From positions 2,129-66,128 of the forward strand of contig JAZDKG010000073.1 in the NCBI GenBank assembly GCA_043803205.1: 64,000 bases of DNA, in the 5' to 3' direction. The stretch is from Planctomycetota bacterium (lineage in GTDB: Bacteria > Planctomycetota > DG-23 > JAZDKG01). The notes beneath the pieces were generated by a model, which was not told the origin of the DNA, ran no database searches, and worked only from the letters and a program-made list of their open reading frames with translations. Below, one piece after another: positions 1-64,000 of this stretch. Positions within the stretch are counted from its first letter, which is position 1. Every line of letters starts with the position of its first letter. The translations under genes were made by a program, and so were the position numbers.

Positions 1-338
1 AGTTTCACGTAAGCGTGGCGATTCTTGGTAACGTACATTCCTCTTCTTTTCTCTTCTCTCCAAAAGGTACTCGGATTCCTCGCTGAGTGTACACAGCGCG
101 TACACACAGTCAATGGGAAAACAGAAGAAAAGCTGTACCCGTGCTGGAAAGCCGTGGTGTGTTGAAATAACTTCTTTCCTTGTAATATGTTGCGCGAAGT
201 AGACGGAAGCGAGGTTTGGTTTGTCAGTGACCACCTGATCTTGGGCGACGACGGGGGCTACAGCCGACAAGAAAAAAGAAGGCGCGGAACCTTGGCTCGG
301 CGAGGGAGTTTATTCCATCAGAAGGAAAGGGAACCCCG

Positions 339-839
339 ATGAGGTGCAGGAAGTTTCAAAGGAACCTTTGGGCGTATCTGGACGGGGAGGCGCCCGAGAG
401 GCTCCGGCTGCTCATGGAGGAGCATGTCGCAACATGCGCGTCGTGCCGGCGGGAGGTCGAGCTTGCGCGAAAGGCCGACGGGCTTCTGGGGGCGATGGAG
501 GCGCCGGCTCCTTCGGACGGGTTCGTGCGCGACGTAATGAGGAAGATCGCGCGGGAGCCGAAGGCGCGCGAGCGGGTCAGTTGGGTTGTGCCCGTGAGCC
601 GAAGGGCACTGGCGTTGGCGACGGCGGCCGCGCTCGTGATCGCGGTCGTGACCTTCTATCTCGCCGGGGGCCGGCGCCCGGGTGCGCCGCCCGCCACCAC
701 CGCCGAGATCGAGATGCTCTCGGACATGGATCTCCTCGTGAACCTCGACGTGCTGGAGCACTTCGAAGAGCTGCAGATGCTCGATGTGATCGAGGAGTTC
801 GTCGACCAGATCCCGACGACCGGCGAGGCGAACTCGTGA
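339..839 (+). CDS. Anti-sigma factor, zf-HC2 zinc-finger type, single transmembrane helix
   Basis: N-terminal HxxxCxxC motif (HVATCASCRRE) typical of the putative zinc-finger anti-sigma domain, followed by a hydrophobic helix (ALALATAAALVIAVVTFYLAG). The sequence runs RBS ggaaaggga, 7 nt, then ATG 339. The partner ECF sigma is presumably upstream, outside the window. Confidence 0.6.
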   Translation: MRCRKFQRNLWAYLDGEAPERLRLLMEEHVATCASCRREVELARKADGLLGAMEAPAPSDGFVRDVMRKIAREPKARERVSWVVPVSRRALALATAAALVIAVVTFYLAGGRRPGAPPATTAEIEMLSDMDLLVNLDVLEHFEELQMLDVIEEFVDQIPTTGEANS

Positions 840-880
840 TGGGAATCAGGGAGTCAATCCACAGGGAAAGGAGATCACCG

Positions 881-2182
881 ATGAAGGCGACGAAGGTTCT
901 AACAGCAGCGCTCGTGGGGGCGGCGCTCCTCTTCTTCTCCATGCAGGCGTTCGGCGCGGAGGAGCCGGAGCAGGACGCGCTGGCAAAGCGATTCGCGGAA
1001 CTGGACAAGAACAAGGACGGCAAGGTGTCGCTCGACGAGTTTCGAGCGGCGCACCAGAAAGCCGCGCGGCCCGAGGCGGGGCAGCTAGGCGGAAAGCTTC
1101 GAGAGACCTTGCAGAAGCTCCAGGGGATGACCCCCGAGGAGCGCAAGCAGTTTGTGCAGAACCTCTCTCCCGAGGAGCGACGTCAGCTCCAGGAGATGCG
1201 CCAGGGCAGGGGGGCTCAGGGCAAGCAGGGAGGCGGGGAGGCCCGTCCGCAAGAGGGGCAGATGCTTGAGAGGCTCAAGGCAATGAGCCCGGAGGAGCGG
1301 CGGGCGTGGTGGCAGAATCTTCCCGAGGAGCAGCGGGATCGGCTCCGGGAGCGCCTGCGCGATGCCTTCGGGGGCGGTCAGGGCGTCCCGCAGTCGTCCG
1401 ATCAGGGCAGACGCCTTGGGGAGGGACCGGCCCTTCGACAAGGCTCAGGGCAGGCCCTTCGACCGGGCTCAGGGCGGGGCGCACAGGGGGGAGGGCGCCA
1501 GGACACATTCGCGATGCCACAGAACAGGCGACAGATGATGGAGCGGGGTGGCCCCGGACAGAGCGCTCAGGGGATGGGTCAGCCCTTTGGGGGACCCCAG
1601 GGCAGGCCCTTCGTCTCGCAGTCGCGGGATCAGGGCAGGCAGGACGGCGGCCGGATCATCGAAAGGCTCCAGCAGATGAGCCCCGAGGAGCGCCGGGAGT
1701 TGTGGCAGAGCCTCCCCGAGGAGCGTCGGGCGCAGATCCGGGAACGACTGCGCGAATGGCTTGGCGAGGGACCGGCCCTTCGACAAGGCTCAGGGCAGGC
1801 CCTTCGGCCGGGCTCAGGGCAGGGTCAGCAGATGAGGGGCCGCCCGGACGCGTTCGGGAGTCCGCGCGATAGACGTGGGATGACGGAGGGGGGACGTCCC
1901 GGTTTCGAGGGCGGGCCCGGCTCGGGGCGGGGCACAGAATGGTATGGCGGCGGACGGCCTCGGCCGCAGTGGATGGACCGGCCCTTCGGCGGACCTCAGG
2001 GTAACCCCTCCGTGGGACCTCAGGGGAGGCCTTATGGCGGCCAGGAGTTCGGCGGCCGGAGCAATTGGCAGGATGTCCCACGCCGGAACGCGCGTCTCCC
2101 GCGTCTGCGGGATGATCAGGGTGCCGTGACGGACCGGGACGTGGTCGAGAACTTGGATCTGCTTGAGGATCTGGACTTCTAG
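881..2182 (+). CDS. Secreted EF-hand / DUF3106-like repeat protein with Gly/Gln/Arg-rich low-complexity repeats
   Basis: Strong RBS aaaggaga before ATG 881. Signal peptide MKATKVLTAALVGAALLFFSMQAFGAEEP. Canonical 12-residue EF-hand loop DKNKDGKVSLDE (nt 1004-1039). Repeated (M/L)SPEERR..W(Q/W)NL motifs typical of DUF3106 periplasmic proteins. Two near-identical ~55-bp direct repeats encode GEGPALRQGSGQALRPGSG. The longer ORF from 344 in the track overlaps the anti-sigma gene in another frame and is rejected. Confidence 0.6.
   Translation: MKATKVLTAALVGAALLFFSMQAFGAEEPEQDALAKRFAELDKNKDGKVSLDEFRAAHQKAARPEAGQLGGKLRETLQKLQGMTPEERKQFVQNLSPEERRQLQEMRQGRGAQGKQGGGEARPQEGQMLERLKAMSPEERRAWWQNLPEEQRDRLRERLRDAFGGGQGVPQSSDQGRRLGEGPALRQGSGQALRPGSGRGAQGGGRQDTFAMPQNRRQMMERGGPGQSAQGMGQPFGGPQGRPFVSQSRDQGRQDGGRIIERLQQMSPEERRELWQSLPEERRAQIRERLREWLGEGPALRQGSGQALRPGSGQGQQMRGRPDAFGSPRDRRGMTEGGRPGFEGGPGSGRGTEWYGGGRPRPQWMDRPFGGPQGNPSVGPQGRPYGGQEFGGRSNWQDVPRRNARLPRLRDDQGAVTDRDVVENLDLLEDLDF
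1424..1477 (+). repeat. Intragenic direct repeat, copy 1 (cccttcgacaaggctcagggcaggcccttcgaccgggctcagggc)
   Basis: Near-identical copy at 1769-1822. Related sequence also occurs in the intergenic block 7872-7942. Confidence 0.7.
1769..1822 (+). repeat. Intragenic direct repeat, copy 2
   Basis: About 52 of 54 nt identical to 1424-1477. Confidence 0.7.
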
Positions 2183-2193
2183 AAAGACGGGCG

Positions 2194-2832
2194 ATGAAGC
2201 GACGGGTGTGGGTAAGCATTGCGGTTCTTGCGCTGATCCTCCTTCCAGCGGGTGGGGGCGCTGGCGCCGAAAGCGCCGGCGCCCGCAGCCCCGAAGAGCT
2301 GGCGCAAGCGAGCAGGAGATGGGAGTCGCTCTCGGAGGCCCAGAGACAGGCCATCCGCGAGCGCTACGAAGCGTGGCAAAGGCTTTCGCCCGAGGAGCGG
2401 CAACGGATTCGGAAGAATTTCGAGCGCTGGCAGACGATGGGGGAGAGGGAGAAGGGGGAACTCAAGCGGGAGTGGGAGAGACTTCAGGAACTGTCGGGGG
2501 AGCGCCATCGCGAGATCATGAGGCGGATCGCGATTTTAAGACAGATGCCGCCGGCGAAACGGGCGCTCGTATACCGGTTTCTGGAGAGACTTAGGGAGCT
2601 TGGGCCCGAAAGGGTCAAGGCGATCCGGGCGCTGCCCCGGGAAGAGCGCAGGCGGGTGCTGACGCGGATCCTGGAGGAGGTGAGGCGGGAGATGCGCGCT
2701 GGCGCTCCCGGAGGGGGTCCGATGGATATGCGGCCTCGTTCCCGTCCCGCCGACGAGGGCGTCAGGCGGGGGGGACCGACGGAGGGGCCGGCCAGACCGA
2801 TGAGGCGGGGGGCTCCTGCGGAAATCCCTTGA
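2194..2832 (+). CDS. DUF3106-like periplasmic protein
   Basis: Signal-peptide-like N-terminus (MKRRVWVSIAVLALILLPAGG). Repeated W..LSPEE.QR motifs (RRWESLSEAQRQAIRERYEAWQRLSPEERQRIRKNFERWQ). This family is commonly encoded next to ECF sigma / anti-sigma pairs. Confidence 0.55.
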   Translation: MKRRVWVSIAVLALILLPAGGGAGAESAGARSPEELAQASRRWESLSEAQRQAIRERYEAWQRLSPEERQRIRKNFERWQTMGEREKGELKREWERLQELSGERHREIMRRIAILRQMPPAKRALVYRFLERLRELGPERVKAIRALPREERRRVLTRILEEVRREMRAGAPGGGPMDMRPRSRPADEGVRRGGPTEGPARPMRRGAPAEIP

Positions 2833-2891
2833 GTTCACGATCTTGAGCGTTAGACTGGGCGCCCCCATTGACTATGCGTAGGGTGCGCTAG

Positions 2892-3623
2892 ATGATCGTG
2901 ACCATTGACGGGCCGGCAGGGAGCGGCAAGAGCACGGCTGCGCGGAAGCTTTCCGAGCGCCTGGGGTTCCGATATCTTGAAACAGGGGCGATCTACCGGG
3001 CGCTCACACTGTGCGCTTTGCGGGCCAAAGCAGATCTTGAGAATGGGCCGGTACTTGCGGAGCTTTTCCGTCGAAACTCCGTGGAGCCGGTATGGGCACA
3101 GGAGGGGATCCGGGTGTTCCTTAACGGAGAAGACGTCTCTGCCGAGATTCGCACGAGGAAGATCACGGAGAGGGTCAAGAGCGTGGCCCGACACGCGGAG
3201 GTGCGCCGGCAAGTCAACGAGCTTACGCGGGGGTTGGCGAAAGGGAGATCGGCGATATCCGAGGGGCGCGACCAGGGGACGGTCGTCTTTCCGGATGCCG
3301 ACGTGAAGTTTTATCTCGATGCCAAGCTTGATGTTAGGGCAAGAAGGCGTTACGAGGAGCTAGTGGCCGCCGGCGAGAGGGCGACGCTGGAGGAGGTGCG
3401 GCGGGAGCTTGAGCAAAGGGATGAGAGCGATCTCTTTAGGAAAGTTGCGCCGCTCAGGCAGGCCCCGGATGCGGTGCGGGTGGACTCATCCGAGCTGACC
3501 GTCGAAGAGATGGTGGGAGAACTGGAGCGGGTGGTCATGGAGAGGAAGTCGAACGGTTCGTCCCGCAGCGGCGGTATCACCGCAGGCGGTTCGACAGGCC
3601 TCACCGCAGGGGGGGGAACATAA
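2892..3623 (+). CDS. cmk: Cytidylate kinase
   Basis: N-terminal IDGPAGSGKST P-loop and the overall Cmk pattern (GAIYRA, LDVRARRRYEEL). Confidence 0.9.
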   Translation: MIVTIDGPAGSGKSTAARKLSERLGFRYLETGAIYRALTLCALRAKADLENGPVLAELFRRNSVEPVWAQEGIRVFLNGEDVSAEIRTRKITERVKSVARHAEVRRQVNELTRGLAKGRSAISEGRDQGTVVFPDADVKFYLDAKLDVRARRRYEELVAAGERATLEEVRRELEQRDESDLFRKVAPLRQAPDAVRVDSSELTVEEMVGELERVVMERKSNGSSRSGGITAGGSTGLTAGGGT

Positions 3624-3627
3624 GGAC

Positions 3628-4257
3628 GTGCTGCATCGGACATGGTACCTTTTCGCACAATGGATCTGTCAGGTCGGCTGTTCGCTGGCGTTCGGGCTGC
3701 GGGTAGTGGGGCGGAGAAACATCCCGGCGACGGGGTCCGTGCTTATAGTCAGCAACCATCAGAGCTTTCTCGACCCGGTGCTGGTGGGGGTGGGGCTGTC
3801 GAGGGAGGTCCACCACCTTGCGAGGGAGACGCTCTTCAAGAACAGGCTCTTCCGCGGGCTCATCGTGTCGCTCAACGCGGTGGCGGTGCGGCGGGGGGAG
3901 GCGGACGTCGAAGGGGTCCGCCGGGCGATCAGGGTCTTGAAAAACGGGAAGATGCTGCTAATCTTTCCGGAAGGAACGCGCACGAGAGACGGTGGGCTCC
4001 AGCGCATCCGGCCCGGTTGGACGGCGCTCGCGGCAAGGAGCGGCGCCACGGTGGTCCCGGCCGTGATCGAAGGCGCACACAGCGCATGGCCACGGACGCG
4101 GCAGTTCCCGCGGTGTCGGCGGATCGCGGTCGCGTTCGGCGAGGGGTTTCGTGTCGAGGAAAGGGGGCGGGGGGAAGCGCGCCGCGCGAGCGAGCGTCTG
4201 GAGAGCGAATGGAGACGGCTGCGAGAAAATCTGCGGAAGCTCTTGGAGACGAGGTGA
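3628..4257 (+). CDS. plsC: 1-acyl-sn-glycerol-3-phosphate acyltransferase
   Basis: HxxxxD acyltransferase motif (NHQSFLDP) and FPEGTR motif. The stop overlaps the ispH GTG start (GTGA). Confidence 0.85.
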   Translation: MLHRTWYLFAQWICQVGCSLAFGLRVVGRRNIPATGSVLIVSNHQSFLDPVLVGVGLSREVHHLARETLFKNRLFRGLIVSLNAVAVRRGEADVEGVRRAIRVLKNGKMLLIFPEGTRTRDGGLQRIRPGWTALAARSGATVVPAVIEGAHSAWPRTRQFPRCRRIAVAFGEGFRVEERGRGEARRASERLESEWRRLRENLRKLLETR

Positions 4258-5117
4258 CGATCGAGGTGGCCAGTCCGTACGGGTTCTGTTTCGGCGTGCG
4301 ACGGGCGGTCGAGGTCGCGGAGGAGGCGGCGCGCACGCACGGGAACGTGACGACGCTGGGGCCGATCATCCACAACCCGCAGGAGGTGGGACGACTCGCC
4401 GCGGAGGGGATCCGGCCCGTGGAGAGCGCGGAGGGGGTGGTCGGGAGCGTGGTGGTGATCCGGTCGCACGGGGCGACGCGGGAAGAGATGGAGAAGCTGG
4501 AAGGGCTGGGGGTGCGGATCATCGACGCGACGTGTCCGCTGGTGGAGCGGGTGCAGGAGCACGCGGCGCGGCTTGCGCGGGAGGGGTACCAGGTGCTGCT
4601 TCTGGGGGAGGCCAGGCACCCGGAGGTGAAGGCGATTCTGTCGCACGCGCCGGGGGCGGCGTTGGTGCAGTCGCCGGGGGAGGTGGAGGGGATGGAACTG
4701 GGACAGCGGGTGGGGATCGTGTCGCAGACGACGCAGTCGCCGGAGGCGCTGAGTAGGCTCGTCTACGAGGTGGCGCGGAAGGGCGTGCGGGAGATGGTGG
4801 TGTATAATACGATCTGCTCGGCGACGGCGGACCGGCAGGCGGCGGCGGCGGAGCTCGCCGGGCGGGTGGAGTGCATGTTCGTGCTGGGAGGGAAGAACAG
4901 CGCGAACTCGCGGAGACTGGCGGAGATCTGTCGGCGGAGGAACGGACGGACGTTCCACGTCGAGACGCACCGGGAGCTGGAGAGGGAGATGTACGCGGGG
5001 GCGGGAAGAATCGGCGTGGCGGCGGGGACCAGCACGCCGGACTGGATCGTGAGTGAGTTCGTCCGGGAACTCGGACGCCTGTGCGCATCCCGGACGCAAA
5101 CCAAGGGGGACACTTAG
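4254..5117 (+). CDS. ispH: 4-hydroxy-3-methylbut-2-enyl diphosphate reductase
   Basis: Conserved IspH blocks: ASPYGFCFGVRRAV, IIHNPQ, DATCPLV, VVYNTICSATADRQ. A GTG start at 4254 is coupled to the plsC stop. An alternative ATG lies at 4209. The upstream part of the track ORF (from 3642) is a high-GC artefact overlapping plsC. Confidence 0.88.
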   Translation: MTIEVASPYGFCFGVRRAVEVAEEAARTHGNVTTLGPIIHNPQEVGRLAAEGIRPVESAEGVVGSVVVIRSHGATREEMEKLEGLGVRIIDATCPLVERVQEHAARLAREGYQVLLLGEARHPEVKAILSHAPGAALVQSPGEVEGMELGQRVGIVSQTTQSPEALSRLVYEVARKGVREMVVYNTICSATADRQAAAAELAGRVECMFVLGGKNSANSRRLAEICRRRNGRTFHVETHRELEREMYAGAGRIGVAAGTSTPDWIVSEFVRELGRLCASRTQTKGDT

Positions 5118-5186
5118 GAGAAGTTGTCGCGCCGACCGGGTTTCCCCCTCCCGGGCGAAGCGACGAAACGTAAGGGACCTTTATTC

Positions 5187-6917
5187 ATGGCCAAGGCAAG
5201 CGAGGAGATGAAGCGGCTTTCGATCGGCAAGGAAGACCTGGACAGGGAAGTGACGGAGGCGATGCGGGACCTCGGCGGCCCGATCGAGCTCCTGTACGAG
5301 AACTCGATCAAGAACTTCGAGGTGGGATCGGTCCTCAAGGGGAGAATCGTCCGGACGATCGGGGAGGACGTGCTCGTGGACGTGGGGTACAAGTCGGAGG
5401 GGGTGGTGGCGAAACGCGAGTTCAGGCGGGAAGACGAGATCCTGCCGGGTAAAGAGGTGGAGGTGCTGCTGGAGAGCGTGGAGGACGAGGAAGGGGTGAT
5501 GGTGCTCTCCAAGCGGAAGGCGGACCGGATCCGCGGATGGGAGCGCGTCATCGAGACGCACCGGGAGGGGGACGTGGTGACGGGGACGGTGACGAGGAAG
5601 ATCAAGGGCGGGCTTCTCGTGGACATCGGGGTGCCGGTGTTCCTGCCCGCCAGCCAAGTGAACATCCGCCGGCCCGGAGACATCGCGGAGTACATCGGGC
5701 GGGAGATCCAGGCGAAGATCCTCAAGATCGACGAGGCGAAGCGAAACATCGTGATCTCGCGAAGGAAGCTCATCGAGGAGGAGCGCGAGAAGCTCAAGAG
5801 GAAGCTGATGCAGGAGCTGGCGGTCGGGCAGGTCCGCAAGGGGGTGGTGAAGAACATCGCGGACTTCGGCGCGTTCGTGGACCTCGGAGGGATCGACGGC
5901 TTGCTCCACATCACGGACATGTCTTGGGGGAGGGTGTCGCACCCGAGCGAGGTCGTGAAGATCGACGAAGAGATCGAGGTGATGATCATCGGGATCGACC
6001 GGGAGCGGGAGAAGGTGGCGCTGGGCCTCAAGCAGAGGCTCCCGAGCCCGTGGGCGGGGGTGGAGGAGCGCTATCCCGTCGGGAGTCGGCACGTGGGGAA
6101 GGTGGTGAACATCGTGTCGTACGGGGCGTTCGTGAAGCTTGAGGACGGGGTCGAGGGGCTGGTGCACATAAGCGAGATGAGCTGGACGAGGCGGCTCAAC
6201 CACCCGAGCGAGATGATGGCGATCGGCGACGACGTGGAGGTGGTGGTGCTGGCGATCAATCGGGACAAGCAGGAGATCTCCCTCGGTATGAAGCAGACGG
6301 AGGTGAACCCCTGGATGCTCGTGGAGGAGAGGTACCCGCCCGGGACGGTGATCGAGGGGAAAGTGCGGAACCTGACGAACTATGGCGCGTTCGTGGAGAT
6401 CGAGGAGGGGATCGACGGGTTGTTGCACGTGAGCGACGTCTCCTGGACGAAGAAGGTGAACCATCCCAGCGAGGCGCTGCAGAAAGGGGATACCGTGCGG
6501 GCAGTCGTGCTCGCGGTGGACCAGGAGAAGAAGCGGGTGTCGCTGGGCATGCGGCAGCTCAAGGAGGACCCGTGGCTGCATGACATCCCCTCGCGCTACC
6601 AGCCGGGGGACGTCGTGAAGGGGAAGGTGACGAAGGTCACGAACTTCGGGGTGTTCGTCGAGATCGAGCCGGAGCTCGAGGGACTGCTCCACATCAGCGA
6701 GCTTGCGGACCGAAAGGTGGAGGACCCGCAGGAGGTCGTGAAGATCGGCGATGAGGTGGAGGTGCGGGTGCTGCGTGTGGATATCGAGGAGCGCAAGATC
6801 GGCCTCTCCCTGCGACCGGCTGGGGAAGAGGGCGCGCCGCCGACCGAGACGGCCGAGGCGGACGCGGCTGAGGAAGACGTCGAAGACGCGGAGGAGGAAA
6901 CCGAAGAAGAAGAGTAG
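5187..6917 (+). CDS. rpsA: 30S ribosomal protein S1
   Basis: Six tandem S1 domains (repeated GxV..I..FGAFV....G..GL.H.S blocks). Acidic C-terminal tail. Conserved cmk/ispH-rpsA neighbourhood. Confidence 0.9.
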   Translation: MAKASEEMKRLSIGKEDLDREVTEAMRDLGGPIELLYENSIKNFEVGSVLKGRIVRTIGEDVLVDVGYKSEGVVAKREFRREDEILPGKEVEVLLESVEDEEGVMVLSKRKADRIRGWERVIETHREGDVVTGTVTRKIKGGLLVDIGVPVFLPASQVNIRRPGDIAEYIGREIQAKILKIDEAKRNIVISRRKLIEEEREKLKRKLMQELAVGQVRKGVVKNIADFGAFVDLGGIDGLLHITDMSWGRVSHPSEVVKIDEEIEVMIIGIDREREKVALGLKQRLPSPWAGVEERYPVGSRHVGKVVNIVSYGAFVKLEDGVEGLVHISEMSWTRRLNHPSEMMAIGDDVEVVVLAINRDKQEISLGMKQTEVNPWMLVEERYPPGTVIEGKVRNLTNYGAFVEIEEGIDGLLHVSDVSWTKKVNHPSEALQKGDTVRAVVLAVDQEKKRVSLGMRQLKEDPWLHDIPSRYQPGDVVKGKVTKVTNFGVFVEIEPELEGLLHISELADRKVEDPQEVVKIGDEVEVRVLRVDIEERKIGLSLRPAGEEGAPPTETAEADAAEEDVEDAEEETEEEE

Positions 6918-6994
6918 GAGCCCAGGACGGAGCCGCGCCCGCCGTTTACGGTGAACCGTGCGGCGGCCCCGGCGACGGCGGAGGAGGACGGGTC

Positions 6995-7867
6995 ATTTCC
7001 GACCGGGACACGATTCAGACCTATCTCCGGGAGATCAACCGGATTCCCCTCCTGAGCGCACAGGAGGAGAAGGAGCTGGCGCACCGTGTGCGGGAGGGGG
7101 ACCACGGGGCGCGCGAGCAGATGATCCAGGCGAACCTCCGCCTCGTGGTGAACATCGCCAAGGGCTACGCGCGCCGGGGGATGCCGCTGGGGGACCTCAT
7201 CGAAGAGGGGAACGTCGGGTTGCTGCGTGCGGTGCAGGGGTTCGATCCGGGGCAGGGGTTCCGGTTCTCGACCTACGCGTCCTGGTGGATCAAGCAGGCG
7301 ATCCGGCGGGCGCTCGTGTCCAAGGTGAAGACGATCCGGATCCCGGCGTACATGTCGGAGATGATCGGACGATGGCGCGCGGCGACGACGGAGCTCACCG
7401 ACCGGCTGGGGCGGGCGCCGATGGAGCGGGAAGTGGCGGAGGCGATGGAGGTGACGCCGGCGAAGCTCCGGCTCATCGTGATGGCGGCGAACTCGTTCGC
7501 GTCGGCGGACCAGCCGCTGGCGCACGATCAGTCGCTCACGATCGCCGACGTGCTGGCGGACGAGAGCATCAAGGCGCCCGAGCAGGAAGTCGCGGACAGC
7601 CTCGAGGTGGAGGGCCTGAAGGGGCTGCTGGAGCGCCTGTCGAAGCGCGAGGGGGACGTGCTCGTGATGCGCTACGGCCTCTTCGGGTGCGAGCCGATGA
7701 CGCTCAAGCAGATCGGGGAGAGGGTCAGCCTAACGCGCGAACGGGTGCGCCAGATCGAGAATCAGGCGCTGCGCAGGCTCTATGCGATGATGACGGACGA
7801 GGGGGAGCCGAAGGAGGAGAAGAAGCCGAAGAGGAAGGCGAAGGGGAAGAAGCGACGGGAGGCGTAA
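6995..7867 (+). CDS. Sigma-70 family RNA polymerase sigma factor (RpoD/RpoS-like, short form); start codon unresolved
   Basis: Regions 1.2, 2, 3 and 4 are recognisable: TIQTYLREINRIPLLSAQEE, ANLRLVVNIAKGY, GFRFSTYASWWIKQAI, LKQIGERVSLTRERVRQIENQALRRL. There is no ATG, GTG or TTG in frame between the upstream stop (6869-6871) and the conserved region 1.2 at ~7001. An ATT at 6995 is preceded by GGAGGA with a 6-nt spacer. Confidence 0.75.
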   Translation: MSDRDTIQTYLREINRIPLLSAQEEKELAHRVREGDHGAREQMIQANLRLVVNIAKGYARRGMPLGDLIEEGNVGLLRAVQGFDPGQGFRFSTYASWWIKQAIRRALVSKVKTIRIPAYMSEMIGRWRAATTELTDRLGRAPMEREVAEAMEVTPAKLRLIVMAANSFASADQPLAHDQSLTIADVLADESIKAPEQEVADSLEVEGLKGLLERLSKREGDVLVMRYGLFGCEPMTLKQIGERVSLTRERVRQIENQALRRLYAMMTDEGEPKEEKKPKRKAKGKKRREA

Positions 7868-7871
7868 GACG

Positions 7872-7942
7872 CCCCTTCGTCCCGCAGTCGCGGGATCGGC
7901 GCAGGCCCTTCGACGAGGCTCAGGGCAGGCGCTTCGGGCGGG
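7872..7942. repeat. Intergenic copy of a short hairpin-containing repeat family
   Basis: ccccttcgtcccgcagtcgcgggatcggcgcaggcccttcgacgaggctcagggcagg resembles the coding repeats at 1385-1477 and 1607-1639 and the gtcccgcagtcgcgggac hairpin inside the MITE-like element at 19437-19454. Confidence 0.6.
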
Positions 7943-7969
7943 AAAGATGGGAAGGAAAGGAGGGAGGCG

Positions 7970-8530
7970 ATGAAGAAGGTCGGCGGGCCCGCGGGTGCGG
8001 GCGGAGTCGAAAGGCTCAAGGCGCTCATCCGGGACGTGCCGGATTTCCCGAAGAAGGGGATCCTGTTCAAGGACATTACGCCTCTGGTGGGCGATCCGGA
8101 GGCGCTGCGGCGAACGGTGGAGCTTCTTGCGGAGCCGTACCGAAAAGCGGGCGTGACGGCGGTCGCCGCCGTGGAGAGCCGCGGGTTCATCTTCGGCGCG
8201 CCCGTGGCCCTGGCGCTGGGGGCGCGCTTTGTGCCGTTCCGCAAGCCGGGGAAGCTCCCCTGGCGCACGGAGCGGGCGACGTATTCCCTCGAGTACGGGA
8301 CGGACGCGGTAGAGGTGCACACGGACGCCTTCCGGAAGGGGGAGCGGGTGCTCCTCGTGGACGACCTTCTTGCGACGGGGGGGACGATGGCCGCGTGCGC
8401 GGAGTTGGTCGAGAAGCTCGGCGCGACGGTGGCGGGATGCAGCTTCGTGATCGAGCTCTCGTTTCTCAAGGGGCGGGCGAAGCTCTCGCGCCACAAGGTG
8501 AGCGCGCTCATCGACTATCCGGGGGAGTGA
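7970..8530 (+). CDS. apt: Adenine phosphoribosyltransferase
   Basis: IRDVPDFPKKGILFKDITPL, VESRGFIFGAPVA and VLLVDDLLATGGT PRPP-binding motifs. Strong RBS aggaggga. Confidence 0.9.
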   Translation: MKKVGGPAGAGGVERLKALIRDVPDFPKKGILFKDITPLVGDPEALRRTVELLAEPYRKAGVTAVAAVESRGFIFGAPVALALGARFVPFRKPGKLPWRTERATYSLEYGTDAVEVHTDAFRKGERVLLVDDLLATGGTMAACAELVEKLGATVAGCSFVIELSFLKGRAKLSRHKVSALIDYPGE

Positions 8531-8556
8531 GGGGGGACGACGGCGCGGACAGCCGT

Positions 8557-8578
8557 CGGGGGGAAACGAAGCCCCCCG
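8557..8578 (+). terminator. GC-rich hairpin downstream of apt (possible terminator, no U-tract)
   Basis: cgggggg-aaacgaag-ccccccg, a 7-bp perfect stem 27 nt after the apt stop. A second stem lies just upstream (cgacgg..ccgtcg). Confidence 0.3.
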
Positions 8579-8870
8579 CGGGGATTCGCCACACTGGCGC
8601 GTTTTGAGGGGGGAGGAGGAGCGGGGGCTCCCGCCTACTTACGATGCCGGACCCGCTGCATCTGACGGCGCTTTTTGCTCCCGCGCTTTCTGCGTCCGCG
8701 ATGCTTCTTGAGCGTCCGAACTCCCACGCAGTGATTCCTTTCCGCCAAGGGGTGGGGTGCGCTGCTGGCGGGACACTATAGCGCATAGCGGGCGCAAGTC
8801 AACGGTGAGTTGACCAACGAAGGCGAAGACGCTATCGTACCGGGCTTCCTCGAAGGAAGGGAGACGCTAG

Positions 8871-9884
8871 ATGCACAAGACGGTCGCTCTCGGTTTCATC
8901 GGGATTGGCGGGGCGGGGTCGCATCACGTGACGGCGGCGGCGCAGACCGCCGGCGCGCGGGTCGCGGCGCTGTGCGACCTCGACGCGCAGAAGCTTGCGC
9001 GGATCGCGGGGTCTCATCGCTCGGCGGCGACGTTCACGGACCCGGCGAAGCTCTTGGCGATGGAGGAGCTGGACGGCGTGGTGGTGGCGCTCCCGAACGC
9101 GCTGCATGCGCCGATGGTCACCGATGCCCTGCGGGCGGGGAAAAACGTCCTGTGCGAGAAGCCGCCCGCGCTCAACGGGGACCTCGCCGCCAAGATGGAG
9201 CGGGAGGCGGCGCGGGCGAAGAAGCTGCTCGTCTACGGATTTCAGCGGCGGTTCTACCCGTCGAGCCGGCACGCGAGTCGTATGCTTTCGCGCGGCGAGG
9301 CGGGAGAAGTCTATTTCGTCAAGACGGGATGGCTGCGCAGGGACGTGGAGCTTCCGGCGTGGTTTCTCAAGAAGAAGCTCTCGGGGGGCGGGCCGCTGAT
9401 CGACCTCGGCGTACACATGCTGGACGTGACGCTGTGGCTCATGGGGTATCCGAAGGCGGTCGCCGTGCTGAGTACGGTGGAAAGGAAGTTCGGGACGTAC
9501 GACGTGGAGGATTTCGCGGCGGCCATGATCCGGTTGGGGAACGGGGCGACGCTGTTTCTCGAGGCGTCGCGGAAGGTGCACGGCAACATTCCGAGGGGTG
9601 GAGATCAGGCGTACTGGAACGTGCTGGGGTCCAGGGCGGGGCTGAGCTGGCCGCCTCTTGCCGTGCATCGGGACCGGCGGGGGAAACCCGTGGACCTGGC
9701 GCCGGCTCTTGCGGCGGACGACTGGATCGCAGGCATCGGGGCGCAGATGAAAGAGTTCGTGAGGAGGATCCGGGGGGGAGACACGGACCTTACGCAGGCG
9801 CGACAGGGGACGCAGCTCATGCGGATCGTCGACGCGATCTACGAGTCGGCGCGCAGGAAGACGGCGGTGAAGCCGGCGGGGTAG
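8871..9884 (+). CDS. Gfo/Idh/MocA family NAD(P)-dependent oxidoreductase
   Basis: N-terminal Rossmann fold (LGFIGIGGAGSHHV), LCEKP motif and the C-terminal alpha/beta domain typical of the family. Confidence 0.85.
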   Translation: MHKTVALGFIGIGGAGSHHVTAAAQTAGARVAALCDLDAQKLARIAGSHRSAATFTDPAKLLAMEELDGVVVALPNALHAPMVTDALRAGKNVLCEKPPALNGDLAAKMEREAARAKKLLVYGFQRRFYPSSRHASRMLSRGEAGEVYFVKTGWLRRDVELPAWFLKKKLSGGGPLIDLGVHMLDVTLWLMGYPKAVAVLSTVERKFGTYDVEDFAAAMIRLGNGATLFLEASRKVHGNIPRGGDQAYWNVLGSRAGLSWPPLAVHRDRRGKPVDLAPALAADDWIAGIGAQMKEFVRRIRGGDTDLTQARQGTQLMRIVDAIYESARRKTAVKPAG

Positions 9885-9896
9885 CGGGAAACCGGG

Positions 9897-9925
9897 TTGA
9901 CTGCCTGCCGCCGGGCGCGTATAGT
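9897..9925 (+). promoter_or_regulatory. Near-consensus sigma-70-type promoter TTGACT-N17-TATAGT
   Basis: ttgact 9897-9902 and tatagt 9920-9925 with exactly 17 nt between them. Located 40 nt upstream of the micro-ORF at 9966. Confidence 0.55.
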
Positions 9926-9965
9926 ATTGAGTAGACGAGATTGACGATGAGTAAGGGGAGAGACA

Positions 9966-10025
9966 ATGTGTGACACCTGTGGGTGCCGGGACAAGAAGAA
10001 GAAGGACACGCCGAAAAAGAAGTAG
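9966..10025 (+). CDS. Micro-ORF encoding a 19-aa Cys/Lys-rich peptide (MCDTCGCRDKKKKDTPKKK)
   Basis: A strong RBS taaggggagag lies 5 nt before ATG 9966. It is driven by the consensus promoter above. It is followed by a ~190-nt leader and then the URO-D-family gene at 10220. Confidence 0.3.
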   Translation: MCDTCGCRDKKKKDTPKKK

Positions 10026-10219
10026 ATCCCGACAGGGCGCGGGAAGCCGGCCCCGGGATTTCGGGATGAGGGGACGGCGGGAGAGTTGGATGCGCGCGGG
10101 GGAGGGTTTCCTCTTGTTGAGCGGATAGCGCCGCGGGACTCAGCCGCGAGTGCTGAGCGCGCCGAGTGGCTGTCTTGCGTCGCGCCGGCAACGCGGGATC
10201 GGCGCAAGGAGAAGGTGGA

Positions 10220-11278
10220 ATGCTGACGCCGAAGGAGAGGACGCTGCGGGCGCTGCGGTTTGAGCGCCCTGACCGCCTGCCCAAGGCGGACTTCTACTGG
10301 TCCGAGTTTGAGGCCATCGCCCGAAAGAGGCGCGCGATCCCGCCGGGCGTGTCGCTCGAAGAGCACTACGCGGTGGACATGGGGCTCCTCTTCCCGGACG
10401 AGGGGCCCTACACGACCCGCGCGGGCACCGTCCGGGAGACGGACACGGAGAGGATCCGCATCACTCCCTGGGGACAGAAGGTGCGTGAAGTGAAGGGGGC
10501 GTTCTTCAGCGAGGAGCTCGAATCGCCGATCCGGGAGCAGAAGGACCTCGATCGTCAGCCGTTCGATCCCCCAATGCTCCCGTCGCGATATGAGCATTTC
10601 CTTGACCCTTCCGTGTACCATCCGGACAAGCTCTGCTACTTCGTGAAAACGGGGGGCCCATACCTGCGGAGCGCGTTCGTGCGGGGACAGACGGAATGGC
10701 TCATGGACATCGCCGGGGACGAGGGATTCGCGAAGGAGCTCGCCTGGCGGATGGGGGACTTCCTCATGCAGGTCGGACGGGAGGCATTCAAGAGGTGGGG
10801 CGACACGTCCACGGGGGTGTGGATCTTCGACGACATGGCCTCCAACCGGGGCCCGATGTTCTCGCCCGAGAGCTTTGAGAGGATCTTACTGCCGGCGTAC
10901 CGGCACATGGTGAAGAGCTGGAAGGAGGCGGGGGCGAGCTACGTGCTTCTGCACTCGGACGGGAACATCGAGGTGCTCTTAGACATGCTGATCGAGGCGG
11001 GGATCGATGGGTTCAACCCGGTGGAGCCGCGCAGCGGGATGGACCTGGCGCGGCTGCACGAGAAGTACGGGAAGCGCGCGGCGTTCATCGGGGGGATGTG
11101 CAACTCGGTGGTGCTGCCGAGGGGGCCCGTCGAGAAGGTGCGGGAGCAGGCCGAGCGGATCATCGCGGCGGGGAGGGACGGCGGGGTTATCATCGGGGCG
11201 CACTCGATCGGCCCGGACATTCCCGTCGAGCACTACGAGGCGTACGTTGAGCTCGTGAACTCGTCGCGGTACGAGTGA
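10220..11278 (+). CDS. Uroporphyrinogen decarboxylase (URO-D) family protein, MtaA/CmuA-like (paralog 1)
   Basis: Length and conserved blocks of the URO-D / methylcobamide-methyltransferase family (FDDMASNRGPMFSPESF, HSDGNIEVLLDMLIEAGIDGFNP). RBS aaggagaagg before ATG 10220. Confidence 0.8.
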   Translation: MLTPKERTLRALRFERPDRLPKADFYWSEFEAIARKRRAIPPGVSLEEHYAVDMGLLFPDEGPYTTRAGTVRETDTERIRITPWGQKVREVKGAFFSEELESPIREQKDLDRQPFDPPMLPSRYEHFLDPSVYHPDKLCYFVKTGGPYLRSAFVRGQTEWLMDIAGDEGFAKELAWRMGDFLMQVGREAFKRWGDTSTGVWIFDDMASNRGPMFSPESFERILLPAYRHMVKSWKEAGASYVLLHSDGNIEVLLDMLIEAGIDGFNPVEPRSGMDLARLHEKYGKRAAFIGGMCNSVVLPRGPVEKVREQAERIIAAGRDGGVIIGAHSIGPDIPVEHYEAYVELVNSSRYE

Positions 11279-12161
11279 GGGGGACGTCGTCAGGGAGCGA
11301 AGGCCGGTCCTCCTGCGGCACGAGGAGCGTTTCAAGGACGGCGTCGAGGAGGTCGAGGGCGCAGGCAAGGCCTTTTCCGCGCGGGGAATTCCGGAAGCGA
11401 AGGAGGCCCGCCTGGCAGCCGGGGGGCTCAAGCTCCATTGCCTGGACCCAGGCGCGGGACGGGAGAGCCGCGGTCACGCGGACGGGGATCGAGAGTTCGC
11501 CGGCGCATTGGACGAGGCGGAGCTGCAGCCGGTCGAAGAGGCCCGGGCCGCGGGGGATCTCTAGAAGGTCGACGCGGGCGCCGACGCCCTCCACGGCGAG
11601 GAGGAGGTCGGGGCGGACTCGGGCGCAGGGAAGCGCGGCACAGACGGGGGAGGTGCGCGTCCGAACGAGGAACGAGACGACGAGCGTCCCGGAGAACTCC
11701 CGGGTACGCCAGCGTTCCAGGAGGGCCTCCGCCGCGGGGACGGCCGCGCACGCGGGCACTTGTCCGGGGGCCACGGTGTCGCCGACGGCGAGCGGGATGG
11801 AGCGAGTGCCCGACGCGACGAGGAGGGAGCGACGCCTTCGGAGCTCGACGACGCAGACGCGCCCCGTGGCTCGAGAGAGGGAGCGCCCGACCTCGGCGAC
11901 GGGCGTGCGGCCGACGGTCGAGAGATGCGCTTCCCCTTGGGGCGAGATCCCGCGCACAAACCAACCGGGCTCATCCACGGGCGCGGCGACCATGATGACG
12001 GGGCTAGCGCGTCCGAGCTCGACGGTGACGTTCCCGGCGACATCGGCGCAGGGGTAGAAGCCTTTCGAGGCGAGACGGGCAAGAAGGGATCTCTGGAAAT
12101 GTTCCTCGGCGCCTGAGACCGCAGGCGGGCCAAGGGGTGTCACGTATGGTGTCCGGCGCAT
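11190..12161 (-). CDS. M42 (FrvX/TET) aminopeptidase homolog, catalytically degenerate (possible pseudoenzyme or decaying gene)
   Basis: It aligns along its whole length with M42 peptidases (PAVSGAEE...GNVTVELGRASPVIMVAAPVDEPGWFV vs APGVSGYE...GNVIA..KVMIAAHMDQIGLMV). The metal-ligand motifs are replaced: AHMDE becomes AAPVDE, and the QEEVGLRGA region becomes VRTRTSPVCAA. Strong RBS aaaggaga before ATG at 12161. The 3' end overlaps the convergent URO-D gene by ~88 nt. The composition is Arg-rich. Confidence 0.45.
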   Translation of the reverse strand: MRRTPYVTPLGPPAVSGAEEHFQRSLLARLASKGFYPCADVAGNVTVELGRASPVIMVAAPVDEPGWFVRGISPQGEAHLSTVGRTPVAEVGRSLSRATGRVCVVELRRRRSLLVASGTRSIPLAVGDTVAPGQVPACAAVPAAEALLERWRTREFSGTLVVSFLVRTRTSPVCAALPCARVRPDLLLAVEGVGARVDLLEIPRGPGLFDRLQLRLVQCAGELSIPVRVTAALPSRAWVQAMELEPPGCQAGLLRFRNSPRGKGLACALDLLDAVLETLLVPQEDRPSLPDDVPLTRTATSSRAQRTPRSARRECPGRSSAPR

Positions 12162-12462
12162 ACGTTTCTCCTTTTTGTCTTGTGGTCTTGAGGGCGGTCT
12201 CCTTTTTCGAGCGTCGAGGAGAAGCGCAATCCTCGTGCCAATGCGGACAGCCAAAGGCGTTGGGGCGGTGTCAGTAGATCGGCGCTAGATGTATCCGCGG
12301 GAGAGAGGGGGTGGGGAAAATCACCACATCCGCAGGCTCAAGAGGGGACGAGGAGGATGGGTTCTAGCCTCTTTTTCGCTTGCCCGCCGACGGGGAGAGC
12401 CATAGCCTGTGCGCCTTGGAAATGGAGATCGCGGGAGAACCTTGCGTGAGGAGAGCGCAACG

Positions 12463-13698
12463 ATGGGCCGGCATCTGGACTTCATCATGTGTCCGCTGCG
12501 GGAGACGGGACCGGGGAATTTGCGCAACAGCGAGGGGGCGATCATCGAGCTTCGGGACGGGAGGCTTCTGGGCGCGTATACGCATTTCTACGCGGATGGG
12601 AGCGACTGGGGCGCGGGCGACATCATGGGGAAGACGAGCGAGGACGGGGGAGCAACGTGGAGCGCGCCGTTCGTGATCGAGCCCAACAGCGCCCGCTGCA
12701 ACGTCGGACGTCTCGCGCTCGTGCGGCTGAAGGGCCTCCATGACGGCTACCACCGCGAGGCGCCCTACCTCGCCCACATCTACGTCGAACTCAACAACTT
12801 CTACACCAACCGAATGATCTTCAAGACCTCCATCGACGAGGGGAAGACGTGGTCGTCGCCCGTGCAGATCAACGACACGGGCACGCTGGGACACATCTGT
12901 CAGCGCGGGGACACGGCGCTCGTGCTCTCCACCGGGAGGATCGTCGTGCCGGTCTACGGGATGTTCGGCGGAATGTGCGCGAGCTTCATGTATTACTCGG
13001 ACGACGGCGGCGAGACGTGGCTGCGCAGCCGGGGCGAGGTCGCGGTGCACTTCCAGGAGAGCGGACGGGATTTCGCATACGCGGATTTCGAGGAGCCTGC
13101 GGTCGTGGAGCTTCGGGACGGGAGGTTGCTATGCTTCGGGAGGACGCGCCTCGGGCAACTCTATCAGAGTTGGAGTAGCGACAGCGGGCTGACATGGAGC
13201 GCGGCGGAGCCGTCGGGTCTGGCGTCGAGCTATTCGCCGGCGTCGCTTAAGACGATCCCGACGACGGGCGACATCCTGTGCGTGTGGAATCAGGCGTCGG
13301 CGCAGGAGATCGCGGACGGGCTCGCCAGGATGCGGATGTCCTGCGCCGTCAGCCGGGACGACGGGAAGAGCTGGGAGCTTTTCCGCAACCTCGAATCGCT
13401 TGACGACCGCGTTCGCATCGAGCCGGAGCGGGGCGCGACCGACACGGTGGGCGAGATGCAGGCGATCCAGGCGCGGCTTGCCCTCCAGCACAAGCCGACG
13501 CAGAAAGACTATCCCGATGAGGTGAAGAAACGCTATCCCCGTTGGCAGGGGTACAAGCACGTGGACTATCCGTCGACGACCTTCACGAGCGACGGGCACG
13601 TGCTCGTGTCGTACGGGGTCTATGGGAGCGTGGGGAAGGAGCTCCCGATGGGACAGAAACTCGTCGTTCGGCCCATCGAGTGGCTGTACGAGAAGTAG
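12463..13698 (+). CDS. BNR/Asp-box repeat protein, exo-alpha-sialidase-like (GH33-like beta-propeller)
   Basis: At least five SxDxGxTW Asp-box motifs (SEDGGATWS, SIDEGKTWS, SDDGGETW, SSDSGLTWS, SRDDGKSWE). No obvious RIP motif was seen, so sialidase activity is not asserted. Confidence 0.75.
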   Translation: MGRHLDFIMCPLRETGPGNLRNSEGAIIELRDGRLLGAYTHFYADGSDWGAGDIMGKTSEDGGATWSAPFVIEPNSARCNVGRLALVRLKGLHDGYHREAPYLAHIYVELNNFYTNRMIFKTSIDEGKTWSSPVQINDTGTLGHICQRGDTALVLSTGRIVVPVYGMFGGMCASFMYYSDDGGETWLRSRGEVAVHFQESGRDFAYADFEEPAVVELRDGRLLCFGRTRLGQLYQSWSSDSGLTWSAAEPSGLASSYSPASLKTIPTTGDILCVWNQASAQEIADGLARMRMSCAVSRDDGKSWELFRNLESLDDRVRIEPERGATDTVGEMQAIQARLALQHKPTQKDYPDEVKKRYPRWQGYKHVDYPSTTFTSDGHVLVSYGVYGSVGKELPMGQKLVVRPIEWLYEK

Positions 13699-13707
13699 GG
13701 GGCGGAT

Positions 13708-14901
13708 TTACTCGAGGCGGGGGTTCCAGCGTTCGTCGAAAGCGACGAAGCGGCCGCCTTTGGAGAGGGACAGTCGGACTCCCTCGATGACGGCGGTGCC
13801 GATGAGGGCCTGTTCGGGCAAGGCGCGGGAGGTTGCCCAGCGGGCGAGCAAAGCCTTGCGTCGGGCAAGGGCTTTCGCGGGAGGGAGGTCCGCCGTTTCG
13901 GAGGCGATGCGGCGGACGTCGTTGAGGCCTTGGAGGATGGAGTCGTAGCCGTAACCCACGTATTCGGTTCCATCGTCGAAGGAATCGTAGCCCTGGAAGA
14001 AGTTGGGGTTGACGTGCTGGAAGCCCCTAGCGTCGCTCACGATGGAGAGATTTCGATCCTTGTGATCGGCGCGGTATTCGCCAAGCGTTCCGTGCAGGTG
14101 CATCCCCTGGCTTGTAAGCGCGCTTTGAGCGTCGGAGCACACCCAGGCGGTCTCGACCCAGAGGGCGCTGCCGTTCCGCCACTCGATGAGGGCCTCGATG
14201 GCGTCGTAGGCGTTCTTGCCCGCGGAGGGGAGGAACTTCTTCTGGCCGAAGGCGCAGAGGCGTTTGGGGAGGAGGCCCGTCACGTAGTGGAAGACGTCGA
14301 CGTAGTGGACGCCGATGTACTCGAAGGATGAGGAGCGCTCGCACCAGCGGGCGAAGTTCTTGAGGGGCATCTCTTTCTTCTCTTCGATCCACGCATACCC
14401 GTGGAGGATCTCGCCGAGTTCGCCCTGGCGGACGCGACGCTTGAGGAGTCGGACGGCGCGGTCGTGACGCTTGTGATAGTCGGTGAGGACGTAGACGCCC
14501 TTGCGGGAGGCGGCGCGAGCGATGGCGCGCGCTTCACGGGCCCGCAGGCAGAGGGGCTTTTCGACGATGCAGTCGATGCCATGGCGGATGGCGCAGAGGA
14601 CCACGTCGGTATGAAGGTCGTCGGGGGTGGCGACGATGACGCAGGCGGGGGGCGCGAGGCGGGCGATCGCCTTCTCGTAGGCTTTGGGGTCGGTCTCCCG
14701 CCCGGAGGGGAAGCCGATCAGGGGCTCTTTGGGGAAGGCACGGCGCAAAGATCGGATGGTCTTGCCGGTGCGGGCGGCGACCGCAACCTGCGCGACGGTC
14801 CCCCGGCGACGCTCCTGGAAGAGCGTGGGGAGGATGACCTCTCGCGAGATCATGCCGCCACCGACGACGAGGATATTGAGGCCGGGAAGGGAGCGGGTCA
14901 C
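13708..14901 (-). CDS. Gfo/Idh/MocA family oxidoreductase
   Basis: Rossmann N-terminus ILVVGGGMISREV, and an EKP motif (CIVEKPLC). Confidence 0.8.
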   Translation of the reverse strand: MTRSLPGLNILVVGGGMISREVILPTLFQERRRGTVAQVAVAARTGKTIRSLRRAFPKEPLIGFPSGRETDPKAYEKAIARLAPPACVIVATPDDLHTDVVLCAIRHGIDCIVEKPLCLRAREARAIARAASRKGVYVLTDYHKRHDRAVRLLKRRVRQGELGEILHGYAWIEEKKEMPLKNFARWCERSSSFEYIGVHYVDVFHYVTGLLPKRLCAFGQKKFLPSAGKNAYDAIEALIEWRNGSALWVETAWVCSDAQSALTSQGMHLHGTLGEYRADHKDRNLSIVSDARGFQHVNPNFFQGYDSFDDGTEYVGYGYDSILQGLNDVRRIASETADLPPAKALARRKALLARWATSRALPEQALIGTAVIEGVRLSLSKGGRFVAFDERWNPRLE

Positions 14902-15393
14902 GCGGGCATCCTCCTTTTTTGGCGCGGCGAGGTGACGAGGGCGCTTTCATAGGGTAGAATATCAAGGGAGGGCGAAGAGATACAAGGCAAAGGTTCGGAG
15001 GGTTCGGCAATGAGAAAGCGCGTGGGCAACATCCAAACGCTCAGGAAGCTGGTTTATACGCGCGCGAACTTGCCGCATGTCTTCCAGATGCCCGTGGATC
15101 GTGGCCACTACTGGGGCGGCAAGAGGGGGAGGGGACACGCGGGCTGAGGGATACGAGCGGTGGAGTAAGCGCGGGGAAACCCCCGCTTGAGGAAGGAGAA
15201 GGCGTCAGCAGGAAAAGACTTCAAGCGAGCGCGCCCGCGACTCCAAGCAACTTCTAGCACCCCGCTATTCGCGGCGCAGATGTAGAAGTCCCGCCTGCAC
15301 GGTTTGGCAGGGACATTTGAGTTTGCGCCGACAGGGGCAGAATCAGAAAGAATGGACAGTCCGGGCGCGCTCCTATGTACAGTGGAGGGGGCC

Positions 15394-15450
15394 TGTCACT
15401 TTGACATGCGGGTGGCTGGCGAGAGGGCGGCAGCTTCTGTCAAGTTGACA
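15394..15450. promoter_or_regulatory. Pair of TGTCA-N-TGACA palindromes in the groEL upstream leader (candidate operator)
   Basis: tgtcactttgaca at 15394-15406 and the perfect 6-1-6 palindrome tgtcaagttgaca at 15438-15450, spaced ~44 bp apart. They lie ~190-240 nt upstream of groEL ATG 15637. No CIRCE (TTAGCACTC-N9-GAGTGCTAA) is present. Confidence 0.35.
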
Positions 15451-15534
15451 GCAGCAGGGGAGCGGTGATAGGGGGTTGCTGACATATCTCTTTGTATGGC
15501 AGCATGTTACACTAAAGGCGTTCGACATATTTGA

Positions 15535-17304
<1,770 letters not shown>

Positions 17305-17344
17305 GACGAGATCAAGGAGAGTCCTTGTCAAGGAGGTGACAGAG

Positions 17345-17647
17345 ATGGCAGTCCGACCTTTGGATGATCGGGTGTTGGTGAAGCCTCTGGAGGCGGAGGA
17401 GAAGACGGCGGGCGGGATCGTGCTGCCGGACACGGCTAAGGAGAAGCCGCAGCGCGGCAAAGTGATCGCGACGGGTCCGGGAAAGGTTCTGGAGTCGGGG
17501 AAGCGCGTCGAGATGTCGGTGAGCAAGGGGGACGAGATCCTCTACGGGAAGTACGGGGGGACGGAGATCAAGATCGACGACGAGGACTACGTCATCCTGC
17601 GGGAGTCCGAGGTGCTCGCTAAAGTACAGCCGGAGAAGAAAAAGTAG
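17345..17647 (+). CDS. groES: Co-chaperonin GroES
   Basis: A 100-aa GroES ([44 protein letters not shown]). RBS aggagg 8 nt before ATG 17345. Confidence 0.9.
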
Positions 17648-17659
17648 GAGGTGTGGACG

Positions 17660-19270
17660 ATGGCCAAGCAGCTCATGTATTCCGACGAGGCCCGTCGGAA
17701 GGTCCAGGCGGGGATCCGTCGTCTCGCCGACGCGGTGCGGGTGACGCTCGGGCCGACCGGGATGAACGTGATCATCGAGAAGAGCTTCGGTGGTCCGATG
17801 GTGACGAAGGACGGGGTGACGGTCTCGAAGGAGGTGGAGCTGGACGATCCCTTCGAGAACATGGGGGCGAAGATGGTGAACGAGGTGGCGACGAAGACCT
17901 CGAACGTCGCCGGAGACGGGACCACAACCGCGACCATCCTCGCCGAGGCGATCTACAACGAGGGGCTCAAGAACGTCACCGCGGGCGCCAACCCCATGGA
18001 GGTGAAGCGCGGGATCGAGCTAGCGGTCCAGACGGTGACGGAGGAGCTTGCGAAGCTGTCGCGCGCGGTGAAGCGCAAGGAAGAGATCGCGCAGGTGGCG
18101 ACCATCAGCGCGAACAGCGACACGGTGATCGGGAACTTGCTTGCCGACGCGATGGACAAGGTGGGCAAGGACGGCGTGATCACGGTCGAAGAGGGGAAGG
18201 CCGTGGAGACCACCCTCGATGTGGTGGACGGCCTGCGGTTCGACAAGGGATACATCTCGCCCTACTTCGTGACGGTGCCGGAGAAGATGGAGGCGACGCT
18301 CGAGAAGGCGTACATCCTCATCCATGAGAAGAAGATCTCCAACGTTCGGGAGCTCCTGCCGTTGCTGGAGAAGGTGGCGCAGAGCGGGAGGCCGCTCCTC
18401 ATCATCGCGGAGGAGGTCGAGGGCGAGGCGCTGGCGACACTCGTGGTGAACAAGCTGCGGGGGGTGCTCGTGACGTGCGCGGTGAAGGCGCCCGGCTTCG
18501 GGGACCGCCGCAAAGCGATGCTCCAGGACATCGCCATCATGACGGGCGGCGAGGTCGTCAGCGAGGATCTCGGCGTCAAGCTCGAGAACATCTCCATGGA
18601 CGTGCTCGGGTCGGCCGAGGCGATCACGGTGGACAAGGACAACACGACGATCGTGAAGGGGGGCGGGAAGAAGCAGGCGGTCCAAGACCGCATCGCGCAG
18701 ATCAAGAATCAGATCGAGCAGACGACGAGCGACTACGATCGCGAGAAGCTCCAGGAGCGCTTGGCGAAGCTCTCCGGCGGGGTGGCGATCCTCTCTGTCG
18801 GGGCGAACACCGAGGCGGAGATGAAGCAGAAGAAGGGCAGGGTGGAGGACGCGCTCCATGCGACCCGGGCGGCGGCCGAGGAAGGGATCGTGCCCGGGGG
18901 CGGGATCGCGCTCCTGCGGACCTGCGCGGCGCTGGACGCCGCGCGCAAGAAGGCCCGCGGGGACGAGAAGATCGGCGTGGACATCATCGCGCGGGCGATC
19001 CAGGAGCCGTTGCGGCAGATCGCGCGGAACTCGGGCGCGGACGGCCCCGTGATCCTGGCCCAGGCCCTCAAGAAACCCACGAACGTCGGCTTCGACGCGA
19101 CGACGGGGGAGTTCGTGGACATGTTCAAGGCCGGGATCGTCGATCCGACGAAGGTGGTGCGGACGGCGCTTCAGAACGCGGCCTCCGTGGCGGGGCTGAT
19201 GCTGACGACGGAGACGCTGGTCACGGAACTCAAGGAAGAGGAAGAGGAGGTCGCCGGGAGCATCGCGTAA
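17660..19270 (+). CDS. groEL: Chaperonin GroEL (copy 2, lacks GGM tail)
   Basis: A full-length 536-aa GroEL ([26 protein letters not shown]). The C-terminus is acidic ([12 protein letters not shown]) rather than GGM repeats. RBS aggaggtg. Confidence 0.95.
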
Positions 19271-19398
19271 GCTTGCGCCGGCGCGCCCGCGCTTGAGGGA
19301 GCTTCCCTCCGGCGCTACAATCAGGCGCACGGCGGATTGTCGGTGTTCGCGACGGCGGGCCGAGGAGTTCGACCCGCCGTCGCGCTTCCTCGAGGATA

Positions 19399-19688
19399 AG
19401 AGCCTATCCGAATACCAGGGCCGTGTGCGCCGCGAGGTCCCGCAGTCGCGGGACGAGCAGGACAAGGAGCGAGGAGGCAGCCGTGTCAAAGGATAGACAC
19501 GACGACGACGAGCGACGCAGGCATGCGATGCAACCGCCCGCGGCCCGGAGGGTTGGGGCGGCGAGAGGTCGTCTGCGGCGTTGCAACTCCTCAGCGTATC
19601 TCTCCTCTGATACACCTGCGTCGTCGCGCCTTGCATCCGACCTCTCGGCGCTCCCAACGCGCGCGACCCTGGTATTCAGATAGGCTCT
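19399..19688. mobile_element. MITE-like element copy A (non-coding, bounded by ~25-bp terminal inverted repeats)
   Basis: Left end agagcctatccgaataccaggg. The right end, reverse-complemented, is agagcctatctgaataccaggg. An internal core gcatgcgatgcaaccgcccgcggcccggagggttggggcggcgaga is shared with copy B. It contains the gtcccgcagtcgcgggac hairpin at 19437-19454. It lies between the groEL2 stop and the dnaJ start. Confidence 0.6.
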
Positions 19689-19713
19689 AAGGTCCGGTCG
19701 CGGGATGGCCTGG

Positions 19714-20847
19714 ATGACGACAGAACGCGATTACTATGAGGTCCTCGGCGTCTCCCGGGACGCGGACGCGGACGAGGTCAAGCGGGCCTTCCGCAAGCTC
19801 GCGTTTCAGTACCATCCCGACCGGAACAAGAAGGACCCCGACGCGGAAAGGAAATTCAAGGAGGCGGCGGAGGCGTATGAGGTCCTCTCGAACCAGGAGA
19901 CGCGGGCGCGATACGACCGCTTCGGACACGAGGGGGTGCGGGGGCGGGTGCACGAGTTTACGAGCTTCGACGATATCTTCTCGGCGTTCGGGGACATCTT
20001 CGGGGGAGGGCTCTTCGGGGACCTCTTCGGTCCCGCGTCCGCGGGACGGACGCGGAAAGGGGCGAGCCTGCGATGCACGGTGGCGATCGACCTCGAAGAG
20101 GCGGCCAAGGGGCTCCGGAGGACGATCGAGATTCGGCGGCGGGAGTCCTGCGCGGAATGCGACGCCACCGGGGCGCGCAAGGGCACGCACGCGACGCGGT
20201 GCAGGACTTGCGGCGGGAGGGGACAGGTCTCGCGCTCGCAGGGGTTCTTCGCGATCACGACGTCGTGTCCGACGTGCCGCGGAAGGGGCGAAGTCATAGC
20301 GGACCCGTGTCCCCGGTGCGACGGGACGGGGATGTCGCCGGAGCGCCGGGAGATCGCGGTGGAAATCCCGGTGGGGGTGGAGGACGGAATGCGGCTGCGC
20401 CTCTCCGGGGAGGGGGAACCGGGGGAGGGGGGACGACATCGAGGAGACCTCTACGTGGACATCACGGTCCGGGAGCATCCGCTCTTTGAGAGGCGCGGGG
20501 GGGACGTCCTCGTGCAGGTGCCGTTGACGTTCACGCAGGCGGCACTGGGGACGGAGGTCGAGGTGCCGACGCTCCACGGGGCGAAGAAGGTGACGGTCAA
20601 GGGGGGGGTGCAGCCCGGGGACGTGATGCGTCTCGCGGAGATGGGGATGCCCGTGCTGCGGTCGCGGCGGCGCGGGGACGAGATCGTCGTGTTCACGGTG
20701 GAGGTCCCGACGAAGCTGTCGGCGCGGCAGAAGGAGATCCTGCGGCAATATGCGGCGACGGAGGAGGGAGCGCCTCATCCGAAGAGGAAGTCGTTCCTGG
20801 ACGCCGTGCGGAAGTACTTCACTTCACGCGAAGAGGAGAAGGGCTAA
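19714..20847 (+). CDS. dnaJ: Molecular chaperone DnaJ
   Basis: J domain with HPD ([33 protein letters not shown]). A Gly/Phe-rich linker. Four CxxCxGxG zinc-finger repeats. An alternative ATG lies at 19705. Confidence 0.9.
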
Positions 20848-20853
20848 GGCAGG

Positions 20854-21516
20854 ATGATCGGAAGGAAACCGAAAAACAAAGAGGAAGACGCCGGGGAGGA
20901 AACGCCCCGTGAGCAGGCGTCGCCGGGAGGCGAGGCGCCTTCGGCAGCCGAGGTCCCTGTTGCGGCGGAGGCGGGGGAAGCGGAAGCTCTCCCGGCGACG
21001 GAAGAGATCGGACGGGAGGAGCTGGAGAGACTGCGGGCCGCGGCCGCGGAGCGCGACCAGGTCTACGACCGGTTCCTGCGCGCGCGGGCGGACCTCGAGA
21101 ACTATCGCAAGCGCATGGCGCGGGAGATGGAGGAGGTCCGGGGGTTCGGGATCGCATCCTTTGCCCGGGAGGTCCTGCGGATTCGGGACGACTTGGACCG
21201 GACGCTGTCGGCGGCGCAGGACGGGGGCGGCGATGTCGAGGCGCTGCGGGCCGGCGTGAAGCTGGTGCGCGACCAGATGGACAAGGTGCTGGGGTCCTTC
21301 GGGGTGGAGGCGATGCGCGTTCAACGGGGGCCGTTCGATCCGACCCGGCATGAGGCGGTGGTCGTCGAGGTGACGGACGCGGTCCCGGATCACACGGTGA
21401 TGGAGGAGATCGAGCCCGGCTTCACGCTGCACGGGAGGCTCCTTCGGGCGGCGAAGGTGAAGGTATCGAAGGCTCCGAGGGAAGGGGACGTCGGCGAGGG
21501 CGTCGAGAAGAAGTAG
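20854..21516 (+). CDS. grpE: Nucleotide exchange factor GrpE
   Basis: ADLENYRKR motif and the GrpE C-terminal beta domain. It directly follows dnaJ. No dnaK lies between or adjacent. Confidence 0.88.
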   Translation: MIGRKPKNKEEDAGEETPREQASPGGEAPSAAEVPVAAEAGEAEALPATEEIGREELERLRAAAAERDQVYDRFLRARADLENYRKRMAREMEEVRGFGIASFAREVLRIRDDLDRTLSAAQDGGGDVEALRAGVKLVRDQMDKVLGSFGVEAMRVQRGPFDPTRHEAVVVEVTDAVPDHTVMEEIEPGFTLHGRLLRAAKVKVSKAPREGDVGEGVEKK

Positions 21517-21573
21517 GGGGAGCGCGGACGACCTTTTCGCGGGATGAACGGCGCGATATCATGAGGTGTTGAA

Positions 21574-21864
21574 ATGCCCACGTACGAATATGAATGCGGT
21601 CAATGCGGACACGCGTTCGAGCGTTTCCAGTCGATGACGGAACGTCCTGTGCGCACGTGCCCGAAATGCGGGCGGCGGTCCGTGCGGCGGCTTATCGGGA
21701 CGGGCGGGGCGGTGATCTTCAAGGGATCGGGGTTTTACCAGACCGATTACCGCAGCAAGGAGTACACGCAGAGGCAGAAGGGGGAGAAGGAGGCGGCCTC
21801 CACGCCCGCGTCGAAAACGGAAGGAGCAAAGACGGGCCCCGCGGAGGGCGGGAAGAAGGACTGA
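21574..21864 (+). CDS. FmdB family zinc ribbon regulatory protein
   Basis: N-terminal MPTYEYECGQCGHAFE...CPKCG, a CxxC...CxxC zinc ribbon diagnostic of the FmdB family. The C-terminus is Lys/Glu-rich and disordered. Confidence 0.75.
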   Translation: MPTYEYECGQCGHAFERFQSMTERPVRTCPKCGRRSVRRLIGTGGAVIFKGSGFYQTDYRSKEYTQRQKGEKEAASTPASKTEGAKTGPAEGGKKD

Positions 21865-22066
21865 CGGCAAATGGACGGGGCATTCGCGTCCGATCTGCCG
21901 AAAAGGAGTGTCTGAAAATCCCGATTTTCCCTTTTGCAGTCGGCGGTGTCGTCTTATAGACTTAAGATAACTGGCTGGAGGGGCGATACCGAATTTCGAA
22001 CGACGATCCGCCGCATCCCAGAGGCGGGATGACGGACGGTCGCAAGAAGGGAGAAAGGAGAAGGGG

Positions 22067-23440
22067 ATGAGGGAACTCAAGCAGAACTGGAAGGACATCT
22101 TCGGCGGTTTCAAGCTCGCCTTCGACCTATGGAAGATCGTGCTTGCCTTCGCGGGGATCGCGCTCACGGTGCTCGTACACGTGATCGTGAACAGCGTGCC
22201 GGTCCCGCTGGTGACGGGGATCTTCGGGGTCCTTGTGGCGTTGGCGCTGCTCTACGCGCTCTTCAACATGCTGAATCGGGCGTCGAAGCCCGTGAGCCCG
22301 CGCAAGACGGCGGTGTTTTTCCTGCTGGCGCTGGCGATCCTGGTGGTGACGGCGGTGTTGGCGTACGGCTCGGCCAAGAGCGGCGCGGTGAAGGACGCGG
22401 TGAAGCTGGGGATCGCGGTTATCTTCGTGCTGGCGATCTGGTCGCTCTTTGGGGGGGCTATCACGCGCATCGCGGCGGTCGAGATCGCAACCGACGACCG
22501 CATCGGGCTCTCGGAAGCGTTCCGGTTCGCCTGCCGGAAGTACAAGGAGTACATCCTCGCACCGGTGCTGGCGGTCGCGTTCATCGCGTTCCTTGCGCTC
22601 CTCATCTGGATCGGGATGATCGTGAGTTCGATCCCGGTCCTGGGGACGGTGCTCCTCATCCTCATCATCTTTCCGCTGGTGATCCTCGCGGGCTTTATCA
22701 TCACGCTGGTCCTCATCGGGCTCGTGTTCGGGTTCCAGCTCATGTGGCCGACGATCTCGGCGGAGGGGTCGGACAGTTTCGACGCCCTTTCGCGAGCGTA
22801 CTCGTACGTATTCAGTCGCCCGTGGAAGTACATCTGGTACAACCTGGTGGTGGTCTTGTACGCGCTGGCGTGCATCGTCTTCGTCTCGCTCTTCTTCCGC
22901 ACGTCGGTGAGGGTGATGGAGCGGGCCGGGCCGGGACTGCCGAGTCAGATCGAGCAGGTCTGGCCGCACGTCTACAGCAACGTCTCACACGCGCTGGGGT
23001 ACGCGCAGGAGTTCGGGCGTAACGACATTCTACGATTCGGGCAGAAGATCCTCTACTACGCGTCGGCGCCCGGGGAGTGGGTGGCGACGTGTGCGGAGAG
23101 GGTGCTGGGATCGCTGGGGCTGCCGGACATCGGGCCGAAGGAACCGCTCAGCTGGCATCAGAGCTGGGCCAAGTACGTGATGTCCATCGGGTTGTACCTC
23201 TACACGGCGCTCTTCGCCGCGTTCGTCTTTAGCCTGGTCTTCTCGCTGCGCACCATGGTGTACTTCCTCCTCCGGAAAGACGTGGACGGGACGGAGATGA
23301 CCGAGGTGTTCATCGAGGAGGAGGAAGAGGAGAAGCCTGAAGCGGCGGGCTTCGACGCGGAGGGCGAGAGCGCGTCTTCCGAGACGACGCAGGAGAAGGA
23401 AGACAAGCCCGCGGACGAGGGAACCTCCCAGGAGAGTTGA
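22067..23440 (+). CDS. Polytopic integral membrane protein of unknown function, acidic C-terminal tail
   Basis: About 10 predicted hydrophobic helices. No recognisable family signature. The tail is Glu-rich (EEEEEEKPEAAGFDAEGES). Confidence 0.55.
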   Translation: MRELKQNWKDIFGGFKLAFDLWKIVLAFAGIALTVLVHVIVNSVPVPLVTGIFGVLVALALLYALFNMLNRASKPVSPRKTAVFFLLALAILVVTAVLAYGSAKSGAVKDAVKLGIAVIFVLAIWSLFGGAITRIAAVEIATDDRIGLSEAFRFACRKYKEYILAPVLAVAFIAFLALLIWIGMIVSSIPVLGTVLLILIIFPLVILAGFIITLVLIGLVFGFQLMWPTISAEGSDSFDALSRAYSYVFSRPWKYIWYNLVVVLYALACIVFVSLFFRTSVRVMERAGPGLPSQIEQVWPHVYSNVSHALGYAQEFGRNDILRFGQKILYYASAPGEWVATCAERVLGSLGLPDIGPKEPLSWHQSWAKYVMSIGLYLYTALFAAFVFSLVFSLRTMVYFLLRKDVDGTEMTEVFIEEEEEEKPEAAGFDAEGESASSETTQEKEDKPADEGTSQES

Positions 23441-23456
23441 GGCGGACCACCAACTC

Positions 23457-23489
23457 GGCCGCCCGCCCACCCTCAACCCCCGGGCGGCC
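23457..23489 (+). terminator. GC-rich hairpin after the membrane-protein gene (possible terminator, no U-tract)
   Basis: ggccgcccg-N15-cgggcggcc, a 9-bp perfect stem 17 nt after the stop at 23440. Confidence 0.35.
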
Positions 23490-23532
23490 GAGCCCCCCCT
23501 GTTCATGACAGAAACGTCTTGCTCCGGCCATG

Positions 23533-23561
23533 TTGCGTCCGGCGGGAAGCCGGGGCATAAT
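23533..23561 (+). promoter_or_regulatory. Candidate promoter TTGCGT-N17-CATAAT for the large glycoside hydrolase gene
   Basis: ttgcgt 23533-23538, a 17-nt spacer, then cataat 23556-23561. It sits ~45 nt upstream of ATG 23605. Confidence 0.4.
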
Positions 23562-23604
23562 CCGAACGTCATCCCCTGAGGGTGTCTTTCCGGGAGGGTA
23601 TTGC

Positions 23605-26600
23605 ATGAGACGTGGGATCCTCTTTCTTGCAGCGGCGGTTTTTCTTGGGGCGGCCGGCGACTTGCGTGCGGAGCAGCGTCCGGGCGCCGTTTTCGAGGAG
23701 ACCTTCGAGGCGCCCTTCACGGACGAAGTCCTTATCAGGATTGCGCCCCAGATGGGGGACCACCGCAGGGAGGGGGACCGCGTGAACCTTCTCCCGCCGG
23801 GCTGGTGGCCGCTTAATAGCCAGGTTGGCTCGGGACGACTGTGGAGCGCGTCGGCGGAAACGAGGCCGGGGTCGAAGGGGAAGCAGTCCGCGCGGGTCGA
23901 GAACGTCGGCGGGACGCCTCAGACGGGGCTCATGTATCCGGGTTGGGGAGACGGCAGACTCAGGCTCAAGAAGGGGGAACGGTACCGCTTCACCATGTGG
24001 TACCGGTCCAACGTGCCGATCATCCTCAACGCCTGGAACGACGGGAAGATGACCGACCTGCGCAAGCAGCCGTTCCCCGAAGAGTTTCGTCCGTTCCGGG
24101 ACCTCGGTGCGGACTGGGCCGGGAACATCTTTCATGAGATCATCCCCCCTTCCGCGGAGTGGGCGAAGGGGAGTTTCCTCTTCACTGCGCCGGCGGACTA
24201 CGAGCGGGAGAAGGTCGAGCGCAGCACGATCGACATCCAGCTCGCGGCCCAGCGCGAAGGATGGATGGTCATCGACGACGTGACGATCGCGAGAACCAGC
24301 GAGCGGGAGAAGCCGGGGCGGGCGTCGGAGCGCCAGGCGCCCGAGGAGGGGGAACGCAGGACGGGGAACCTGCTTACAAACGCGAGCTTCGAGGCGGGGC
24401 TGCGGGGGGGATGGAGGGTGGTGGAACAGCGCGACTTCCGCGCGCCCGTGGATTCCGAGATCGCCTATCACGGGGTGCGCTCCGTGAGGCTGGACCTCCC
24501 GTGCTTCGAGGATCGCATCCACGCCCCGGGCGGACGGTTGCGCAACACGGTTCTTTCCTCTCTCGTGCGGCTTGCGCCCGGGAGGACATACACCTTCTCG
24601 GCGTACGCGAAGACGAGCGGTCCTGAAGGGCCGAACGTGAAGATCAGCGTCTTTGGGTGCGAAGTGCCCGACTCCGGGGAGCCGATCGCTTCCGCCAGGC
24701 TGGCGTCTACAGGCGAATGGCAGCGCGGGGAGGTGAGTTTTGAGGCGCCGCCGATGCCGCATGATTCGTATTTCGTGAGCGTTGACGTCTGGTCGGTGAA
24801 GCCGGGCTCGGTGTGGCTGGACGCGCTTCAGCTTGAGGAGGGGGAGTCGGCGGGGGAGTTTCAACCGGGCGAGGCCGTCGCCTTCGGGCTCTCCACGACG
24901 CAGGAGGGGAATCTCTTCCTTACGACGGAGCCGTTCGAGACGACGCTTCTCATCGCCAACGAGGGGAGCGAAATCCGGGACTTCACGTATACCGTGCGCA
25001 TCGTGAACATCCGCGACGAGGAGATCTGGTCGCGACGGGAATCGGTCGACGCGCTTCCAGCGGGGGTGACGGAGCGCATGGTGCGCCCCGACAAGGCGTT
25101 CACGGGGGTTTTCCGCATGGAGGTGCTCGACCGCGACGGGCGGTTGGGCGAGGAGATGATCGGGGGGATCGTGCCGCCGCCGAGGGACGATGTGGCGCTC
25201 GACGAGTCGAGCATGGGCTGTCACATCTCGCTCGAGCCGGCGCTCATGCGGGTGACGAGGCGGTACGGGATGCGGTGGATCCGCCTGCACGACACGCTTC
25301 CCAATACGCGATGGGAGTACGTCGAGATCGAGAAGGGCCGCTGGGTCTGGGACGACGACAAGATGAAGGTCGCCCTCGACATGGGGTTCGGGCTCCTCGG
25401 GACGCTGCACACGTATTCGTACCAGGAGTGGGGGAGCCGGCTCTGGTTCTACGACGCGGCGCGCAAGGACACGTTCTTCATCTCACCCGAAGGCTTCGAG
25501 GGCTACTGCTTCGAGGCGGTGAACCATTACAAGGACCTCATCCACTATTGGGGGTTCTTCAACGAGATCGGCGGGGCCACTGGGAGCGCGGCGGACGGGG
25601 TCGTTGATCTCCTGCAGCGGGCGCAGCGGGCGATGCGCAAGGCCGACCCGGAGGCGAAGCTCACCGGTTGCGATTTCTTCCCCTCGCACGAACAGGGGTT
25701 CCAGGAGATCCTCAAACGCGGATTGCTGCCGCTCCTGGACGTATGCACGCTCCACTATTTCAACGCGGTGGGCCCGGAGACGATCCGCAGGTTCGTTGAG
25801 CTCGGACGCTCGGACGGCGTCGAGCGCCCCGTGTGGGTTTGCGAGGAGAACTCCCTCGGCAAGCCGATCCGGGCGTGGTATCGACGGGAGAAGCCCTATC
25901 TCGTGGACAGCACCGTCCGCCGCAACGCCGACTACGGGGGACAGCAGATCGAGGCGTACCAGGCTGCGGTGGACGATCTCAAGATGTACGTCACGGAGCG
26001 ATCGTGCGGGGTCTCGCGGCGGTTCTACTACATGAACTGGCCCTCGCGGACGGCGGCGCTGACGATATCGTATTCGGATTTCGAGTATGACAACGCCGTC
26101 GGGCCGCTGCACGTGACGCAGGGGGTCTACGCGCATCTTCTGGACGGTACGCGCTTCGCGGAGACGGTGGATCTGGGCAGATCGCTGCGGGGGCACCTCT
26201 TCGAGCGTGGGGGGGAGACGATCGCGTGTCTGTGGACGGCGCCGGGAGCGCGGCACGGGAGGGGCTTCAACGCGCCTGCCGGCAAAGTGCGGGTGCTCGA
26301 TTTCCAGGGAAACGAGCTTGCTTCCGCCGAAGGGACCGCCGGGCTTACGATGACGTTCAGCGAGGAGCCAGTGTTTCTTGTCGCGGAGGGACTTTCGGCG
26401 AAGGCGCTTTCGGAGATCCTTCGCGCGGGGGCGCAGAGCGATCTCTCCGCGGAGATCGCAGCGGCCGGAGGAAGGTGCACGGTGCGGCTGCGGGTGGCAA
26501 ACCACGGGAGCGCCGAGTATCAGGCCTCCGCGCGGGCAAGGGCGCTCTCGGGGGCGTGGGAGCTGGGGGACGCGGTGGCCCTAGCGGCGGGTCCGAGGTC

Positions 26601-27345
26601 CGAGGGGAAGTTCGACATCCCCATCCGGAAGCTGCCGGACGAGCCCGGACTGTACGCGCTGGCGGTCGAAGTGGAGCACGGGGGCGAGACGCGGGAGATC
26701 ACGCTGCGATTTCCACTTCTCGTTGCGCATGCGTTCGACGCTCCGCCGACGATCGACGGACGGCTGGATGAATGGCACGGAATGGCGCCGGCGCGAATCG
26801 ACACGGCGGAGCAGGCGAAGCTCTTCGGCACCGCGGATTGGCGGGGGCTCGAGGATTCGTCGGCGCGGGTGCGCGCCGGGTGGACGCTGGGAAAGCTGTA
26901 CCTCGCGGTCGAGGTGACGGACGACAAGCTCGTCCAGCGCAATCGGACCTACCTTGACGATTGCGTTGAACTTTTCTTCAATACGAACCTTGCGGACCGC
27001 ACGGACCGGAGGTACGGACCGAATGCGTACCAGGTGGTTTTGCCGCCCGTGATGGACGAGCGCTCGGAGAAGACGGTCGAGATCAACCCGACGGGTGGAG
27101 CGACTCTCACGGCGCAGAACGTGGAGTATGCGTCGCAGAAAACGGCGGAGGGGTACGCGGTGGAGGTGGGGATCGACGTGTCGGCGCTGGCGGACCTCGA
27201 GCTTACGGAGGGGACGCTCATCGGGTTCGACGTCGCCGTCGACGACTGCGACGACGGGATGCGCAAGGCACAGCTCATCTGGGCCGGCGACGAGGACGAT
27301 TGCCAGGACACCGGGGACTTCGGGTACCTGCTGCTGGCGCGTTGA
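23605..27345 (+). CDS. Large secreted multidomain glycoside hydrolase with carbohydrate-binding modules (CBM4/9-like N-terminal and CBM9-like C-terminal domains around a TIM-barrel GH core)
   Basis: Signal peptide MRRGILFLAAAVFLGAAGDLRA. Central TIM-barrel GH-like region (HYWGFFNEIGG, LHYFNAVG). C-terminal domain with DGRLDEW...DDCVELFF...GFDVAVDD, characteristic of CBM9-like / DOMON-like sugar-binding domains. Total 1246 aa. Confidence 0.7.
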   Translation: MRRGILFLAAAVFLGAAGDLRAEQRPGAVFEETFEAPFTDEVLIRIAPQMGDHRREGDRVNLLPPGWWPLNSQVGSGRLWSASAETRPGSKGKQSARVENVGGTPQTGLMYPGWGDGRLRLKKGERYRFTMWYRSNVPIILNAWNDGKMTDLRKQPFPEEFRPFRDLGADWAGNIFHEIIPPSAEWAKGSFLFTAPADYEREKVERSTIDIQLAAQREGWMVIDDVTIARTSEREKPGRASERQAPEEGERRTGNLLTNASFEAGLRGGWRVVEQRDFRAPVDSEIAYHGVRSVRLDLPCFEDRIHAPGGRLRNTVLSSLVRLAPGRTYTFSAYAKTSGPEGPNVKISVFGCEVPDSGEPIASARLASTGEWQRGEVSFEAPPMPHDSYFVSVDVWSVKPGSVWLDALQLEEGESAGEFQPGEAVAFGLSTTQEGNLFLTTEPFETTLLIANEGSEIRDFTYTVRIVNIRDEEIWSRRESVDALPAGVTERMVRPDKAFTGVFRMEVLDRDGRLGEEMIGGIVPPPRDDVALDESSMGCHISLEPALMRVTRRYGMRWIRLHDTLPNTRWEYVEIEKGRWVWDDDKMKVALDMGFGLLGTLHTYSYQEWGSRLWFYDAARKDTFFISPEGFEGYCFEAVNHYKDLIHYWGFFNEIGGATGSAADGVVDLLQRAQRAMRKADPEAKLTGCDFFPSHEQGFQEILKRGLLPLLDVCTLHYFNAVGPETIRRFVELGRSDGVERPVWVCEENSLGKPIRAWYRREKPYLVDSTVRRNADYGGQQIEAYQAAVDDLKMYVTERSCGVSRRFYYMNWPSRTAALTISYSDFEYDNAVGPLHVTQGVYAHLLDGTRFAETVDLGRSLRGHLFERGGETIACLWTAPGARHGRGFNAPAGKVRVLDFQGNELASAEGTAGLTMTFSEEPVFLVAEGLSAKALSEILRAGAQSDLSAEIAAAGGRCTVRLRVANHGSAEYQASARARALSGAWELGDAVALAAGPRSEGKFDIPIRKLPDEPGLYALAVEVEHGGETREITLRFPLLVAHAFDAPPTIDGRLDEWHGMAPARIDTAEQAKLFGTADWRGLEDSSARVRAGWTLGKLYLAVEVTDDKLVQRNRTYLDDCVELFFNTNLADRTDRRYGPNAYQVVLPPVMDERSEKTVEINPTGGATLTAQNVEYASQKTAEGYAVEVGIDVSALADLELTEGTLIGFDVAVDDCDDGMRKAQLIWAGDEDDCQDTGDFGYLLLAR

Positions 27346-27357
27346 TGGGGAGCCCCG

Positions 27358-28350
27358 TCAGTCCGCCGGCGGCGTCTCGTCCCCGGCGTTCTCCCCGGTC
27401 GCTTCCTTTCCCCGATAGAAGCTATGGCCCACGTATCGGACCCAGGCGGTGAAGGGGTCGTCAGTCCCGCTCGCGCGGGAGAGGGCGTTGGCGGCGATCC
27501 AGTGTTTGGAGTCCGCGTCGTCGGCGTAATGGAGGAGGAGCGCCTCGCGCGTCTTCGGGGGGATGGGAGAGCCCCATTCGGGGAGCCCTTGGTGGGAGAG
27601 AACCATGTGTTCGATGAGGAGCGCGAGCTCCTGCGGGAACCCTTCGATGCGGGCGATCCGCTCCGAGACCATGCGGATGCCCAGGATGATGTGTCCCAGC
27701 ATGCCGCCGGGGACGGTGTAGTTGAACTCGCGGACGGAGTCCAGCTCCTCGACTTTTCCGATGTCGTGCAGGATCGCGCCGGTGATGAGGAGGTCGCGGT
27801 CGGCGGCGTAGTGTTCGGCGAAGAAGTCGCAGACTTCCGCGACGGAGACGACGTGCTCGAGCAAGCCGCCGATGTAGGCGTGGTGGACATCGCGGGCGGC
27901 GACGGAGCGCTTGAAGGCCTCGCGGAAGCCCGCGTCGTCGAAGAAGGCGGCCAAGAGCTTCGCCAGCCACTCGTTTTCGATGGAGCCGATGAAGGCCTCG
28001 ATGGTCTGCCAGAGCTGCGCTACGTCCCTCGGGGTGTGGGGGAGGAGGTCGGCGAGGTCGAAGGGGTCGTCATCGCGGGCCTTGCGGAGCTGCTTCACGT
28101 TGAGCTGTCGCTCGCCTTGGAAGGTCTCGACGATCCCCTGCGCCTTGACGACGTCGCCCTTGCCGAACTGGTCGTTGAGCTCCTGGGCGTTGTCCCAGAC
28201 CTTGGCGTCGATCCGGCCGGAGGCGTCCTGGAGGTCAAGGGTGAGGTAGGCCTTCCCCGCGCGCGTGAGGCTGAGGGTCTTTTCGCGCACGAGGAAAAAA
28301 TCCACGACGACCTCGCCGACGGTGAGGTCTTGGATGCAACGGGCTCGCAT
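27358..28350 (-). CDS. YhaM-like HD-domain protein (OB-fold plus HD phosphohydrolase; 3'-5' exoribonuclease family)
   Basis: N-terminal OB-fold region (GEVVVDFFLVREKTLSLTRAGKAYLTLDLQDASGRIDAKVWD). HD motif (HVVSVAEV...ILHDIGK). The start was chosen at the MRARCIQDL ATG. The longer track ORF adds an implausible N-terminal extension. Confidence 0.7.
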   Translation of the reverse strand: MRARCIQDLTVGEVVVDFFLVREKTLSLTRAGKAYLTLDLQDASGRIDAKVWDNAQELNDQFGKGDVVKAQGIVETFQGERQLNVKQLRKARDDDPFDLADLLPHTPRDVAQLWQTIEAFIGSIENEWLAKLLAAFFDDAGFREAFKRSVAARDVHHAYIGGLLEHVVSVAEVCDFFAEHYAADRDLLITGAILHDIGKVEELDSVREFNYTVPGGMLGHIILGIRMVSERIARIEGFPQELALLIEHMVLSHQGLPEWGSPIPPKTREALLLHYADDADSKHWIAANALSRASGTDDPFTAWVRYVGHSFYRGKEATGENAGDETPPAD

Positions 28351-28498
28351 GATCACCTCGCTTCCGGGAAAGGGCAGGAGCTTCGCCGATCTTTCGACCG
28401 GGACCATTTTAGCCGGGGACGACTCGGGCGCAATCGCGGCTTCTCGCCGGCGGGCGAATCTGTACAATAGGATCCTCTTTGCGTTGGAGGATCGCGCG

Positions 28499-29557
28499 AT
28501 GCCGAAGGAGAGCATGACGGCGAGGGAGCGATGGGAAGCGGTGCTGGATCGGCGCAAGCCGGACCGTGTGCCAATGGACTACTGGGCTACGCCCGAGGCC
28601 GACGAGAAGCTGATGAGGCACCTCCGGGTGAACACGATCGAGGAGGCGCACGCCAAGCTTCACATCGATAGGCCCCTCACGGTGTCTCCGCGGTACGTCG
28701 GTCCGCCCCGTCCGCCGGGGACGAACCAGTGGGGGTGTCGGGTGCGACGGGTCCGTTACGAGACGGGGGTCTACGAGGAGATCGTCTCTCATCCGCTGGC
28801 GTCCTGCTCGTCGATCGAGGAGATCGACGCGAACTACCGGTGGCCGTCGACGGACTGGTACGACTACTCCCACCTCGCGGAGGAGATCCGGGGGCAGGAG
28901 CACCGTCCGGTCCAGGCCGGGGGGTCGGAGCCGTTTCTTGTCTACTGCGAGTTGCGGGGCCTGGAGCTGGGGATGATGGACCTGGTGACGGTGCCCGAGA
29001 TCGTCCGCCACTGCCTCGGAAAGCTCTTCGACTTCGCCTATGAGAACACTCGCCGGATCTATGAGGCGATCCCCGGGAGGGTGCTCATCTCGTACGTCGC
29101 GGAGGACATGGGGTCGCAGACGGACCTCCTTTTCTCGCCCGAGGCGATTCGTACCTTCTTCCTTCCCGGGATGAAGCGGATGAACGAGCTGGCGCATTCC
29201 GCGGGGGCGCGCGTCTTCTATCACAGCGACGGGGCGGTCCGGAAGATCGTGCCCGACATGATCGCGATCGGGATCGACGTCCTCAATCCCGTCCAGTGGC
29301 GCTGCGAAGGGATGGAGCGCCAGGCCCTCAAACGCGACTTCGGGGACAAGGTCATCTTCCACGGCGGCGTCGATAATCAGCACACGATCCCGTTCGGCAC
29401 GCAGGACGAGGTGCGCCGCGAGGTGCGAGAGAACATCCGAATCCTCGGCGCGGGGGGCGGATACATCCTCGCCCCGTGCCACAATATTCAGGCCGTCGGC
29501 CCCGCCGAGAACGTCGTCGCGATGTACGAAGAGGGGTACGCCTGCGGATGGACCTGA
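28499..29557 (+). CDS. Uroporphyrinogen decarboxylase (URO-D) family protein, MtaA-like (paralog 2)
   Basis: URO-D family blocks (YVAEDMGSQTDLLFSPEAIRTFFLPGMKRM, HSDGAVRKIVPDMIAIGIDVLNPVQ). RBS ggagg 7 nt before ATG 28499. Confidence 0.8.
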   Translation: MPKESMTARERWEAVLDRRKPDRVPMDYWATPEADEKLMRHLRVNTIEEAHAKLHIDRPLTVSPRYVGPPRPPGTNQWGCRVRRVRYETGVYEEIVSHPLASCSSIEEIDANYRWPSTDWYDYSHLAEEIRGQEHRPVQAGGSEPFLVYCELRGLELGMMDLVTVPEIVRHCLGKLFDFAYENTRRIYEAIPGRVLISYVAEDMGSQTDLLFSPEAIRTFFLPGMKRMNELAHSAGARVFYHSDGAVRKIVPDMIAIGIDVLNPVQWRCEGMERQALKRDFGDKVIFHGGVDNQHTIPFGTQDEVRREVRENIRILGAGGGYILAPCHNIQAVGPAENVVAMYEEGYACGWT

Positions 29558-29740
29558 TGGGGAACGACGCGCGCGGGGGGCGTTTCCCTTGACTCCCGAC
29601 GACGGCGCCTTATGCTGGAAAGGGCACATGGAGAGGGCGTCTTCTTCCAGCATGGGATCGGCGGAGCGCAGCGGGGAGGCTGCTGAGCCCCCGGAACGGG
29701 GGACGGGGAGGGAGCCGGTTCTCCCGCCTGGGGGGCTGCG

Positions 29741-31009
29741 GTGATGTTCATCCTTCTGCACTTGCCGATCATGGCGGCGCTGCTCGCCCTGTCGGCGCTC
29801 TTCTCGGGGTCCGAGACCGCGCTTTTCTCGCTGCGCGGCCCGGTCCAGGAGCAGATGCGCGGATCCACTAACCGGCTCGAGCGGCTGGCGGGGTACCTCC
29901 TCGACCATCGCAGGGAACTTCTCATCACGATCCTGTTGGGCAACATGATCGTGAATATCCTCTTCTATTCGATGAGCGTGCTGGTGTCCCTCGAGCTTTA
30001 CCGGCTGGGGCATCGGACGCTCGCGCCGCTGGCGGCGCTTGCGGGGCTCGCGTGCGTGGTGGTTTGCGGGGAGGTGAGCCCGAAGGCGATCGCGGTGCAT
30101 TTTCCGCGGCGCATCGCGCTGCTGGCGGCCTGGCCGATCTATCTCATCTACGTGGGGCTCACGCCCATCCGGGGCGTCCTCGGGAAGATCGTTGACGCGA
30201 TCACGCATCTCGCTTGGCGACGGAGGGTCCTCCTCGAGCACCTGACGGACGAGGAGCTGCGGGGGGTGCTCGACCTGGGACACCGCCAGGGCGTGCTGCG
30301 GGCGGACCAGATGTCGATGATGGCGGAGGTGATGGACCTCGCGGACACCGAGGTGCGGGAGATCATGACGGCTCGGGTGGAGGTGCCGCTCTTCGACATC
30401 GAGGGCGTCCGGGAGGAGCTCGTGGCGCTCATCCGGCGGGAGCGGTGCAAGTTCGTCCTGGCGTACCGGAGCTACCGGGACAATTCCCTTGGGATCCTGC
30501 GGGCGAAGGAGGCGCTGCTCTTTCCGGAGAAGCCGCTGTCGGAGCTCGTGCGGAAGGTCCCGTACGTGCCGGAGACGCGTCCGCTGGACGCGCTCCTGCG
30601 GGAGCTGCGGGAGGGCAAGCAGTCCGTGGCGATCGTGATCGACGAGCACGGGGGGACTGAGGGGGTTATCACGGTGGAGCGCCTCGTCGAGCGGATCGTG
30701 GGGACGATTCGACACGAGTATGAGAGGAGCGAGGAGGACGCGGTGCAGCTTTCGCCCGACTCCTGGAGCCTTGCGGGGCGTCTTCCGGCGCGCGATCTCG
30801 AGGACGTGCTCAGGGCGCCGGTGGAGGAAGGGGACTTCTCGACGCTCGCGGGGCTGGTGCTTTATCTCCTCGGGCGCGTGCCCGAGACGGGGGACCAGGT
30901 GCGCTTGGGGGATTTCCGGCTCACGGTGACGCGGATGAGCGGACGCCGGATCGAGCGCGTGGTTGCCGAAAGGCTCCCCCGGTCGGCGGACGGGGAGGAG
31001 CCGGAATAA
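29741..31009 (+). CDS. CNNM/HlyC-family transporter (DUF21 membrane domain, CBS pair, CorC_HlyC domain)
   Basis: Four N-terminal helices with GSETALFS (DUF21), a CBS pair, and a C-terminal transporter-associated domain (GDFRLTVTRMSGRRIERV). Confidence 0.85.
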   Translation: MMFILLHLPIMAALLALSALFSGSETALFSLRGPVQEQMRGSTNRLERLAGYLLDHRRELLITILLGNMIVNILFYSMSVLVSLELYRLGHRTLAPLAALAGLACVVVCGEVSPKAIAVHFPRRIALLAAWPIYLIYVGLTPIRGVLGKIVDAITHLAWRRRVLLEHLTDEELRGVLDLGHRQGVLRADQMSMMAEVMDLADTEVREIMTARVEVPLFDIEGVREELVALIRRERCKFVLAYRSYRDNSLGILRAKEALLFPEKPLSELVRKVPYVPETRPLDALLRELREGKQSVAIVIDEHGGTEGVITVERLVERIVGTIRHEYERSEEDAVQLSPDSWSLAGRLPARDLEDVLRAPVEEGDFSTLAGLVLYLLGRVPETGDQVRLGDFRLTVTRMSGRRIERVVAERLPRSADGEEPE

Positions 31010-31984
31010 ATGGGAATCGGCATCTTCCTACTGCTCGTGGCGCTGTTGGCTCTCGCCGGTTTCTACGGAGGCGTGGAGACGGGGGCGTATACGCTGAGCC
31101 GGCTGCGCCTCACGATGCTCGTCTCAAGGGAGGACTCGCGCGCCAGGGCCGTGCATCGGATCCTCGAGAAGCCGTCCGACGTGATCGCGATGACCCTCAT
31201 CGGGCAGAACCTGTGCATCTTCCTGGCGACGGCGCTTCTGACGGAGACGCTCAGGGCGCGCCTGCCGTCGCACACGGAGCTCTACGCGACGCTGATCCTG
31301 GCGCCGGTGATCTATGTGTTCTGCGACGCGGCCCCGAAGAACCTGTTCGCGCGCGGCGCGGACGTCCTTTTTTACCGGCTGATCGCCCCGATCCGCGTAT
31401 CGGGGGTGCTGTTCTATCCGGCGGTGGTGATGGTGCGGTTTATCAGCCGGTTCTGGCAGGCGGCGCTCGGGGGAAAGCCCGAGAGCGCGAACGCCTTCTT
31501 CCTCACGCCGGCGTACCTCACCTATCTCCTGTCGGAGAGCAAGAGCATCGGGCACCTTTCCGACTACCAGACGACCCTCGCCTTCAACATCATGAAGCTT
31601 TCGAAGCTCTCGGTCGACCATGCGATGATCCCCCTGGACAGGGTTGCGTCGTTCCCGAGGACGCTCGCCCCGTCGGAGGTCCTGACGGCGGCCAGGGGCT
31701 TCCCCTTCACGCGGTTCCCGGTCTACGAGGGGGAGCCCGCGAACATCGTGGGGGTCGTGAACGTGATCGATCTCGCCCTTGGGGCTGACGCGGGCGGCGG
31801 GCCCGACGCGCACGTCCGCCCCCTGGTCGCGGTGCCGCACACGGCGACCGTGCTGGACGTGCTCCAGCTCATGCGGGAGCGCTCGGCCCTGCTGGCGGCC
31901 GTCACGCGCGACGGACGACCGATGGGGATCGTAACCTTCAAAGATCTCGTGGAGGAGATCGCCGGGGAGCTCGGCGAGTGGTGA
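31010..31984 (+). CDS. DUF21-CBS domain membrane protein (CNNM paralog lacking the CorC_HlyC domain)
   Basis: The start overlaps the upstream stop (TAAATG). DUF21-type helices (GGVETGAYTLSRLRL) plus a CBS pair. At 324 aa it is too short to carry a CorC domain. Confidence 0.75.
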   Translation: MGIGIFLLLVALLALAGFYGGVETGAYTLSRLRLTMLVSREDSRARAVHRILEKPSDVIAMTLIGQNLCIFLATALLTETLRARLPSHTELYATLILAPVIYVFCDAAPKNLFARGADVLFYRLIAPIRVSGVLFYPAVVMVRFISRFWQAALGGKPESANAFFLTPAYLTYLLSESKSIGHLSDYQTTLAFNIMKLSKLSVDHAMIPLDRVASFPRTLAPSEVLTAARGFPFTRFPVYEGEPANIVGVVNVIDLALGADAGGGPDAHVRPLVAVPHTATVLDVLQLMRERSALLAAVTRDGRPMGIVTFKDLVEEIAGELGEW

Positions 31985-32003
31985 GGCGGCGCAGAAGGTT
32001 GTT

Positions 32004-32744
32004 TCACCGTTCCCAGTCGTCCTCGGGCCAGCCCTCGCCGACGTTGTAGGAGACCGTCGCGGGCACGCCCCCTCGGACGCGGATTCCCCCCAGAACGGGA
32101 TCGAAGCGGACGCGCAGCTTCTTCCACGCGTCGATGGTGAGCTGCTCGCGCTCGAGGACGACGTAGCCGCGCCGACGCACCCATCCGCCATAGCGGTTCT
32201 CGAAGTCCCACACCTCCACGCGCCAGAAGACCACCGGCTCGCTCGTGACGAGACTCGTCTGTTCCGTCATGAGCTTCTCGATCAGCAGGCGCGCCCACTG
32301 GTGGTGGCCGGCGAGGGCGAGGATGCGGCGCTTGTTCTCCCAGATATTCATCGCGCCCGCGTATTCCCGGATCGCCTCCTCATCCTTCTGCGTAAGGGGG
32401 GGCGCGGCCTCGCCGGGGAGCTCCACCTCGCCGAGTTCGTTCACGAGCTTGAGATTGGCGCCCTCGATCTTCCCGCCGTCGGTCTCGATCAGGAGGTCGT
32501 AGAAGCCGTCGGCGAGCCCGCGGACGATCCACGCGCCTTCGTCACGGACGGCGGGGTACCTGGGCTTGGGCCAGCCGCCGGGGGAGCGGTCGATGGCGCA
32601 CACGGAACGGACGACCTGCGCCGGCTCGATGCTCACGCGGATCTCTCCGGCGCTCGCGCAGAGGGCAAGCCAGAGGATCACGGCGGCGGCGCCCGCACTC
32701 GTGCGGAGGCTCTTACTCTTCCGGCGCGATATTCCCTTCGCCAT
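32004..32744 (-). CDS. Hypothetical secreted protein
   Basis: An N-terminal signal-like segment (AAAVILWLALCASAGE). No recognisable family. It is the last gene of the long minus-strand run. Confidence 0.45.
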   Translation of the reverse strand: MAKGISRRKSKSLRTSAGAAAVILWLALCASAGEIRVSIEPAQVVRSVCAIDRSPGGWPKPRYPAVRDEGAWIVRGLADGFYDLLIETDGGKIEGANLKLVNELGEVELPGEAAPPLTQKDEEAIREYAGAMNIWENKRRILALAGHHQWARLLIEKLMTEQTSLVTSEPVVFWRVEVWDFENRYGGWVRRRGYVVLEREQLTIDAWKKLRVRFDPVLGGIRVRGGVPATVSYNVGEGWPEDDWER

Positions 32745-33540
32745 TTGTGATCACCGTGTTATCTGGGCGCGGGGCGAGCGAGGAGAGATCGCCGTCCTTC
32801 TCGCTGCGCGCGGTCATGGACGCGTCGAGGCCCGAGGCCTTCGCCAGGCTCAGGCGCGCCTCGTCGAAGCGTCCGAGCTTCGCCAGGGCGCAAGCGCGGT
32901 CGTACCACGCCTTGGCGACGTCCGGGCGTATCGCCAGCGCCTGATCGAGCGTCTCGAGGGCCTCCCCGGCGAGGTCCAGATGGACGAGGATCGCGGCCAG
33001 GTTCACCAGGGCCGCGACGTTTCCGTGTTCGAGGTGGACGGCGCGCCGGGCGTACTCCAGGCCCTCTTCGTGACGGCCCAGCTTCGCTAGTACCGCGGCC
33101 GCGTTGGAGAAAGACGCCGCATGCTCCGGGTCGATCCCGGCAGCCCGCCCGAAGTCCTCGAGGGCCTCCTCCATCTTTCCGAGGCGCACGTTCGCCAGCC
33201 CCCGGTTGAAGTACGCGGAGAATCGCCCCGGGTCGCGAGCGATCGCCTGCTCGTAGGCCTCGACGGCCTTGTCGTACATTGCTATCTCCAGCCATGCGTC
33301 TCCGAGTTCCGAGAAGGCCCCGGCGTTGAGGTTGATCCCCAACTTCTCCAGAAGGAGGCGCGCGTGGATCGTGGTCGGGTCCACGCGGAAGTGGGTGATC
33401 CCGCGATCCCGCCTCAACCGGGATCCCGCGGCCGCGGGACCGCGAGACCGGACGCTGTGGGTGACCGCCGTCTTCCCGCGCCGCTGGGGAAGCCCCAGGA
33501 ACTCGCGCAACAGCCTTTCGATCGCGGTCACTTCACCCAC
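32713..33540 (-). CDS. TPR repeat protein (start uncertain)
   Basis: At least five TPR units (AWLEIAMYDKAVEAYEQAIARDP, AYFNRGLANVRLGKMEEALEDFGRA, ...). The track ORF start at 33654 overlaps the upstream cytochrome gene. In-frame GTG codons at 33540, 33531 and 33384 are candidate starts. Confidence 0.55.
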   Translation of the reverse strand: MGEVTAIERLLREFLGLPQRRGKTAVTHSVRSRGPAAAGSRLRRDRGITHFRVDPTTIHARLLLEKLGINLNAGAFSELGDAWLEIAMYDKAVEAYEQAIARDPGRFSAYFNRGLANVRLGKMEEALEDFGRAAGIDPEHAASFSNAAAVLAKLGRHEEGLEYARRAVHLEHGNVAALVNLAAILVHLDLAGEALETLDQALAIRPDVAKAWYDRACALAKLGRFDEARLSLAKASGLDASMTARSEKDGDLSSLAPRPDNTVITNGEGNIAPEE

Positions 33541-33551
33541 GGCGTTCCCGA

Positions 33552-34898
33552 TCACTTGCTCAGACGAAGGACGGCATTGCGGTGATCGATCTTCGGATAG
33601 TACGTGTCGAACTCGAACTTGGGGCTGTTCTCCGGGTCGTGGCAGGTGCGGCACTTCGATTCGTCGGGACGGGAGTAGGGGGCCAGCACGTTACGGAGGT
33701 GCCGGCTCCCGGGGCCGTGACACGCCTCGCACGCGACGTTCGCCAGATCAGGCGTGAGGGCGCGACTGCGGAAGCCTCCCTCATTCTCGAGACCGACGGT
33801 GTGACAGACGACGCACTCGGGATCCCGGTCGGCGCCTTCTTTCTCGAGGGAGGCCAGCGCCTCCTCATGTTTCACCGTGCGCCACTTGCGGAACTGCGGG
33901 AGGTGACAGCGGGCGCAGCCGCTCAAGCCCAGGTAGCGACGGTCCCCGATCGCCATCCGGGGAAAGCGATCGATCAGCCCCTCCTCCGAGACCTGGAGAC
34001 GGTAGTCGGCGAGAAGCTCCGCGACGGACTTGTCCTCCGGCATGTCCCCGGAGAGGAACGTCGGGGTGTAGCGCGTGCCGAGGACCGCCCCCGAGGGATC
34101 GAAGTCCACGTCGAGGCGCGCGACCCATTTCCCATAGAGACCGGTTCCCACGACGGCGGTCGCGCCGACCTTCTCCTCGGCCTCGGGGGGTTTCTCCTCG
34201 AGGTAGCCTCTCGCGGCGACGTCGATCCCCGGGGCCTCGCGCGCGATGCGCTTCGCCTCTTCGGCGCCGGCGTGGCAGAGGAGCACGACGAGGTCGGCGC
34301 GGGGACGCAGTTCCGCGACGAGTTCGCGCGCCGTCGCCACAGGGTCCAAGAGCTCCAGGTCGGGCGCCATGCTGGAGAGTTCGATGCGGAAGGCTTCCCC
34401 CAGGATGGCGAACACGGCCACGCGCCGGCCGCTCGGTAGCTCGATCACGATCGAGCGCTCGAAGGGAAAGCCGCCGTCCCGGCGCCTTGCGTTCGACAGG
34501 ATCAGGGGGACGGGGGAGCCGACGGCCTGGGCGTTGAGGGTGGACAAACCCAGGGCGAAGTCCCGGAAGCCCACGGCGCAGGCGTTGTATCCCATCTCGC
34601 CGAGGGCCAGGAGCGTGTACTCGTACTTGATCTCCTGCTGACGGCCCCCCTCCAGGACGAGTCCCCCGTTGTCGAGGAGGACGATCTCCCCGCCCGTGTT
34701 CCGGCGCAGTTCTCGCACGAAGGTCGAGCGACGGGGGAGGCCGCCCACCATGTCCTCCGTGCACCCGCAGGGGGCGAGGCGCCCCATCTGTTCGCCCGTG
34801 AAAAGGATCGTGAGGCGGGAGGGCTCATCCGCCGCGAGGGTTGCGACGCTCGAGACGAGGAGCACCAGATAAAGGACCAGAGGGCGGGCGCGCTTCAA
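33552..34898 (-). CDS. Fusion protein: N-terminal degenerate 5'-nucleotidase/metallophosphatase-like domain plus C-terminal tetraheme c-type cytochrome domain
   Basis: A TTG start at 34898 follows the RBS gggaggg and gives the signal peptide (M)KRARPLVLYLVLLVSSVATLAA. The N-terminal ~300 aa resembles the 5'-nucleotidase family (LLDNGGLVLEGG, VLLCHAGAEEAKRIAREAPGIDVA) but lacks the GNHE and GGH metal ligands. The C-terminal ~130 aa carries four CxxCH motifs (CARCH, CVVCH, CEACH, CRTCH). The upstream part of the track ORF is high-GC artefact overlapping the DUF1573 gene. Confidence 0.65.
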   Translation of the reverse strand: MKRARPLVLYLVLLVSSVATLAADEPSRLTILFTGEQMGRLAPCGCTEDMVGGLPRRSTFVRELRRNTGGEIVLLDNGGLVLEGGRQQEIKYEYTLLALGEMGYNACAVGFRDFALGLSTLNAQAVGSPVPLILSNARRRDGGFPFERSIVIELPSGRRVAVFAILGEAFRIELSSMAPDLELLDPVATARELVAELRPRADLVVLLCHAGAEEAKRIAREAPGIDVAARGYLEEKPPEAEEKVGATAVVGTGLYGKWVARLDVDFDPSGAVLGTRYTPTFLSGDMPEDKSVAELLADYRLQVSEEGLIDRFPRMAIGDRRYLGLSGCARCHLPQFRKWRTVKHEEALASLEKEGADRDPECVVCHTVGLENEGGFRSRALTPDLANVACEACHGPGSRHLRNVLAPYSRPDESKCRTCHDPENSPKFEFDTYYPKIDHRNAVLRLSK

Positions 34899-34915
34899 TC
34901 GTCCCTCCCGGGGCG

Positions 34916-36088
34916 CTACTCTTCGGTTGGCTCCTGCTCTTGCTCCGGCGGGCCGACGGGGGCAAGCGCCTCTCCCCGCACCCGCCAGGACACCGGCAGC
35001 GTGATGATCGGCTTTTCCCTTCCCTCCCTGTAGATTCGGATGACCGCGCGATGTCTTCCGGACCGACCTTCCCCCTTGGCGGTAAGGAACACGCGCGTTT
35101 CCTTCTCGGTCTTCTCGATCTGGAACTCCAGGGCCGGATCGGTCGCGTCCGCGCGGCTGACGGTGAAGTCCGGGATGTCGCTGGTGACGACGACCGCGCG
35201 CTTGCCCGAGGTCTTCCCCACCCGGACGCTTCCGAGGTAGACCGACCCCATGGGCTTGTAGGAGAAGTCGCCGACGACGGATCCCACGATGGGGAGGGCG
35301 AAGCGCGCACGGGGGGGATAGTTCGTCGTCACGACCAGTCTCTCGTCGATCTCCCCGACCTGGGCCTCGTCGGTGAGCTTGACGGTGATGCGGTAGCCCG
35401 GGTAGGTCTTCTCCGTCTCCTTTTCTTCTCCCTTCTCTCCTTCCTTTTCCTTGACGCGGACCGTGATCTGGGCGGGCTCGAAGGAGACGGCGAAGGCGGT
35501 GTTCGTGGTGGCGACCTCCTGAAGCACGAGGCCGAAGGCCCGGAGGTCGTAGACTTCGATCCCTGCGGAGGCGCCGGTGTCGAGCTTCACGCCGTCGAAC
35601 ACGACGCGTTCGGGGCGCACGCCGATCGTGCTCACCACGCGTCCATTCACCTGGAGCTGAAGCCCGTTCGGGTAGCGGGGATCGTTGCTGTAAACGATGA
35701 CGTGCTTGTTCTCGGCTTCCCCCTCGATGATGCTTGTCGTGACGCCGACCTCCATCACGGCCCTGTCCCCCTTGGAGAGGTCGGTGACGCTGAGGCGGGG
35801 GGTGAGGCAGCCGCAGTCCGCGACGGGAGTGCCCAGCTTGAGAATGCCGGCGCCGTCGTTGCGCAGGACGAAGTGCACCTGTTTGAGATCCCCCTTCTCC
35901 GCCTCTCCGAAGTTGACGACGAGGCCCCCCTCGACCACGAGGGCCGGGACGTAGAGGTCCTCGGGGAGAGGAAGCTGTTTGGTCGCGGGGGCGGGCTTGG
36001 ACTGGGCTTCGGCGGGGGGCTCCTCCGCGAAGAGGGTCGTCGATGCGACGAACACGGCGATCCATGCGAGTCTGGGTAGCAGGGACAT
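34916..36088 (-). CDS. DUF1573 domain secreted protein
   Basis: Signal peptide MSLLPRLAWIAVFVASTTLFA. DUF1573 hallmark (HFVLRNDGAGILKLGTPVADCGCLTP). RBS ggaaagga before ATG 36088. Confidence 0.7.
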   Translation of the reverse strand: MSLLPRLAWIAVFVASTTLFAEEPPAEAQSKPAPATKQLPLPEDLYVPALVVEGGLVVNFGEAEKGDLKQVHFVLRNDGAGILKLGTPVADCGCLTPRLSVTDLSKGDRAVMEVGVTTSIIEGEAENKHVIVYSNDPRYPNGLQLQVNGRVVSTIGVRPERVVFDGVKLDTGASAGIEVYDLRAFGLVLQEVATTNTAFAVSFEPAQITVRVKEKEGEKGEEKETEKTYPGYRITVKLTDEAQVGEIDERLVVTTNYPPRARFALPIVGSVVGDFSYKPMGSVYLGSVRVGKTSGKRAVVVTSDIPDFTVSRADATDPALEFQIEKTEKETRVFLTAKGEGRSGRHRAVIRIYREGREKPIITLPVSWRVRGEALAPVGPPEQEQEPTEE

Positions 36089-36107
36089 CGCGGTTTTTCC
36101 TTTCCGA

Positions 36108-37517
36108 TCAGCCCTTCCGCTTCGTGATGAGGAAGACGACCACGGCGACGGCCGAGAGGACAACGAGGATGCCGATTCGCTTCACGAGCTTCGCATGGGC
36201 CTCGCGCGCCATCTCCTTCAGGGGCTCGACCTCAGCCTGCGCGGAGGCCCCTTGCGGCGTGGGAGGGGCGGCCTCATCGGGGACGAGCTCCTCCGCGTTG
36301 TACAGGATGGGACACAGCTTGATCTCGAGCTCCCCCCGGTTGTGCGCCGCCAAGAGCGGAAGGTACCGCTGGAGGGCGTTGTCGGCGAGCTCGGTATACG
36401 GGTAGTCCTTCCAGATGAGCTGGTTGGCGCAGAAGGCGTATTCGTACTGTTTCTGGCTGTCGCAGAAGCGGGCGAAGTATTCAACGGCCTTTCCGATCTC
36501 GATGTCCTTGGGGTACTTCTCGATCCACTTGGGAAGCTCCTCGTAGAGTTTTTCGAAGCGTCCCATGGCCACCTCCATCTCGACGGTGTGCCGCAGGGCC
36601 TGCGTGAGGAGGTGCCACCTCGGGTTTTGCGCCACGAGGTCATCGATGATCCCGAGAGCCTTGAGATAGGAGGCGATGGTGAGGTTCACGTCGTGGAGGA
36701 TGAAGTAGAAGCCCCGTTTCTTGTAGAGAAGGGCGAGCTGGTAGCGCAGGCTCAGGCGCTTGTCGGGGTCCTGGAAGCGCTCCTGGTTTTCCTCGGCGAG
36801 GTCGATCGCCTTGGCTATGAAGACGGGACGGGCGATCACATCCTCGCCCCTGCGCCTTCCCTCGGCGTAGCGGGAGTAGGCGTGCAGAAGGGCGATGAGA
36901 CCCAGGTACTCCTCCTCGTCGTCACGCGCGTCGGCGAGGTACACGCGCCAAAGGTCCACGAGGTCATCGGGCTGGATGGTCTCATCCTTCGGGTATTCGC
37001 GGTCCAGCAGCACGTAGTCCATGCGGGTGGCCTCGTAGCGGGCGCGACGCCCGAGCTCGGTCCCCTCGGAGCGCTCGTCGTCGGCGACGGCCTGATACTG
37101 CTCGATCGCCGCCTGAAGCCGATGTTGGACGGTCATCTTGTCGGCGGCGAGATACCCCGCCACGAGGTCCTCCGGGAGCTTCTCCACCTCGGCGAGGAGG
37201 CGCAGCTCCCGCTGGATCTCCCCCGACATGGGATTGTAAGGGTCGCTCTCGAGGAGCCTGCGGGCGTAGCGGCGGGCCTCCTCGAAGCGCTTGAGGAACA
37301 TCATGGCCTTGACGATCTGGAGGCCGATCTCTCCGCGTCTCTCGAACGTGGGGTAGATCGCGAGCAACCCCGTGGCGTGCCGGACGAAGGTATCGTAATC
37401 GCCGACCTCCAGTGCCGACATCGCCTCGCTCACCTTCTGGGAGACGGTCGCCCCGGCGGCGCTTCGTGTCAGGAGCAGGACCGCCGCGAGCGCAAAAATC
37501 CCCAAGCCCTGTTTCAT
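36108..37517 (-). CDS. Secreted TPR-like helical-repeat protein with C-terminal transmembrane anchor
   Basis: Signal peptide MKQGLGIFALAAVLLLTRSAAG. Helical repeat content. C-terminal hydrophobic anchor IGILVVLSAVAVVVFLITKRKG. Confidence 0.5.
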   Translation of the reverse strand: MKQGLGIFALAAVLLLTRSAAGATVSQKVSEAMSALEVGDYDTFVRHATGLLAIYPTFERRGEIGLQIVKAMMFLKRFEEARRYARRLLESDPYNPMSGEIQRELRLLAEVEKLPEDLVAGYLAADKMTVQHRLQAAIEQYQAVADDERSEGTELGRRARYEATRMDYVLLDREYPKDETIQPDDLVDLWRVYLADARDDEEEYLGLIALLHAYSRYAEGRRRGEDVIARPVFIAKAIDLAEENQERFQDPDKRLSLRYQLALLYKKRGFYFILHDVNLTIASYLKALGIIDDLVAQNPRWHLLTQALRHTVEMEVAMGRFEKLYEELPKWIEKYPKDIEIGKAVEYFARFCDSQKQYEYAFCANQLIWKDYPYTELADNALQRYLPLLAAHNRGELEIKLCPILYNAEELVPDEAAPPTPQGASAQAEVEPLKEMAREAHAKLVKRIGILVVLSAVAVVVFLITKRKG

Positions 37518-37656
37518 GCAACGCCTTTCCGGAACAGCTCCGTCGTCCTGCCGGAGTCTCAGGGGGTCGGCCGGCGTCCAATTATAGCGGGGGTCACCCC
37601 GCGCTCAAGCGCGTCCGCGACCGGCGCGGACGCGCGCGGGCTCTTCGGCGACGATG

Positions 37657-38130
37657 TCAGTCGGGCACGTAGGTCACAAACAGGAAGGTGTCCATGTCGT
37701 TCACGCGGACCCGGTCGTCGAACAGCGCGTAAGATTCGCCCGCACGCAGCGTGACGAGCATCTTCTTCGTCGTCTTGTAACCTTCCTTGTCCTTGTCCCA
37801 GCGCAAGAGCGCCACCGTCAGCTTGATGTCGGCTTTCCCGATGCTCGTCAGTGCCAGCTCCAGGCGGTCGACGTCCGTGAGTTGTTGCGTCACTTCTTCG
37901 CCCACGCCCATCCTGTAGCGTTTGTCTCCCACGAGCCTGTAGCTCGCGTAGCGCTGCTTTCGCAGGACGTTGGCGACGTCCGCCAGTTCCGTGGGGATGG
38001 GCGGCTCGGACCTCTCGTTGCTTGCCACGACCACGCGCACGCGGACGGTGGCTTTCTCTTGGGCGCCGGCGGCGCCGCAGAAGAGAAAGCCCGCCAGCGC
38101 GATCAGGACAAGGAACGAGGTCGTTTTCAT
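37657..38130 (-). CDS. Small secreted protein of unknown function
   Basis: Signal peptide MKTTSFLVLIALAGFLFCGAAGAQE. RBS ggaggg before ATG 38130. It lies immediately downstream of the anti-sigma gene. Confidence 0.5.
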   Translation of the reverse strand: MKTTSFLVLIALAGFLFCGAAGAQEKATVRVRVVVASNERSEPPIPTELADVANVLRKQRYASYRLVGDKRYRMGVGEEVTQQLTDVDRLELALTSIGKADIKLTVALLRWDKDKEGYKTTKKMLVTLRAGESYALFDDRVRVNDMDTFLFVTYVPD

Positions 38131-38211
38131 CGGTGAGCCCTCCAAGGCTGCCCCGCGCCTGACCTTATCATAGCCCGCGCCGCCGTGGCCCACAAGGAAC
38201 CGCCGGATAAT

Positions 38212-38712
38212 TTACCCGCCGGACGGCGCCTGAGGCGAGACGAACCACACCAGCGACACCCCCTCGTCGGGGTAGTCGAGGAGGACGGCGGTCGAGCCGT
38301 CGAAGACTTGCACTTCCTCGACGGGGATTAAGCCGTTCGCGTTCGCGGTCATCGCGAGGTTGATCGGGGGCGTCTCGTTGATGCTTCGGGGCCATAGGAC
38401 GATCGCCGCCACGACGGCCGCGGCGGCGGCGAGAACGGCGAGGCGGGCCGTCATCCGCCAGGCGCGTCCAGGGACTTCGACGGCGACCGGGGGTTTTTCG
38501 TGCAGGCGCTTCCAGACGGCCTGCCACTCGCCCTCGCCGGTCTGGCGCTGGTAAGCGGCCCGAACGCCTTCGGTCACGACGCGGAATTCCATCGTCGCCT
38601 TCGAGCATGCGGCGCACCCGTCGATGTGAGCGCGGACCTCCTTGGACTGGGCGGGCGCAAGCTCGCCGTCCAGGTAGGCGCTCAGGATCTCCCCGTCAGG
38701 ACACGCGTTCAT
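38212..38712 (-). CDS. Anti-sigma factor, zf-HC2 zinc-finger type, single TM helix
   Basis: HIDGCAACSK motif. TM helix LAVLAAAAAVVAAIVLW. The start overlaps the ECF sigma stop (ATGA). Confidence 0.65.
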   Translation of the reverse strand: MNACPDGEILSAYLDGELAPAQSKEVRAHIDGCAACSKATMEFRVVTEGVRAAYQRQTGEGEWQAVWKRLHEKPPVAVEVPGRAWRMTARLAVLAAAAAVVAAIVLWPRSINETPPINLAMTANANGLIPVEEVQVFDGSTAVLLDYPDEGVSLVWFVSPQAPSGG

Positions 38713-39296
38713 GACTCCTCCTCGAAGTAGCCTTTGCCGCGGAGCGCTTCGCGCAGGGCCTGCCGCGCGTAGAAGAGGCGGCTCATCACCGTCCCCACAG
38801 GCACCCCCAGAGACTGCGCGGTCTGGGCATAGCTCAGGCCCGCCTGGGTGACGAGCGTGAGCACGACGCGCTGCGGCTCGGGAAGCCCGCGCATGGCCTC
38901 TTCGACGAGGCGCGCCAACTCGCGGCCCTGCGCCTCGTCGTCGGGGGAGCGCTCATTACGGGATCGCGGCGGAACCATCGTTTCGAGCTCCTCCGAGGCC
39001 TCGAACATCTCCTTCCCGCGCCGGGCGCGAAGGGCGTCGAGCCCAGCGTTCGTGACGATCCGGCGGAACCAGGTGCCGAGGCTCGAACGGCCCTCGAAGC
39101 GCCCGATGCTCCGGAAGGCCTTGAGGAACGCCTCTTGGACCACGTCCATCGCGTCCGCGTCCCTTCCGACGATGCCCATGGCGATCGCGTATGCCAACCC
39201 TCGAAAGCGTTCAAAGAACTCGCGGCAGGCCTCTTCGTCCCCTGCGCGAACCCTTCGCACGAGGGCTTTTTCGTCCTTCGGCCTCGCAGACTCCAT
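38709..39296 (-). CDS. ECF (group 4) RNA polymerase sigma factor
   Basis: Sigma-70 region 2 (VVQEAFLKAFRSIGRFEGRSSLGTWFRRIVTNAGLD) and a region 4 HTH (LSYAQTAQSLGVPVGTVMSRLFYARQAL). Confidence 0.85.
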   Translation of the reverse strand: MESARPKDEKALVRRVRAGDEEACREFFERFRGLAYAIAMGIVGRDADAMDVVQEAFLKAFRSIGRFEGRSSLGTWFRRIVTNAGLDALRARRGKEMFEASEELETMVPPRSRNERSPDDEAQGRELARLVEEAMRGLPEPQRVVLTLVTQAGLSYAQTAQSLGVPVGTVMSRLFYARQALREALRGKGYFEEES

Positions 39297-39355
39297 GAAC
39301 GATGCTCGTCTATAAGAGTAGACGTTTCCGGCGGGCGATTATTCGCCCCCCGACG

Positions 39356-40429
39356 TTATTGCGGCCCCAGCCACATGTACAGGAAGGGGGACCAGGACCG
39401 ACGCTCCCGCGCCTCGGCCTCCCACGGAAAGAGGCGCATCTCGGACCGCGCCGCGAGGAGCATCGCCGCAAGCCCGGGCTTGCGCCAGTATCGGACGACG
39501 GAGGCCTGCGGGGCGCCGGCGAGACGCTTCGCCTCCGCGATCGCGTCCCCCAGGTAGCCGATTCCGTCGATGAGGTGGAGTTCCTTCGCCTGCTCGGCGG
39601 TCAGGATCCGTCCGTCGGCGACTTGCTCGAAGTCCGCCTCCGTCATCTTCCCTTTGCGGCCGCGCATGACGACCTCCTTGAAGCGCCGGAACATGGCCTC
39701 CACGATCTCCTGGATGAGCTTTGTTTCCTCCTCGGTGACGTCGCGCATGGGGGAGAGGATGTCCTTCACGGCCCCGCTCTTGAAGGTGACCTGCTTCACG
39801 CCGGCCCAGTCGGCGAGGCCCTTGTAGTTGAAGCTCGCGATGATCACGCCGATACTCCCCGTGACGGTCGTCGGCTGGGCGATGATGGAATCCGCTCCGG
39901 CGCTGACGTAGTAGCCGCCGGAGGCGGCGATGTCCTTCATCAGCACGACCACCTTACGGCCGCCCCGCTGGAACTCCTCCATCTTCCGGACGAGCTCGTC
40001 GCTGGCGGTGACTCCACCGCCCGGGCTGTTGACCTCGAGGATGAGCGTGCGCACCCGATCATCGGCCGCGGCCTTGCGGAACGCTTCGCTCAGGACCTCG
40101 ACCGGCCCATGATAGGTTCCCCCGTATTCGAAGATCGGCCCCGAGAGGTCGATGACGGCGATGCGGTCGGGATCGACGCGTTTCCCTTCGATGTACGCCT
40201 CGTTGAGGACGGGGCCCGGGCCCATCCCTTCCGTGAGGTACGCGAGGTTGCCGACGATCGCGATCACGATGAACGCGATAAAGCCGATGGACACGATCCG
40301 CCAGAAGATCGACCTGCGGCGGGGCGGAGCGGCCTCGATCACGAGCCGCTGTACCGGCGGGGTCTCGACACGTCCCGGCGTCGGTCCTCCCAGCGGCTCT
40401 TGGGCTTGGCTTGTTCCGTCGGTTTCCAT
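39356..40429 (-). CDS. sppA: Signal peptide peptidase SppA (S49 family, 36K type)
   Basis: S49 blocks (VIDLSGPI, NSPGGGVTASDEL, IAASGGYYVSAGADSIIAQPTTVTGSIGVI). One N-terminal TM helix. ATG 40429 follows the RBS aaagga. The longer track ORF is rejected. Confidence 0.85.
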   Translation of the reverse strand: METDGTSQAQEPLGGPTPGRVETPPVQRLVIEAAPPRRRSIFWRIVSIGFIAFIVIAIVGNLAYLTEGMGPGPVLNEAYIEGKRVDPDRIAVIDLSGPIFEYGGTYHGPVEVLSEAFRKAAADDRVRTLILEVNSPGGGVTASDELVRKMEEFQRGGRKVVVLMKDIAASGGYYVSAGADSIIAQPTTVTGSIGVIIASFNYKGLADWAGVKQVTFKSGAVKDILSPMRDVTEEETKLIQEIVEAMFRRFKEVVMRGRKGKMTEADFEQVADGRILTAEQAKELHLIDGIGYLGDAIAEAKRLAGAPQASVVRYWRKPGLAAMLLAARSEMRLFPWEAEARERRSWSPFLYMWLGPQ

Positions 40430-40440
40430 GGCGTTTTCCT

Positions 40441-40743
40441 TTACCGCTCGGGGGGTTCCTCTTCGCAGGAGCAGGGGATGCGGCGACAGACGGGGCAGCC
40501 TGCGGCGTATTTTCTCGCCACGGCCTCCTCGAGCCTCACCCCCGCGAGGTTCGCTAAGCCGCACAGCCACGCGAAGGCGTCGGCGAACTCTTCGGCTTGG
40601 CCCTCCCCGTCCGACTCGCGCAGGGCCTTGCCGAGCTCTCCGACCTCCTCGACGAACCAGGCGTACGTCCACGCCAGGCCCCTGCGCGTATCCTTGCGCA
40701 GGTAGGTGGCGGCGATCCGGTCCTGAAACGCGCTGATCTCCAC
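40441..40743 (-). CDS. MazG-like nucleotide pyrophosphohydrolase domain protein (small, all-alpha)
   Basis: EISAFQDRIAATYLRKD...WTYAWFVEEVGELGKALRE...AEEFADAFAWLCGLANLAGVRLEEAVARKY matches the MazG/YpjD-like fold. GTG 40743 follows the RBS gggaaggag. Confidence 0.55.
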   Translation of the reverse strand: MEISAFQDRIAATYLRKDTRRGLAWTYAWFVEEVGELGKALRESDGEGQAEEFADAFAWLCGLANLAGVRLEEAVARKYAAGCPVCRRIPCSCEEEPPER

Positions 40744-40925
40744 AGGACGCTCCTTCCCGTTTCCGCGTGCGCACGCATTATAGACGAGGGCCTTCCGGCG
40801 CACAAGGAAGGGCGCCGGTGCGCCCGGGGCTTGGGCGCGGGACCGCAGACCTTGACGGCAGCGGCGCCCGTGGGCCAAAATGCCGTGCCGCACGGGCAAC
40901 GTCGTATCTGGGGAAAGGAACGATC

Positions 40926-42053
40926 TTGACTGCGAAGCAGCGCATTTTAGCGGCGCTCCGGTCGGCTGTGCCCGACGCGGTCCCGGTCACGCTCGGGACG
41001 AGCGAGATGGTGCCCGTCAGGAAGTCGGGCCTCGATTACATTCAGTTCTTCTGGCGCGAGAAGCGCAGCCTCGTGCGGGCCCGCTGCGACACGGAGAAAG
41101 GCTTCGGAGGGGACGTGTTTCTGCATTCGGGCCCCGGCCCGTCCGCGGGCGATCCGGAGGTGACCACCGAAACGCTGAAGGACACGCTCGAAGAGGTCAT
41201 CTACCGGGAGACGATCCACACGCGCAGGGGGGGGCTCTCGAGCGTGCTGCGGATCACGCCCACGGAGTCGATCGCGACGCTTGAGGGCGCGGTGAAGGAC
41301 GCGACGGCCGACCGGGAGAAGGTCCTCGATCTCCTAGCCGATCCCGAGGGCAAGGACTACTCGGACTACGTCTCCGACCACGCGTACGTCGGGGACGCGG
41401 GGCACTGCGGGCTGTGGCTCTCGACCCCGATCGACTGGTGGTCGGGGTTGCGCGGGAGCCCCGAGAAGGCGATCTACGATCTTGCGGACCACCCGGAACT
41501 CATGAAGGACCTCTTCGCCGCATACACGAGGTACGCCGCCGCGCTCATCGCCGATTTCCTCGCGCGTTACCGGGCGATCGCAGACTCGATCGGTCTGGGA
41601 GGAAGCACGACGTCCATGTCGGTTATCTCGCCGGCGCTGCTTCGCGAGCACGCGGTCGGTTTCGTGCGGGCGATCAAGGGGGAGGCGGCGCGCTGCGGCG
41701 TCCCGGTCCAGTACCACATGTGCGGACGCTCACGGGAGGCGATCCCGATCCTCGTGGAGGCCGGGGTGGACGGCATGGACGCCCTCGAATGCCCCCCGAC
41801 GGGGAACGTGGACCTCGCCGAGGTGAAGAGGCTTTTCGGATCGCGCATCTCGCTGCGGGGGAACGTGAACTCGATCACGGTGATGCTGCGCGGGTCGCCC
41901 CGCGACGTCGAGCGGGACGTCCTGCGCTGCATGGAGGCCGCCAAGAAGGGGGGAGGGTATGTCCTGGGAGTGGGGGACCAGGCGCCGTACCATACCCCCG
42001 ATGAGAACCTCGCCGCATTCGTGGAAGCCGGTCGGAGATACGGGAAGTACTAG
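40926..42053 (+). CDS. Uroporphyrinogen decarboxylase (URO-D) family protein (paralog 3)
   Basis: URO-D family C-terminal blocks (HMCGRSREAIPILVEAGVDGMDALE, GGGYVLGVGDQAPYHTP). A TTG start at 40926 follows ggaaagga. The track ORF from 40767 adds an Arg/Gly-rich artefactual N-terminus. Confidence 0.7.
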   Translation: MTAKQRILAALRSAVPDAVPVTLGTSEMVPVRKSGLDYIQFFWREKRSLVRARCDTEKGFGGDVFLHSGPGPSAGDPEVTTETLKDTLEEVIYRETIHTRRGGLSSVLRITPTESIATLEGAVKDATADREKVLDLLADPEGKDYSDYVSDHAYVGDAGHCGLWLSTPIDWWSGLRGSPEKAIYDLADHPELMKDLFAAYTRYAAALIADFLARYRAIADSIGLGGSTTSMSVISPALLREHAVGFVRAIKGEAARCGVPVQYHMCGRSREAIPILVEAGVDGMDALECPPTGNVDLAEVKRLFGSRISLRGNVNSITVMLRGSPRDVERDVLRCMEAAKKGGGYVLGVGDQAPYHTPDENLAAFVEAGRRYGKY

Positions 42054-42136
42054 ATGCCTGACCGACGGGCGTGCGTCTTGCAGGCGCCGGCGCGGCTCTT
42101 ACAATGAGCTTGCCTGAACTCGTGTGGGGGTCGGTC

Positions 42137-43390
42137 ATGAAGCTTCACTGTAACTGCGGCGCCGACTTCGCTCTGCCCGCCCACATGATGGGGCGCCGGC
42201 TGCACTGTCGGGCCTGTCGCGCGCCCCTCGCCTCCCCCGTCATCGATAACCTGCTTGACGCCTGGACGCTCCTGGGGGACATGTCCGACGACACGGTGAC
42301 TTACGAGCGGGAGTGCGTCGCCCGGGAGCTTCCCCTCACCGAGGACGCGCGGGCCGCGGCGATTCTGGCGAAGCTGCTCTGTGACGAGGCCGATGAGGTG
42401 GCGGCGACGGCCGAGACGTCGCTCAGGCGATTCCCCCGCGAGCTTGTCGCGCGACGAGTCGCGGAGACGCTGCAGGGGACGGCGGCGACGCATGCGGGCA
42501 GGCTCTTGGTGGTCTTTGCCCGTCTTCGGCCTCAAGAGGCGGACCGGCAGGCGCTCCAGCGGATCTTCGACGCGGATGCATCGGTGCGGGCGGCGGCGGT
42601 GCGCGTGGTGGGGCTCACCGGCAACCGGGACGCCTCTGAAACCGTGAAGCGGGCCCTCGAGTTCGATGCGCCGATCGTGGCGCTCGCCGCGGCGAGGACG
42701 CTCTGGTCCTTTGACAACCGGATCGGCGCTTCCAAGGTGAAGCGGCTGCTCAAGAGCCACGAGGCGGGGGTGCGCGCCGACGCCGCGCGCACCGTGGGCG
42801 AGCTGGGGTTCCCCCCTTTCCTTGGGCTTCTTAAGCGGCCGGCGCGGGACGCCGACAGCGCCGTACGGAAAGCCGTCGCATCAGCCCTTGCGGGTGCGGC
42901 CGAGCCAGTGGCGCTCTCGATTCTCAAGGGACTCGCGCGGGACGAAGAGGAGGCGGTACGCTCGGCGGCGGCGCGCGCTCTCGGCAAGGGCGCCTCCCCC
43001 AAGGGGCTTAAGATGCTGCTGGATCTCGCTCGCAAGGATCCGTCCGTGCACGTGCGCCGGTCGGCGGCGGAGGCGCTTGCGTTGCGCAAGGATGAAGCGG
43101 CGTCGTCCTTTATCGAGGGCGCCCTCCAGGACGCCGATCCGGGCGTGCGGAGCATCGCCGCGCTTCACGCTGCGGCGACTCCGCGGGCCGGGCTCTACGA
43201 TTTGCTCCGGGAGCTCCTGCGCGCGGATGATCCCTTCGTTAGGCGCAACGCCCTGGTGGCGCTGTCGATCCTCGGGGGGGAGACGCTGCGCCACGAGCTC
43301 GTGCGGAACGCCTCCGATACGGACCCTTCCCCCCGCGCCGCCGCGGCCGCGCTGCTTGCGCGCCGGACTGAGAAGCGTCAATCCTCCTAG
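42137..43390 (+). CDS. HEAT/PBS-lyase repeat protein with N-terminal zinc-ribbon-like Cys cluster
   Basis: N-terminal MKLHCNCGADFALPAHMMGRRLHCRACRAPL. Multiple HEAT-like repeats (VRAAAVRVVGLTGN, VRADAARTVGELG, VRKAVASALAG, VRSAAARALGKG, VRRSAAEALA, VRRNALVALS). Confidence 0.65.
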   Translation: MKLHCNCGADFALPAHMMGRRLHCRACRAPLASPVIDNLLDAWTLLGDMSDDTVTYERECVARELPLTEDARAAAILAKLLCDEADEVAATAETSLRRFPRELVARRVAETLQGTAATHAGRLLVVFARLRPQEADRQALQRIFDADASVRAAAVRVVGLTGNRDASETVKRALEFDAPIVALAAARTLWSFDNRIGASKVKRLLKSHEAGVRADAARTVGELGFPPFLGLLKRPARDADSAVRKAVASALAGAAEPVALSILKGLARDEEEAVRSAAARALGKGASPKGLKMLLDLARKDPSVHVRRSAAEALALRKDEAASSFIEGALQDADPGVRSIAALHAAATPRAGLYDLLRELLRADDPFVRRNALVALSILGGETLRHELVRNASDTDPSPRAAAAALLARRTEKRQSS

Positions 43391-43409
43391 CGCGGGCCCC
43401 TGCGCCGCC

Positions 43410-44387
43410 CTACTCCCCTGTCCACAGAAGCCGCACGTGCGCGCGCTTCTCGAGCTCGCTAAGGTACCTGTCCCTTCGCTCGTTGAACTTTTTCTCGAAG
43501 AGTTTCTCGTAGATCCCCTTCTGCGCTTCCTCGAAGGGGATGATCCCCTCCGGCGTGGTCTCCAGCACCTTCACGAGGTGGCAGCCGATGGAGGATTCGA
43601 TGACGTCGGAGAGCTCGCTCGCCGAAAGGGCGAAGATGCGGTCATCGACCTCTTTGCGGAAGGTCCCTGGGGTGACGTTCTCCCAGACGCCGCCGTCCTG
43701 CGCGTGCGGGCAGCTCGAGTGCATTCGCGCCAACTCCCGCATGTCCGCGCCGCCCTCGATCTCGCGGCGAAGCTCCCGGGCGAAGGCCAGCGCCTGCTCC
43801 TTCCCCCCCTGGCGCTCGGGGGTGATGAGGATGTGGATCATCTTCGCTGCGCGCGGGCGCCTGAACTCGGCGCCGTTCACCTCGTAGTAGCGCAGGAGCT
43901 CCTCCGGGGAGACGGCGACGCGGCTGTAGACGTGTTCGTTGAGAAGGGCGCCGATCAGGATCTCCGTGCGGTATTGCTCGCGCTGATCGTCAAGCGTCTT
44001 TCCCTCACGGGCGAGGGTTTCCCGCAGGGCGGTCATGGACCCGGCCCCGGCGATGTCGTCGCGCAGGCGTCTCCGGACGCGCTCGTCGATCTGATCCGAG
44101 ATCTGTTTCGTGACGAGGCGCTCGGCCTCCTGACGAAGCAGGATCTCGTTCTTCCGGTAGGCCAGCCTCTTGAAGAGAAGGAGGGAGATCCTCTTCTCGA
44201 GCTCATCCCCAACGTAGTTTGCCCGGAGCTCCTGGATCGCCGGCCCGAGGCCTTTGACGAGCTCCGAGTACGTAATGACGACCCCGTTCACCTCCGCGAC
44301 CACCATGCTGGCAGGTCTCTCCTGGGCGGACAGGGGCCGCGCCAGGAGCGCTGATACCGCCAGTATGACGGCGACGAGCCGCGTCAT
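43410..44387 (-). CDS. Peptidyl-prolyl cis-trans isomerase, SurA/PpiC (parvulin) family
   Basis: Signal peptide MTRLVAVILAVSALLARPLSAQE. A SurA-like N-terminal chaperone domain. Parvulin rotamase signature (HILITPE...SSCPHAQDGGVWENVTPGTF...GCHLVKV). Confidence 0.8.
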   Translation of the reverse strand: MTRLVAVILAVSALLARPLSAQERPASMVVAEVNGVVITYSELVKGLGPAIQELRANYVGDELEKRISLLLFKRLAYRKNEILLRQEAERLVTKQISDQIDERVRRRLRDDIAGAGSMTALRETLAREGKTLDDQREQYRTEILIGALLNEHVYSRVAVSPEELLRYYEVNGAEFRRPRAAKMIHILITPERQGGKEQALAFARELRREIEGGADMRELARMHSSCPHAQDGGVWENVTPGTFRKEVDDRIFALSASELSDVIESSIGCHLVKVLETTPEGIIPFEEAQKGIYEKLFEKKFNERRDRYLSELEKRAHVRLLWTGE

Positions 44388-47300
44388 CGTGGTCCTGTTC
44401 CTTCTGGTCCGAAGCCGCGCGTCCCGGAAGACTGCATTCTAGAGCATCCGCCGGCGCTGGCAAGCGCGCGGTGCGCGAATTCCAAGAGCGCGTTTCCGTC
44501 GCGGCGGGCGTCCTCGTCGAGGGGGGTGACGACCGTCCTTTCGTCGACGACTCGAGCGACGACCCCGCCCGCCCGCAACGCCCCCGCCAGCATCTCGGGG
44601 TCGCGGCATTGGAAGCGCAGCATCCCGTCCGCCCGCATGCAGGTCCGCACGCCCCAGCGGGCGGCGCGAATGCGCACCCGGTGTTTCATGACGAGGCGTT
44701 CCACCTCCGCGGGCGGCTGTCCGAAGCGGTCGCGGATCTCCTGTTCGAGCGCGTCGAGGTCCTCGAGCGTCGAAGCGGTTGCCAGCCTCCGGTAGATCTC
44801 CATTCGGAGGCGGTCCGCCGGGATGTAGCTCGCCGTGATGTAGGCGTCCGCCCCGAGGTCCACCGTCACCTCCGCGGTCTCGGGGACCCCGCCGCCGGTG
44901 GGGTCGCGCAGACGGGCCACCGCCCCTTCGAGGAGCCTGCAGTAGAGCTCATATCCGACCGCCGCGATGTGCCCCGACTGCTCGGGGCCCAGCAGGTTCC
45001 CCGCGCCGCGGATCTCGAGGTCCCGCATGGCGATCTTGAACCCGGCCCCCAGTTCACTGTGGTCCGCGATCGCGCGCAGGCGCTTGGCGGCGTCGGGGGT
45101 GACGGGACGGTTCTCGGGGAGCAGCATGTAGGCGTACGCGCGGTGCTTGTAGCGTCCCACGCGGCCGCGGAGCTGATGGAGCTCCGCGAGCCCGAACATG
45201 TCTGCCCGGTCGATGAAGAGCGTGTTGGCTGTCGGGATGTCCAAGCCGTTCTCGATGATCGTCGTCGCCACCAGGACGTCCGCCTCCCGGTTGAGGAAGC
45301 GCATCATGTGTTCCTCGAGGTCGTCCTCGTGCATCTGTCCGTGGGCGACGATGAAGCGCGCCTCCGGGACGATTCCCGCCAGCTCCCTTGCCCTCGCGTC
45401 GATCGTCCGCACGCGGTTGTGCACGAAGAACACCTGGCCGCCCCGCGCGAGCTCCCGAAGCACGGCCTGTCGCACGCGACTTCGGTCGAAGCGGCAGACG
45501 ATCGTCTCGATTGAGAGCCTGTCCTGCGGGGCCGTCGAGAGGGTGGAGATGTCCTTGATGCCGGCGAGCGCTAGGTGCAGCGTCCTGGGGATCGGCGTCG
45601 CGGTGAGGGTGAGGCAGTCCACCATCGTCTCGTCGCGCTTCAGGATCTCCTTGTGTCGGACGCCGAACCGCTGCTCCTCGTCCACGATCACCAGGCCCAA
45701 CGACGCGAAGCCGACGTCCTGCTGAAGGAGCCGGTGCGTGCCGATCACGATGTCGACGCGTCCTTCCGCCAGTCCCGCCAGGATCTCGCGCTCTTGGGCC
45801 GTCGAGCGGAAGCGATCCAGCGCCCGCACTTCAACGGGGTAGTCGGCCAGCCTCTCGAGGAAGGTGCGGACGTGCTGTTCGACGAGGAGGGTCGTGGGCG
45901 CGAGCACGGCCACCTGCTTCCCCGCCTGGGCCGCCTTGAACGCCGCCCGCACCGCGAGCTCGGTCTTGCCGTATCCCACGTCGCCGCAGACCAGGCGGTC
46001 CATCGGGTGGGGAGACTGCATGTCCGTCTTGATCGCCGCCAGCGCATTGAGCTGGTCGGGCGTCTCCTCGTAGAGGAAGGCGGCCTCGAACTCGCGCTGC
46101 CAGTCGGCGTCGGGCGGGTAGGTGATACCGGGGAGCACCGCGCGCCGGGCCTGGACTTCGAGAAGCTCCGCGGCGAGGTCCTTGGCGGCGGCCTCCACCT
46201 GGGCTTTGCGCGCGAGCCACGCCTTGCCCTGAAGCTTCGAGAGAGGGGGCCGTCGCTTCCACCCTCCGACGTACTTGTGCACGAGGTCGATCTGCGAGGC
46301 GCTCACGTAAACGCGGGCGTTATCCGCGAATCGCAGGACGAGGAATTCCTCCTTGCCGCGCGGACCCTCCATGACCTTGAGCCCCTCGTAGATCGCGATC
46401 CCCTTCGTCGTGTGCACCACGGGCTCGCCCGCCGAAAGGTCCAGAAACGAGTCGATGGGCCTCGCCTCGACCGGCCGCCGGGGCTCATAGCGCCGACGGT
46501 ACCGGTGAAACATCTCGTGATGGGCGATCACGGCGAACGCCGGCTCGCGGCTGACGAAGCCCCGGGAGATTCGTCCCAAGACGTGACGGAGCGTGGCGGG
46601 CTCACCTCGTCCGGGCTCGGCGAGAAGCTCGACGAGCCTCCTGCGCTCCCCGACGTTGTTGGCGAAGAGGAAGACCGCGGGGAGCTCGCCGGCGCGGCGG
46701 ACGAGCTCCCGGACCGCCTCGCCGGCGTCGCGCGGAAAATCCTCGACGGCCGCGAAGTCGAAGTCGAAGCTGCGTCCCTCCTCGAAGCGCTCGCGGAAGG
46801 TGCTGAGATAGACCCTGGAGTCGATCCCGGCGCCCTGCGCGTGCAGGATGGTCTCCACGCGGTAGAGTCCACGGGCCTCGCGCACCGTGTCGAGATAGCG
46901 CCTGCCGTGCTCCTCGACCGATGCGGGCTCGACGACGGCGACGGCGCTTCCGGGGGGAAGGAGGCTGGTGAACGGAACGGTCCGAGCGCTTTCCGGCGCG
47001 CGGCCTCCGGAGCCGGAGAGGACGCAGCCCTCGGTCTCGTCTCGGCTCTCCTGCGTCTCCGGATCAAAGAGGCGGATCGACGCGACCTCGTCGCCGAGGA
47101 ACTCGATCCGGTAAGGCTCGCGGGAGGTCGCCGGAAAGACGTCCAGGATCCCGCCCCGGCTAGCGTAGCTCCCGGGGGACTCGGCCACGTCCTCCCGGTC
47201 GAAGGAGTTTTCGGTGAGCCAGGCGGCGACGTCCTCCCTGGGAAGACGTCCGCCCCGTCGCACCACGAGATCGCGTTCCGCCAAGGTCGTCGGATCGCAG

Positions 47301-47707
47301 GCGCCCTGGATGAGCGCGGCGACGCTCGCCACGACGATTGCGCCTGCGGCGAGCTCTCCCCGGCGCAGTCCGTCGACCACCATGAGGCGGTCTCGGACGA
47401 GGTCGTCCACGACGGTGCCTTCCTCCCCCGGAAGCGACTCGAGCTGGGGGTAGAGCTCCACGCGCCCGCCGGCTAAGAGCGCGAGGTCCGAGTGGAGGTC
47501 CTCGGCGGTGTCGAGGTCCGAGGCGACGACGAGGAAGATGCCCCGCGTGCGCTCCGCCAATGAGGCGAGAGCGAGCGCCTGCGACGCCCCCCACAGGCCC
47601 GACAGGTACAGATTCCCTCCGGCTCCAAACGCGTCGAGGGCCCCCTTCGCCGCGCGCGTTTGCAGGAAAAGATCGCGCAACTGGCGCACCGGGCGAGCGC
47701 CGTTCAT
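44384..47707 (-). CDS. mfd: Transcription-repair coupling factor
   Basis: A 1107-aa protein with a UvrB-homology N-terminal domain, an RNAP-interacting domain, DEAD/DEAH helicase motifs (GDVGYGKTE, VVDEEQRFG), and the TRCF C-terminal domain. The stop overlaps the surA-like gene start. Confidence 0.95.
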   Translation of the reverse strand: MNGARPVRQLRDLFLQTRAAKGALDAFGAGGNLYLSGLWGASQALALASLAERTRGIFLVVASDLDTAEDLHSDLALLAGGRVELYPQLESLPGEEGTVVDDLVRDRLMVVDGLRRGELAAGAIVVASVAALIQGACDPTTLAERDLVVRRGGRLPREDVAAWLTENSFDREDVAESPGSYASRGGILDVFPATSREPYRIEFLGDEVASIRLFDPETQESRDETEGCVLSGSGGRAPESARTVPFTSLLPPGSAVAVVEPASVEEHGRRYLDTVREARGLYRVETILHAQGAGIDSRVYLSTFRERFEEGRSFDFDFAAVEDFPRDAGEAVRELVRRAGELPAVFLFANNVGERRRLVELLAEPGRGEPATLRHVLGRISRGFVSREPAFAVIAHHEMFHRYRRRYEPRRPVEARPIDSFLDLSAGEPVVHTTKGIAIYEGLKVMEGPRGKEEFLVLRFADNARVYVSASQIDLVHKYVGGWKRRPPLSKLQGKAWLARKAQVEAAAKDLAAELLEVQARRAVLPGITYPPDADWQREFEAAFLYEETPDQLNALAAIKTDMQSPHPMDRLVCGDVGYGKTELAVRAAFKAAQAGKQVAVLAPTTLLVEQHVRTFLERLADYPVEVRALDRFRSTAQEREILAGLAEGRVDIVIGTHRLLQQDVGFASLGLVIVDEEQRFGVRHKEILKRDETMVDCLTLTATPIPRTLHLALAGIKDISTLSTAPQDRLSIETIVCRFDRSRVRQAVLRELARGGQVFFVHNRVRTIDARARELAGIVPEARFIVAHGQMHEDDLEEHMMRFLNREADVLVATTIIENGLDIPTANTLFIDRADMFGLAELHQLRGRVGRYKHRAYAYMLLPENRPVTPDAAKRLRAIADHSELGAGFKIAMRDLEIRGAGNLLGPEQSGHIAAVGYELYCRLLEGAVARLRDPTGGGVPETAEVTVDLGADAYITASYIPADRLRMEIYRRLATASTLEDLDALEQEIRDRFGQPPAEVERLVMKHRVRIRAARWGVRTCMRADGMLRFQCRDPEMLAGALRAGGVVARVVDERTVVTPLDEDARRDGNALLEFAHRALASAGGCSRMQSSGTRGFGPEGTGPR

Positions 47708-47733
47708 GAAACCGCCTCACAAGACTCCGGCCA

Positions 47734-48009
47734 AGAGCCTGTCCGAATAACGGGGTCGCGCGTTGGGAGCGCCGAGAGGTCGCATGCAAGGCGCGACGAC
47801 GAAGGCGTATCAAGGGGACGATACGTCGAGGAGGAGCAACGCAGCAGGCGGCATCTCGCCGCCCCAACCCTCCGGGCCGCGGGTGGTTGCATCGCATGCC
47901 TGCGTCGCTCGTCGTTGACGTGTCGCTGCGGACACGCCTGCCTCCTCGCTCCTTGGCCTGCTCGCAAGCACCTCGCGGCGCGCGCGGCCCCGTTATTCGG
48001 ATAGGCTCT
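47734..48009. mobile_element. MITE-like element copy B (inverted relative to copy A)
   Basis: Ends agagcctgtccgaataacgggg and, reverse-complemented, agagcctatccgaataacgggg. The internal core gcatgcgatgcaaccacccgcggcccggagggttggggcggcgaga (reverse complement of 47862-47906) is ~95% identical to copy A. It lies in the divergent gap between the mfd start and the DUF502 gene promoter. Confidence 0.6.
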
Positions 48010-48117
48010 GACTCCCCGATTGACGCGACTCGATTATACCGCCCTCGGCCCGCGCTCCCAATCCCTTCCAACGAGGAGCTTGCGGGAGGGGGAAGGCGCC
48101 GACTCGCCGCGCCGGCC

Positions 48118-48146
48118 TTGACGGGCTCAGCAGTCTCCAGTAGGAT
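48118..48146 (+). promoter_or_regulatory. Candidate promoter TTGACG-N17-TAGGAT upstream of the DUF502 gene
   Basis: ttgacg 48118-48123, a 17-nt spacer, then taggat 48141-48146. It is 25 nt upstream of ATG 48171 and immediately downstream of MITE copy B. Confidence 0.35.
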
Positions 48147-48170
48147 CGAACCATCGTACGGAGTCATCGG

Positions 48171-48842
48171 ATGAATCGTCCCGGCGAGTCTGGAAAGTCT
48201 TTCTTCACCCGGTTTCGCGGAAGCGTCCGAAACCGGATTGTCGCGGGACTCCTGATCTTCATCCCGATCGTCGTCACGTATCTGCTGCTCAAGCTCCTGT
48301 ACACGGTGTCGGCAGGGCTCTTTACGCCCCTCGTGCGGTTTCTTGCCCCCTCCCAGCCCAAGGTGGTGCTCGCGCTCATCTCGCTGTTTCTCCTGGCTGC
48401 CATCCTGTACCTCGCCGGGTTGATCGCCGCGCACCTCGTTGGCCGACGGGTCATCGCTTGGGGAGAATCGCTAGTCGCCCGCATCCCGCTCGTCAAGACG
48501 ATCTACTCCTCCGTGAAGCAGGCGGTGGATGCGATCTCGTCCTCCAACCGGATCGCTTTCAAGAAGGTCGTGCTCGTGCAGTACCCCCGCCTGGGAATCC
48601 GCGCCCTCGGATTCGTCAGCCGCATTACGCAAGATCGGGAAGGGAAGATCTTCTATTTGATCTTCGTCCCGACCTCTCCCAATCCGACGACTGGCTTCCT
48701 CCAGATCGTGCCCTGCGACGAGGTCGAAGAAACGTCCATCTCGGTCGAGGAGGCCGTCCAGACCATCGTGTCGGGGGGGATCATCGCCGCGGACATCCTG
48801 AACGCCGCCCCGTCCGTTCCCAGAGACGCGGCGAACCTCTGA
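48171..48842 (+). CDS. DUF502 domain membrane protein
   Basis: Two N-terminal TM helices plus a conserved DUF502 core (IPLVKTIYSSVKQ, VLVQYPRLGIRALGFV). Confidence 0.75.
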   Translation: MNRPGESGKSFFTRFRGSVRNRIVAGLLIFIPIVVTYLLLKLLYTVSAGLFTPLVRFLAPSQPKVVLALISLFLLAAILYLAGLIAAHLVGRRVIAWGESLVARIPLVKTIYSSVKQAVDAISSSNRIAFKKVVLVQYPRLGIRALGFVSRITQDREGKIFYLIFVPTSPNPTTGFLQIVPCDEVEETSISVEEAVQTIVSGGIIAADILNAAPSVPRDAANL

Positions 48843-48867
48843 CCCCCTTGACGCGGCTGGAGGACCG

Positions 48868-50145
48868 GTGATCGCCAACCCTCAGCTCCTCGCAGTCGCG
48901 ATCTTCCTCGTTACCTACCTCTTCATCATCCTCTTCTACCACCGGAAGACTCCGATCCTCTGGGCCGCGGTGGCGCTGCTCCTAGCGCTCCGGATCGAGA
49001 CCGTCGCGCAGGCGCTCGACGCCATCGACTGGAACGTGATCCTGCTCTACTTCGGAATGCTCTTCGTGAGCGAGGTCTTTCTCTATTCGAAGATGCCCGA
49101 CTACCTGGCGACCAGGATCGCTTCCAGAACGCAGAGCGTCCGACTCGCCATGGTGCTCCTGTGCGTTTTCACGGGGGCCCTCTCGATCATGCTGGAGAAC
49201 GTGGCCGTCGTGCTCCTCGTCGCCCCCATCGGGCTCTCAATTGCGAGGAAGTGCGGCATCAGCCCCGTCCTCCTCTTCATCGGGATGGCGGTAAGCTCCA
49301 ATCTCCAGGGCGCCGCCACCCTCATCGGGGACCCGCCGAGCATGCTCTTGGCCGGGTTCGCGAAGATGAATTTCAACGACTTCTTCGTTGTGGCCGGCCG
49401 GCCCAGCATCTTCTTCGCGGTCCAGTTGGCCGCGATCGTCTCGGCGATCGTCCTGTACTTCCTCTTCCGGGACTATGAGCGCCGGATGCCCCCCATCGAG
49501 AAGGAGGAACACGTATCCGTCGTCCCCACGATCCTTGTCGGTCTCCTCGTGGCCGCCCTCGTCGCCGGCTCCTGCATCGATCACGGCTTCGCCTACATGG
49601 CGGGGACGCTGTGCTGTGTGTTTGGCGTGCTCTCTTTCCTTTGGTACCTCTGGCACAGCAGCGCAGCCCAGCTCCGGGACTTCGTGTCGAAGCTCGACTG
49701 GCAGACGGGCCTCTTCCTCATCGGCGTGTTCGTCCTCGTCGAAAGCCTCGCGGTGACGGGCGTCATGAAGGAGATCGCCGACTTCATCCTGCGCGTCGCC
49801 GGGAGCCGACCTGTGTTCGTGTATGTCCTGATCGTCGGGATCTCCGTCCTCGTCAGCGCGTTCGTGGACAACGTCCCCTTCCTCGTCGCGATGCTCCCCG
49901 TGACGGCGATCCTCGTGGAGCGGACGGCGATGAGCCCCTACCTCCTCTACTTCGGGCTCCTTCTCGGCGCCAGCATCGGGGGGAACATCACCCCCATCGG
50001 CGCCTCCGCGAACATCGTGGCGGCAGGCATCATCCGCAAGCAGGGCTATCCCCTCAAGTTCATGGAGTTCGTGCGGGTGGGGTTGCCCTTCACCCTCGCC
50101 TCCATCGGGGCGAGCGCGCTCTTTGTCTGGCTTGTCTTTGGCTGA
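48868..50145 (+). CDS. ArsB/NhaD-superfamily (citrate transporter-like) permease
   Basis: About 11-12 TM helices with the internal repeat typical of the ArsB/NhaD/CitMHS superfamily. GTG start. Confidence 0.7.
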   Translation: MIANPQLLAVAIFLVTYLFIILFYHRKTPILWAAVALLLALRIETVAQALDAIDWNVILLYFGMLFVSEVFLYSKMPDYLATRIASRTQSVRLAMVLLCVFTGALSIMLENVAVVLLVAPIGLSIARKCGISPVLLFIGMAVSSNLQGAATLIGDPPSMLLAGFAKMNFNDFFVVAGRPSIFFAVQLAAIVSAIVLYFLFRDYERRMPPIEKEEHVSVVPTILVGLLVAALVAGSCIDHGFAYMAGTLCCVFGVLSFLWYLWHSSAAQLRDFVSKLDWQTGLFLIGVFVLVESLAVTGVMKEIADFILRVAGSRPVFVYVLIVGISVLVSAFVDNVPFLVAMLPVTAILVERTAMSPYLLYFGLLLGASIGGNITPIGASANIVAAGIIRKQGYPLKFMEFVRVGLPFTLASIGASALFVWLVFG

Positions 50146-50176
50146 ACGAAGCTCGCGTCCTCTCCCCCCCGCAGCC

Positions 50177-52444
50177 TCAGAACCACCGGTCGAGAAGCCG
50201 CCGGATCCCCCCTCCCGCGCGCACCATTACGATCGGCTTGTCCGTGGCCGATGCGATCCGCTCGGCGAGGCCCCTGGCCCGACGCTCGCGCCACGTCGCC
50301 CCTTCCGCCGCCGCCACCACGATCAGGTCCTTCTCCTGCGCCGCCTCCGCGACCGTCCGGACCGCGTTTCGGGTGACGATGTGTCGGGGACGCAGGATGC
50401 GCGCCGATCCGTGGATCTGTTTCGCCGCTTCTTCGAGAAAGGCGCCCAGGTTGAAGGGCGTCTTCCCGGGGGATGCCATCTGGAGCACCTCGATCTTTCC
50501 CTCGTCGGCGTCCGTCAGGGCCGAAGCCACGCGCAGCGCAAGCACGTCGCTGCGTCCCCCCGTGAGGGGCACCAGCACCCGCTTGTAGGGCGCTTCGCCG
50601 CAGCCTCGAAGCACCGCCACGTCGCACGGCGCGCGGTCGAGCACCGGATCGACGGTGCTGCCGAAGATGGACTCCCGCGCCGAGCGTTTGCCCGGCGCGC
50701 CGAGGACGATGAGGTTCGCCTTGCGCTGCCGCGCCTCAGCGAGGATGCCGCGCGCGGCGTTTCGACAATACCGGATGGACGTGTTCACGGGGAAGCGGGC
50801 GCTCAGATACAGCATCGCCTCCATGATCGCTTCCCTCCCCTCCATCGCGTATAGGTGGGCGTCGGAGAGGGGCACTTGGTCGGGCATCGTGATCATGTGT
50901 AGGAGCTCCACCGACGCGCGCTCCGCCTGCGCGAGGCGCACCACGGGAGTCACCATCCGCACCGCGTTCTCCGGGTTGGCGACGGGCATGAGGATGCGAT
51001 AGCCTTCCGCCTTCGGGGCGGGCGCCTCCTCGACCGTGAGGATCTCCTCCCGGATCGGCAGCGCGTGCCGTCGGGCGTAGAGGAGGTAGACCGCGCCGCC
51101 CGCGCCGATCCAGGCGGGCGCAATCACCCAGGCGATCCAGCTCACGTTCACGATGTAGACGGCCAGGACAAGCTGCGCCGCGATCGCCACTATCGGGAGC
51201 GCCGGGAGGAGGGGCATGCGGAACCCATAAACAAGCTCGCTGCCCATCTCGCGCCGTAAACGGATCACGCACAGGTTTGCCAGGAGAAACATGAAGAGAA
51301 ACAGGATGCTCGAACACGACGCCACGTCCATGATGGGCAGGAAGGCGGCCGCCGCAAGCACCGCCGCCGCTGTAAAGCAGAGCGCCACGTGAGGGGTCCT
51401 CCTCCGTTTCGATACCTTCCCGAGAAACGTGGGGAGCATCCCGTCGCGCCCGAGGGCGTAGGAGGCGCGCGTGGCCGAGTAGATGGTCGCGTTGAGCGCG
51501 GAGGTCGCTGAGAAGATCACCGTGATCGTCGCCACCAGTCCGCCGAAAGGCATGAGCTTGGTCATCGCCTCGCCGAAGCCCCTGGGGCCCTGTTTTCCCA
51601 GCCATTCCCAGACGGGCATCCCGACGTCCCTGACACCGGCGATGAGGGCGAACGCGACCACGAGGTACATCGCGATCACGATGAACACGGAGTAGAGTAT
51701 CGCCCGAGGCAGGTTGCGTCGGGGGTCGATCGCCTCGTCGCCAGCGGTGGCGATCACCTCGTACCCCTCGAACGCCACGAACTCGAACCCCATGCACACA
51801 ATGACCGCCGTCCAGCCGTGCGGGAGGAACGGTCGGAAGTTGAGGAGCCTCTCAGGCTCCCGCACCGCGACCACGGCTCCCACGACGGCGATGAAGGCGA
51901 GCGCGATGGTCTGACCGAGGGTGAGCAGGCTTTGCGCCCTTCCCGTCTCCGAGACCCCGCGGTAGTTGATGTAGACGAAGAGCGCCGCGATGAGGATGGC
52001 CGTCACGCGCTCCTGGTACAGGGTGGCGATCGGGACCCACGCGAGGAGCCCCAGTTGACCGAGGTAATGAACGACGTAGATGCCGCAGAGGGCGGCATAC
52101 AGGCTCCCGGCCACCGCGGAAGCGAGCCACGCGATCCAGCCGGCCAGAAACCCCGTGGGTCTCCCGAACGCGATGCGCGAGAAGTTGTAGATGCTCCCCG
52201 CCCGCGGGATGGCGGAGCTCATCTCCGCATACGCCAACGCCGTAAGCAACGCGAGCACCCCGTTGAGCGCGAAGGCGACCATCGTCCCGCCCGGGCCGGC
52301 TAGACGTATGGAGTCCCCCATCCCGAGGACGGCCCCGGCTCCGATCATCATCCCCACGCCCATCATGGTGAGATCGAAGAGCCGGAGCTCCCGGGCGAGT
52401 CCAGTAGGGATTTCAACGGCTGGTGGGGCCGTTCGGTCAGCCAT
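50177..52444 (-). CDS. APC-family amino acid permease fused to two C-terminal universal stress protein (UspA) domains
   Basis: An N-terminal 12-TM APC permease (GAGAVLGMG, FEGYEVIATAGDE) followed by two Usp-like alpha/beta domains (RILMPVANPENA...; RVLVPLTGGRSD...). Confidence 0.8.
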   Translation of the reverse strand: MADRTAPPAVEIPTGLARELRLFDLTMMGVGMMIGAGAVLGMGDSIRLAGPGGTMVAFALNGVLALLTALAYAEMSSAIPRAGSIYNFSRIAFGRPTGFLAGWIAWLASAVAGSLYAALCGIYVVHYLGQLGLLAWVPIATLYQERVTAILIAALFVYINYRGVSETGRAQSLLTLGQTIALAFIAVVGAVVAVREPERLLNFRPFLPHGWTAVIVCMGFEFVAFEGYEVIATAGDEAIDPRRNLPRAILYSVFIVIAMYLVVAFALIAGVRDVGMPVWEWLGKQGPRGFGEAMTKLMPFGGLVATITVIFSATSALNATIYSATRASYALGRDGMLPTFLGKVSKRRRTPHVALCFTAAAVLAAAAFLPIMDVASCSSILFLFMFLLANLCVIRLRREMGSELVYGFRMPLLPALPIVAIAAQLVLAVYIVNVSWIAWVIAPAWIGAGGAVYLLYARRHALPIREEILTVEEAPAPKAEGYRILMPVANPENAVRMVTPVVRLAQAERASVELLHMITMPDQVPLSDAHLYAMEGREAIMEAMLYLSARFPVNTSIRYCRNAARGILAEARQRKANLIVLGAPGKRSARESIFGSTVDPVLDRAPCDVAVLRGCGEAPYKRVLVPLTGGRSDVLALRVASALTDADEGKIEVLQMASPGKTPFNLGAFLEEAAKQIHGSARILRPRHIVTRNAVRTVAEAAQEKDLIVVAAAEGATWRERRARGLAERIASATDKPIVMVRAGGGIRRLLDRWF

Positions 52445-52573
52445 CGCTTCCCGGTTCCTTCCTTGTCGGGATCATTCCGCCTCTGCGCAGGCGGTCATGT
52501 CGGTTGCGTCGTCTCATACATGGAACACTCCGGGGGCGCCCGATCGTCGCGCGCCTCTTCGGCGGACCGCCCG

Positions 52574-53206
52574 TCAGCGTCCGTCTTGGATATTGTATTC
52601 GACCATGACCCCGTAGCCGCCCGCGTCCGTGTCCTCGGGGCGGTACCCCGCGTGGATGGACACGAGCCGGGCCCCCGATCCCAGGTGGAAGCTGATTACC
52701 GGATCGATGAAGCTCCCGTTCTCCGTGCGCGCGGCGACGTATTCCTCGATCGACATCCCCGGGTGCCGGCTGAACCTCCTGGGGCGGGTGATCCCGATGA
52801 TGCGTTGGACGCCCGCCAGTGCCCGCGCGACGGCGATCTCGTGGTCGACGAGCTTCCTGCCGACCCCGAAGCCGCGCACGCCCGGGAGCACGCTCACGCT
52901 CACGAGGTGCAGCACCTCGCCACGGGGGTCGTGCGACCGCGTGAAGCGTCCGCGGTCGGTGAGGATGTCGTAGCGGACGGGGCCGGACGCGAGGAAGTTC
53001 TCGGAGATGCGCTGGCTCGACGCGACGGCGACGACCTCGCCCCCGAGCTCCGCAATCCACTGTCCCTCGGTGTACGTCCGGATCCTGCTGCCGAAGAACT
53101 CGGCCGTCGCCGCCAAGCCGTTGGGCCAACAATACCCCTCGACCTCGGCGAGGATGGCGACCTCGTCGCTTCGTGCATTGCGAATGCGGATCATCTCATC
53201 CGCCAT
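52574..53206 (-). CDS. GNAT family N-acetyltransferase
   Basis: Acetyl-CoA binding motif (VSVLPGVRGFGVGRKLV). The start was chosen at the MADEMIRIRNAR ATG. Confidence 0.7.
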   Translation of the reverse strand: MADEMIRIRNARSDEVAILAEVEGYCWPNGLAATAEFFGSRIRTYTEGQWIAELGGEVVAVASSQRISENFLASGPVRYDILTDRGRFTRSHDPRGEVLHLVSVSVLPGVRGFGVGRKLVDHEIAVARALAGVQRIIGITRPRRFSRHPGMSIEEYVAARTENGSFIDPVISFHLGSGARLVSIHAGYRPEDTDAGGYGVMVEYNIQDGR

Positions 53207-53447
53207 ACACCCCTCCCGCACATACGCCCTTTCCCCATGCCCCGCGCGCTCCTTTGTCCTGGGGCCCCTAACCTTCAACTCATACTAAGCTTACATCATC
53301 GAAACCGTTCTGTCAAAGACGGGTTTGCCCCCGCCTGGCGCTTCCGCCGGGAGCGCGATCGCCTCCCATGGGGAGCTTTCCTTCCCGCGCGGATTCCGGT
53401 AGGATTTGTTCTCCGGGAGCCTTGGGAAGGTGGAGGCGCGGACGGAA

Positions 53448-54512
53448 ATGGAGAAGATGAGGCGGCTGGTCCTTGGGGTGCTCGCGGGTCTCGTGGTTGC
53501 GACGGCGCCGGGGGAGGCGGCGGAGAAGGAGACGACGATGGGCGCGCAGAGGAATCTCAGGGCGTATGCGAACGCGGACGGTCAGCCTGTGGATGGGCTG
53601 GACGACGAAACGGACGACACGAGCGCCCTTCGGGCGGCGCTCTCCGAGGGGCCGGGCGTCGTGTTCGTCCCCGCCGGCTTCTACCGCTGGGGCGACGTCA
53701 CGATCCCGCGGGGAGTGACGCTCGCGGGCGCGGGACGGGCGACCGTGGTGTCTCGCGCCCGAGGGACCAAGCGCGTCTTCGTGCAGGACGCTGTCAACGA
53801 CTGGCGGTTGCGCGACCTGGCGCTTGACGGCGGCGCGTCCCCCTCGGACTGGCGCAGCCGCCAGGACCTCGGCGAGAACGGCCTCGAGGTGTCGGGATGC
53901 ACGGGCTTCGAGATCTCGGGGGTCGTGGCGAACAACTTCCAGGGGGCGGGGATCGTGATCCGGCACACCGCGGCGAGCCCCTATTGCCGGTGGGCGACGG
54001 CCGCAAACGTCTTCAACCTCTCCGCTGGGGGGAACCACACGGGACTCCGACTCGACACGCGGGCGGAGTACATGAACGCGTCGATGCTCACGCTCCAGGG
54101 GAACGTGATCGGATGCACGATCCATGCGGGCAACGCCAAGCTGACGAACTCGACCATCACGAACAACCTGACGGGGATCCTCATCGAGGATCACGACAAC
54201 GGCTCCCATGGGACGATCTCGAACACGCTGGTCAACCACAACCAGGAGTACGCGCTCCTTGCGCGCGACGTCCAGTACGGGATGATGATCGACAACTGCG
54301 CTTTCTTCGGCGGGACGATCGCACTGGAAAACGCGAAGGGCGTGCTCATCTCCTCGAGCATCCTCGCGTGCCACATCCGCACGACGGGGGAGTTGGCGAA
54401 CCGAATCTCCGGAAACTACGTCATCGAGCGCGGCGAAACCTTCGACTTCTCCCCGGCCACGATCGTCGAGGACAACTTCACCGAACACGGGCCCTGGGAG
54501 AAAAACCGCTAA
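53448..54512 (+). CDS. Secreted right-handed parallel beta-helix (pectate-lyase-fold) protein
   Basis: Signal peptide MRRLVLGVLAGLVVATAPGEA. Repeated beta-helix coils with an Asn ladder (NNFQGAGIVI, NVIGCTIHAGNAKLTNSTITNN, GILIEDHDNG). Confidence 0.6.
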   Translation: MEKMRRLVLGVLAGLVVATAPGEAAEKETTMGAQRNLRAYANADGQPVDGLDDETDDTSALRAALSEGPGVVFVPAGFYRWGDVTIPRGVTLAGAGRATVVSRARGTKRVFVQDAVNDWRLRDLALDGGASPSDWRSRQDLGENGLEVSGCTGFEISGVVANNFQGAGIVIRHTAASPYCRWATAANVFNLSAGGNHTGLRLDTRAEYMNASMLTLQGNVIGCTIHAGNAKLTNSTITNNLTGILIEDHDNGSHGTISNTLVNHNQEYALLARDVQYGMMIDNCAFFGGTIALENAKGVLISSSILACHIRTTGELANRISGNYVIERGETFDFSPATIVEDNFTEHGPWEKNR

Positions 54513-54535
54513 GCAGCGAAGGGAGGACCGACGTC

Positions 54536-55960
54536 ATGGGGACGAAGGCGAAGAAACGCGCGTTCATCCACGAGGATTTCCTCCTCGAAGGGGACGCGGC
54601 GCGGAAGCTCTACCACGACCGGGCCGAGGGGTTGGGGATCATCGACTTCCACTGTCATCTTCCGGCGAAGGAGATCGCCGAGGACAGGACCTTCGCCAAT
54701 GTCGCGCAGGCGTGGCTCGCCGGGGATCACTACAAGTGGCGGGCGATGCGCGCGCTCGGGGTGGACGAGCGGTACGTCTCGGGAAGCGCCTCGGACTGGA
54801 TGAAGTTCGCCAAGTGGGCGGAGTCGGTGCCGAAGACGCTGGGGAACCCCCTCTATCACTGGACGCATCTCGAGCTTGCGCGCATCTTCGGGATCCGCGA
54901 CAGGCTCCTTTCGAGCGAGACGGCCAAGGGCATCTGGGAGGAATGTAACGCCGGGCTCGGCCGCCCCGAGATGAGCGTGCGGGGGATCCTGAAAGCGATG
55001 CGCGTCGAGGTGGTATGCACGACGGACGATCCGACCGACAGCCTCGAGTGCCACGAGGCGATGGCGCAGGACCCGACCTTCGCGGTCCGCGTGGTCCCGA
55101 CTTGGCGGCCCGACCGGGGGCTGGCCTTGGAGTGCCCCGAGGCGTGGCAGGCGTGGGTGGAGAAACTCGGGGAGGCGAGCGACGTCGACGTGCGCAGTTA
55201 CGAAACGTTCCTCGGCGCCCTGGCAAAGAGGGTGTCGGTGTTCCATGACGCGGGCTGTCGGGCGAGCGACCACGGGCTCCAGACCCCGTGCGCCGAGGAA
55301 TGCACGGCGAAGGAAGCGGCGGCTGTTTTCCGCAAAGCACGCGGCGGCGGACGGCCGACCGAGGCGGAGGCGCGCCGATTCCGGTCCGCCTTGCTCCGCG
55401 AGCTCGGACTCATGTACCATGAGATGGGATGGGTCCAGCAGCTCCATTTCGGGGCGCTGCGCAACGTCAACTCCCGCATGTTCGAGAAGCTCGGCCCCGA
55501 CGCGGGGTATGATTCCATCGGCGACTTCGAGATCGCCCGGAGTCTCGCGACGATGCTGGACCGGCTCGACCGGGGGGGGAAGCTCCCCAAGACGATCCTC
55601 TATAACCTCAACCCCGCGCACAACGCCTTGCTTGCGACGATGATTGGAAACTTCCAGGACGCGGGCGTCCCCGGAAAGATGCAGTACGGAAGCGCGTGGT
55701 GGTTCCTCGACCAGAAGGACGGGATCGAGGCCCAGCTTTCGACGCTGGCGAACATGGGAGTCCTCAGCACGTTCGTCGGGATGGTGACGGACAGCCGGTC
55801 GTTCCTGTCGTATCCGCGACACGAGTACTTCCGCCGGGTCTTGTGCAATTTCCTCGGGAGACAGATGGACGCGGGCCTCCTCCCAGGGGACTTCGACCTT
55901 GTGGGGGGGATCGTGCGCGACATCTGCCGGGACAACGCGGTGAGGTATTTCGGGTTCTGA
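54536..55960 (+). CDS. uxaC: Glucuronate isomerase
   Basis: N-terminal IIDFHCHL and conserved UxaC blocks throughout. RBS gaagggagg. 474 aa. Confidence 0.9.
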   Translation: MGTKAKKRAFIHEDFLLEGDAARKLYHDRAEGLGIIDFHCHLPAKEIAEDRTFANVAQAWLAGDHYKWRAMRALGVDERYVSGSASDWMKFAKWAESVPKTLGNPLYHWTHLELARIFGIRDRLLSSETAKGIWEECNAGLGRPEMSVRGILKAMRVEVVCTTDDPTDSLECHEAMAQDPTFAVRVVPTWRPDRGLALECPEAWQAWVEKLGEASDVDVRSYETFLGALAKRVSVFHDAGCRASDHGLQTPCAEECTAKEAAAVFRKARGGGRPTEAEARRFRSALLRELGLMYHEMGWVQQLHFGALRNVNSRMFEKLGPDAGYDSIGDFEIARSLATMLDRLDRGGKLPKTILYNLNPAHNALLATMIGNFQDAGVPGKMQYGSAWWFLDQKDGIEAQLSTLANMGVLSTFVGMVTDSRSFLSYPRHEYFRRVLCNFLGRQMDAGLLPGDFDLVGGIVRDICRDNAVRYFGF

Positions 55961-55996
55961 AGAAACCATCGCACGGACGGAGGGTATCGGACCGTC

Positions 55997-57235
55997 GTGG
56001 CAGCGGGTGACGGAAACGGAAGCGAAAGGAGGCCGCTCGGCGTTCACCGCAACGTGATCGCCCTCGGCTTCGTCAGCCTCTTCACGGACGTTTCCACGGA
56101 GATCGTGCGACCGATCCTGCCGGTGTTCCTTACGTCGATCGGGGCGTCGAAGGTTGCGATCGGGCTGGTGGAGGGCGTTGCCGAGAGCCTGTCGAGCTTC
56201 TGGAAGGTCGTGAGCGGCTGGCTTGCGGATAGGTTCCGGCGGAGGAAGCTTCTCACGGGCCTGGGGTACGGGATTTCGGCGGCGGTGAAGCCTTTCTTCG
56301 GTCTCATCACCCACTGGGGGCAGGGGCTCGCCATCCAGGTGGTGGACCGTACCGGGAAGGGACTGCGGACCGCGCCCAGGGACGCGATGATCGCGGACGT
56401 GAGCGAGGACGGGACAAGGGGGAGAAGCTTCGGGATCCACAGGGCCATGGATCAGACGGGGGCGGTGTTGGGACCTCTCGTGGCGGCGGTCCTTCTCAGG
56501 GCGTTCGGGGGGAGCTCGGCAACCGGGGCGGGCGGTGCGGCGGCGATGCTCCCGGCGATGCGAAAGACGCTCTTCTGCGCCGGTATCCCGGGGGCGATTG
56601 CGGTGGCGGTCCTCGTCTTCGCCGTGCGGGAGAAGCGCCGGCGGGAGGAAACGAAAAAGGGGACGAACCTCTCGTGGAGGGGGCTTCCGGGCGGCTTTCG
56701 TGGGTTCGTGCTCGTGATGGCGCTCTTCACGCTCGGGAACTCCAGCAACGCCTTTCTGCTGCTGCGGGCGGGCGACTTCGGGATGCCTTTGCTCTACAAC
56801 GCGTTTCTCCTGTCGCTCTTCAACGTGGTGACGGTGCTGTTCTCGGTGCCGGGAGGCATGCTCTCCGACCGGCTGGGACACAAGAGAGTGCTGTCCCTGG
56901 CGTTCGGGGTCTACGCGGCGAGCTACGTCGGCTTCGCCCTGGCGACGCGTGCCTGGATGATCTGGGCGCTCTTCGCCTTCTACGGGCTCTTTGAGGCGCT
57001 TTCGGGTCCGGCGGAGCGGGCGCTCGTCGGCGACCTCGTCCCGAGCGAGCTCCGCGGACGGGCATACGGGGTGTATCACTTCGCGGTCGGAGTAATGGCC
57101 CTGCCGGCCAGCGTCCTTTTCGGATTCCTGTGGGAGCGCCTCGGGGCGCCCGCGGCGTTCGGCGTGGGGGCGGCCCTTGCCGTGCTGGCGGCGGGACTTC
57201 TTCTCGTGACGGTCCGTGCGGAAACCTCGAGATAG
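55997..57235 (+). CDS. MFS transporter
   Basis: 12 TM helices. The MFS loop motif GWLADRFGRRK-like (WLADRFRRRKLL). Confidence 0.8.
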   Translation: MAAGDGNGSERRPLGVHRNVIALGFVSLFTDVSTEIVRPILPVFLTSIGASKVAIGLVEGVAESLSSFWKVVSGWLADRFRRRKLLTGLGYGISAAVKPFFGLITHWGQGLAIQVVDRTGKGLRTAPRDAMIADVSEDGTRGRSFGIHRAMDQTGAVLGPLVAAVLLRAFGGSSATGAGGAAAMLPAMRKTLFCAGIPGAIAVAVLVFAVREKRRREETKKGTNLSWRGLPGGFRGFVLVMALFTLGNSSNAFLLLRAGDFGMPLLYNAFLLSLFNVVTVLFSVPGGMLSDRLGHKRVLSLAFGVYAASYVGFALATRAWMIWALFAFYGLFEALSGPAERALVGDLVPSELRGRAYGVYHFAVGVMALPASVLFGFLWERLGAPAAFGVGAALAVLAAGLLLVTVRAETSR

Positions 57236-57245
57236 GGCGCTCGAC

Positions 57246-58172
57246 TCAGGGCGGGACCTCGGGGAGGGCGGAGACCCCGTCTGCTGAGGCGGGCCGCTCG
57301 AGCGCGCCCGCCGCCGCCCACATCCATGTGAACTTGAGCGCGAAGACCACCGGCGCGCTGTGCCAGTAGCGTAGAAGCCCGCGGTTCGTCCAGAAAATGC
57401 GCGACGTGACGACGCCCGCGACCGGAACGGCGAGAAGACGCATGAGAAACGGACTGCTGAGAAACGCAGGCGTGCGCAGGAGCTTCGCGTAGCGGAGCCG
57501 CACGCGGATCATCCCCTCAGCGTGGCAGGCGGAATACCGGAAAACTCTCGCCAGCGAAGTGCGCGGCGGATCATGGATGACCACGGCTCTCGGCTCGAAG
57601 TAGATTCGCAGACCCGCCTCCAGGGCCGATAGCGAATGGCACGTGTCCTCGCCGATTTCGTTCTGGGCAGAGAACGGCCCCAGACGACGGATTACGTCCG
57701 CGCGCCAGGCCCAATTCGCCCCTGCGGGGAACGTGATGAAGCCCGCGGGCTTGCCGGCCATGACCTGGTGGAACTCCGCGATGTTGTGGCAGAGCTTGAG
57801 GAAGTTGTCGGTGCGGGTCCAGACGGCTCCGGCGACGATTCCGTGCTTCTCAAGGGCATCCACAAGGGCGGCGATCCAGCCCGGCTCACAGATGCAGTCA
57901 TCGTCGGTGAAGAGAAGGAACTCGCCTCGGGCGGCGGCGATCCCCGCATTGCGCGCCTCCGCGCAGCCGCCCCGCACGCGCCGGATGACGCGCAGCTGCG
58001 GTAAGGTCCGCGCAAACTCCGCGCACCGCGCCGGCGTATCGTCCGTGGAGCCGTCGTCCACGACGATCACCTCGACGGGATAGCGGTCGAAACGTTGTGC
58101 CGCCACGCTCCGCAACACGCGACAGATCATCTCCGCGCGGTTGTAGGTGCGGATGATGACGGAGACGAACAT
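57246..58172 (-). CDS. Glycosyltransferase family 2
   Basis: VSVIIRTYNRAE, VVDDGSTDDT, and a DDD region (FTDDDC), all GT-A fold signatures. Confidence 0.8.
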   Translation of the reverse strand: MFVSVIIRTYNRAEMICRVLRSVAAQRFDRYPVEVIVVDDGSTDDTPARCAEFARTLPQLRVIRRVRGGCAEARNAGIAAARGEFLLFTDDDCICEPGWIAALVDALEKHGIVAGAVWTRTDNFLKLCHNIAEFHQVMAGKPAGFITFPAGANWAWRADVIRRLGPFSAQNEIGEDTCHSLSALEAGLRIYFEPRAVVIHDPPRTSLARVFRYSACHAEGMIRVRLRYAKLLRTPAFLSSPFLMRLLAVPVAGVVTSRIFWTNRGLLRYWHSAPVVFALKFTWMWAAAGALERPASADGVSALPEVPP

Positions 58173-58554
58173 GGGCGGCTCCTCGGTAAGCTCGTGCTCG
58201 GACCGTCGTCACGGTCCGCGAGAACATACATTGTACCACGAAGCGAAAGCGCGGGAGAGGGGGGATTCTGTGCGCCGGGGGATCTTCGCAGAAGCGCGAA
58301 AAGCGCGCTCCCCAGGGCCCCCTGCGCCGAAGTTGCGCGAAGGATCCACGCAAGCAAGCACAAGAACGACGCTTTCCTCGAGCCGCAACCGTCAGCATCG
58401 GCAACCCGCTCCAGCACACGGGCGCGCCGACGTTTTCACCCTGTCAATGGATGGGACTTGCTTCCAGATACCTGCGCCGCAGCCTGCCAGCAAGTCTACA
58501 CAAGCAGTTAGTGCGGGACGTCGCAGCTCTTCCGAATACCCCTCAGCGAATGGC

Positions 58555-61500
58555 TCATGCCTCAATGCGGAATTCATCGTACGGAAGGCCGGCGAGCTTC
58601 TGGAAATAGAGGTAATTTCGCCGGACGGCGCGACGCGCTTCCTCGAAAAGCGTGCGCGCGATCTCGGGCTGCTCGATCTCCAGGGACTTGAACCGCCTCT
58701 CCTGTCGGATGAGTTCACCCACCTCCGCGGTCGGAGCGCCGCTGTCGAGCTCAAGTGGATTCAACCCCTGGTCCATCCGTCGAGGGTCAAAGCGGAAGAG
58801 CGGCCACAGACCGCAGTCGACCGCTAGCTTCATGTGCTCGGGACCGAGGTTGAGAGGGTACCCGTGCTCGATGCAGGGGGCGTAGGCGATCACGAGCGAC
58901 GGCCCGGGATAGGCGGCGGCCTCCTGCACCGCCTTGAGCGTCTGGGCGGGATTCGCCCCGTAGGCGATCTGCGCAACGTAGGCGGTCTTGTAGGTCATGG
59001 CGATGAGGCCCAGTTCCTTCTTTGGGGTGCGTTTCCCGGTGGCTGCGAACTTGGCGATTGCGCCCATGGGGGTCGCCTTGGAGCACTGTCCTCCGGTGTT
59101 GGAGTAGACGCCCGTATCGAGCACGAGGATGTTGACGTTGTCGAGGCCCGCTAGGACGTGGTCGAGTCCTCCGAAGCCGATGTCGTACGCCCATCCGTCG
59201 CCGCCGAGGATCCAGACGATCTTCTCGAGGAGATGGCTCGAGAGGCTGGCGAGACTCTCGATGTGCCCGCGCAGCGCGTCGGGAAGCTTCTTCCCGCCCA
59301 CGCCGGCCAGAGCGCGATCAAGCGCGATCACCGCGTCTCGGAGGGCCTTTCCGTTCTTGCCGGCGGCGGCCTGCGCCGCTCGCGCGGCCGTCAGGATCTC
59401 GCCCGACGCCTTCTCCTTTTCGAGCGCGTCGATCGCTTGTGAGAGCGCCGCCCAGGCGCTCTCGCGCAGCTTGTCCGCCGCCAACCGTATCCCCAGGCCG
59501 AACTCCGCGTTGTCCTCGAAAAGCGACGACTGCCACGAAACGCCCTCCCCTTCCCCGTTCTTGCAGTAGGGGACGACGGGCATGGTACCGCCGTAGATGG
59601 AGGAGCACCCCGTGGCGTTGGCGATGTAGAGCCGGCCTCCGAAAAGCTGCGTGACGAGACGAACGTAGGGCGTCTCCCCGCAGCCCGCGCAGGCGCCTGG
59701 AAACTCGAAGAAGACCGGACGGAACTGCACGTCCTTGAAGCGGGAAGGATTGAGGAGCGACTCATCCGTCTCGGGAAGGGCCAGGAACGCGCTCCACGAG
59801 CGGCGTAGCTTCTCCTGGATCACCTCCTTGGGGCGCATGGTGATGGCCTTCTTCCCCGTCGGCTTCTTGGTCGCGGGGTCCTTCTCCTTGCCGGGACACA
59901 CCTCCGCGCATGCGCCGCAGCCCGTGCAGTCGTCGGGCGCGACCTGGATTCGGAAGTGCATCGGCTCGCTCCCCTTGTACCCCCGGGCGGGAAGCGTCGC
60001 GAACTCGTCGGCGGGAAGCTCGAGCTTCTCAAGGTCGCTCTCGGCGATGAGCTTCGGGCGGATCGTCGAATGCGGACACATGAAACTGCACATGTTGCAC
60101 TGGATGCAGAGGGAAGGATTCCACTCGGGGAGTCGGATGGCGATGTTCCGGTGTTCCAGCCGCGCCGTGTTGAGCGGGATGGCGCCGTTCACGGGGACCG
60201 CGCTCACCGGGACCGTGTCCCCGCGGTTCTGCATGACGGGCAGCACCACGTTCTCGATGAAACGCGCGTCGGGCGAGCTGCGGTCATATTCGACGCGGAA
60301 GGGCTTGACGTCCGACGGCACGGGCGCCGACGGGACCTTGACCGGGAAGATCCGCTCGAGCGCCAGCTCCATGGCGCGGATGTTCTGGGCCACGATCTCG
60401 CCGCCTTTGCTCCCGTAGGTCTTCTCGATGGCGTCGCGGATCGCCGGAACGAACTTCTCGCGCGGCAGCACCTTGGCGATCTCGAAGAAGGCGGTCTGCA
60501 TGGCGATGTTGATCCTGCCGCGCAGGCCCACCTCCTCGCTGATGGCGGTGCCGTTGATTCCGAAGACCTTGAGCTTCTTCTCGATAATCGTCCGCTGCGT
60601 CTCCTCGACGAGGCCGGAGAAGACCTCGCCCGGCTTGGCCGTCGTGTTGAGGAGAAGCGTCGCCCCCTCCTCGATCCCCTCGAGCACGTCGTAGCGGCTG
60701 AGGAACGAGGGGTTGTGCACCGCGACGAAGTTCGGACGCTGTATGAGGTAGGTCTGCCTGATCGGCTCCTTCGAGAAACGCAGGTGGCTGATCGTGATGG
60801 CGCCCGCCTTCTTGGAGTCGTAGACGAAGTAGCCCTGGGCGTAGAGGTCGGTGTTCTCCCCGATGATCTTGATCGAGTTCTTGTTCGCGCCGACCGTCCC
60901 GTCCGCGCCGAGGCCGAAGAACTTGCCCTTGAAAGCGTCCGCGTTCTCCGCGTCGATCTCCGTGCAGTCCAGGGACCGATGCGTGATGTCGTCGTTGATC
61001 CCGAGCGTGAACCCGGTCCACACCCGCGCCCCGGATTTGGACATGCCCGCTAGGTGCCGGAAGGCCGCCGCCACCATCCCGGGGGTGAACTCCTTGGACC
61101 CCAGGCCGTAGCGCCCCCCGATGACGAGGGGGAGGGAGGGGATGCGGGGGTAGCCCTCCATTCCGCTGACCGCGTGGGCTAACGCGGCCTGCACGTCGAG
61201 GCAGAGGGGCTCGGCGGGGGCGCCGGGCTCCTTGGTGCGGTCGAGGACGGCGATCCGGCGCACCGTCGGCGGGAGCGCCTTTACGAGCGCGCCGCCGTCC
61301 ATCGGACGGTAGAGCCGCACCTTGAGCAACCCCACGCGCGCGCCGTTCTTCGCGTTGAGGATCTCGACGGTCTTCTCCGCCGTGTCAGCGCTCGAGCCCA
61401 TGAGAACGATGACGTCCTGGGCGTCGGCGGCTCCGAAATACTCATAGCTCGAGTACGACCGGCCCGTGAGTTCCCGGAAGCGCCGGCAGGCTTCCTCGAA

Positions 61501-62247
61501 GGCCGCCGGGGCGGCGTCGTAGTAGGGGTTTACCGTCTCCCGCCCCTGGAAGTAGATGTCCGGGTTCTGCGCGGTGCCGCGAAGGTCCGCCCGATGAGGG
61601 TCCAGCGCCCGCAGACGACAGGCCCGGATGTCCTCTGGATCAAGGTAGTCCCGGAAGAACTCGCGCGGGAGCTCGCGGATCTTGCGGATCTCGTGCGACG
61701 TGCGGAAGCCGTCGAAGAAGTGGATGAAGGGGATGCGCGACTTGAGGGACGCGCGCAGCGTGATCGCCGCAATGTCCATCACCTCCTGCGGGTTGGCGCT
61801 GACGGAAAGGCCGAAGCCCGTCCCGCGCACGGCCATCACGTCGCTGTGGTCGCCGAAGATGGACAGACCCTGCGCGCTCAGCGCGCGGGCGGACACTTGG
61901 AAGACGGTTGGGGTGAGTTCCCCGGCGATCTTGTACATGTTCGGGATCATGAGGAGGAGGCCCTGGGAGGCCGTGAAGGTCGCGGCCTGCGCCCCGGCGG
62001 TGAGCGCACCGTGAATGGTGCCCGCGGCCCCCGCCTCCGACTGGAGCTCCACCACCCGCGGGACGTTCCCGAAGAGGTTGGTCTCCTTCACCGCCGCGCG
62101 GGCGTCGGCGGACTCCCCCATGGGCGACGACGGCGTGATCGGATAGAGGGCCACCACCTCGCTGTTCAAATACGCCACATAGGAGGCGGCGTCGTTGCCG
62201 TCCACGGTGATGACGGGGGCGTCCTGATACGGAAAACGGGATTTCAT
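58555..62247 (-). CDS. Pyruvate:ferredoxin (flavodoxin) oxidoreductase, single-polypeptide type
   Basis: A 1230-aa protein with PFOR domains I-VII: two [4Fe-4S] ferredoxin motifs (CIQCNMCSFMCP, CTGCGACAEVCP) and a TPP-binding domain (GGDGWAYDIGFGG). ATG 62247 comes after the RBS ggag. The track ORF is extended artefactually upstream. Confidence 0.95.
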   Translation of the reverse strand: MKSRFPYQDAPVITVDGNDAASYVAYLNSEVVALYPITPSSPMGESADARAAVKETNLFGNVPRVVELQSEAGAAGTIHGALTAGAQAATFTASQGLLLMIPNMYKIAGELTPTVFQVSARALSAQGLSIFGDHSDVMAVRGTGFGLSVSANPQEVMDIAAITLRASLKSRIPFIHFFDGFRTSHEIRKIRELPREFFRDYLDPEDIRACRLRALDPHRADLRGTAQNPDIYFQGRETVNPYYDAAPAAFEEACRRFRELTGRSYSSYEYFGAADAQDVIVLMGSSADTAEKTVEILNAKNGARVGLLKVRLYRPMDGGALVKALPPTVRRIAVLDRTKEPGAPAEPLCLDVQAALAHAVSGMEGYPRIPSLPLVIGGRYGLGSKEFTPGMVAAAFRHLAGMSKSGARVWTGFTLGINDDITHRSLDCTEIDAENADAFKGKFFGLGADGTVGANKNSIKIIGENTDLYAQGYFVYDSKKAGAITISHLRFSKEPIRQTYLIQRPNFVAVHNPSFLSRYDVLEGIEEGATLLLNTTAKPGEVFSGLVEETQRTIIEKKLKVFGINGTAISEEVGLRGRINIAMQTAFFEIAKVLPREKFVPAIRDAIEKTYGSKGGEIVAQNIRAMELALERIFPVKVPSAPVPSDVKPFRVEYDRSSPDARFIENVVLPVMQNRGDTVPVSAVPVNGAIPLNTARLEHRNIAIRLPEWNPSLCIQCNMCSFMCPHSTIRPKLIAESDLEKLELPADEFATLPARGYKGSEPMHFRIQVAPDDCTGCGACAEVCPGKEKDPATKKPTGKKAITMRPKEVIQEKLRRSWSAFLALPETDESLLNPSRFKDVQFRPVFFEFPGACAGCGETPYVRLVTQLFGGRLYIANATGCSSIYGGTMPVVPYCKNGEGEGVSWQSSLFEDNAEFGLGIRLAADKLRESAWAALSQAIDALEKEKASGEILTAARAAQAAAGKNGKALRDAVIALDRALAGVGGKKLPDALRGHIESLASLSSHLLEKIVWILGGDGWAYDIGFGGLDHVLAGLDNVNILVLDTGVYSNTGGQCSKATPMGAIAKFAATGKRTPKKELGLIAMTYKTAYVAQIAYGANPAQTLKAVQEAAAYPGPSLVIAYAPCIEHGYPLNLGPEHMKLAVDCGLWPLFRFDPRRMDQGLNPLELDSGAPTAEVGELIRQERRFKSLEIEQPEIARTLFEEARRAVRRNYLYFQKLAGLPYDEFRIEA

Positions 62248-62281
62248 TGCTTCGCTCCGTGCGAAAAAAATGGGAAGTCCG

Positions 62282-62779
62282 CTAAAGCTGGGGACGCGCC
62301 TCTGGAGGCTCCTCGTAGAGAACGAGCAGCTTTCTGAGGAGCCGATCGAGATAAGCGCGGTGCTTCGACTCCTGGTCGCACAGGTAGGAGAAGACGATCC
62401 GGCCGGCCTCGCTTTTCGTCTTCTTGCGGGCGTCCTCATAGAGGGCGAGGCTCTGGATTTCGAGATCGAGCGCGCGCTGGACGACGGTGGTCTCGTCGGT
62501 GTGGGGCTGGATGGCCTGTCGGACACTCTCGAGGGCGGCGCCGAAGCGCTTCCAGACGCCGGCAAGCTCCGAGGCGTCCGGGAGGGCCACGCGCACGCCT
62601 TTCGGGGCGTTCCGGCTGTACTCGGCAAGGATCTCCATATGGCCCTGTTCCTCGCGGGATAGCTGCTCGAGGGCTTCCTTGGCGTATCGCGCGACCGGCC
62701 CACGGGAGATCTGGCGGTAGTAGTCGCGCGATAGGCGCTCAAGGTCGATCGCGCGCTGGATCAGGTCCGTCTCGGGCAT
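62282..62779 (-). CDS. Rubrerythrin/ferritin-like diiron domain protein
   Basis: Two ExxH motifs in helical context (EEQGHMEIL, QESKHRAYL). About 165 aa. Adjacent to PFOR. Confidence 0.6.
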   Translation of the reverse strand: MPETDLIQRAIDLERLSRDYYRQISRGPVARYAKEALEQLSREEQGHMEILAEYSRNAPKGVRVALPDASELAGVWKRFGAALESVRQAIQPHTDETTVVQRALDLEIQSLALYEDARKKTKSEAGRIVFSYLCDQESKHRAYLDRLLRKLLVLYEEPPEARPQL

Positions 62780-63071
62780 GGGCCACCTCCGGTGAGGAAA
62801 AACGGGCACGACTCGCAACCATTATAAGCGCCCGGCGTCGAGGAGGGGAGAAGAACTTTACCCCGCCGCGTCGGCGCCCAGCGCCCCAAGGGGCTCTAAC
62901 AGAACCAGGTGCGAGTCGCGTTGCGAGCGCGACGGCGTCGGATGCAAGGCGCGACGAGGAGGCATATCAAGAGAAGGATATGGCGACGAGGAGTAACACA
63001 GCAGCCGACGCTGTCCCGCCGCAACCCGAAGGGACGCGCGCAGTTCCACCTCATCTTGTGCTTCCTCCTTC

Positions 63072-64000
63072 TCAAAGCGTCGCGGCCGTGCCTGGTTCTG
63101 CTAGAGCCCCTAAGAGAGAGGCCACCTCGAAGAGCGCGCGCGGAAGATGGAAGCACCCCTTCCAGCGGTTCCCCTTGCAGCGGTTGTTGACCTCCCCGCG
63201 ACGATTGAGATACCCGAACCACTCGCCGAACTCGCCGTCGGGATACCGCTTCCAGGCGTAATCGTGGACCCTGCCGAACCATCGCAGCAGGACCTCCTCT
63301 CCGGTGAGACGATAGCCCAAGAGGAGCGCAATGAGGGTCTCAAGATGAGCCCACCACAGCTTCATGTCCCACTGGAGTTCGATGTGCGGACGTCCGTCGA
63401 CGTCCATGAAGTAGAAGATCCCTTCGTGCTCCGCGTCCCAGCCGAATTCCAGGAGGGAGAGCGTCACCTCGCAGGCGCGCTGGATTGTGCGTCGATCCCC
63501 TGTCCGCTCGGCGGCGCGCATGATGAACCACATCGCTTCGATCCCGTGTCCGGGCGTCACCTGCCTGCCGAGGAGCGTATCGGGATGCTCCCCCCCGGGA
63601 CCCGCGTTCTCAAAAACGATGTTCCGCGAGCCGTCCAGGAAGTCCGACATGATCTCCCGCATGGAGGACTCGATGAGCGCGTCGAAGCGGGACTCCGGAC
63701 GGATCCGCGAAAGCACGAGCCCCAGACACACGTCCATCATGGGAAGCGCGAGGTTCCTCATCTTCGGCGCCGCCGGAAGACGCTTGTTGTATCGTCCCTT
63801 CGGGTCGGCCTTGCGCGCCTGGATCCGCTCGAACGTCCGCCGGGAGATCTCCATCGCCTCCTCGTCCCCCGCCGCTAAGCCGTACTCGGCAAACCCCATC
63901 GCGGCGAAGTAGTCCGAGAAGATGTTATAGGCCGCGACGATGGGGCGGCCTTCGCGGTTAAGCGCGAAATACCAGTCCCCGTTCTCGTCCCGTCCGTGTT
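63072..64000 (-). CDS. N-acylglucosamine 2-epimerase (AGE) superfamily protein, 5' portion beyond window end
   Basis: (alpha/alpha)6-barrel AGE-family blocks (WWAHLETLIALLLGY, FGEWFGYLNRRGEV). The reading frame continues in frame through position 64000, so the N-terminus lies outside the window. Confidence 0.75.
   Translation of the reverse strand, partial: HGRDENGDWYFALNREGRPIVAAYNIFSDYFAAMGFAEYGLAAGDEEAMEISRRTFERIQARKADPKGRYNKRLPAAPKMRNLALPMMDVCLGLVLSRIRPESRFDALIESSMREIMSDFLDGSRNIVFENAGPGGEHPDTLLGRQVTPGHGIEAMWFIMRAAERTGDRRTIQRACEVTLSLLEFGWDAEHEGIFYFMDVDGRPHIELQWDMKLWWAHLETLIALLLGYRLTGEEVLLRWFGRVHDYAWKRYPDGEFGEWFGYLNRRGEVNNRCKGNRWKGCFHLPRALFEVASLLGALAEPGTAATL

Follow-up and report, generated by a model that had tools for sequence, protein, structure and literature searches.

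A gene for a secreted EF-hand/DUF3106-like protein in a 64-kb stretch of Planctomycetota DNA (the window) contains short repeated words that also occur in a nearby non-coding spacer. This raises the question of whether DNA repeats have entered a reading frame or whether the words are repeats of the protein itself. The first-pass annotation had placed copies in this gene, in the spacer between a sigma-factor gene and apt and in a MITE, and had offered two histories, in which REP-like DNA was exapted into coding sequence or coding repeats seeded the intergenic copies. When the sequence was re-checked, all of the listed copies were found no more than a few bases from the positions given for them, and re-translation of the ORFs returned the quoted in-frame translations. 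We conclude that the words probably belong to a REP/BIME-type family of interspersed DNA repeats that are short, modular and rich in GC, and that were acquired in this lineage and taken into its reading frames.

Two related units at three loci

Two related unit types, here named A and B, have the skeleton CCCTTCG...TCAGGGCAGG in common. Unit B is 24 nt long, with a 7-nt centre within the skeleton (CCCTTCG-centre-TCAGGGCAGG). In the 33 nt unit A, the centre is replaced by a 16-nt palindrome that forms a hairpin, TCCCGC-AGTC-GCGGGA, and the entire A unit is consequently able to fold into a 5+7 bp stem-loop. Both are GC-rich and are joined head to tail in small arrays, and every copy in the window is on the + strand. 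Both unit lengths are divisible by three, and all three forward frames of each unit are free of stop codons.

Units were found at three loci in the window, namely the EF-hand/DUF3106 gene (881–2182), the 3' end of cmk (3554–3610) and the sigma-apt spacer (7873–7942), and the hairpin alone was found in a MITE (Table 1). Together, the copies seen span 1.3–19.5 kb of the window. The B pattern matched at five positions (1431, 1455, 1776, 1800 and 7906) and at none in 100 shuffles, while a loose 14-mer search of the window that allowed up to two mismatches returned 8 matches against 3.6 expected, no excess over chance. The window B units have a 3-nt centre (AAG, GAG or CGG), a variant that is in the minority (6 viral loci). 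The composite of one A and one B unit (A33+B24) in cmk and the weaker units in 24-nt register at 1364, 1583, 1982 and 2006 are additions to the earlier description, as are the reading of units in different frames and the common strand of all copies. Of the copies, only the one in the MITE has the 7-bp stem described previously in perfect form; pair seven is G-T in both the gene A unit and the spacer A unit, and the former has a further T-G pair.

Table 1. Repeat units, host gene and hairpin located in the window
Position	Strand	Feature	Evidence
881–2182	+	Host gene, secreted EF-hand/DUF3106-like protein, 433 aa, NCBI V2A58_05185	ORF list
1364–1411	+	Degenerate B-like unit (1364–1387), then degenerate A (~1385–1411)	Regex; A profile at 1384–1410, E 9e-4
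1431–1478	+	B+B tandem, unit frame 3, ALRQGSGQALRPGSGR	External B profile, E 3.7e-7 and 2.9e-5
1583–1606	+	Weak B-like unit, PFGGPQGR, 24-nt register, abuts A unit	Regex match
1607–1639	+	A unit CCCTTCGTCTCGCAGTCGCGGGATCAGGGCAGG, stem-loop, unit frame 1, PFVSQSRDQGR	External A profile, E 1.3e-10
1776–1823	+	B+B tandem, duplicate of 1431–1478	B profile, E 3.2e-7 and 0.06
1982–2029	+	Two weak B-like units, PFGGPQGN PSVGPQGR, frame 1	Regex; repeat families D1/D4
3554–3610	+	A33+B24 composite, Cmk C-terminal tail GSSRSGGITAGGSTGLTAGG	Repeat family D8; A profile at 3557, E 2e-3
7873–7942	+	Non-coding composite: A 7873–7905, B 7906–7929, partial 7930–7942	Profile E 9.6e-9 (A) and 2.8e-7 (B)
19437–19454	+	Hairpin GTCCCGCAGTCGCGGGAC, GTCCCGC-AGTC-GCGGGAC, perfect 7 bp, within MITE copy A (19399–19688)	A profile, model positions 7–23 only, E 1e-3

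Context of the units

The units of V2A58_05185 sit in two low-complexity linkers. Pfam identified EF-hand_7 and a weak match to DUF3106 in this protein, and a homolog search with it returned a single match, its own entry from the Planctomycetota MAG. The ortholog from a syntenic relative (L243) has kept both the N-terminus and the C-terminal motif DVVENLDLLEDL in the same frame, and in an AF2 model the unit-encoded segments are coil with pLDDT <50, lying between confident helices. The two B+B blocks are 56/58 identical, and the duplicated coding sequence that flanks them is ~80% identical. The 48-nt block at 1364–1411 is an in-frame indel between the two internal duplicates of the gene, and is the sole gap when 1255–1570 is aligned to 1648–1915. 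A degenerate copy had been recorded here at 1385–1412; there is an A unit at this position, but its 3' arm has been destroyed and with it the hairpin.

In cmk, the composite supplies the last ~20 codons in unit frame 2, and it has the same A33+B24 architecture as the spacer copy, with 43/57 positions identical. The Pfam Cytidylate_kin domain of Cmk ends at residue 212 of 243, and the tail has no counterpart in any of the five distinct Cmk orthologs examined (L243/L244, L245, L246, L327 and L328), in which the stop codon is ~20 codons earlier. The spacer composite begins 5 nt past the stop codon of the sigma-factor gene, upstream of apt. This spacer is 102 nt long in the window and 64, 49, 90 and 16 nt in relatives, where it is free of units. 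The homologous spacer position in L246 reads CGCCCCTTCGT.

The MITE had been counted as sharing the repeat. Copy A does include the hairpin, but the second copy (47734–48009) has TGCTTG at that position, placing the hairpin outside the MITE consensus. As the MITE has only the 16–17 nt hairpin, in one of its two copies, and no skeleton, we conclude that it is not the carrier of the family.

Probable DNA modules rather than protein repeats

In the EF-hand/DUF3106 gene, translation of the skeleton gives PF...QGR from the A unit at 1607, and ALR...SGQ from the B units at 1431, 1455, 1776 and 1800. The frame used in the cmk composite is the third one (SSRSGGITAGGSTGLTAGG), and the spacer copy at 7873–7942 is untranslated. 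With eight neighbouring genes as the reference for codon rarity, the B blocks use rare codons, namely CGA (7% of Arg), TCA (1% of Ser), CAA (15% of Gln) and CTT (17% of Leu), and their GC3 is 0.59, against 0.73–0.95.

Profiles constructed from units outside the window were then compared with it. The external B profile was derived from 123 B units in unrelated IMG/VR contigs, the members of which were gathered by a pattern taken from the window unit, and the external A profile from 8 A units in metagenome and genome contigs. The A profile matched at 1608, 7874, 1384, 19437 and 3557, in order of increasing E-value, and the B profile matched at 7904, 1774 and 1429 (each E ~3e-7), at 1453 (3e-5) and at 1798 (0.06). 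By this external profile, the window B units belong to a wide 'CCCTTCGAC..GCTCAGGGC' family, defined here, that occurs in IMG/VR contigs and plasmids.

The units are absent from all six independent syntenic relatives, and the external A and B profiles found no match in ~109 kb of syntenic DNA from relatives. The ortholog comparison called for by the first-pass annotation revealed that the EF-hand gene of L243/L244, available in two strain versions, has the same ends and lacks the units, with an unrelated 28-aa linker repeat in their place that has no DNA in common with A or B. As the nearest relatives are just 77–78% identical in S1, neither target-site duplications nor clean empty sites can be defined from them. 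No consistent target-site duplication was found at the units, and cggcaa on both sides of the copy in L222 is a single case.

Selection for a Gly/Gln/Pro-rich linker could generate ordinary low-complexity protein repeats, and the likeness of the spacer and cmk sequences would then be coincidental. The relatives' linker is likewise a G/Q/R-rich tandem repeat, the copy number of which varies between two samples (391 versus 335 aa), and four PFGGPQG-type units in the window were missed by the external profile and differ from one another mainly at synonymous positions, like a native protein motif. They include the unit at 1583–1606, whose register and skeleton suggest that it is a family member even though the external B profile did not match it, and the pair at 1982–2029, which that profile did not match either. 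The units at 1982 and 1583 have six differences, five of them at third codon positions, and this bias is the only hint that the encoded peptides may have a function. Against protein repeats stand the use of two frames in the gene and a third in cmk, the untranslated copy at 7873–7942, the rare codons in the B blocks, profiles from unrelated sequences that reach E 1e-10 and a linker repeat in the relatives without shared DNA. For the A and B units, this explanation is already largely refuted, and overall we regard it as improbable. From the frames, the rare codons, the external profiles, the non-coding copies elsewhere (see below) and the absence in relatives, we conclude that the A and B units are DNA-level modules.

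That the units are artefacts of assembly or binning, through repeat-induced misassembly or chimeric joins, has the least to recommend it of the explanations considered. The contig is from a short-read MAG and the orthologous linker region is broken in L245, which has a 47-aa ORF only. However, the units are far below read length, the frame is intact across all of them to the conserved C-terminal motif, and identical units are present in many independent assemblies and in finished isolate plasmids.

Related units in other organisms

The exact A unit was found in an AT-rich non-coding spacer of the Planctomycetota MAG AUK223 (L222), where it matches 1607–1639 at 32/33 positions. The A core was present at 78 metagenome loci, ~14 of which have the full unit, and several have B-like neighbours or form dense arrays that involve both strands; L285 and L299 contain 5–7 hairpins per 8–13 kb. 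Inverted hairpin pairs are present at some metagenome loci (L272/L308 and L290), and among the metagenome variants the hairpin stem is near-invariant and the loop variable. Tandem 24-nt B units occupy a divergent spacer in L325, and the external copies inspected in L222, L299 and L325 are all in spacers. On plasmids of Sphingobium (where the match is exact over 28 nt), Moraxella, Comamonas and others, the B core also forms one arm of long hairpins, and each of these lies in a spacer without annotation.

Searches with less specific queries returned little. A loose 18-base pattern gave 118 matches in the genome collection, mostly due to chance but with L222 among them, and ~0.87 Mb of unrelated GC-rich DNA did not contain the B motif. 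BLAST of the window composite against plasmids gave chance-level matches only. The three-frame unit translations found two weak database matches, both spurious ORFs over repeat arrays, and Pfam had no match to translated repeat arrays. Words of the A/B type are presumably familiar to annotators from such spurious ORFs. The peptide words and DNA cores were not found in the searchable literature, which is weak evidence given the scope of the library, and a search of the RIME literature yielded no sequence for comparison.

The words were seen in Planctomycetota, in unidentified soil and peat organisms and in plasmids of Alpha-, Beta- and Gammaproteobacteria; they either serve as arms of long hairpins or are strung head to tail in 24-nt arrays.

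These occurrences bear on the proposal that the repeats were born in the EF-hand gene and that fragments were copied behind the sigma gene and onto the 3' end of cmk. The gene does hold most of the window copies, with a single composite in each of the spacer and cmk. But the same units are found in non-coding arrays of unrelated organisms that lack the gene (L222, L299, L325 and the plasmids), and the spacer and cmk copies are not accompanied by any flanking sequence from the gene. A coding origin is also contradicted by the three frames, the rare codons and the absence from relatives, and is very unlikely. The other history on offer, REP-like DNA within coding sequence, is supported by the same frames and codons, the non-coding arrays elsewhere and the absence from all six relatives. 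'Exapted' is too strong a word for it. That the units are translated can be concluded from the conserved C-terminal motif, which lies further downstream in frame with them.

Folding, RNA signals and a transposase

The A unit in its context at 1595–1645 is predicted to fold as RNA into a 5 bp outer and a 7 bp inner stem (z = -2.8 versus shuffles). The B unit has a 5-bp GCCCT/AGGGC stem alone and folds no better than shuffled sequence, and the same is true of the whole sigma-apt spacer (z = -0.18). A terminator scan found nothing at the units and no T tract after the hairpins, no compensatory base changes were seen, and Rfam searches gave no match in the window, at gathering or E-value thresholds, or at eight repeat-rich loci.

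The units could instead be functional cis-acting RNA or DNA elements, with a stem-loop that is kept because it shields the 3' ends of mRNAs, reduces read-through into the following gene or is bound by a conserved protein, and with the intragenic copies as by-products. The window copies are all co-oriented with transcription, the spacer copy following closely on a stop codon and the cmk copy forming the last codons. The near-invariant stem, the folding of the A unit and the general view of REPs as RNA elements downstream of ORFs (PMC3733652) also point in this direction. The unexceptional folding of the whole spacer, the lack of compensatory changes, of a T tract and of an Rfam family, and the occurrence of copies on both strands and in dense arrays elsewhere count against it. 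As a full account, a cis-acting element is unlikely, less so than protein repeats, but it is compatible with, and not exclusive of, the REP-type explanation.

No RAYT was detected in the window by tblastn with E. coli RayT, and a RAYT-motif regex, probably a poor one, gave no match. RAYT homologs were found at two of the 78 A-hairpin metagenome loci and at none in ~2 Mb of other loci. In these two metagenome organisms (L306/L313 and L254), the RAYT is 3–5 kb from an A hairpin, and the repeats flanking it are of the GTAG type, with no sequence relationship to A and B. An EF-hand protein beside the L306 RAYT was considered as a homolog with a native PFG...QGG repeat, but in a BLASTP comparison only the EF-hand loop was common.

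Proposed history and implications

Membership by sequence, the frames used, the lack of units in relatives and their location in predicted coil are established. Beyond these, the REP-type explanation suggests the following course. The family would propagate as DNA, with non-coding DNA just 3' of genes as its usual home. In this lineage, one copy would have arisen directly behind the sigma-factor gene, and another at the cmk 3' end, presumably with loss of the previous stop codon, so that the frame now continues through the element. Further copies appear to have arisen several times in the two disordered linkers of the EF-hand/DUF3106 protein. As the unit lengths are divisible by three and the frames are stop-free, insertions and duplications keep the host frame and are translated as Gly/Gln/Arg/Pro-rich filler. 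The spread that we favour is strand-specific insertion by a trans-acting single-strand enzyme of the HUH/RAYT type, probably followed by local slippage or duplication of units, and the transcribed stem-loop may have a role at mRNA 3' ends.

If so, the window holds a compact and clear instance of protein sequence that came from non-coding repeat DNA, with the skeleton read in all three frames within 3 kb. A housekeeping kinase has gained a tail and the linkers of a secreted protein have been filled. When such genomes are annotated, a low-complexity segment or an odd tail at the C-terminus can be of repeat rather than ancestral origin.

We put forward, as a tentative idea that is more likely wrong than right, that A and B are part of a superfamily, not yet described, of 20–33 nt words that are near-identical across distant bacterial phyla. 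Were this true, horizontal spread or a shared trans-acting partner other than GTAG-REP/RAYT would be required, and the words would be a recurrent source of new disordered protein segments.

Comparison with known repeat systems

A CRISPR repeat, an integron attC, a group II intron domain V and a tRNA-derived origin were set aside as improbable on sequence form. DNA uptake sequences (USS/DUS) are short over-represented words that are found in genes in several frames and behind genes as inverted pairs, but they have species-specific 9–12 nt cores, and for A and B there is no evidence of genome-wide over-representation or of competence. MITEs resemble the units as non-autonomous interspersed DNA, and one copy of the window pair has the same 16–17 nt hairpin. 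The A and B units are ten times shorter, and neither the terminal inverted repeats nor the target-site duplication of a MITE was found at them.

The likeness to REPs and BIMEs is closer. The units fall within 20–40 nt and are GC-rich, they mix with other short motifs in mosaic arrays, and the A unit is a stem-loop that conforms to the general definition of a REP as a short (20–40 bp) imperfect palindrome. The usual place of a REP is just downstream of the upstream ORF (PMC3733652), and the spacer copy is so placed, between co-directional genes. REPs are termed extragenic, and of the window positions one locus is extragenic, one is an ORF 3' end and the rest are intragenic. However, the window copies form head-to-tail direct arrays, not inverted dimers, and B is hardly palindromic.

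Two REP superfamilies, GTAG-tagged and CGTC-tagged, have been described (Di Nocera et al. 2013, PMC3733652). Neither end of A or B has a GTAG, and no GTAG-REP family was found in the window. CGTC-tagged REPs have an unpaired CGTC (or TGTC/CCTC), an 8–9 bp stem starting with A-T, a loop of 4–5 nt and a CCA-like tail (PMC3733652). The A unit shares CGTC at the 5' side of the hairpin and a 4-nt loop with them, but in its TT-CGTC-CCGC-AGTC-GCGGGA-T the TC of the tag is paired, there are 6–7 GC-rich pairs and there is no CCA tail.

The REPINs of REPIN/RAYT systems (Bertels and Rainey 2011, PMC3116915), to which E. coli RayT is also assigned, are likewise short hairpin repeats that insert without obvious target duplication. 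A REPIN is an inverted REP pair with a short spacer, while the window copies are all on the + strand and head to tail, and no cognate RAYT flanked by the same repeats was found in the window, in L306/L313 or in L254. REPINs are described as lineage-specific and vertically inherited, and current models assume this, whereas the A/B words recur over distant taxa. The recurrence of 20–33 nt words in very different bacteria, if upheld, bears on how REP-like sequences spread.

Rickettsia palindromic elements (RPEs), as far as the work of Ogata et al. (2000) is cited in PMC3733652, are palindromic repeats in frame within coding genes that are translated and tolerated where the fold is undisturbed. 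According to the same account, RPE-1 is 100–150 bp and AT-rich, RPE-4 and RPE-6 belong to CGTC families and the host range is narrow; the A and B units are 24–33 nt and in direct arrays. Intragenic REPs and REPs at ORF ends have also been documented (PMC3733652), and some window copies likewise lie within ORFs or at ORF ends and encode 10–30 residues. As in those in-frame insertions, the frame of the EF-hand/DUF3106 gene is kept to the conserved C-terminal motif, the L243/L244 ortholog is without the units and the five Cmk orthologs are without the tail. The window is thus a new example of an already documented phenomenon, repetitive palindromic elements inside genes.

Repeat units and their positions

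The contig comes from an NCBI MAG labelled 'Planctomycetota bacterium', and in the window, which has a GC content of 66%, co-directional genes span 339-8530 (see Table). The first-pass annotation had placed copies of one hairpin-containing repeat in a gene, the sigma-apt spacer and a MITE. This observation was confirmed and extended, as a locus in cmk, four weaker units and differing reading frames were not on its list. Two units, A and B, share the skeleton CCCTTCG, a centre and TCAGGGCAGG. In unit B (24 nt; for example CCCTTCGACAAGGCTCAGGGCAGG) the centre is 7 nt long, and in unit A (33 nt) it is a 16 nt palindrome, TCCCGC-AGTC-GCGGGA. The 7 bp stem reported previously is perfect in the MITE copy only, the outer pair being G-T in the other two copies. 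All window copies are on the + strand, both lengths are multiples of three, and the sequences themselves contain no stop codon in any of the three forward frames.

Repeat units and surrounding features in the window
Feature	Position	Strand	Basis or remark
zf-HC2 anti-sigma factor	339-839	+	Pfam
Secreted EF-hand/DUF3106-like protein	881-2182	+	Pfam
DUF3106 protein	2194-2832	+	Pfam
cmk	2892-3623	+	Pfam
Acyltransferase, ispH, rpsA, in this order	between cmk and sigma-factor gene	+	
Sigma-70-type factor	7088-7867	+	
apt	7970-8530	+	
B units	1431, 1455, 1776, 1800, 7906	+	match to first-pass pattern
A units	1607-1639, 7873-7905	+	
Decayed A copy	near 1385-1411	+	
Weaker B-like units (4)	1364, 1583, 1982, 2006	+	exact 24 nt register with neighbours
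A+B composite in cmk	3554-3586 (33 nt) + 3587-3610 (24 nt)	+	
Hairpin without rest of unit	19437-19454	+	inside 290 bp MITE copy A

The first-pass B pattern has five matches in the window and none in 100 shuffles, while the looser 14-mer alone does not exceed chance (8 found versus 3.6 expected, ≤2 mismatches). When profiles were made exclusively from non-window sequences, they recovered A at 1608 (E 1.3e-10), 7874 (E 9.6e-9), 1384 (E 9e-4), 19437 (E 1e-3) and 3557 (E 2e-3), and B at 7904, 1774 and 1429 (E ~3e-7), 1453 (E 3e-5) and 1798 (E 0.06). As the PFGGPQG-type units (1583, 1982) were not recognised by the external B profile, they are listed as weak members. These two differ at six positions, five of which are third codon positions. 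They represent either units of old origin that have come under selection at the protein level, or a native motif.

Units within coding sequences

The only database match to the protein encoded by 881-2182, V2A58_05185, is itself. Evidence that its units are translated comes from a conserved C-terminal motif, which follows all of them in the same frame. Counted from unit position 1, translation uses frame 1 of the A unit at 1607 (PFVSQSRDQGR), frame 3 of the B units (ALRQGSGQ ALRPGSGR) and frame 2 of the cmk composite (SSRSGGITAGGSTGLTAGG), and the spacer copy is untranslated. Codons used in the B blocks are rare in eight neighbouring genes (CGA 7% of Arg, TCA 1% of Ser, CAA 15% of Gln, CTT 17% of Leu), and GC3 of the B blocks is 0.59 versus 0.73-0.95. 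The gene also contains an internal duplication (1255-1570 and 1648-1915, ~80% identical), in which the B+B blocks agree at 56/58 positions. The sole gap in the alignment, 48 nt at 1363-1410, comprises one weak B unit and the decayed A unit, and is a unit-sized in-frame indel. A single-sequence AlphaFold model, poor overall (mean pLDDT 52), predicts helices with confidence for residues 64-163 and 247-293 (SPEERR/DUF3106-like repeats) and coil with pLDDT <50 for 164-246 and 302-417. All units map to the coil, with one exception: the A unit at 1607-1639 (residues 243-253) extends at its 3' end ~7 residues into the helix predicted to start at 247. Frames, codons, duplication and model point the same way, to DNA-level rather than protein-level repeats.

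The cmk composite (3554-3610) has the architecture of 7873-7929, with 43/57 positions identical. The final ~20 residues of Cmk, whose Pfam Cytidylate_kin domain ends at 212/243, are encoded here, and the next gene begins 5 nt past the stop codon. The tail itself, GSSRSGGITAGGSTGLTAGGGT (window 3554-3623), is unique.

Syntenic relatives lack the units

Seven syntenic contigs (six independent; ~109 kb in total) were compared, the closest S1 proteins being 77-78% identical to that of the window. The order cmk-plsC-ispH-rpsA-sigma-apt is kept in most, and the upstream anti-sigma and EF-hand-like genes in three; no cmk was seen in L329. Neither regex nor profiles found the units in any of the seven, and their presence is lineage-specific. 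In all five distinct orthologs examined (L243/L244, L245, L246, L327, L328), Cmk stops directly after the domain, without a tail. The sigma-apt spacer is 102 nt in the window versus 64, 49, 90 and 16 nt in relatives. In L246 (spacer ~11196-11244), CGCCCCTTCGT occupies the position at which unit A starts in the window (gacGCCCCTTCGTcccgc). The similarity may be due to chance, or the sequence may be ancestral and have provided a target or microhomology.

The L243/L244 ortholog of the 881-2182 product shares its signal peptide, EF-hand, SPEQRR helices and C-terminal motif (DVMENWDLLDDL versus DVVENLDLLEDL), and lacks the units, its linker being an unrelated 28 aa G/Q/R repeat. L243 and L244 are two samples of the same population, and their genes (4677-5852 and 3811-4818, respectively) differ by 56 residues, corresponding to two copies of the 28 aa repeat. 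The linker is copy-number-variable in relatives too.

Other duplications were seen in the window. The acidic C-terminal tail of S1 (597 aa; relatives have longer tails, with 639-702 aa) is encoded by a 24 nt tandem repeat, GACGCGGAGGAGGAAAACGAAGAA (2.1 copies, 6861-6910), unrelated in sequence to A and B. Two tandem chaperonin (Cpn60/GroEL family) paralogs at 15544-17304 and 17651-19270, offset by 2023 nt, are 71-78% identical in DNA over long stretches.

The same units in other organisms

The exact 33 nt A unit is present in an AT-rich spacer of the Planctomycetota MAG AUK223 (L222), and 24 nt tandem B units occupy a divergent spacer in a lower-GC organism (L325). In metagenomes, TTCGTCNCGCAGTCGCGGGAT was found at 78 loci, against an estimated one or so by chance, in many unrelated contexts; ~14 have the full unit ending in TCAGGGCAGGCT. 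Some peat contigs are dense in hairpins and B-like units (5-7 per 8-13 kb, both strands), in mosaic arrays or nested in larger GTAG-ended palindromes. The pattern CCCTTCGAC-N3-4-CTCAGGGC was found at ≥120 loci in IMG/VR. Among the matches listed, the centre shows a strong bias (AGG 42 and AAG 36 of 137). In these matches the motif frequently makes up the 3' arm of a long hairpin with ccgttcgtggtgagcctgtcgaacca as 5' arm, and at times it is repeated head to tail with AGGC as the junction, like the window units. The window's sub-form, with a 3 nt centre ending in G, is rarer (six viral loci). The motif is absent from ~0.87 Mb of unrelated GC-rich genome pieces, and is not ubiquitous. As the long-hairpin form is present on finished plasmids (Sphingobium, Moraxella osloensis, Comamonas, Methylobacter, Sinorhizobium and others), it is no assembly artefact. 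Sphingobium plasmids contain an exact 28 nt match in up to 13-15 places per record, and plasmid copies always lie in stretches without an annotated feature.

Because the same units are mostly non-coding elsewhere, we conclude that repeat DNA moved into genes, and not out of genes into spacers. The first-pass interpretation is partly supported: the proposed direction was right, 'exaptation' says more than the data show, and the alternative that coding repeats seeded the intergenic copies is not supported.

The 21 nt A core also lies in an apparent conserved membrane-protein ORF (...ALIGLFVPQSRDRRYSRLFHWWLVAMILFII...) in L253, L258, L281 and ~15 further metagenome loci, and is kept with one change in a diverged version (L260). 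This could be a coincidental match, in a soil organism of high abundance, or else one more intragenic copy. The word CGCAGTCGCGGGA is common to other multi-copy repeat families, namely a double hairpin, gtccCGCAGTCGCGGGATCCCGCAGGgcggga, in a Lentisphaeria MAG (L172, L220, L236) and ggggatccaCGCAGTCGCGGGACAGGCAGGcacg in Verrucomicrobiota MAGs (L137, L189, L201, L202, L211, L241). Among the matches listed, near-identity of short words across distant bacteria was the least expected element and lies outside the original finding; no description of this recurrence was found in the literature searched or Rfam.

Mobility, RNA structure and the MITE

The data show family membership, placement and lineage-specific presence of the units, and we infer their mode of spread. 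The obvious candidate for it was a REP-associated tyrosine transposase (RAYT). A tblastn search with E. coli RayT of the window and all fetched loci found homologs only in L306/L313 (E 1e-11) and L254 (E 1e-10; Pfam Y1_Tnp), and none in the window or ~2 Mb of other loci. Both independent loci had been fetched with the A hairpin, a co-occurrence that is suggestive. The genes (L306 3000-4000, equivalent to L313, and L254 4950-5950) have an A hairpin within 3-5 kb and are flanked on both sides by arrays of classical GTAG-type REPs (GGTAGGGCGCAYTGGC..., GGTAGGGACGCTTGGCCCCAAGCGTCC, CTGTAGTCGCCTCGCTATGTCGAGGCG). This family is absent from the window. These flanking repeats are unlike A and B in sequence, so that neither gene qualifies as a cognate transposase of the units. 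Beside the L306 gene, a secreted EF-hand protein (4009-5883, - strand) with a long His/Gly-rich repeat region (HHHHGFGGGFGGERFAH...) has only the EF-hand loop in common with the window protein.

As RNA, the A unit folds better than shuffles (z = -2.8), and the whole sigma-apt spacer does not (z = -0.18). There is no T tract 3' of the hairpins and no Rfam match. By analogy with proposals for REPs in general, the unit might plausibly serve as an mRNA 3' stem-loop.

The MITE-like element is present as two ~280-290 bp copies in opposite orientation, A (19399-19688) and B (47734-48009), with 22 bp terminal inverted repeats (AGAGCCTATCCGAATACCAGGG), and is largely palindromic throughout. The hairpin noted previously is indeed in copy A, though the link is limited to the 16 nt hairpin, and copy B has TGCTTG at that position.

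Comparison with REP families

The closest known kind is the REP/BIME-type repeat. According to Di Nocera et al. (PMC3733652), REPs are 20-40 bp in length and most are found immediately 3' of ORFs. Some 10% are located at ORF ends, and others, Rickettsia RPE elements included, are intragenic and encode 20-30 residues, with as many as 82 where they are clustered. In size and in placement after, at the end of or inside ORFs, A and B behave like these REPs. However, they lack the GTAG of one tagged superfamily. The CGTC of the other is present in unit A but half paired, in a short, GC-rich stem without a CCA tail. Unlike REPINs, the window copies are in direct and not inverted orientation, and no RAYT flanked by A or B was seen. 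As these defining features fail, we class A and B as a new family of REP-like repeats, some copies of which are intragenic, and do not assign them to any named family. Intragenic REP-type repeats are a known phenomenon, of which the window units are a further case.

Follow-up and report, generated by a model that had tools for sequence, protein, structure and literature searches.

A candidate leader micro-ORF behind a near-consensus sigma-70 promoter ahead of a URO-D-family gene in a Planctomycetota bacterium

The locus described here lies in a stretch of 64,000 nucleotides on a contig of an uncultivated Planctomycetota bacterium (JAZDKG010000073.1, positions 2,129 to 66,128), referred to below as the window. 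A promoter, a Shine-Dalgarno (SD) sequence and a 19-codon micro-ORF are followed by a G-rich spacer and by a gene of the URO-D family (Table 1). An earlier sequence-only reading of the same DNA had pointed out the near-consensus promoter TTGACT-N17-TATAGT, the strong ribosome-binding site with the 19-aa ORF at ATG 9966, and the untranslated stretch of 194 nt leading up to the gene at 10220. All of these are present as it described them.

Table 1. Features of the micro-ORF locus in window coordinates, and the peptides encoded by the micro-ORF in the window and in related loci.
Feature	Position	Strand	Remark
-35 hexamer TTGACT	9897..9902	+	read from sequence; TTGACA at the equivalent place in relatives
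-10 hexamer TATAGT	9920..9925	+	17-nt spacer from -35
Shine-Dalgarno AAGGGGAGAG	9953..9962	+	GGAG 5 nt from ATG; G-rich SD in every relative
Micro-ORF MCDTCGCRDKKKKDTPKKK and TAG (10023-10025)	9966..10025	+	19 codons; register common to L001, L005, L058 and L060
Core codons 5-9, TGT GGG TGC CGG GAC	9978..9992	+	sole stretch in common with relatives (YGT GGR TGC NNN GAC/GAA)
Lys-rich tail KKKKDTPKKK	9993..10022	+	private to the window genome, absent in all relatives
Spacer, 194 nt, G-rich	10026..10219	+	no terminator, Rfam family or likeness to the relatives' RNA body
Small hairpin TCCCG-N8-CGGGA	10027..10044	+	immediately 3' of the stop codon; with the preceding A-run, terminator-like on the minus strand only
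Imperfect inverted repeat, 16-nt arms	10174..10208	+	75% complementary; extends into the opening bases of the URO-D SD
SD AAGGAG of the URO-D-family gene	10206..10211	+	read from sequence
URO-D-family gene	10220..11278	+	Pfam URO-D; likely first long cistron of the transcript
260-aa ORF	11275..12057	+	4-nt overlap with the URO-D stop; no family match; operon membership probable
Window peptide			M C D T C G C R D KKKKDTPKKK*
L005 peptide			MGKKCGCKDP*
L058 peptide			MGKKCGCTDS*
L001 peptide			MDNRRGCTDL*
L060 peptide			MDRVRGC*

The promoter matches the sigma-70 consensus at 10/12 positions, which places it among the five sites of that quality in the 64 kb; the promoter scan reported 14 promoter-like sites in all. 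The window has two exact copies of the hexamer pair TTGACT...TATAGT, where shuffles give an expectation of 0.00. The second copy is on the minus strand (8802..8775) and would drive a conserved ORF for a basic protein of 30 aa, for which no match was found in Pfam, NCBIfam, PDB or a 1.84-billion-protein library, or by exact-sequence look-up.

Judging from promoter spacing alone, transcription of the micro-ORF would start at ~9930-9933, giving an SD-bearing 5' untranslated region of ~34 nt. The SD and the AUG are unpaired in predicted folds. The three cysteine codons of the micro-ORF, at positions 2, 5 and 7, are non-consecutive, and a G-AAA-AAG sequence lies within the Lys-rich tail at 10013-10019. 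Guanine or cytosine occupies the third codon position in 15/18 cases by hand count, similar to the genes of the window, although this is weak evidence for a coding function.

The downstream gene matches the Pfam URO-D family with E=4.6e-16 (59 bits, against a cut-off of 23.9), and its product is 100% identical to the NCBI protein MFH0963397.1 from a Planctomycetota metagenome-assembled genome. The gene had been called MtaA-like, a name that holds at the level of the URO-D superfamily but not at that of the subfamily: the MtaA/CmuA models of NCBIfam score far under their cut-offs (58 bits against 235 for TIGR01463 and 38 against 400 for MtaA_Meth). None of the 44 annotated ORFs of the 64 kb is a hyp, hydrogenase, nickel or cysteine-metabolism gene.

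The spacer was examined for a regulatory structure. A search against Rfam was empty both for 9700-10400 (E<=10) and for the entire window (gathering thresholds), in agreement with the earlier statement that the leader carries no riboswitch signature. The leader RNA from 9932 to 10235 folds no better than its shuffles (z=-0.81). Scanning of 10026-10219 found neither a terminator-like site on the plus strand nor a second promoter, and the predicted fold of this segment has no hairpin followed by a U-run. In further folds the micro-ORF was forced to be single-stranded at the start and the Cys codons, at the Lys tail and the stop, or throughout, mimicking a ribosome. The unpaired probability of the URO-D SD is 0.63 when the RNA is free and 0.53-0.60 when the ORF is masked, so that no switch at the ribosome-binding site is predicted, and the inverted repeat that runs into this SD leaves its predicted accessibility unaffected. 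The suggestion that the leader could form alternative terminator and antiterminator hairpins is thus not borne out in the window, which gives no structural footing for attenuation of either transcription or translation. We also considered whether the A-run and the hairpin behind the micro-ORF could be an inverted copy of a hairpin and T-run found in related loci (hairpin 1, described below). Such an origin would explain the Lys tail of the window micro-ORF, but its support is marginal (3/300, 12/300, 44/300 and not significant).

When compared with species-representative genomes and JGI contigs, the URO-D protein has no close relative; the matches are mostly at <=47% identity, largely in other phyla, and do not carry the unit described below. 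Two partial URO-D matches in genome and metagenome collections reach 54-59% identity. The usable contexts, on contigs of related uncultivated Planctomycetota, came from protein searches and contig look-ups. Another APT protein, P0122, reaches 88% identity, but its contig is 1.5 kb long. The order S1, sigma70, adenine phosphoribosyltransferase (APT), (small basic ORF, minus strand), (GFO oxidoreductase), X, URO-D was recovered, and the S1-to-URO-D order is common to the window and to the loci L001, L005/L006, L058 and L061. The flanking proteins are 53-71% identical between the window and the relatives and 77-97% identical within the L001 clade, with 86-97% for URO-D and APT. A further locus, L060, represents a third lineage, its GFO protein being 55% identical to that of the window and 64% to that of L001. 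The comparison therefore covers three independent lineages, namely the window, the L001 clade and L060.

In L001, L005/L006 and L058 position X holds a compact unit. Its promoter is TTGACA-N17-TATATT or TATGCT, with 11/12 and 10/12 matches to the consensus, and is followed by a 5' untranslated region of ~55 nt, a G-rich SD and an ORF of 10 codons. About 12 nt past the stop of this ORF stands a GC hairpin of 7-8 bp with a T-rich tail, hereafter hairpin 1, which the scan called terminator-like in L001 and L005. The unit continues with a second hairpin and the invariant AGAAAGCGACTGACATTTCGG block and closes with a long terminator that has eight T's. The same architecture is found in L060 directly 3' of the GFO gene, where the next gene encodes a GntR/LacI-type regulator and not a URO-D protein. 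In L061, which belongs to the L001 clade, the promoter and the ORF are lost, whereas the 3' block and the terminator are kept. From its layout, the unit of the relatives is a predicted self-contained transcript of ~230 nt; it is not tied to URO-D and is dispensable, since the downstream gene differs in L060 and part of the unit is deleted in L061. Rfam has no match at E<=1 in the five relatives' loci.

The micro-ORFs of the window and of the relatives align codon for codon. The nucleotides common to them are the ATG, YGT GGR TGC at codons 5-7 and GAC/GAA at codon 9, so that only Gly6 and Cys7, and in most cases Asp9, persist among the peptides. In the window as in the relatives, YGT-GGR-TGC begins 12 nt past the ATG, at the same syntenic position and in the same orientation, and is preceded by a strong promoter and an SD. 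To evaluate how rare this arrangement is, we used a search pattern derived from the relatives only, ATG-N9-(Cys/Arg codon)-GGN-TGY. In ~300 kb of other loci it returned the six true copies alone among 8883 ATGs, and in the window, among 1320 ATGs, it returned 9966 and one out-of-frame site inside the S1 gene. The background rate is ~1e-4 per ATG. Considering that the intergenic region of 335 nt contains only four ATGs, the chance of an accidental in-register match is ~1e-3, with the promoter and the SD not counted. Because the pattern is so rare and the intergenic ATGs so few, we conclude from this sequence comparison that the micro-ORF module is homologous across the compared lineages.

It should be mentioned that this homology rests on synteny and on a short in-register motif, since a DNA profile of the relatives' unit misses the window copy. 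Between the window and the relatives' unit, blastn aligned only the 13-15-nt core, and the nhmmer profiles A5 and A6 had no match at 9890-10220. The 21-mer conserved in the relatives, AGAAAGCGACUGACAUUUCGG, is absent from the window at <=3 mismatches, and neither hairpin 1 with its T-run nor the long terminator is present in the window copy. Outside the module, the intergenic sequence has diverged beyond recognition.

One may ask whether the micro-ORF is a chance ORF in the 5' untranslated region of a strongly transcribed URO-D operon, without itself being functional. In favor of this, the ORF is short, an A-run accounts for part of its composition, the profile search missed it, and the module has been lost in one close relative. 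On the other hand, the in-register motif, the SD and the strong promoter recur together at the same syntenic site in diverged lineages, at a pattern frequency that leaves little room for accident among four ATGs; the gene-like third codon positions add to this, albeit weakly. A chance ORF is thus very unlikely in our estimation. Considering that the start and the register recur at the same syntenic position, the micro-ORF is real, and probably both functional and translated.

What has been conserved is not the peptide that first draws attention. The relatives have 1-2 Cys and no Lys tail; over the whole set the length is ~6, 10 or 19 codons and the Cys count 1-3. Between L001 and L005, 4/10 residues of the peptide are identical, against 86-87% for the flanking proteins, and the nucleotide identity of the ORF is 67%, against 68% at third codon positions of APT. 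The segment from hairpin 1 to the core block is 85% identical in the same pair. Judged by these identities, the micro-ORF apart from its Gly-Cys core diverges at the neutral (synonymous-site) rate. As its length, Cys count and tail vary and the ORF drifts neutrally, the Cys/Lys-rich peptide as such would not be under selection. The sequence-only reading had asked for conservation of the peptide in related genomes; the start, the register and the 9-nt core are indeed kept, while Cys2, Cys5 and the poly-Lys tail are not. It had also said that a peptide evolving neutrally in its relatives would speak against the proposal, and the peptide largely does evolve in this way, with the exception of Gly6, Cys7 and Asp9.

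These data bear directly on a metal-binding role. The high-affinity site of HypB is formed by the N-terminal amine together with Cys2, Cys5 and Cys7, binds metal with picomolar affinity, and retains metal binding in short maquettes (PMC12284835). The window peptide begins with MCDTCGC, so that its positions 1-7 reproduce the M-C2-x-x-C5-G-C7 arrangement exactly and, as in HypB, at the extreme N-terminus. A cysteine at position 2 permits excision of the initiator methionine. The product would then be an 18-residue peptide, CDTCGCRD-KKKKDTPKKK, abundant owing to the strong promoter and able to bind Ni(II) or Zn(II) like the CxxCGC motif of HypB; in this reading the peptide CDTCGCRDKKKKDTPKKK is a putative Ni(II)/Zn(II) ligand. 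The promoter and the ribosome-binding site are strong as required, and the only family match of the peptide is the NCBIfam model HypB_prefix_1 (E=0.005, positions 1-16). However, the score of 18.2 bits is well under the 30-bit cut-off of this model, and the window ORF ends after 19 codons with no GTPase domain. The three-Cys pattern is not kept in the orthologous micro-ORFs, which lack Cys2 (L005 and L058) or both Cys2 and Cys5 (L001 and L060), one of them encoding ~6 aa only, and the peptide evolves neutrally. There are no hyp, hydrogenase or nickel genes in the 64 kb and no remnant of a G domain downstream. For the same reasons a pseudogene remnant of hypB was rejected: the relatives' ORFs are in register yet lack the motif, and neither a G-domain remnant nor a hyp context is present.

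A HypB-like metal-binding micropeptide is accordingly quite improbable, and the earlier proposal of a small Cys/Lys-rich metal-binding peptide finds no backing in relatives with one or two Cys, no Lys tail and ~6-10 aa. The HypB-like motif is probably fortuitous and private to this lineage. It is also conceivable, at the lowest probability that we assign to any reading here, that a drifting leader micro-ORF has gained a complete HypB-type site and a polylysine tail and has thereby become a free-standing 18-residue peptide for Ni/Zn binding or metal buffering, made from a promoter that ranks with the strongest of the window. If this metal-peptide reading were true, few gene-encoded molecules of a metallochaperone-like kind would be smaller, and a regulatory ORF would have given rise to a functional micropeptide.

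A neutrally drifting peptide also fits an element that acts at the RNA level. In such an explanation the locus would encode an sRNA or a 5' untranslated region, the GUGGRUGC core would be an RNA contact (a seed or an intramolecular pairing element), and the ORF would be incidental or translated to no effect. In 4/4 relatives the core pairs best with the loop of hairpin 1 (GCAYCC), and one position covaries: GGAUGC:GCAUCC in L001 and L058, GGGUGC:GCAUCC with a G.U pair in L005, and GGGUGC:GCACCC in L060. It is noted that in the MAFFT alignment the hairpin of L060 is misaligned by one column and that the set amounts to ~3 independent sequences. The alternation of Arg and Cys at codon 5 is a C/U transition opposite G, which is radical for a peptide and conservative for pairing, and the 3' body from hairpin 1 to the core block is the best conserved part of the unit within the L001 clade (84-96% identity).

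Several observations stand against this explanation. A strong SD and an ATG at a fixed distance of 12 nt from the core are kept in each lineage despite differing flanks, the core:loop duplexes are individually not significant against shuffles, and hairpin 1 is present in the minimum free energy structure whether or not the ORF is masked, with a pair probability of 0.82-1.0 in the relatives. Since zero nucleotides separate the loop element from the 3' arm, simultaneous formation of a pseudoknot would be sterically unlikely. The partner sequence of the core is absent from the window, and no Rfam family covers the element. If the core is kept for RNA pairing, its retention in the window, where no partner is detectable, is left unexplained. 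We regard an RNA element with an incidental ORF as unlikely, though it deserves more weight than the other alternatives to a translated leader.

The remaining alternative is a leader that responds to cysteine. With three Cys codons among the first seven, ribosomes might pause when Cys-tRNA is scarce and thereby alter how the operon that follows is expressed. Cys7 (UGC) does not vary among the lineages, and 3/5 of the micro-ORFs contain Cys5; in L001 and L005 the stop codon lies ~12 nt ahead of a terminator-like hairpin with a T-run, the classical attenuator geometry; and attenuators made of short ORFs with Cys codons have a precedent (bioRxiv 10.1101/834739). Against such sensing, the window has neither a terminator nor a switch that would sequester the ribosome-binding site, two lineages have a single Cys codon, and the relatives carry a second strong terminator further on. 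An alternative antiterminator is not favored in the relatives; we rejected this candidate, as the core:loop duplexes taken one by one do not reach significance and hairpin 1 forms in any case. Cysteine-metabolism genes are absent both downstream, where a URO-D-like gene stands in the window and a GntR/LacI-type regulator gene in L060, and window-wide. A cysteine-responsive stalling leader may therefore be considered doubtful, to about the same degree as the metal-binding peptide. The more general idea of a leader-peptide attenuator ahead of the URO-D-family gene is not supported, given the missing terminator, the unremarkable folding energy, the nearly constant accessibility of the URO-D SD and the independence of the relatives' unit from that gene. 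We saw no evidence of sensing by the micro-ORF leader.

On the balance of these results, the explanation that we tentatively favor, at a probability somewhat short of even, sees in the micro-ORF a leader mini-cistron that is translated, with transcription from its strong constitutive promoter reading into the URO-D-like operon. The window would contain the local copy of a lineage-specific module in which a strong promoter of the sigma-70 type and an SD precede a translated micro-ORF; the 3' half, which bears the terminator in the ancestral unit, would be missing from this copy. With that part missing, RNA polymerase starting at ~9932 would read through the unstructured spacer into the URO-D-like gene and the overlapping 260-aa ORF. 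The micro-ORF would be a short and efficiently translated leader cistron at the 5' end of the mRNA, and the arrangement would amount to the capture of a promoter. Selection would bear on translation initiation and on the movement of ribosomes across the Gly-Cys core, or else on an RNA contact of this core, and not on the Cys/Lys-rich product. The most probable effect would be strong transcription and a ribosome-loaded 5' end for the downstream genes. It should be mentioned that a model with no sensing leaves the persistence of Gly6-Cys7 in particular unexplained.

Should the module prove to be translated and functional, the Planctomycetota, whose small ORFs and sRNAs have hardly been studied, would gain a micro-ORF element that is lineage-specific and unannotated. 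It also gives a case of module re-use, one and the same module serving some genomes as a short transcript of its own and another genome as the start of an operon mRNA. The locus also carries a caution, in that the eye-catching Cys/Lys-rich peptide is the part that is not conserved and that even an exact HypB-like motif may be coincidental. What makes the locus worthwhile is chiefly that the register has been conserved at deep divergence and that the HypB-like site is exact; current knowledge is not overturned.

We have compared the locus with known systems in which a short ORF is combined with regulation. In the polycysteine short-ORF attenuators of mycobacteria, which are leaderless and contain consecutive Cys codons, a stalled ribosome opens a duplex that sequesters the ribosome-binding site (Canestrari et al., bioRxiv 10.1101/834739). 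The present locus resembles them in having a micro-ORF with Cys codons as the first cistron of an operon, for which sensing through ribosome pausing has been proposed. It differs in that the window ORF is SD-led behind its ~34-nt untranslated region and its Cys codons are not consecutive, in that no duplex masking a ribosome-binding site is relieved by ribosome occupancy, and in that no Cys-metabolism genes follow.

Attenuators of the trpL/hisL/pheL type have in common with the locus a short SD-led ORF between promoter and gene. The relatives come closer to this type, with a stop codon ~12 nt ahead of a GC-rich hairpin and T-run and an ORF that is complementary to part of the hairpin. Unlike these attenuators, the window is without a terminator, regulatory codons do not occur in a run, and no antiterminator is favored; the downstream genes lie outside amino-acid pathways and differ between lineages.

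Dual-function sRNAs with a small ORF, such as SgrS/SgrT, RNAIII/delta-haemolysin and SR1/SR1P, offer a third comparison. The micro-ORFs described here are much shorter (~6-19 aa), and neither the 3' body nor the terminator is present in the window copy. In the relatives, however, the predicted transcript of ~230 nt resembles these sRNAs: it has a promoter and a terminator of its own, its 3' body is conserved and structured, and a short SD-led ORF lies close to its 5' end. Taken with these systems, the module belongs to a known kind of element, either a short leader ORF or an sRNA that bears a small ORF, and is an undescribed case of it that is specific to this lineage.

The 5' UTR of the micro-ORF unit, the promoter, Shine-Dalgarno sequence and short ORF that precede the URO-D gene, is a site of local hyper-divergence between L005 and L058, two loci on contigs of related Planctomycetota. 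Over L005:4580-4619 the identity to L058 is only 65%, a value that coincides exactly with the UTR, and over the unit's promoter it falls to 82%. Intergenic DNA elsewhere in the two loci is 88-100% identical, and third codon positions of the adenine phosphoribosyltransferase gene agree at 94%. The AGAAAGCGACUGACAUUUCGG block with its long U-tailed terminator is near-invariant in the clade of L001, another such locus, to which L005, L058 and L061 belong. It is retained in L061 despite the loss of both the promoter and the micro-ORF. No match to it was found in Rfam, and the element is a candidate sRNA or 3'-UTR-derived RNA.

Features of the window and of the related loci (prefix L)
Feature	Position	Strand	Remark
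Second promoter, TTGACT-N16-TATAGT	8802..8775	minus	Upstream of the 30-aa basic ORF
30-aa very basic ORF, GTG start, VGVRTLKKHRGRRKRGSKKRRQMQRVRHRK	8727..8635	minus	Behind this promoter (region 8635-8802)
AGAAAGCGACUGACAUUUCGG block and terminator	L001:4597-4680; L005:4726-4809; L061:2350-2425		
URO-D-family paralogs	10220-11278; 28265-29557; 40767-42053		
Block TAATTGTAAATTGTAAACCCGACCCT ... GATAGTGTGCCG	L001:4880-4960; L005:4870-4950; L061:2515-2590		Conserved upstream of URO-D in relatives

The 30-aa basic ORF has copies in L005, L059 and L061 with 27-29 of the 30 residues identical to those of the window, each preceded by a TTGACT-N16-TATACT promoter. It has no match in Pfam, NCBIfam, the PDB or a library of 1.84 billion proteins, and a look-up found it absent from the protein collection. 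It probably encodes an unannotated small protein, perhaps one associated with the ribosome. Separately, a listed 549-aa ORF at 6958-8607 (plus strand) was rejected as a GC-rich artefact: its translation is of low complexity, dominated by Arg, Gly and Ala, and it overlaps the real genes for sigma-70 (7088-7867) and adenine phosphoribosyltransferase (7970-8530).

Three URO-D-family paralogs lie within the 64-kb window, the second of them behind a gap of ~920 nt (27346-28264) without a called ORF. In the relatives, the TAATTGTAAATTGTAAACCCGACCCT ... GATAGTGTGCCG block is probably the URO-D gene's own promoter and operator. The block is not present in the window, where a scan for promoter-like sites recognised none belonging to the URO-D gene at 10220-11278.

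Hairpin 1 and the T-run of the relatives, when reverse-complemented, look similar to the A-run and hairpin at 10009-10040 of the window, as in CGCCGAAAAAGAAG of the window against inverted L001 CACCGAAAAAGAAG. The resemblance is marginal in shuffle tests (3/300, 12/300, 44/300 and not significant), and a local inversion could account for how the Lys-rich tail of the window micro-ORF arose. The segment 10013-10044 also carries a slippery run, G-AAA-AAG, with AAGGA upstream and a hairpin (10027-10044) beginning 7 nt past it, an arrangement found in the window alone. A putative -1 shift there would skip the TAG at 10023, append EVDPDRAREAGPGISG and end at 10069; the run itself is dnaX-like.

Follow-up and report, generated by a model that had tools for sequence, protein, structure and literature searches.

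A probable IS5-type MITE with a conserved two-domain core in the groEL2–dnaJ spacer of a Planctomycetota bacterium

Between groEL2 and dnaJ of a Planctomycetota bacterium lies a non-coding stretch bounded by inverted repeats, and the question is whether this DNA is a mobile element, a native regulatory region or the gene of a structured RNA. The whole stretch of DNA analysed, referred to here as the window, comprises 64,000 nucleotides. The initial annotation described a MITE-like element with terminal inverted repeats (TIRs) at 19399–19688. The element (copy 1) is real, the sequences quoted for it are found at these coordinates, and it lies inside the groEL2–dnaJ gap as described, with groEL2 (17651–19270, Pfam) upstream and dnaJ downstream. 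Comparison with relatives places the dnaJ start at 19714 (MTTERDYY) rather than at 19705. The spacer is 434 nt long in the window, compared with 111–130 nt in three related Planctomycetota contigs (130 nt at loci L044/L045, 111 nt at L046–L048 and 113 nt at L049/L050). These relatives keep the Cpn60-Cpn10-Cpn60-DnaJ-GrpE-Zn_ribbon synteny (groEL-groES-groEL-dnaJ-grpE), with DnaJ 62–72% identical, and their spacers are empty of the element. Homology is found on both flanks of the insertion point, where a native spacer hairpin on the left (GACGGCGGGCCGA-N5-TCGACCCGCCGTC, 19351–19381, forward strand), conserved in the relatives, and the Shine-Dalgarno (SD) sequence and ATG on the right can be aligned. 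On this comparison of filled and empty spacers, copy 1 is an insertion. A single locus in the B. cepacia complex is likewise filled in B. cenocepacia and empty in B. arboris, B. stagnalis and B. multivorans. In the spacer a single sigma-70-like promoter was matched, by consensus (TTGAGG-17-TACAAT, 19293–19321, forward strand); it is upstream of the element and none is inside it; the suggestion that the element supplies or disrupts the dnaJ-grpE promoter is therefore unsupported.

Copy 1 is 288–290 nt long and non-coding. The element proper occupies 19400–19687 of the forward strand (GAGCC...GGCTC, 288 nt) and is not present in the orthologous spacers of L044, L046 and L049; the interval 19399–19688 adds one base of each target-site duplication (TSD). 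The duplication is a TAA direct repeat, at 19397–19399 on the left and at 19688–19690, followed by G, on the right, so that the pre-insertion site can be read as GGA-TAA-G. The left arm, AGAGCCTATCCGAATACCAGGG (19399–19420), and the reverse complement of the right arm, AGAGCCTATCTGAATACCAGGG (19667–19688), are identical at 21 of 22 positions, with an imperfect extension to 26/31. The ends are thus inverted repeats as annotated, about 22–31 bp in length and not exactly 25 bp. In the window, an 18-nt pattern from the termini has four matches (0.03 expected), which are the four ends of copies 1 and 2.

The entire copy 1 folds as one long imperfect hairpin with a minimum free energy of −169 kcal/mol (z = −8.4; an equal fold in 0 of 200 shuffles). 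All of its parts are given on the forward strand. The left TIR (19399–19429) is the 5′ arm of the outer stem P1 and carries the terminal GAGCC and a GAATAC block corresponding to the near-invariant AATAA of the family; the right TIR (19658–19688) is the 3′ arm, as supported by TIR comparison and P1 statistics. Enclosed by the TIRs is a two-domain fold, in which each domain consists of a stem, an internal loop and a small hairpin. The left domain core U′ (19463–19521; alignment A2) contains a purine-rich block A, CAAGGAGCGAGGAGG (19463–19477), a covarying hairpin (19483–19500) and a block B, CGACGACGACGAGCGACGCAGG (19500–19521), with a segment conservation of 0.72–0.76 versus other phyla. A central GC-rich hairpin (CCGCCC...GGGCGG, 19534–19561), assigned from fold and covariation, is followed by the right domain core U (19554–19649; alignment A4), which matches the covariance model with 71 bits (E = 8.5e-18). 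Core U contains block A′, CTGCGGCGTTGCAACTCCTCAG (19573–19594), a covarying hairpin (19596–19613) and block B′ (19621–19641) with the 21-mer TCGTCGCGCCTTGCATCCGAC. Additionally, a small hairpin, GTCCCGCAGTCGCGGGAC (19437–19454), a member of a second repeat family (D17), is nested in copy 1 only and is not found in copy 2. A protein-coding reading of the left domain, with an SD-like GAGGAGG followed by GTG or ATG, was rejected: copies 1 and 2 are put out of frame with each other by a 2-nt indel, hairpin-loop lengths differ by non-multiples of three, and no ORF is conserved.

The window contains three copies in 64 kb, which are 223–290 nt long and have no conserved ORF, as is usual for MITEs in size (under about 500 bp) and coding content. 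Copy 2 (47734–48009, reverse strand, 276 nt, TIR 27/29) had been described as a near-identical inverted copy; it is indeed inverted, and its identity to copy 1 is 89% over aligned columns (84% with gaps counted), so that the two are similar but not near-identical. On one side of copy 2 is a TATAAT-like box and on the other the start of mfd (44384–47707, minus strand); copy 2 is divergent from a DUF502 gene, and no clean target duplication is present (flanks TCA and TTG). The closest DUF502 homologues available as an empty-site comparison are at most 45% identical and have no synteny with mfd. Copy 3 (62889–63111, reverse strand, 223 nt, TIR 20/21), missed in the initial annotation, is diverged (about 59% identical overall) and carries the same invariant 21-mer. 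It is located between genes for a GlcNAc 2-epimerase and a rubrerythrin, the epimerase ORF extending 13 codons into it (stop at 63074–63072), and it also has no clean target duplication. A fourth covariance-model match (34410–34505) is marginal, lies inside a coding region and was taken as chance.

The core 21-mer led to about 40 relatives in other genomes and metagenomes, namely Planctomycetota, Elusimicrobia, Verrucomicrobia, delta-proteobacterial and Polyangiaceae MAGs, and Herbaspirillum; further members were found by BLAST in Burkholderia, Caballeronia and Paraburkholderia. The relatives were mostly gathered with the exact 21-mer, so that part of its apparent invariance is ascertainment, and copies found with the model or by BLAST are more diverged than those retrieved with the 21-mer. 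Seven near-identical copies occupy separate loci of one delta-proteobacterial MAG, and four occur in one Elusimicrobia MAG. The family is multicopy and, by these copies and the filled/empty Burkholderia locus, recently active. Internally deleted forms (L015, L040), a copy lacking the left TIR at two loci of the Elusimicrobia MAG (L003, L014), and minimal 105-nt forms with unrelated closing stems 2–5 nt after tRNA genes (L036) are also found. The copies without a left TIR and the minimal tRNA-adjacent forms are not explained by classical TIR-dependent transposition. Two loci, L017 and L024, proved to be chance 21-mer matches. Phage and plasmid origins were rejected, as BLAST with copy 1 matched none of 50,697 phage and 72,556 plasmid records and the 21-mer is absent from IMG/VR. 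No Rfam 15 family reaches its gathering score anywhere in the window, and over the element permissive settings returned only noise (E > 0.5). Permissive scans of six related loci assigned no family over the element; the B. cenocepacia copy gave only miRNA-type noise (E ≥ 0.1), and L036, L032 and L038 gave nothing. A literature search by sequence strings and concepts retrieved no description of these repeats, which make up a seemingly undescribed family in at least five bacterial phyla.

Target duplications and termini point to the type of mobility. Identical TNA triplets, followed by G, flank 13 of 19 copies of the 'GAGCC-type', and the central base is never complementary. The 'ACTGAGCC' Planctomycete and Burkholderia subtypes have no direct repeat and show an extended palindrome instead (TTACTGAG...CTCAGTAA; TCAGGG...CCCTGA). 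The termini (GAGCCTGT, GAGGGTGT) are similar to IS5-family ends. TIRs of the family include GAGCCTGTTTATGATC (L033/L038), TGAGCGTGCTATTCC (Herbaspirillum, L007), GAGGGTGTTCTGCACC (L029), AGAGCCTATCCGAATA (window) and CAGGGTCTGTT (Burkholderia). IS5-family insertion sequences (ISs) make short duplications (PMC3189936, PMC2516522, PMC4482050): ISPsy19, with the TIR GAGGGTGTAGACAAAAT, duplicates 3 nt (PMC3189936), the IS1031 group has three-nucleotide insertion sites (PMC2516522), and a C/TNA/G target with a 3-bp TSD is reported for the IS5/PIF-Harbinger transposase superfamily (PMC4482050). The ends of ISPsy19, read directly, are AGAGGGTGTAGAC...GTCTACACCCTC, and those of a B. glumae IS5-family IS are TA/GAGCGTGTTATGCAC.../TA. 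The GAGCC/GAGGG ends of the window family and its TNA duplication followed by G agree with the GAG/GG ends and the 2–4 bp duplications of TNA/CTAG-type targets in the IS5 family (IS1031/IS427-like groups) and the PHIS superfamily, the likeness of the ends being limited to the terminal 8–15 nt or so.

A cognate transposase with matching TIRs was sought and not found in the window, the related loci or the plasmid and chromid records. Pfam identified no transposase among the approximately 45 window genes. Around 35 copies, 124 ORFs at distances of up to 3 kb were compared, and by the commonest families listed neither a transposase nor a RAYT or recombinase recurs. TIR searches of the window and of about 450 kb of related loci found no autonomous IS with matching TIRs, nor did BLAST of 72,556 plasmid/chromid records with a Burkholderia TIR. 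GAG-ended inverted repeats with TNA flanks and a spacing of 0.5–3.5 kb were also scanned for, with a negative result.

Copy number, empty sites, target duplications and IS5-like termini all support the interpretation of the element as a MITE, and it is probably a non-autonomous DNA transposon of the IS5/PIF-Harbinger ('PHIS') type that carries a conserved structured module. A DDE transposase of the DDE_Tnp_1 type, encoded elsewhere in the genome, would recognize the GAGCC...AATAA inverted repeats, cut a TNA/G site with a 3-nt stagger and insert the element, with gap repair duplicating TNA. Copy 1 would have entered the groEL2–dnaJ spacer at GGA-TAA-G. This point follows the native hairpin and precedes the dnaJ start codon by 24 nt, and the SD region is left intact. 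TNA sites are often stop codons where genomes are GC-rich and tightly packed, so that surviving copies would lie at gene ends with the stop codon regenerated; the stop codon of a co-directional upstream ORF falls within the first 0–6 nt of the element in at least nine copies. The family resembles IS5-derived MITEs such as MITEPsy1 of Pseudomonas syringae and the eukaryotic Tourist-type MITEs derived from PIF/Harbinger in being small and non-coding, with TIRs beginning GAG/GG, many copies and empty sites (PMC3189936, PMC4482050), and in duplicating a short target containing T(N)A (TNA, C/TNA/G, CTAG/YTAA). Unlike these, it has no identified parent IS, keeps one internal architecture across five or more phyla, has loop blocks more conserved than its TIRs and TIR arms that covary, and includes subtypes that lack a duplication.

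Four single-stranded blocks are kept across phyla, and every helix, including that formed by the TIRs, varies with compensating changes. The unpaired blocks are 72–97% identical between the window and other phyla; the helices are 25–41% identical and compensated. The loop consensus is of GAGGAGG type for A, CGACGACGAG for B, CTCCTCCTC for A′ and CTCGTCGTCGCGCCTTGCAT for B′. In P1, double changes occur in 24 of 28 pairs and 96.4% of cells are paired. A DDE transposase needs no complementarity between its two TIRs; the maintained complementarity of the P1 arms therefore calls for an additional process, either selection for the hairpin or homogenization by template switching. Bacterial MITE families are usually limited to a genus or family, and the TIRs are their conserved parts. 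Concentration of conservation in internal unpaired blocks is atypical of MITEs. The alternative initially proposed to a MITE was a structured ncRNA gene family; strongly covarying stems and cross-phylum conservation of the unpaired blocks suggest that a role as a structured nucleic acid may coexist with mobility rather than replace it. The core may be needed for propagation or persistence; it would act either in folded single-stranded form, as DNA or read-through RNA, or as a platform to which proteins bind. The internal unpaired blocks are nearly unchanged while base composition is adapted to each host, a pattern that points to strong selection for contact with a partner, which could be a protein, the ribosome or another RNA, or a recombinase working on folded DNA; none has so far been described.

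Tentatively, the two-domain core could be a previously unrecognized structured nucleic-acid module, present in at least five phyla, with a biochemical function of its own and defined by loops GAGGAGG / CGACGACGAG facing CUCCUCCUC / CUCGUCGUCGCGCCUUGCAU. If the module exists, it might, for instance, be an RNA chaperone, bind ribosome-binding sites as an RNA, or serve a recombinase as a signal in folded single-stranded DNA, and it would ride in an IS5-type MITE shell and also occur as a stand-alone hairpin gene beside tRNA genes.

It is unlikely that the core is instead a functional structured RNA, a cis-acting UTR element or a small RNA, kept for use by the host, with mobility explaining its spread only. 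Such an RNA might stabilize mRNA 3′ ends, or present anti-SD-like CUCCUCC loops to ribosome-binding sites, masked by the GAGGAGG loops of the left domain. Conserved unpaired blocks with compensated helices are the classic pattern of functional RNA, and base composition tracks the host (core matches from 0.51 to 0.77 GC), suggesting long residence under purifying selection. In rough ORF calls, the upstream gene is on the U strand in about 22 copies versus about six with both neighbours on the other strand, and the TSD, taken on the U strand, is a stop codon (TAA/TGA) in 11 cases versus TTA in two. All three window copies run in the direction of the downstream gene, two of them between a promoter-like box and a start codon, and the minimal forms directly follow tRNA genes. 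Moreover, loops A and A′ are fully complementary, as are B and B′, with 80.9% of cells paired; rod pairing (A:B′ and B:A′) reaches 67.1% and leaves three positions unpaired in 17/17 sequences and a fourth in 15/17. Against an RNA, antisense folds equal or exceed sense folds in stability in 28 of 34 copies, so that no strand-specific RNA signal is detected, although the difference is about what the purine-rich core contributes by itself. The helices also show no excess of G-U wobbles (about four G-U versus about eight A-C among 468 cells), there is no Rfam family or terminator-like U-tract, and part of the invariance is due to the ascertainment noted above.

The scarcity of G-U pairs indicates a strand-symmetric constraint at the DNA level, which would suit a REPIN-like element, an explanation that we consider improbable. 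Here, inverted hairpin units would form a single-stranded DNA hairpin copied by a domesticated HUH tyrosine transposase (RAYT/TIRYT), one per genome, and the covarying stems would reflect selection for that hairpin. As in REPINs, REP-RAYT systems and TIRYT 'TIRtrons', the family has an inverted hairpin dimer with compensated arms, positions after genes and GTAG/CGTC-like motifs (PMC3733652, PMC3116915). The dimer consists of U-like units, the left domain being a clear inverted paralogue of the right in the beta-proteobacterial type; most copies lie just 3′ of genes, and even the truncated and minimal forms are found at two or more loci. Often the hairpins have the sequence CGTAG...CTACG with CGTCGTCG after it, reminiscent of the GTAG/CGTC-tagged REPs. 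REP dimers are also known from within long palindromes, and RAYT-like genes with long flanking TIRs have been described (PMC3733652). However, identical TNA flanks are present in 13/19 copies, the terminal bases match those of DDE IS5-family ends, and GTAG is paired within the hairpin rather than placed at its foot. The units, about 90 nt, are far longer than REPs (20–40 nt), the window contains no Y1 transposase, none recurs among the commonest families listed for the neighbours of 35 copies, and no RAYT flanked by the repeats was seen nearby. IS200/IS605-type and RAYT mobilization is not known to make target duplications.

Very improbably, the mobile unit is the roughly 70-nt core alone, and palindromes already in place (such as terminator hairpins or other MITEs) receive it in their loops, the 'TIRs' being target palindromes: closing stems are unrelated among subtypes and minimal forms, internally deleted and left-TIR-less forms exist, nesting occurs (the small hairpin of copy 1) and REP dimers inside long palindromes are reported (PMC3733652), yet the outer termini (GAGCC and the AATAA block) are homologous across phyla and TNA-flanked, which indicates that the whole unit moves, and no 'empty' palindrome without the core was found in the window or related loci. 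Further candidates were also dropped: retron msr/msd (no RT), bridge or seek RNA (no IS110 recombinase, and here the loops rather than the stems are conserved), a sigma-54 promoter (no GG at −24), and CIRCE, attC and 6S RNA (no defining feature).

Other palindromic repeats share some traits with the IS5-type MITE proposed here. ERIC/IRU and Correia (NEMIS) elements are 100–300 bp stretches of transcribed intergenic DNA, confined to one order or genus and flanked by TA duplications. The window family resembles them as imperfect palindromes near gene ends that would form long hairpins in read-through RNA and that vary in position between related species (PMC3733652). It differs in having a wider host range, TNA rather than TA duplications and no detectable sequence relationship. 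Rickettsia palindromic elements are similarly tolerated at or in coding ends, as where copy 3 provides the last 13 codons of the epimerase ORF; unlike them, most copies of the window family end at the stop codon of a gene and are not in-frame, and neither sequence nor hosts are shared. Integron attC sites have a conserved structure with variable stem sequence, directly follow ORFs and are recognized as folded single strands. The window family is alike in structure, stem variability and placement after ORFs; its elements, however, are longer and dispersed among housekeeping genes, a context that argues against attC sites with their R″/R′ core sites, cassette array and nearby intI.

For this organism, the long groEL2–dnaJ spacer is a recent insertion, not a native regulatory region. 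The insertion places a very stable 290-nt hairpin in the probable dnaJ-grpE leader, and annotation and studies of heat-shock regulation in this lineage should account for the inserted spacer. For the family, a single architecture is shared by Planctomycetota, Elusimicrobia, Verrucomicrobia, delta-proteobacteria/Myxococcota and Betaproteobacteria. With members in the genetically tractable Burkholderia and Caballeronia, and the filled/empty polymorphism there, both the mover of the element and the role of its core are directly testable.

The element at 19399–19688 of the window (copy 1) is an insertion in the groEL2–dnaJ spacer. In agreement with the initial annotation, Pfam assigns GroEL (17651–19270), DnaJ and GrpE around it; a DnaJ of 377 residues on record at NCBI is 100% identical to that of the window, which comes from a Planctomycetota MAG. 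The gene order Cpn60-Cpn10-Cpn60-DnaJ-GrpE-Zn_ribbon is kept in three sets of related contigs (DnaJ identity to the window 72%, 64% and 62%), whose groEL2–dnaJ spacers do not contain the element and measure 130, 111 and 113 nt, compared to 434 nt in the window. These spacers align with the window on both sides of copy 1, on the left through a conserved hairpin, GACGGCGGGCCGA-N5-TCGACCCGCCGTC (19351–19381), kept in the related Planctomycetota contigs L044, L046 and L049, and on the right through a GGGAGG-like ribosome-binding region and the start codon. The surplus in the window is the element plus one TAA, reading GGA-TAA-[GAGCC...GGCTC]-TAA-G. Searching the relatives' dnaJ contigs with a covariance model built on the core gave no family copy. 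The native hairpin, distinct from the element, is a candidate terminator or regulatory structure belonging to the chaperone operon.

Copy 1 is bounded by terminal inverted repeats (TIRs), as first described, with a left end of AGAGCCTATCCGAATACCAGGG and a right end whose reverse complement is AGAGCCTATCTGAATACCAGGG. The inverted ends are confirmed (21 of 22 positions identical); their length, given as 25 bp, is less sharply defined, with an imperfect extension to 26/31. Both ends of copies 1 and 2 match a terminal pattern of 18 nt, four matches in all in the window (0.03 expected). Copy 1 has no coding capacity and folds as a single long imperfect hairpin (-169 kcal/mol, z = -8.4). Copy 2 is present on the minus strand at 47734–48009 as reported, with an identity of 89% over aligned columns (84% with gaps) rather than near-identity; its TIRs differ from those of copy 1 at two positions, each mirrored in the opposite arm. 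A third copy (62889–63111, minus strand, 223 nt), not recorded initially, is far more diverged, has a TIR of its own (20/21) and shares with the other two the 21-mer TCGTCGCGCCTTGCATNCGAC. No convincing fourth copy was found when the whole window was searched with the core model.

Pfam places Mfd downstream and a divergent DUF502 gene upstream of copy 2, and GlcNAc 2-epimerase and rubrerythrin beside copy 3; each of the three copies is co-directional with its downstream gene. The epimerase ORF extends 13 codons into copy 3 (63072–63111; TGA at 63074–63072). Because removal of copy 3 restores a different tail of 12 codons ending in TAA, the insertion probably replaced the C-terminal tail of the epimerase. 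Roughly 45 further genes of the window are ordinary chromosomal genes and include no transposase, RAYT or recombinase; three uroporphyrinogen decarboxylase-like paralogues lie within 32 kb (10166–11278, 28265–29557 and 40767–42053).

Two other small repeats occur in the window. The hairpin GTCCCGCAGTCGCGGGAY (1613–1630, 7879–7896 and 19437–19454; diverged at 1385, 2096 and 3560) has 10 matches at up to three mismatches, with 0.6 expected; one lies nested in copy 1 and is absent from copy 2. A 24-nt motif, GGCCCTTCGACAAGGCTCAGGGCA, which often adjoins this hairpin, recurs partly in tandem pairs (1429–1475, 1774–1823, 1969–2029, 3557–3610 and 7893–7953), some inside a repetitive secreted-protein ORF (344–2182) or the tail of ORF 2892–3623, and some just past a sigma-factor ORF (7088–7867).

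The 21-mer (copy 1, 19621–19641), used as a search pattern, matched 21 loci in species-representative genomes and 22 in metagenome contigs; L017 and L024 were set aside, and all others are clearly related. The core model added three copies in the collected loci. Hosts named in the records are MAGs of Elusimicrobia (three), Planctomycetia, Polyangiaceae, Verrucomicrobia and Burkholderiales, a 'delta proteobacterium' MAG with seven copies, and the isolate Herbaspirillum sp. LeCh32-8. BLAST with a beta-proteobacterial member as query revealed diverged copies, all unannotated, in complete replicons of cultured species: Caballeronia sp. NK8, Burkholderia spp. THE68, YI23 and RPE67, B. cenocepacia, B. 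stagnalis (10 places), B. arboris and Paraburkholderia sprentiae. The window copy had no match in phage or plasmid collections, nor the 21-mer in IMG/VR; neither Rfam nor the literature gave a match, and the family appears to be undescribed.

A second filled/empty case, independent of that in the window, is found in the Burkholderia cepacia complex. One B. cenocepacia copy (L052:1501-1785) has no counterpart at the orthologous site in three other species (L060, L061 and L062): B. arboris, B. stagnalis and B. multivorans. The filled site reads GAAT[TCAGGGTCTG...CAGACCCTGA]CATCATG and the empty site GAATCGAGCATCATG in B. arboris and B. multivorans and GAATCGACCTTCATG in B. stagnalis; a direct repeat is lacking, and the insertion apparently replaced four bases.

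Copies ending in (G)GAGCC...GGCTC(C) carry the same trinucleotide on both sides in 13 of 19 cases (TAA in six, TGA in five, TTA in two), always as a direct repeat and never as the complement, followed by G. These flanks are a 3-bp target-site duplication (TSD) of a TNA|G target; copy 1 has TAA on both sides. Such a signature is on record for the IS5/PIF-Harbinger superfamily: C|TNA|G targets with 3-bp TSDs (PMC4482050), insertion sites of three nucleotides in the IS1031 group (PMC2516522), and, for ISPsy19 with its TIR GAGGGTGTAGACAAAAT, a duplication of 3 nt (PMC3189936). Read directly, the ends are CTA|AGAGGGTGTAGAC...GTCTACACCCTC|CTA for ISPsy19 and TA|GAGCGTGTTATGCACTTT...|TA for a B. glumae IS5-family element. 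The TIRs of the family (beginning GAGCCTGTTTATGATC, TGAGCGTGCTATTCC, GAGGGTGTTCTGCACC and GAGCCTGTGAAGG; AGAGCCTATCCGAATA in the window) resemble these ends over the first 8–15 nt. ISPsy19-like transposases are widespread (1117 plasmid or chromid records, 31 of them Burkholderia).

The proposal that the element is a MITE is thus supported: it is an insertion, it has TSDs and multiple copies, it does not encode a protein, and its termini are IS5-like. It is likely an IS5/PHIS-type MITE that would be mobilised by a transposase supplied in trans, cutting TNA|G with a 3-nt stagger, with copies lasting at harmless places, namely spacers and stop codons, which TNA sites often are in compact GC-rich genomes. 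The upstream co-directional ORF has its stop codon within the first 0–6 nt of the element in at least nine copies, and at L004 one TTAA is used by two convergent genes, both stops being intact.

The outer stem P1, formed by the two TIR arms, encloses two domains, with a small GC hairpin at the centre; each of the two comprises a stem, an internal loop and a hairpin that covaries. The 5' and 3' loop strands are CUGCNGCGUUGCUCCUCCUCG and CNUCGUCGUCGCGCCUUGCAUNCGAC in the right domain U, and AAGGARCGAGGAGG and CGACGACGAGNGACGCAG in the left domain U'. No form lacks U; the short delta-proteobacterial copies and the minimal forms have it too. Conservation is centred on the four unpaired blocks (A and B in U', A' and B' in U), not on the TIRs: identity between the window copy and non-window copies is 0.72–0.76 in the U' blocks, 0.81 in the U 5' loop, which lies outside the search pattern, and 0.97 in the 21-mer of block B', whose invariance is partly by construction, compared to 0.25–0.41 in all stems, both hairpins and both TIR arms. 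Since the block order is A, B ... A', B' and not mirrored, simple inversion of U does not give U'. A simple rod pairing (A:B' and B:A') leaves 67.1% of cells paired, with three positions unpaired in 17/17 sequences and a fourth in 15/17, these being G-G and C-C mismatches; A:A' and B:B' are fully complementary (80.9% paired), but the two cross. The sequences vary too little for covariation to choose between the two pairings. The conserved core calls for an explanation beyond the MITE account: most likely it is a module that the element would need, as a folded single strand, in order to propagate or persist, or else a platform that would bind a protein.

A function of the core as RNA for the host, the main alternative or an additional role, is rather improbable. 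A rough orientation bias, from simple ORF calls, hints at selection through transcripts: the upstream gene is on the U strand in about 22 copies, versus about six whose two neighbouring genes both lie on the opposite strand. TSDs read on the U strand are TAA/TGA in 11 cases and TTA in two. Folding energies single out neither strand; the antisense is more stable in 28 of 34 copies by a margin approximating the purine-rich core's own contribution. P1 covaries strongly: 96.4% of 468 cells are paired and both sides changed in 24 of 28 pairs, each measure exceeding 500/500 shuffles and slid controls. Wobble is nearly absent (about four G-U versus about eight A-C cells), and therefore the constraint is strand-symmetric, which fits selection of a DNA-level hairpin, or homogenisation of a quasi-palindrome by template switching, better than a one-strand RNA helix.

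Several features depart from a plain MITE, among them the covariation of P1 and the conservation of unpaired blocks rather than TIRs. No autonomous partner was recovered by TIR searches, TIR BLAST or a scan for longer inverted repeats that end in GAG and are flanked by TNA, and the 124 ORFs within 3 kb of 35 copies, housekeeping genes, include no recurrent enzyme family. Clean duplications are absent from copies 2 and 3, from a Planctomycete subtype (TTACTGAG...CTCAGTAA) and from the Burkholderia subtype (TCAGGG...CCCTGA), where the palindrome just runs further out. The same copy without its left TIR occurs at two loci of one Elusimicrobia MAG (L003:2941-3170 and L014:5003-5232); because both begin at the left-domain stem, with its 5' arm ATGGCTGACCG, they suggest a truncated form that was itself copied. 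Metagenome contig L036 holds two 105-nt minimal forms (1016–1120 and 1903–2000), each an unrelated closing stem plus the core, 2–5 nt downstream of tRNA-Gln and tRNA-Glu. The family also has internally deleted derivatives: L015 and L040 are such forms, the latter joined at its two homologous small hairpins, and L010, L039 and L043 lack the core hairpin at the genomic site where the L029 copy is full-length. A REPIN/RAYT-type mechanism would accommodate the inverted-dimer shape and compensated arms, but neither the duplications nor the termini, and is improbable.

Taken alone, copy 1 is nothing out of the ordinary; its family is unusual in its spread across phyla and in conserving internal loops rather than ends. 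Copy 1 lies after the native hairpin, 24 nt upstream of the dnaJ start (19714, by alignment with relatives), leaving the ribosome-binding region intact. The earlier suggestion that it could supply the dnaJ promoter was not upheld: it contains no sigma-70-like match, and since the only one in the spacer (19293–19321) is upstream, nothing points to promoter supply by the element. Should dnaJ be transcribed from that upstream site, its leader would gain a very stable hairpin of 290 nt.
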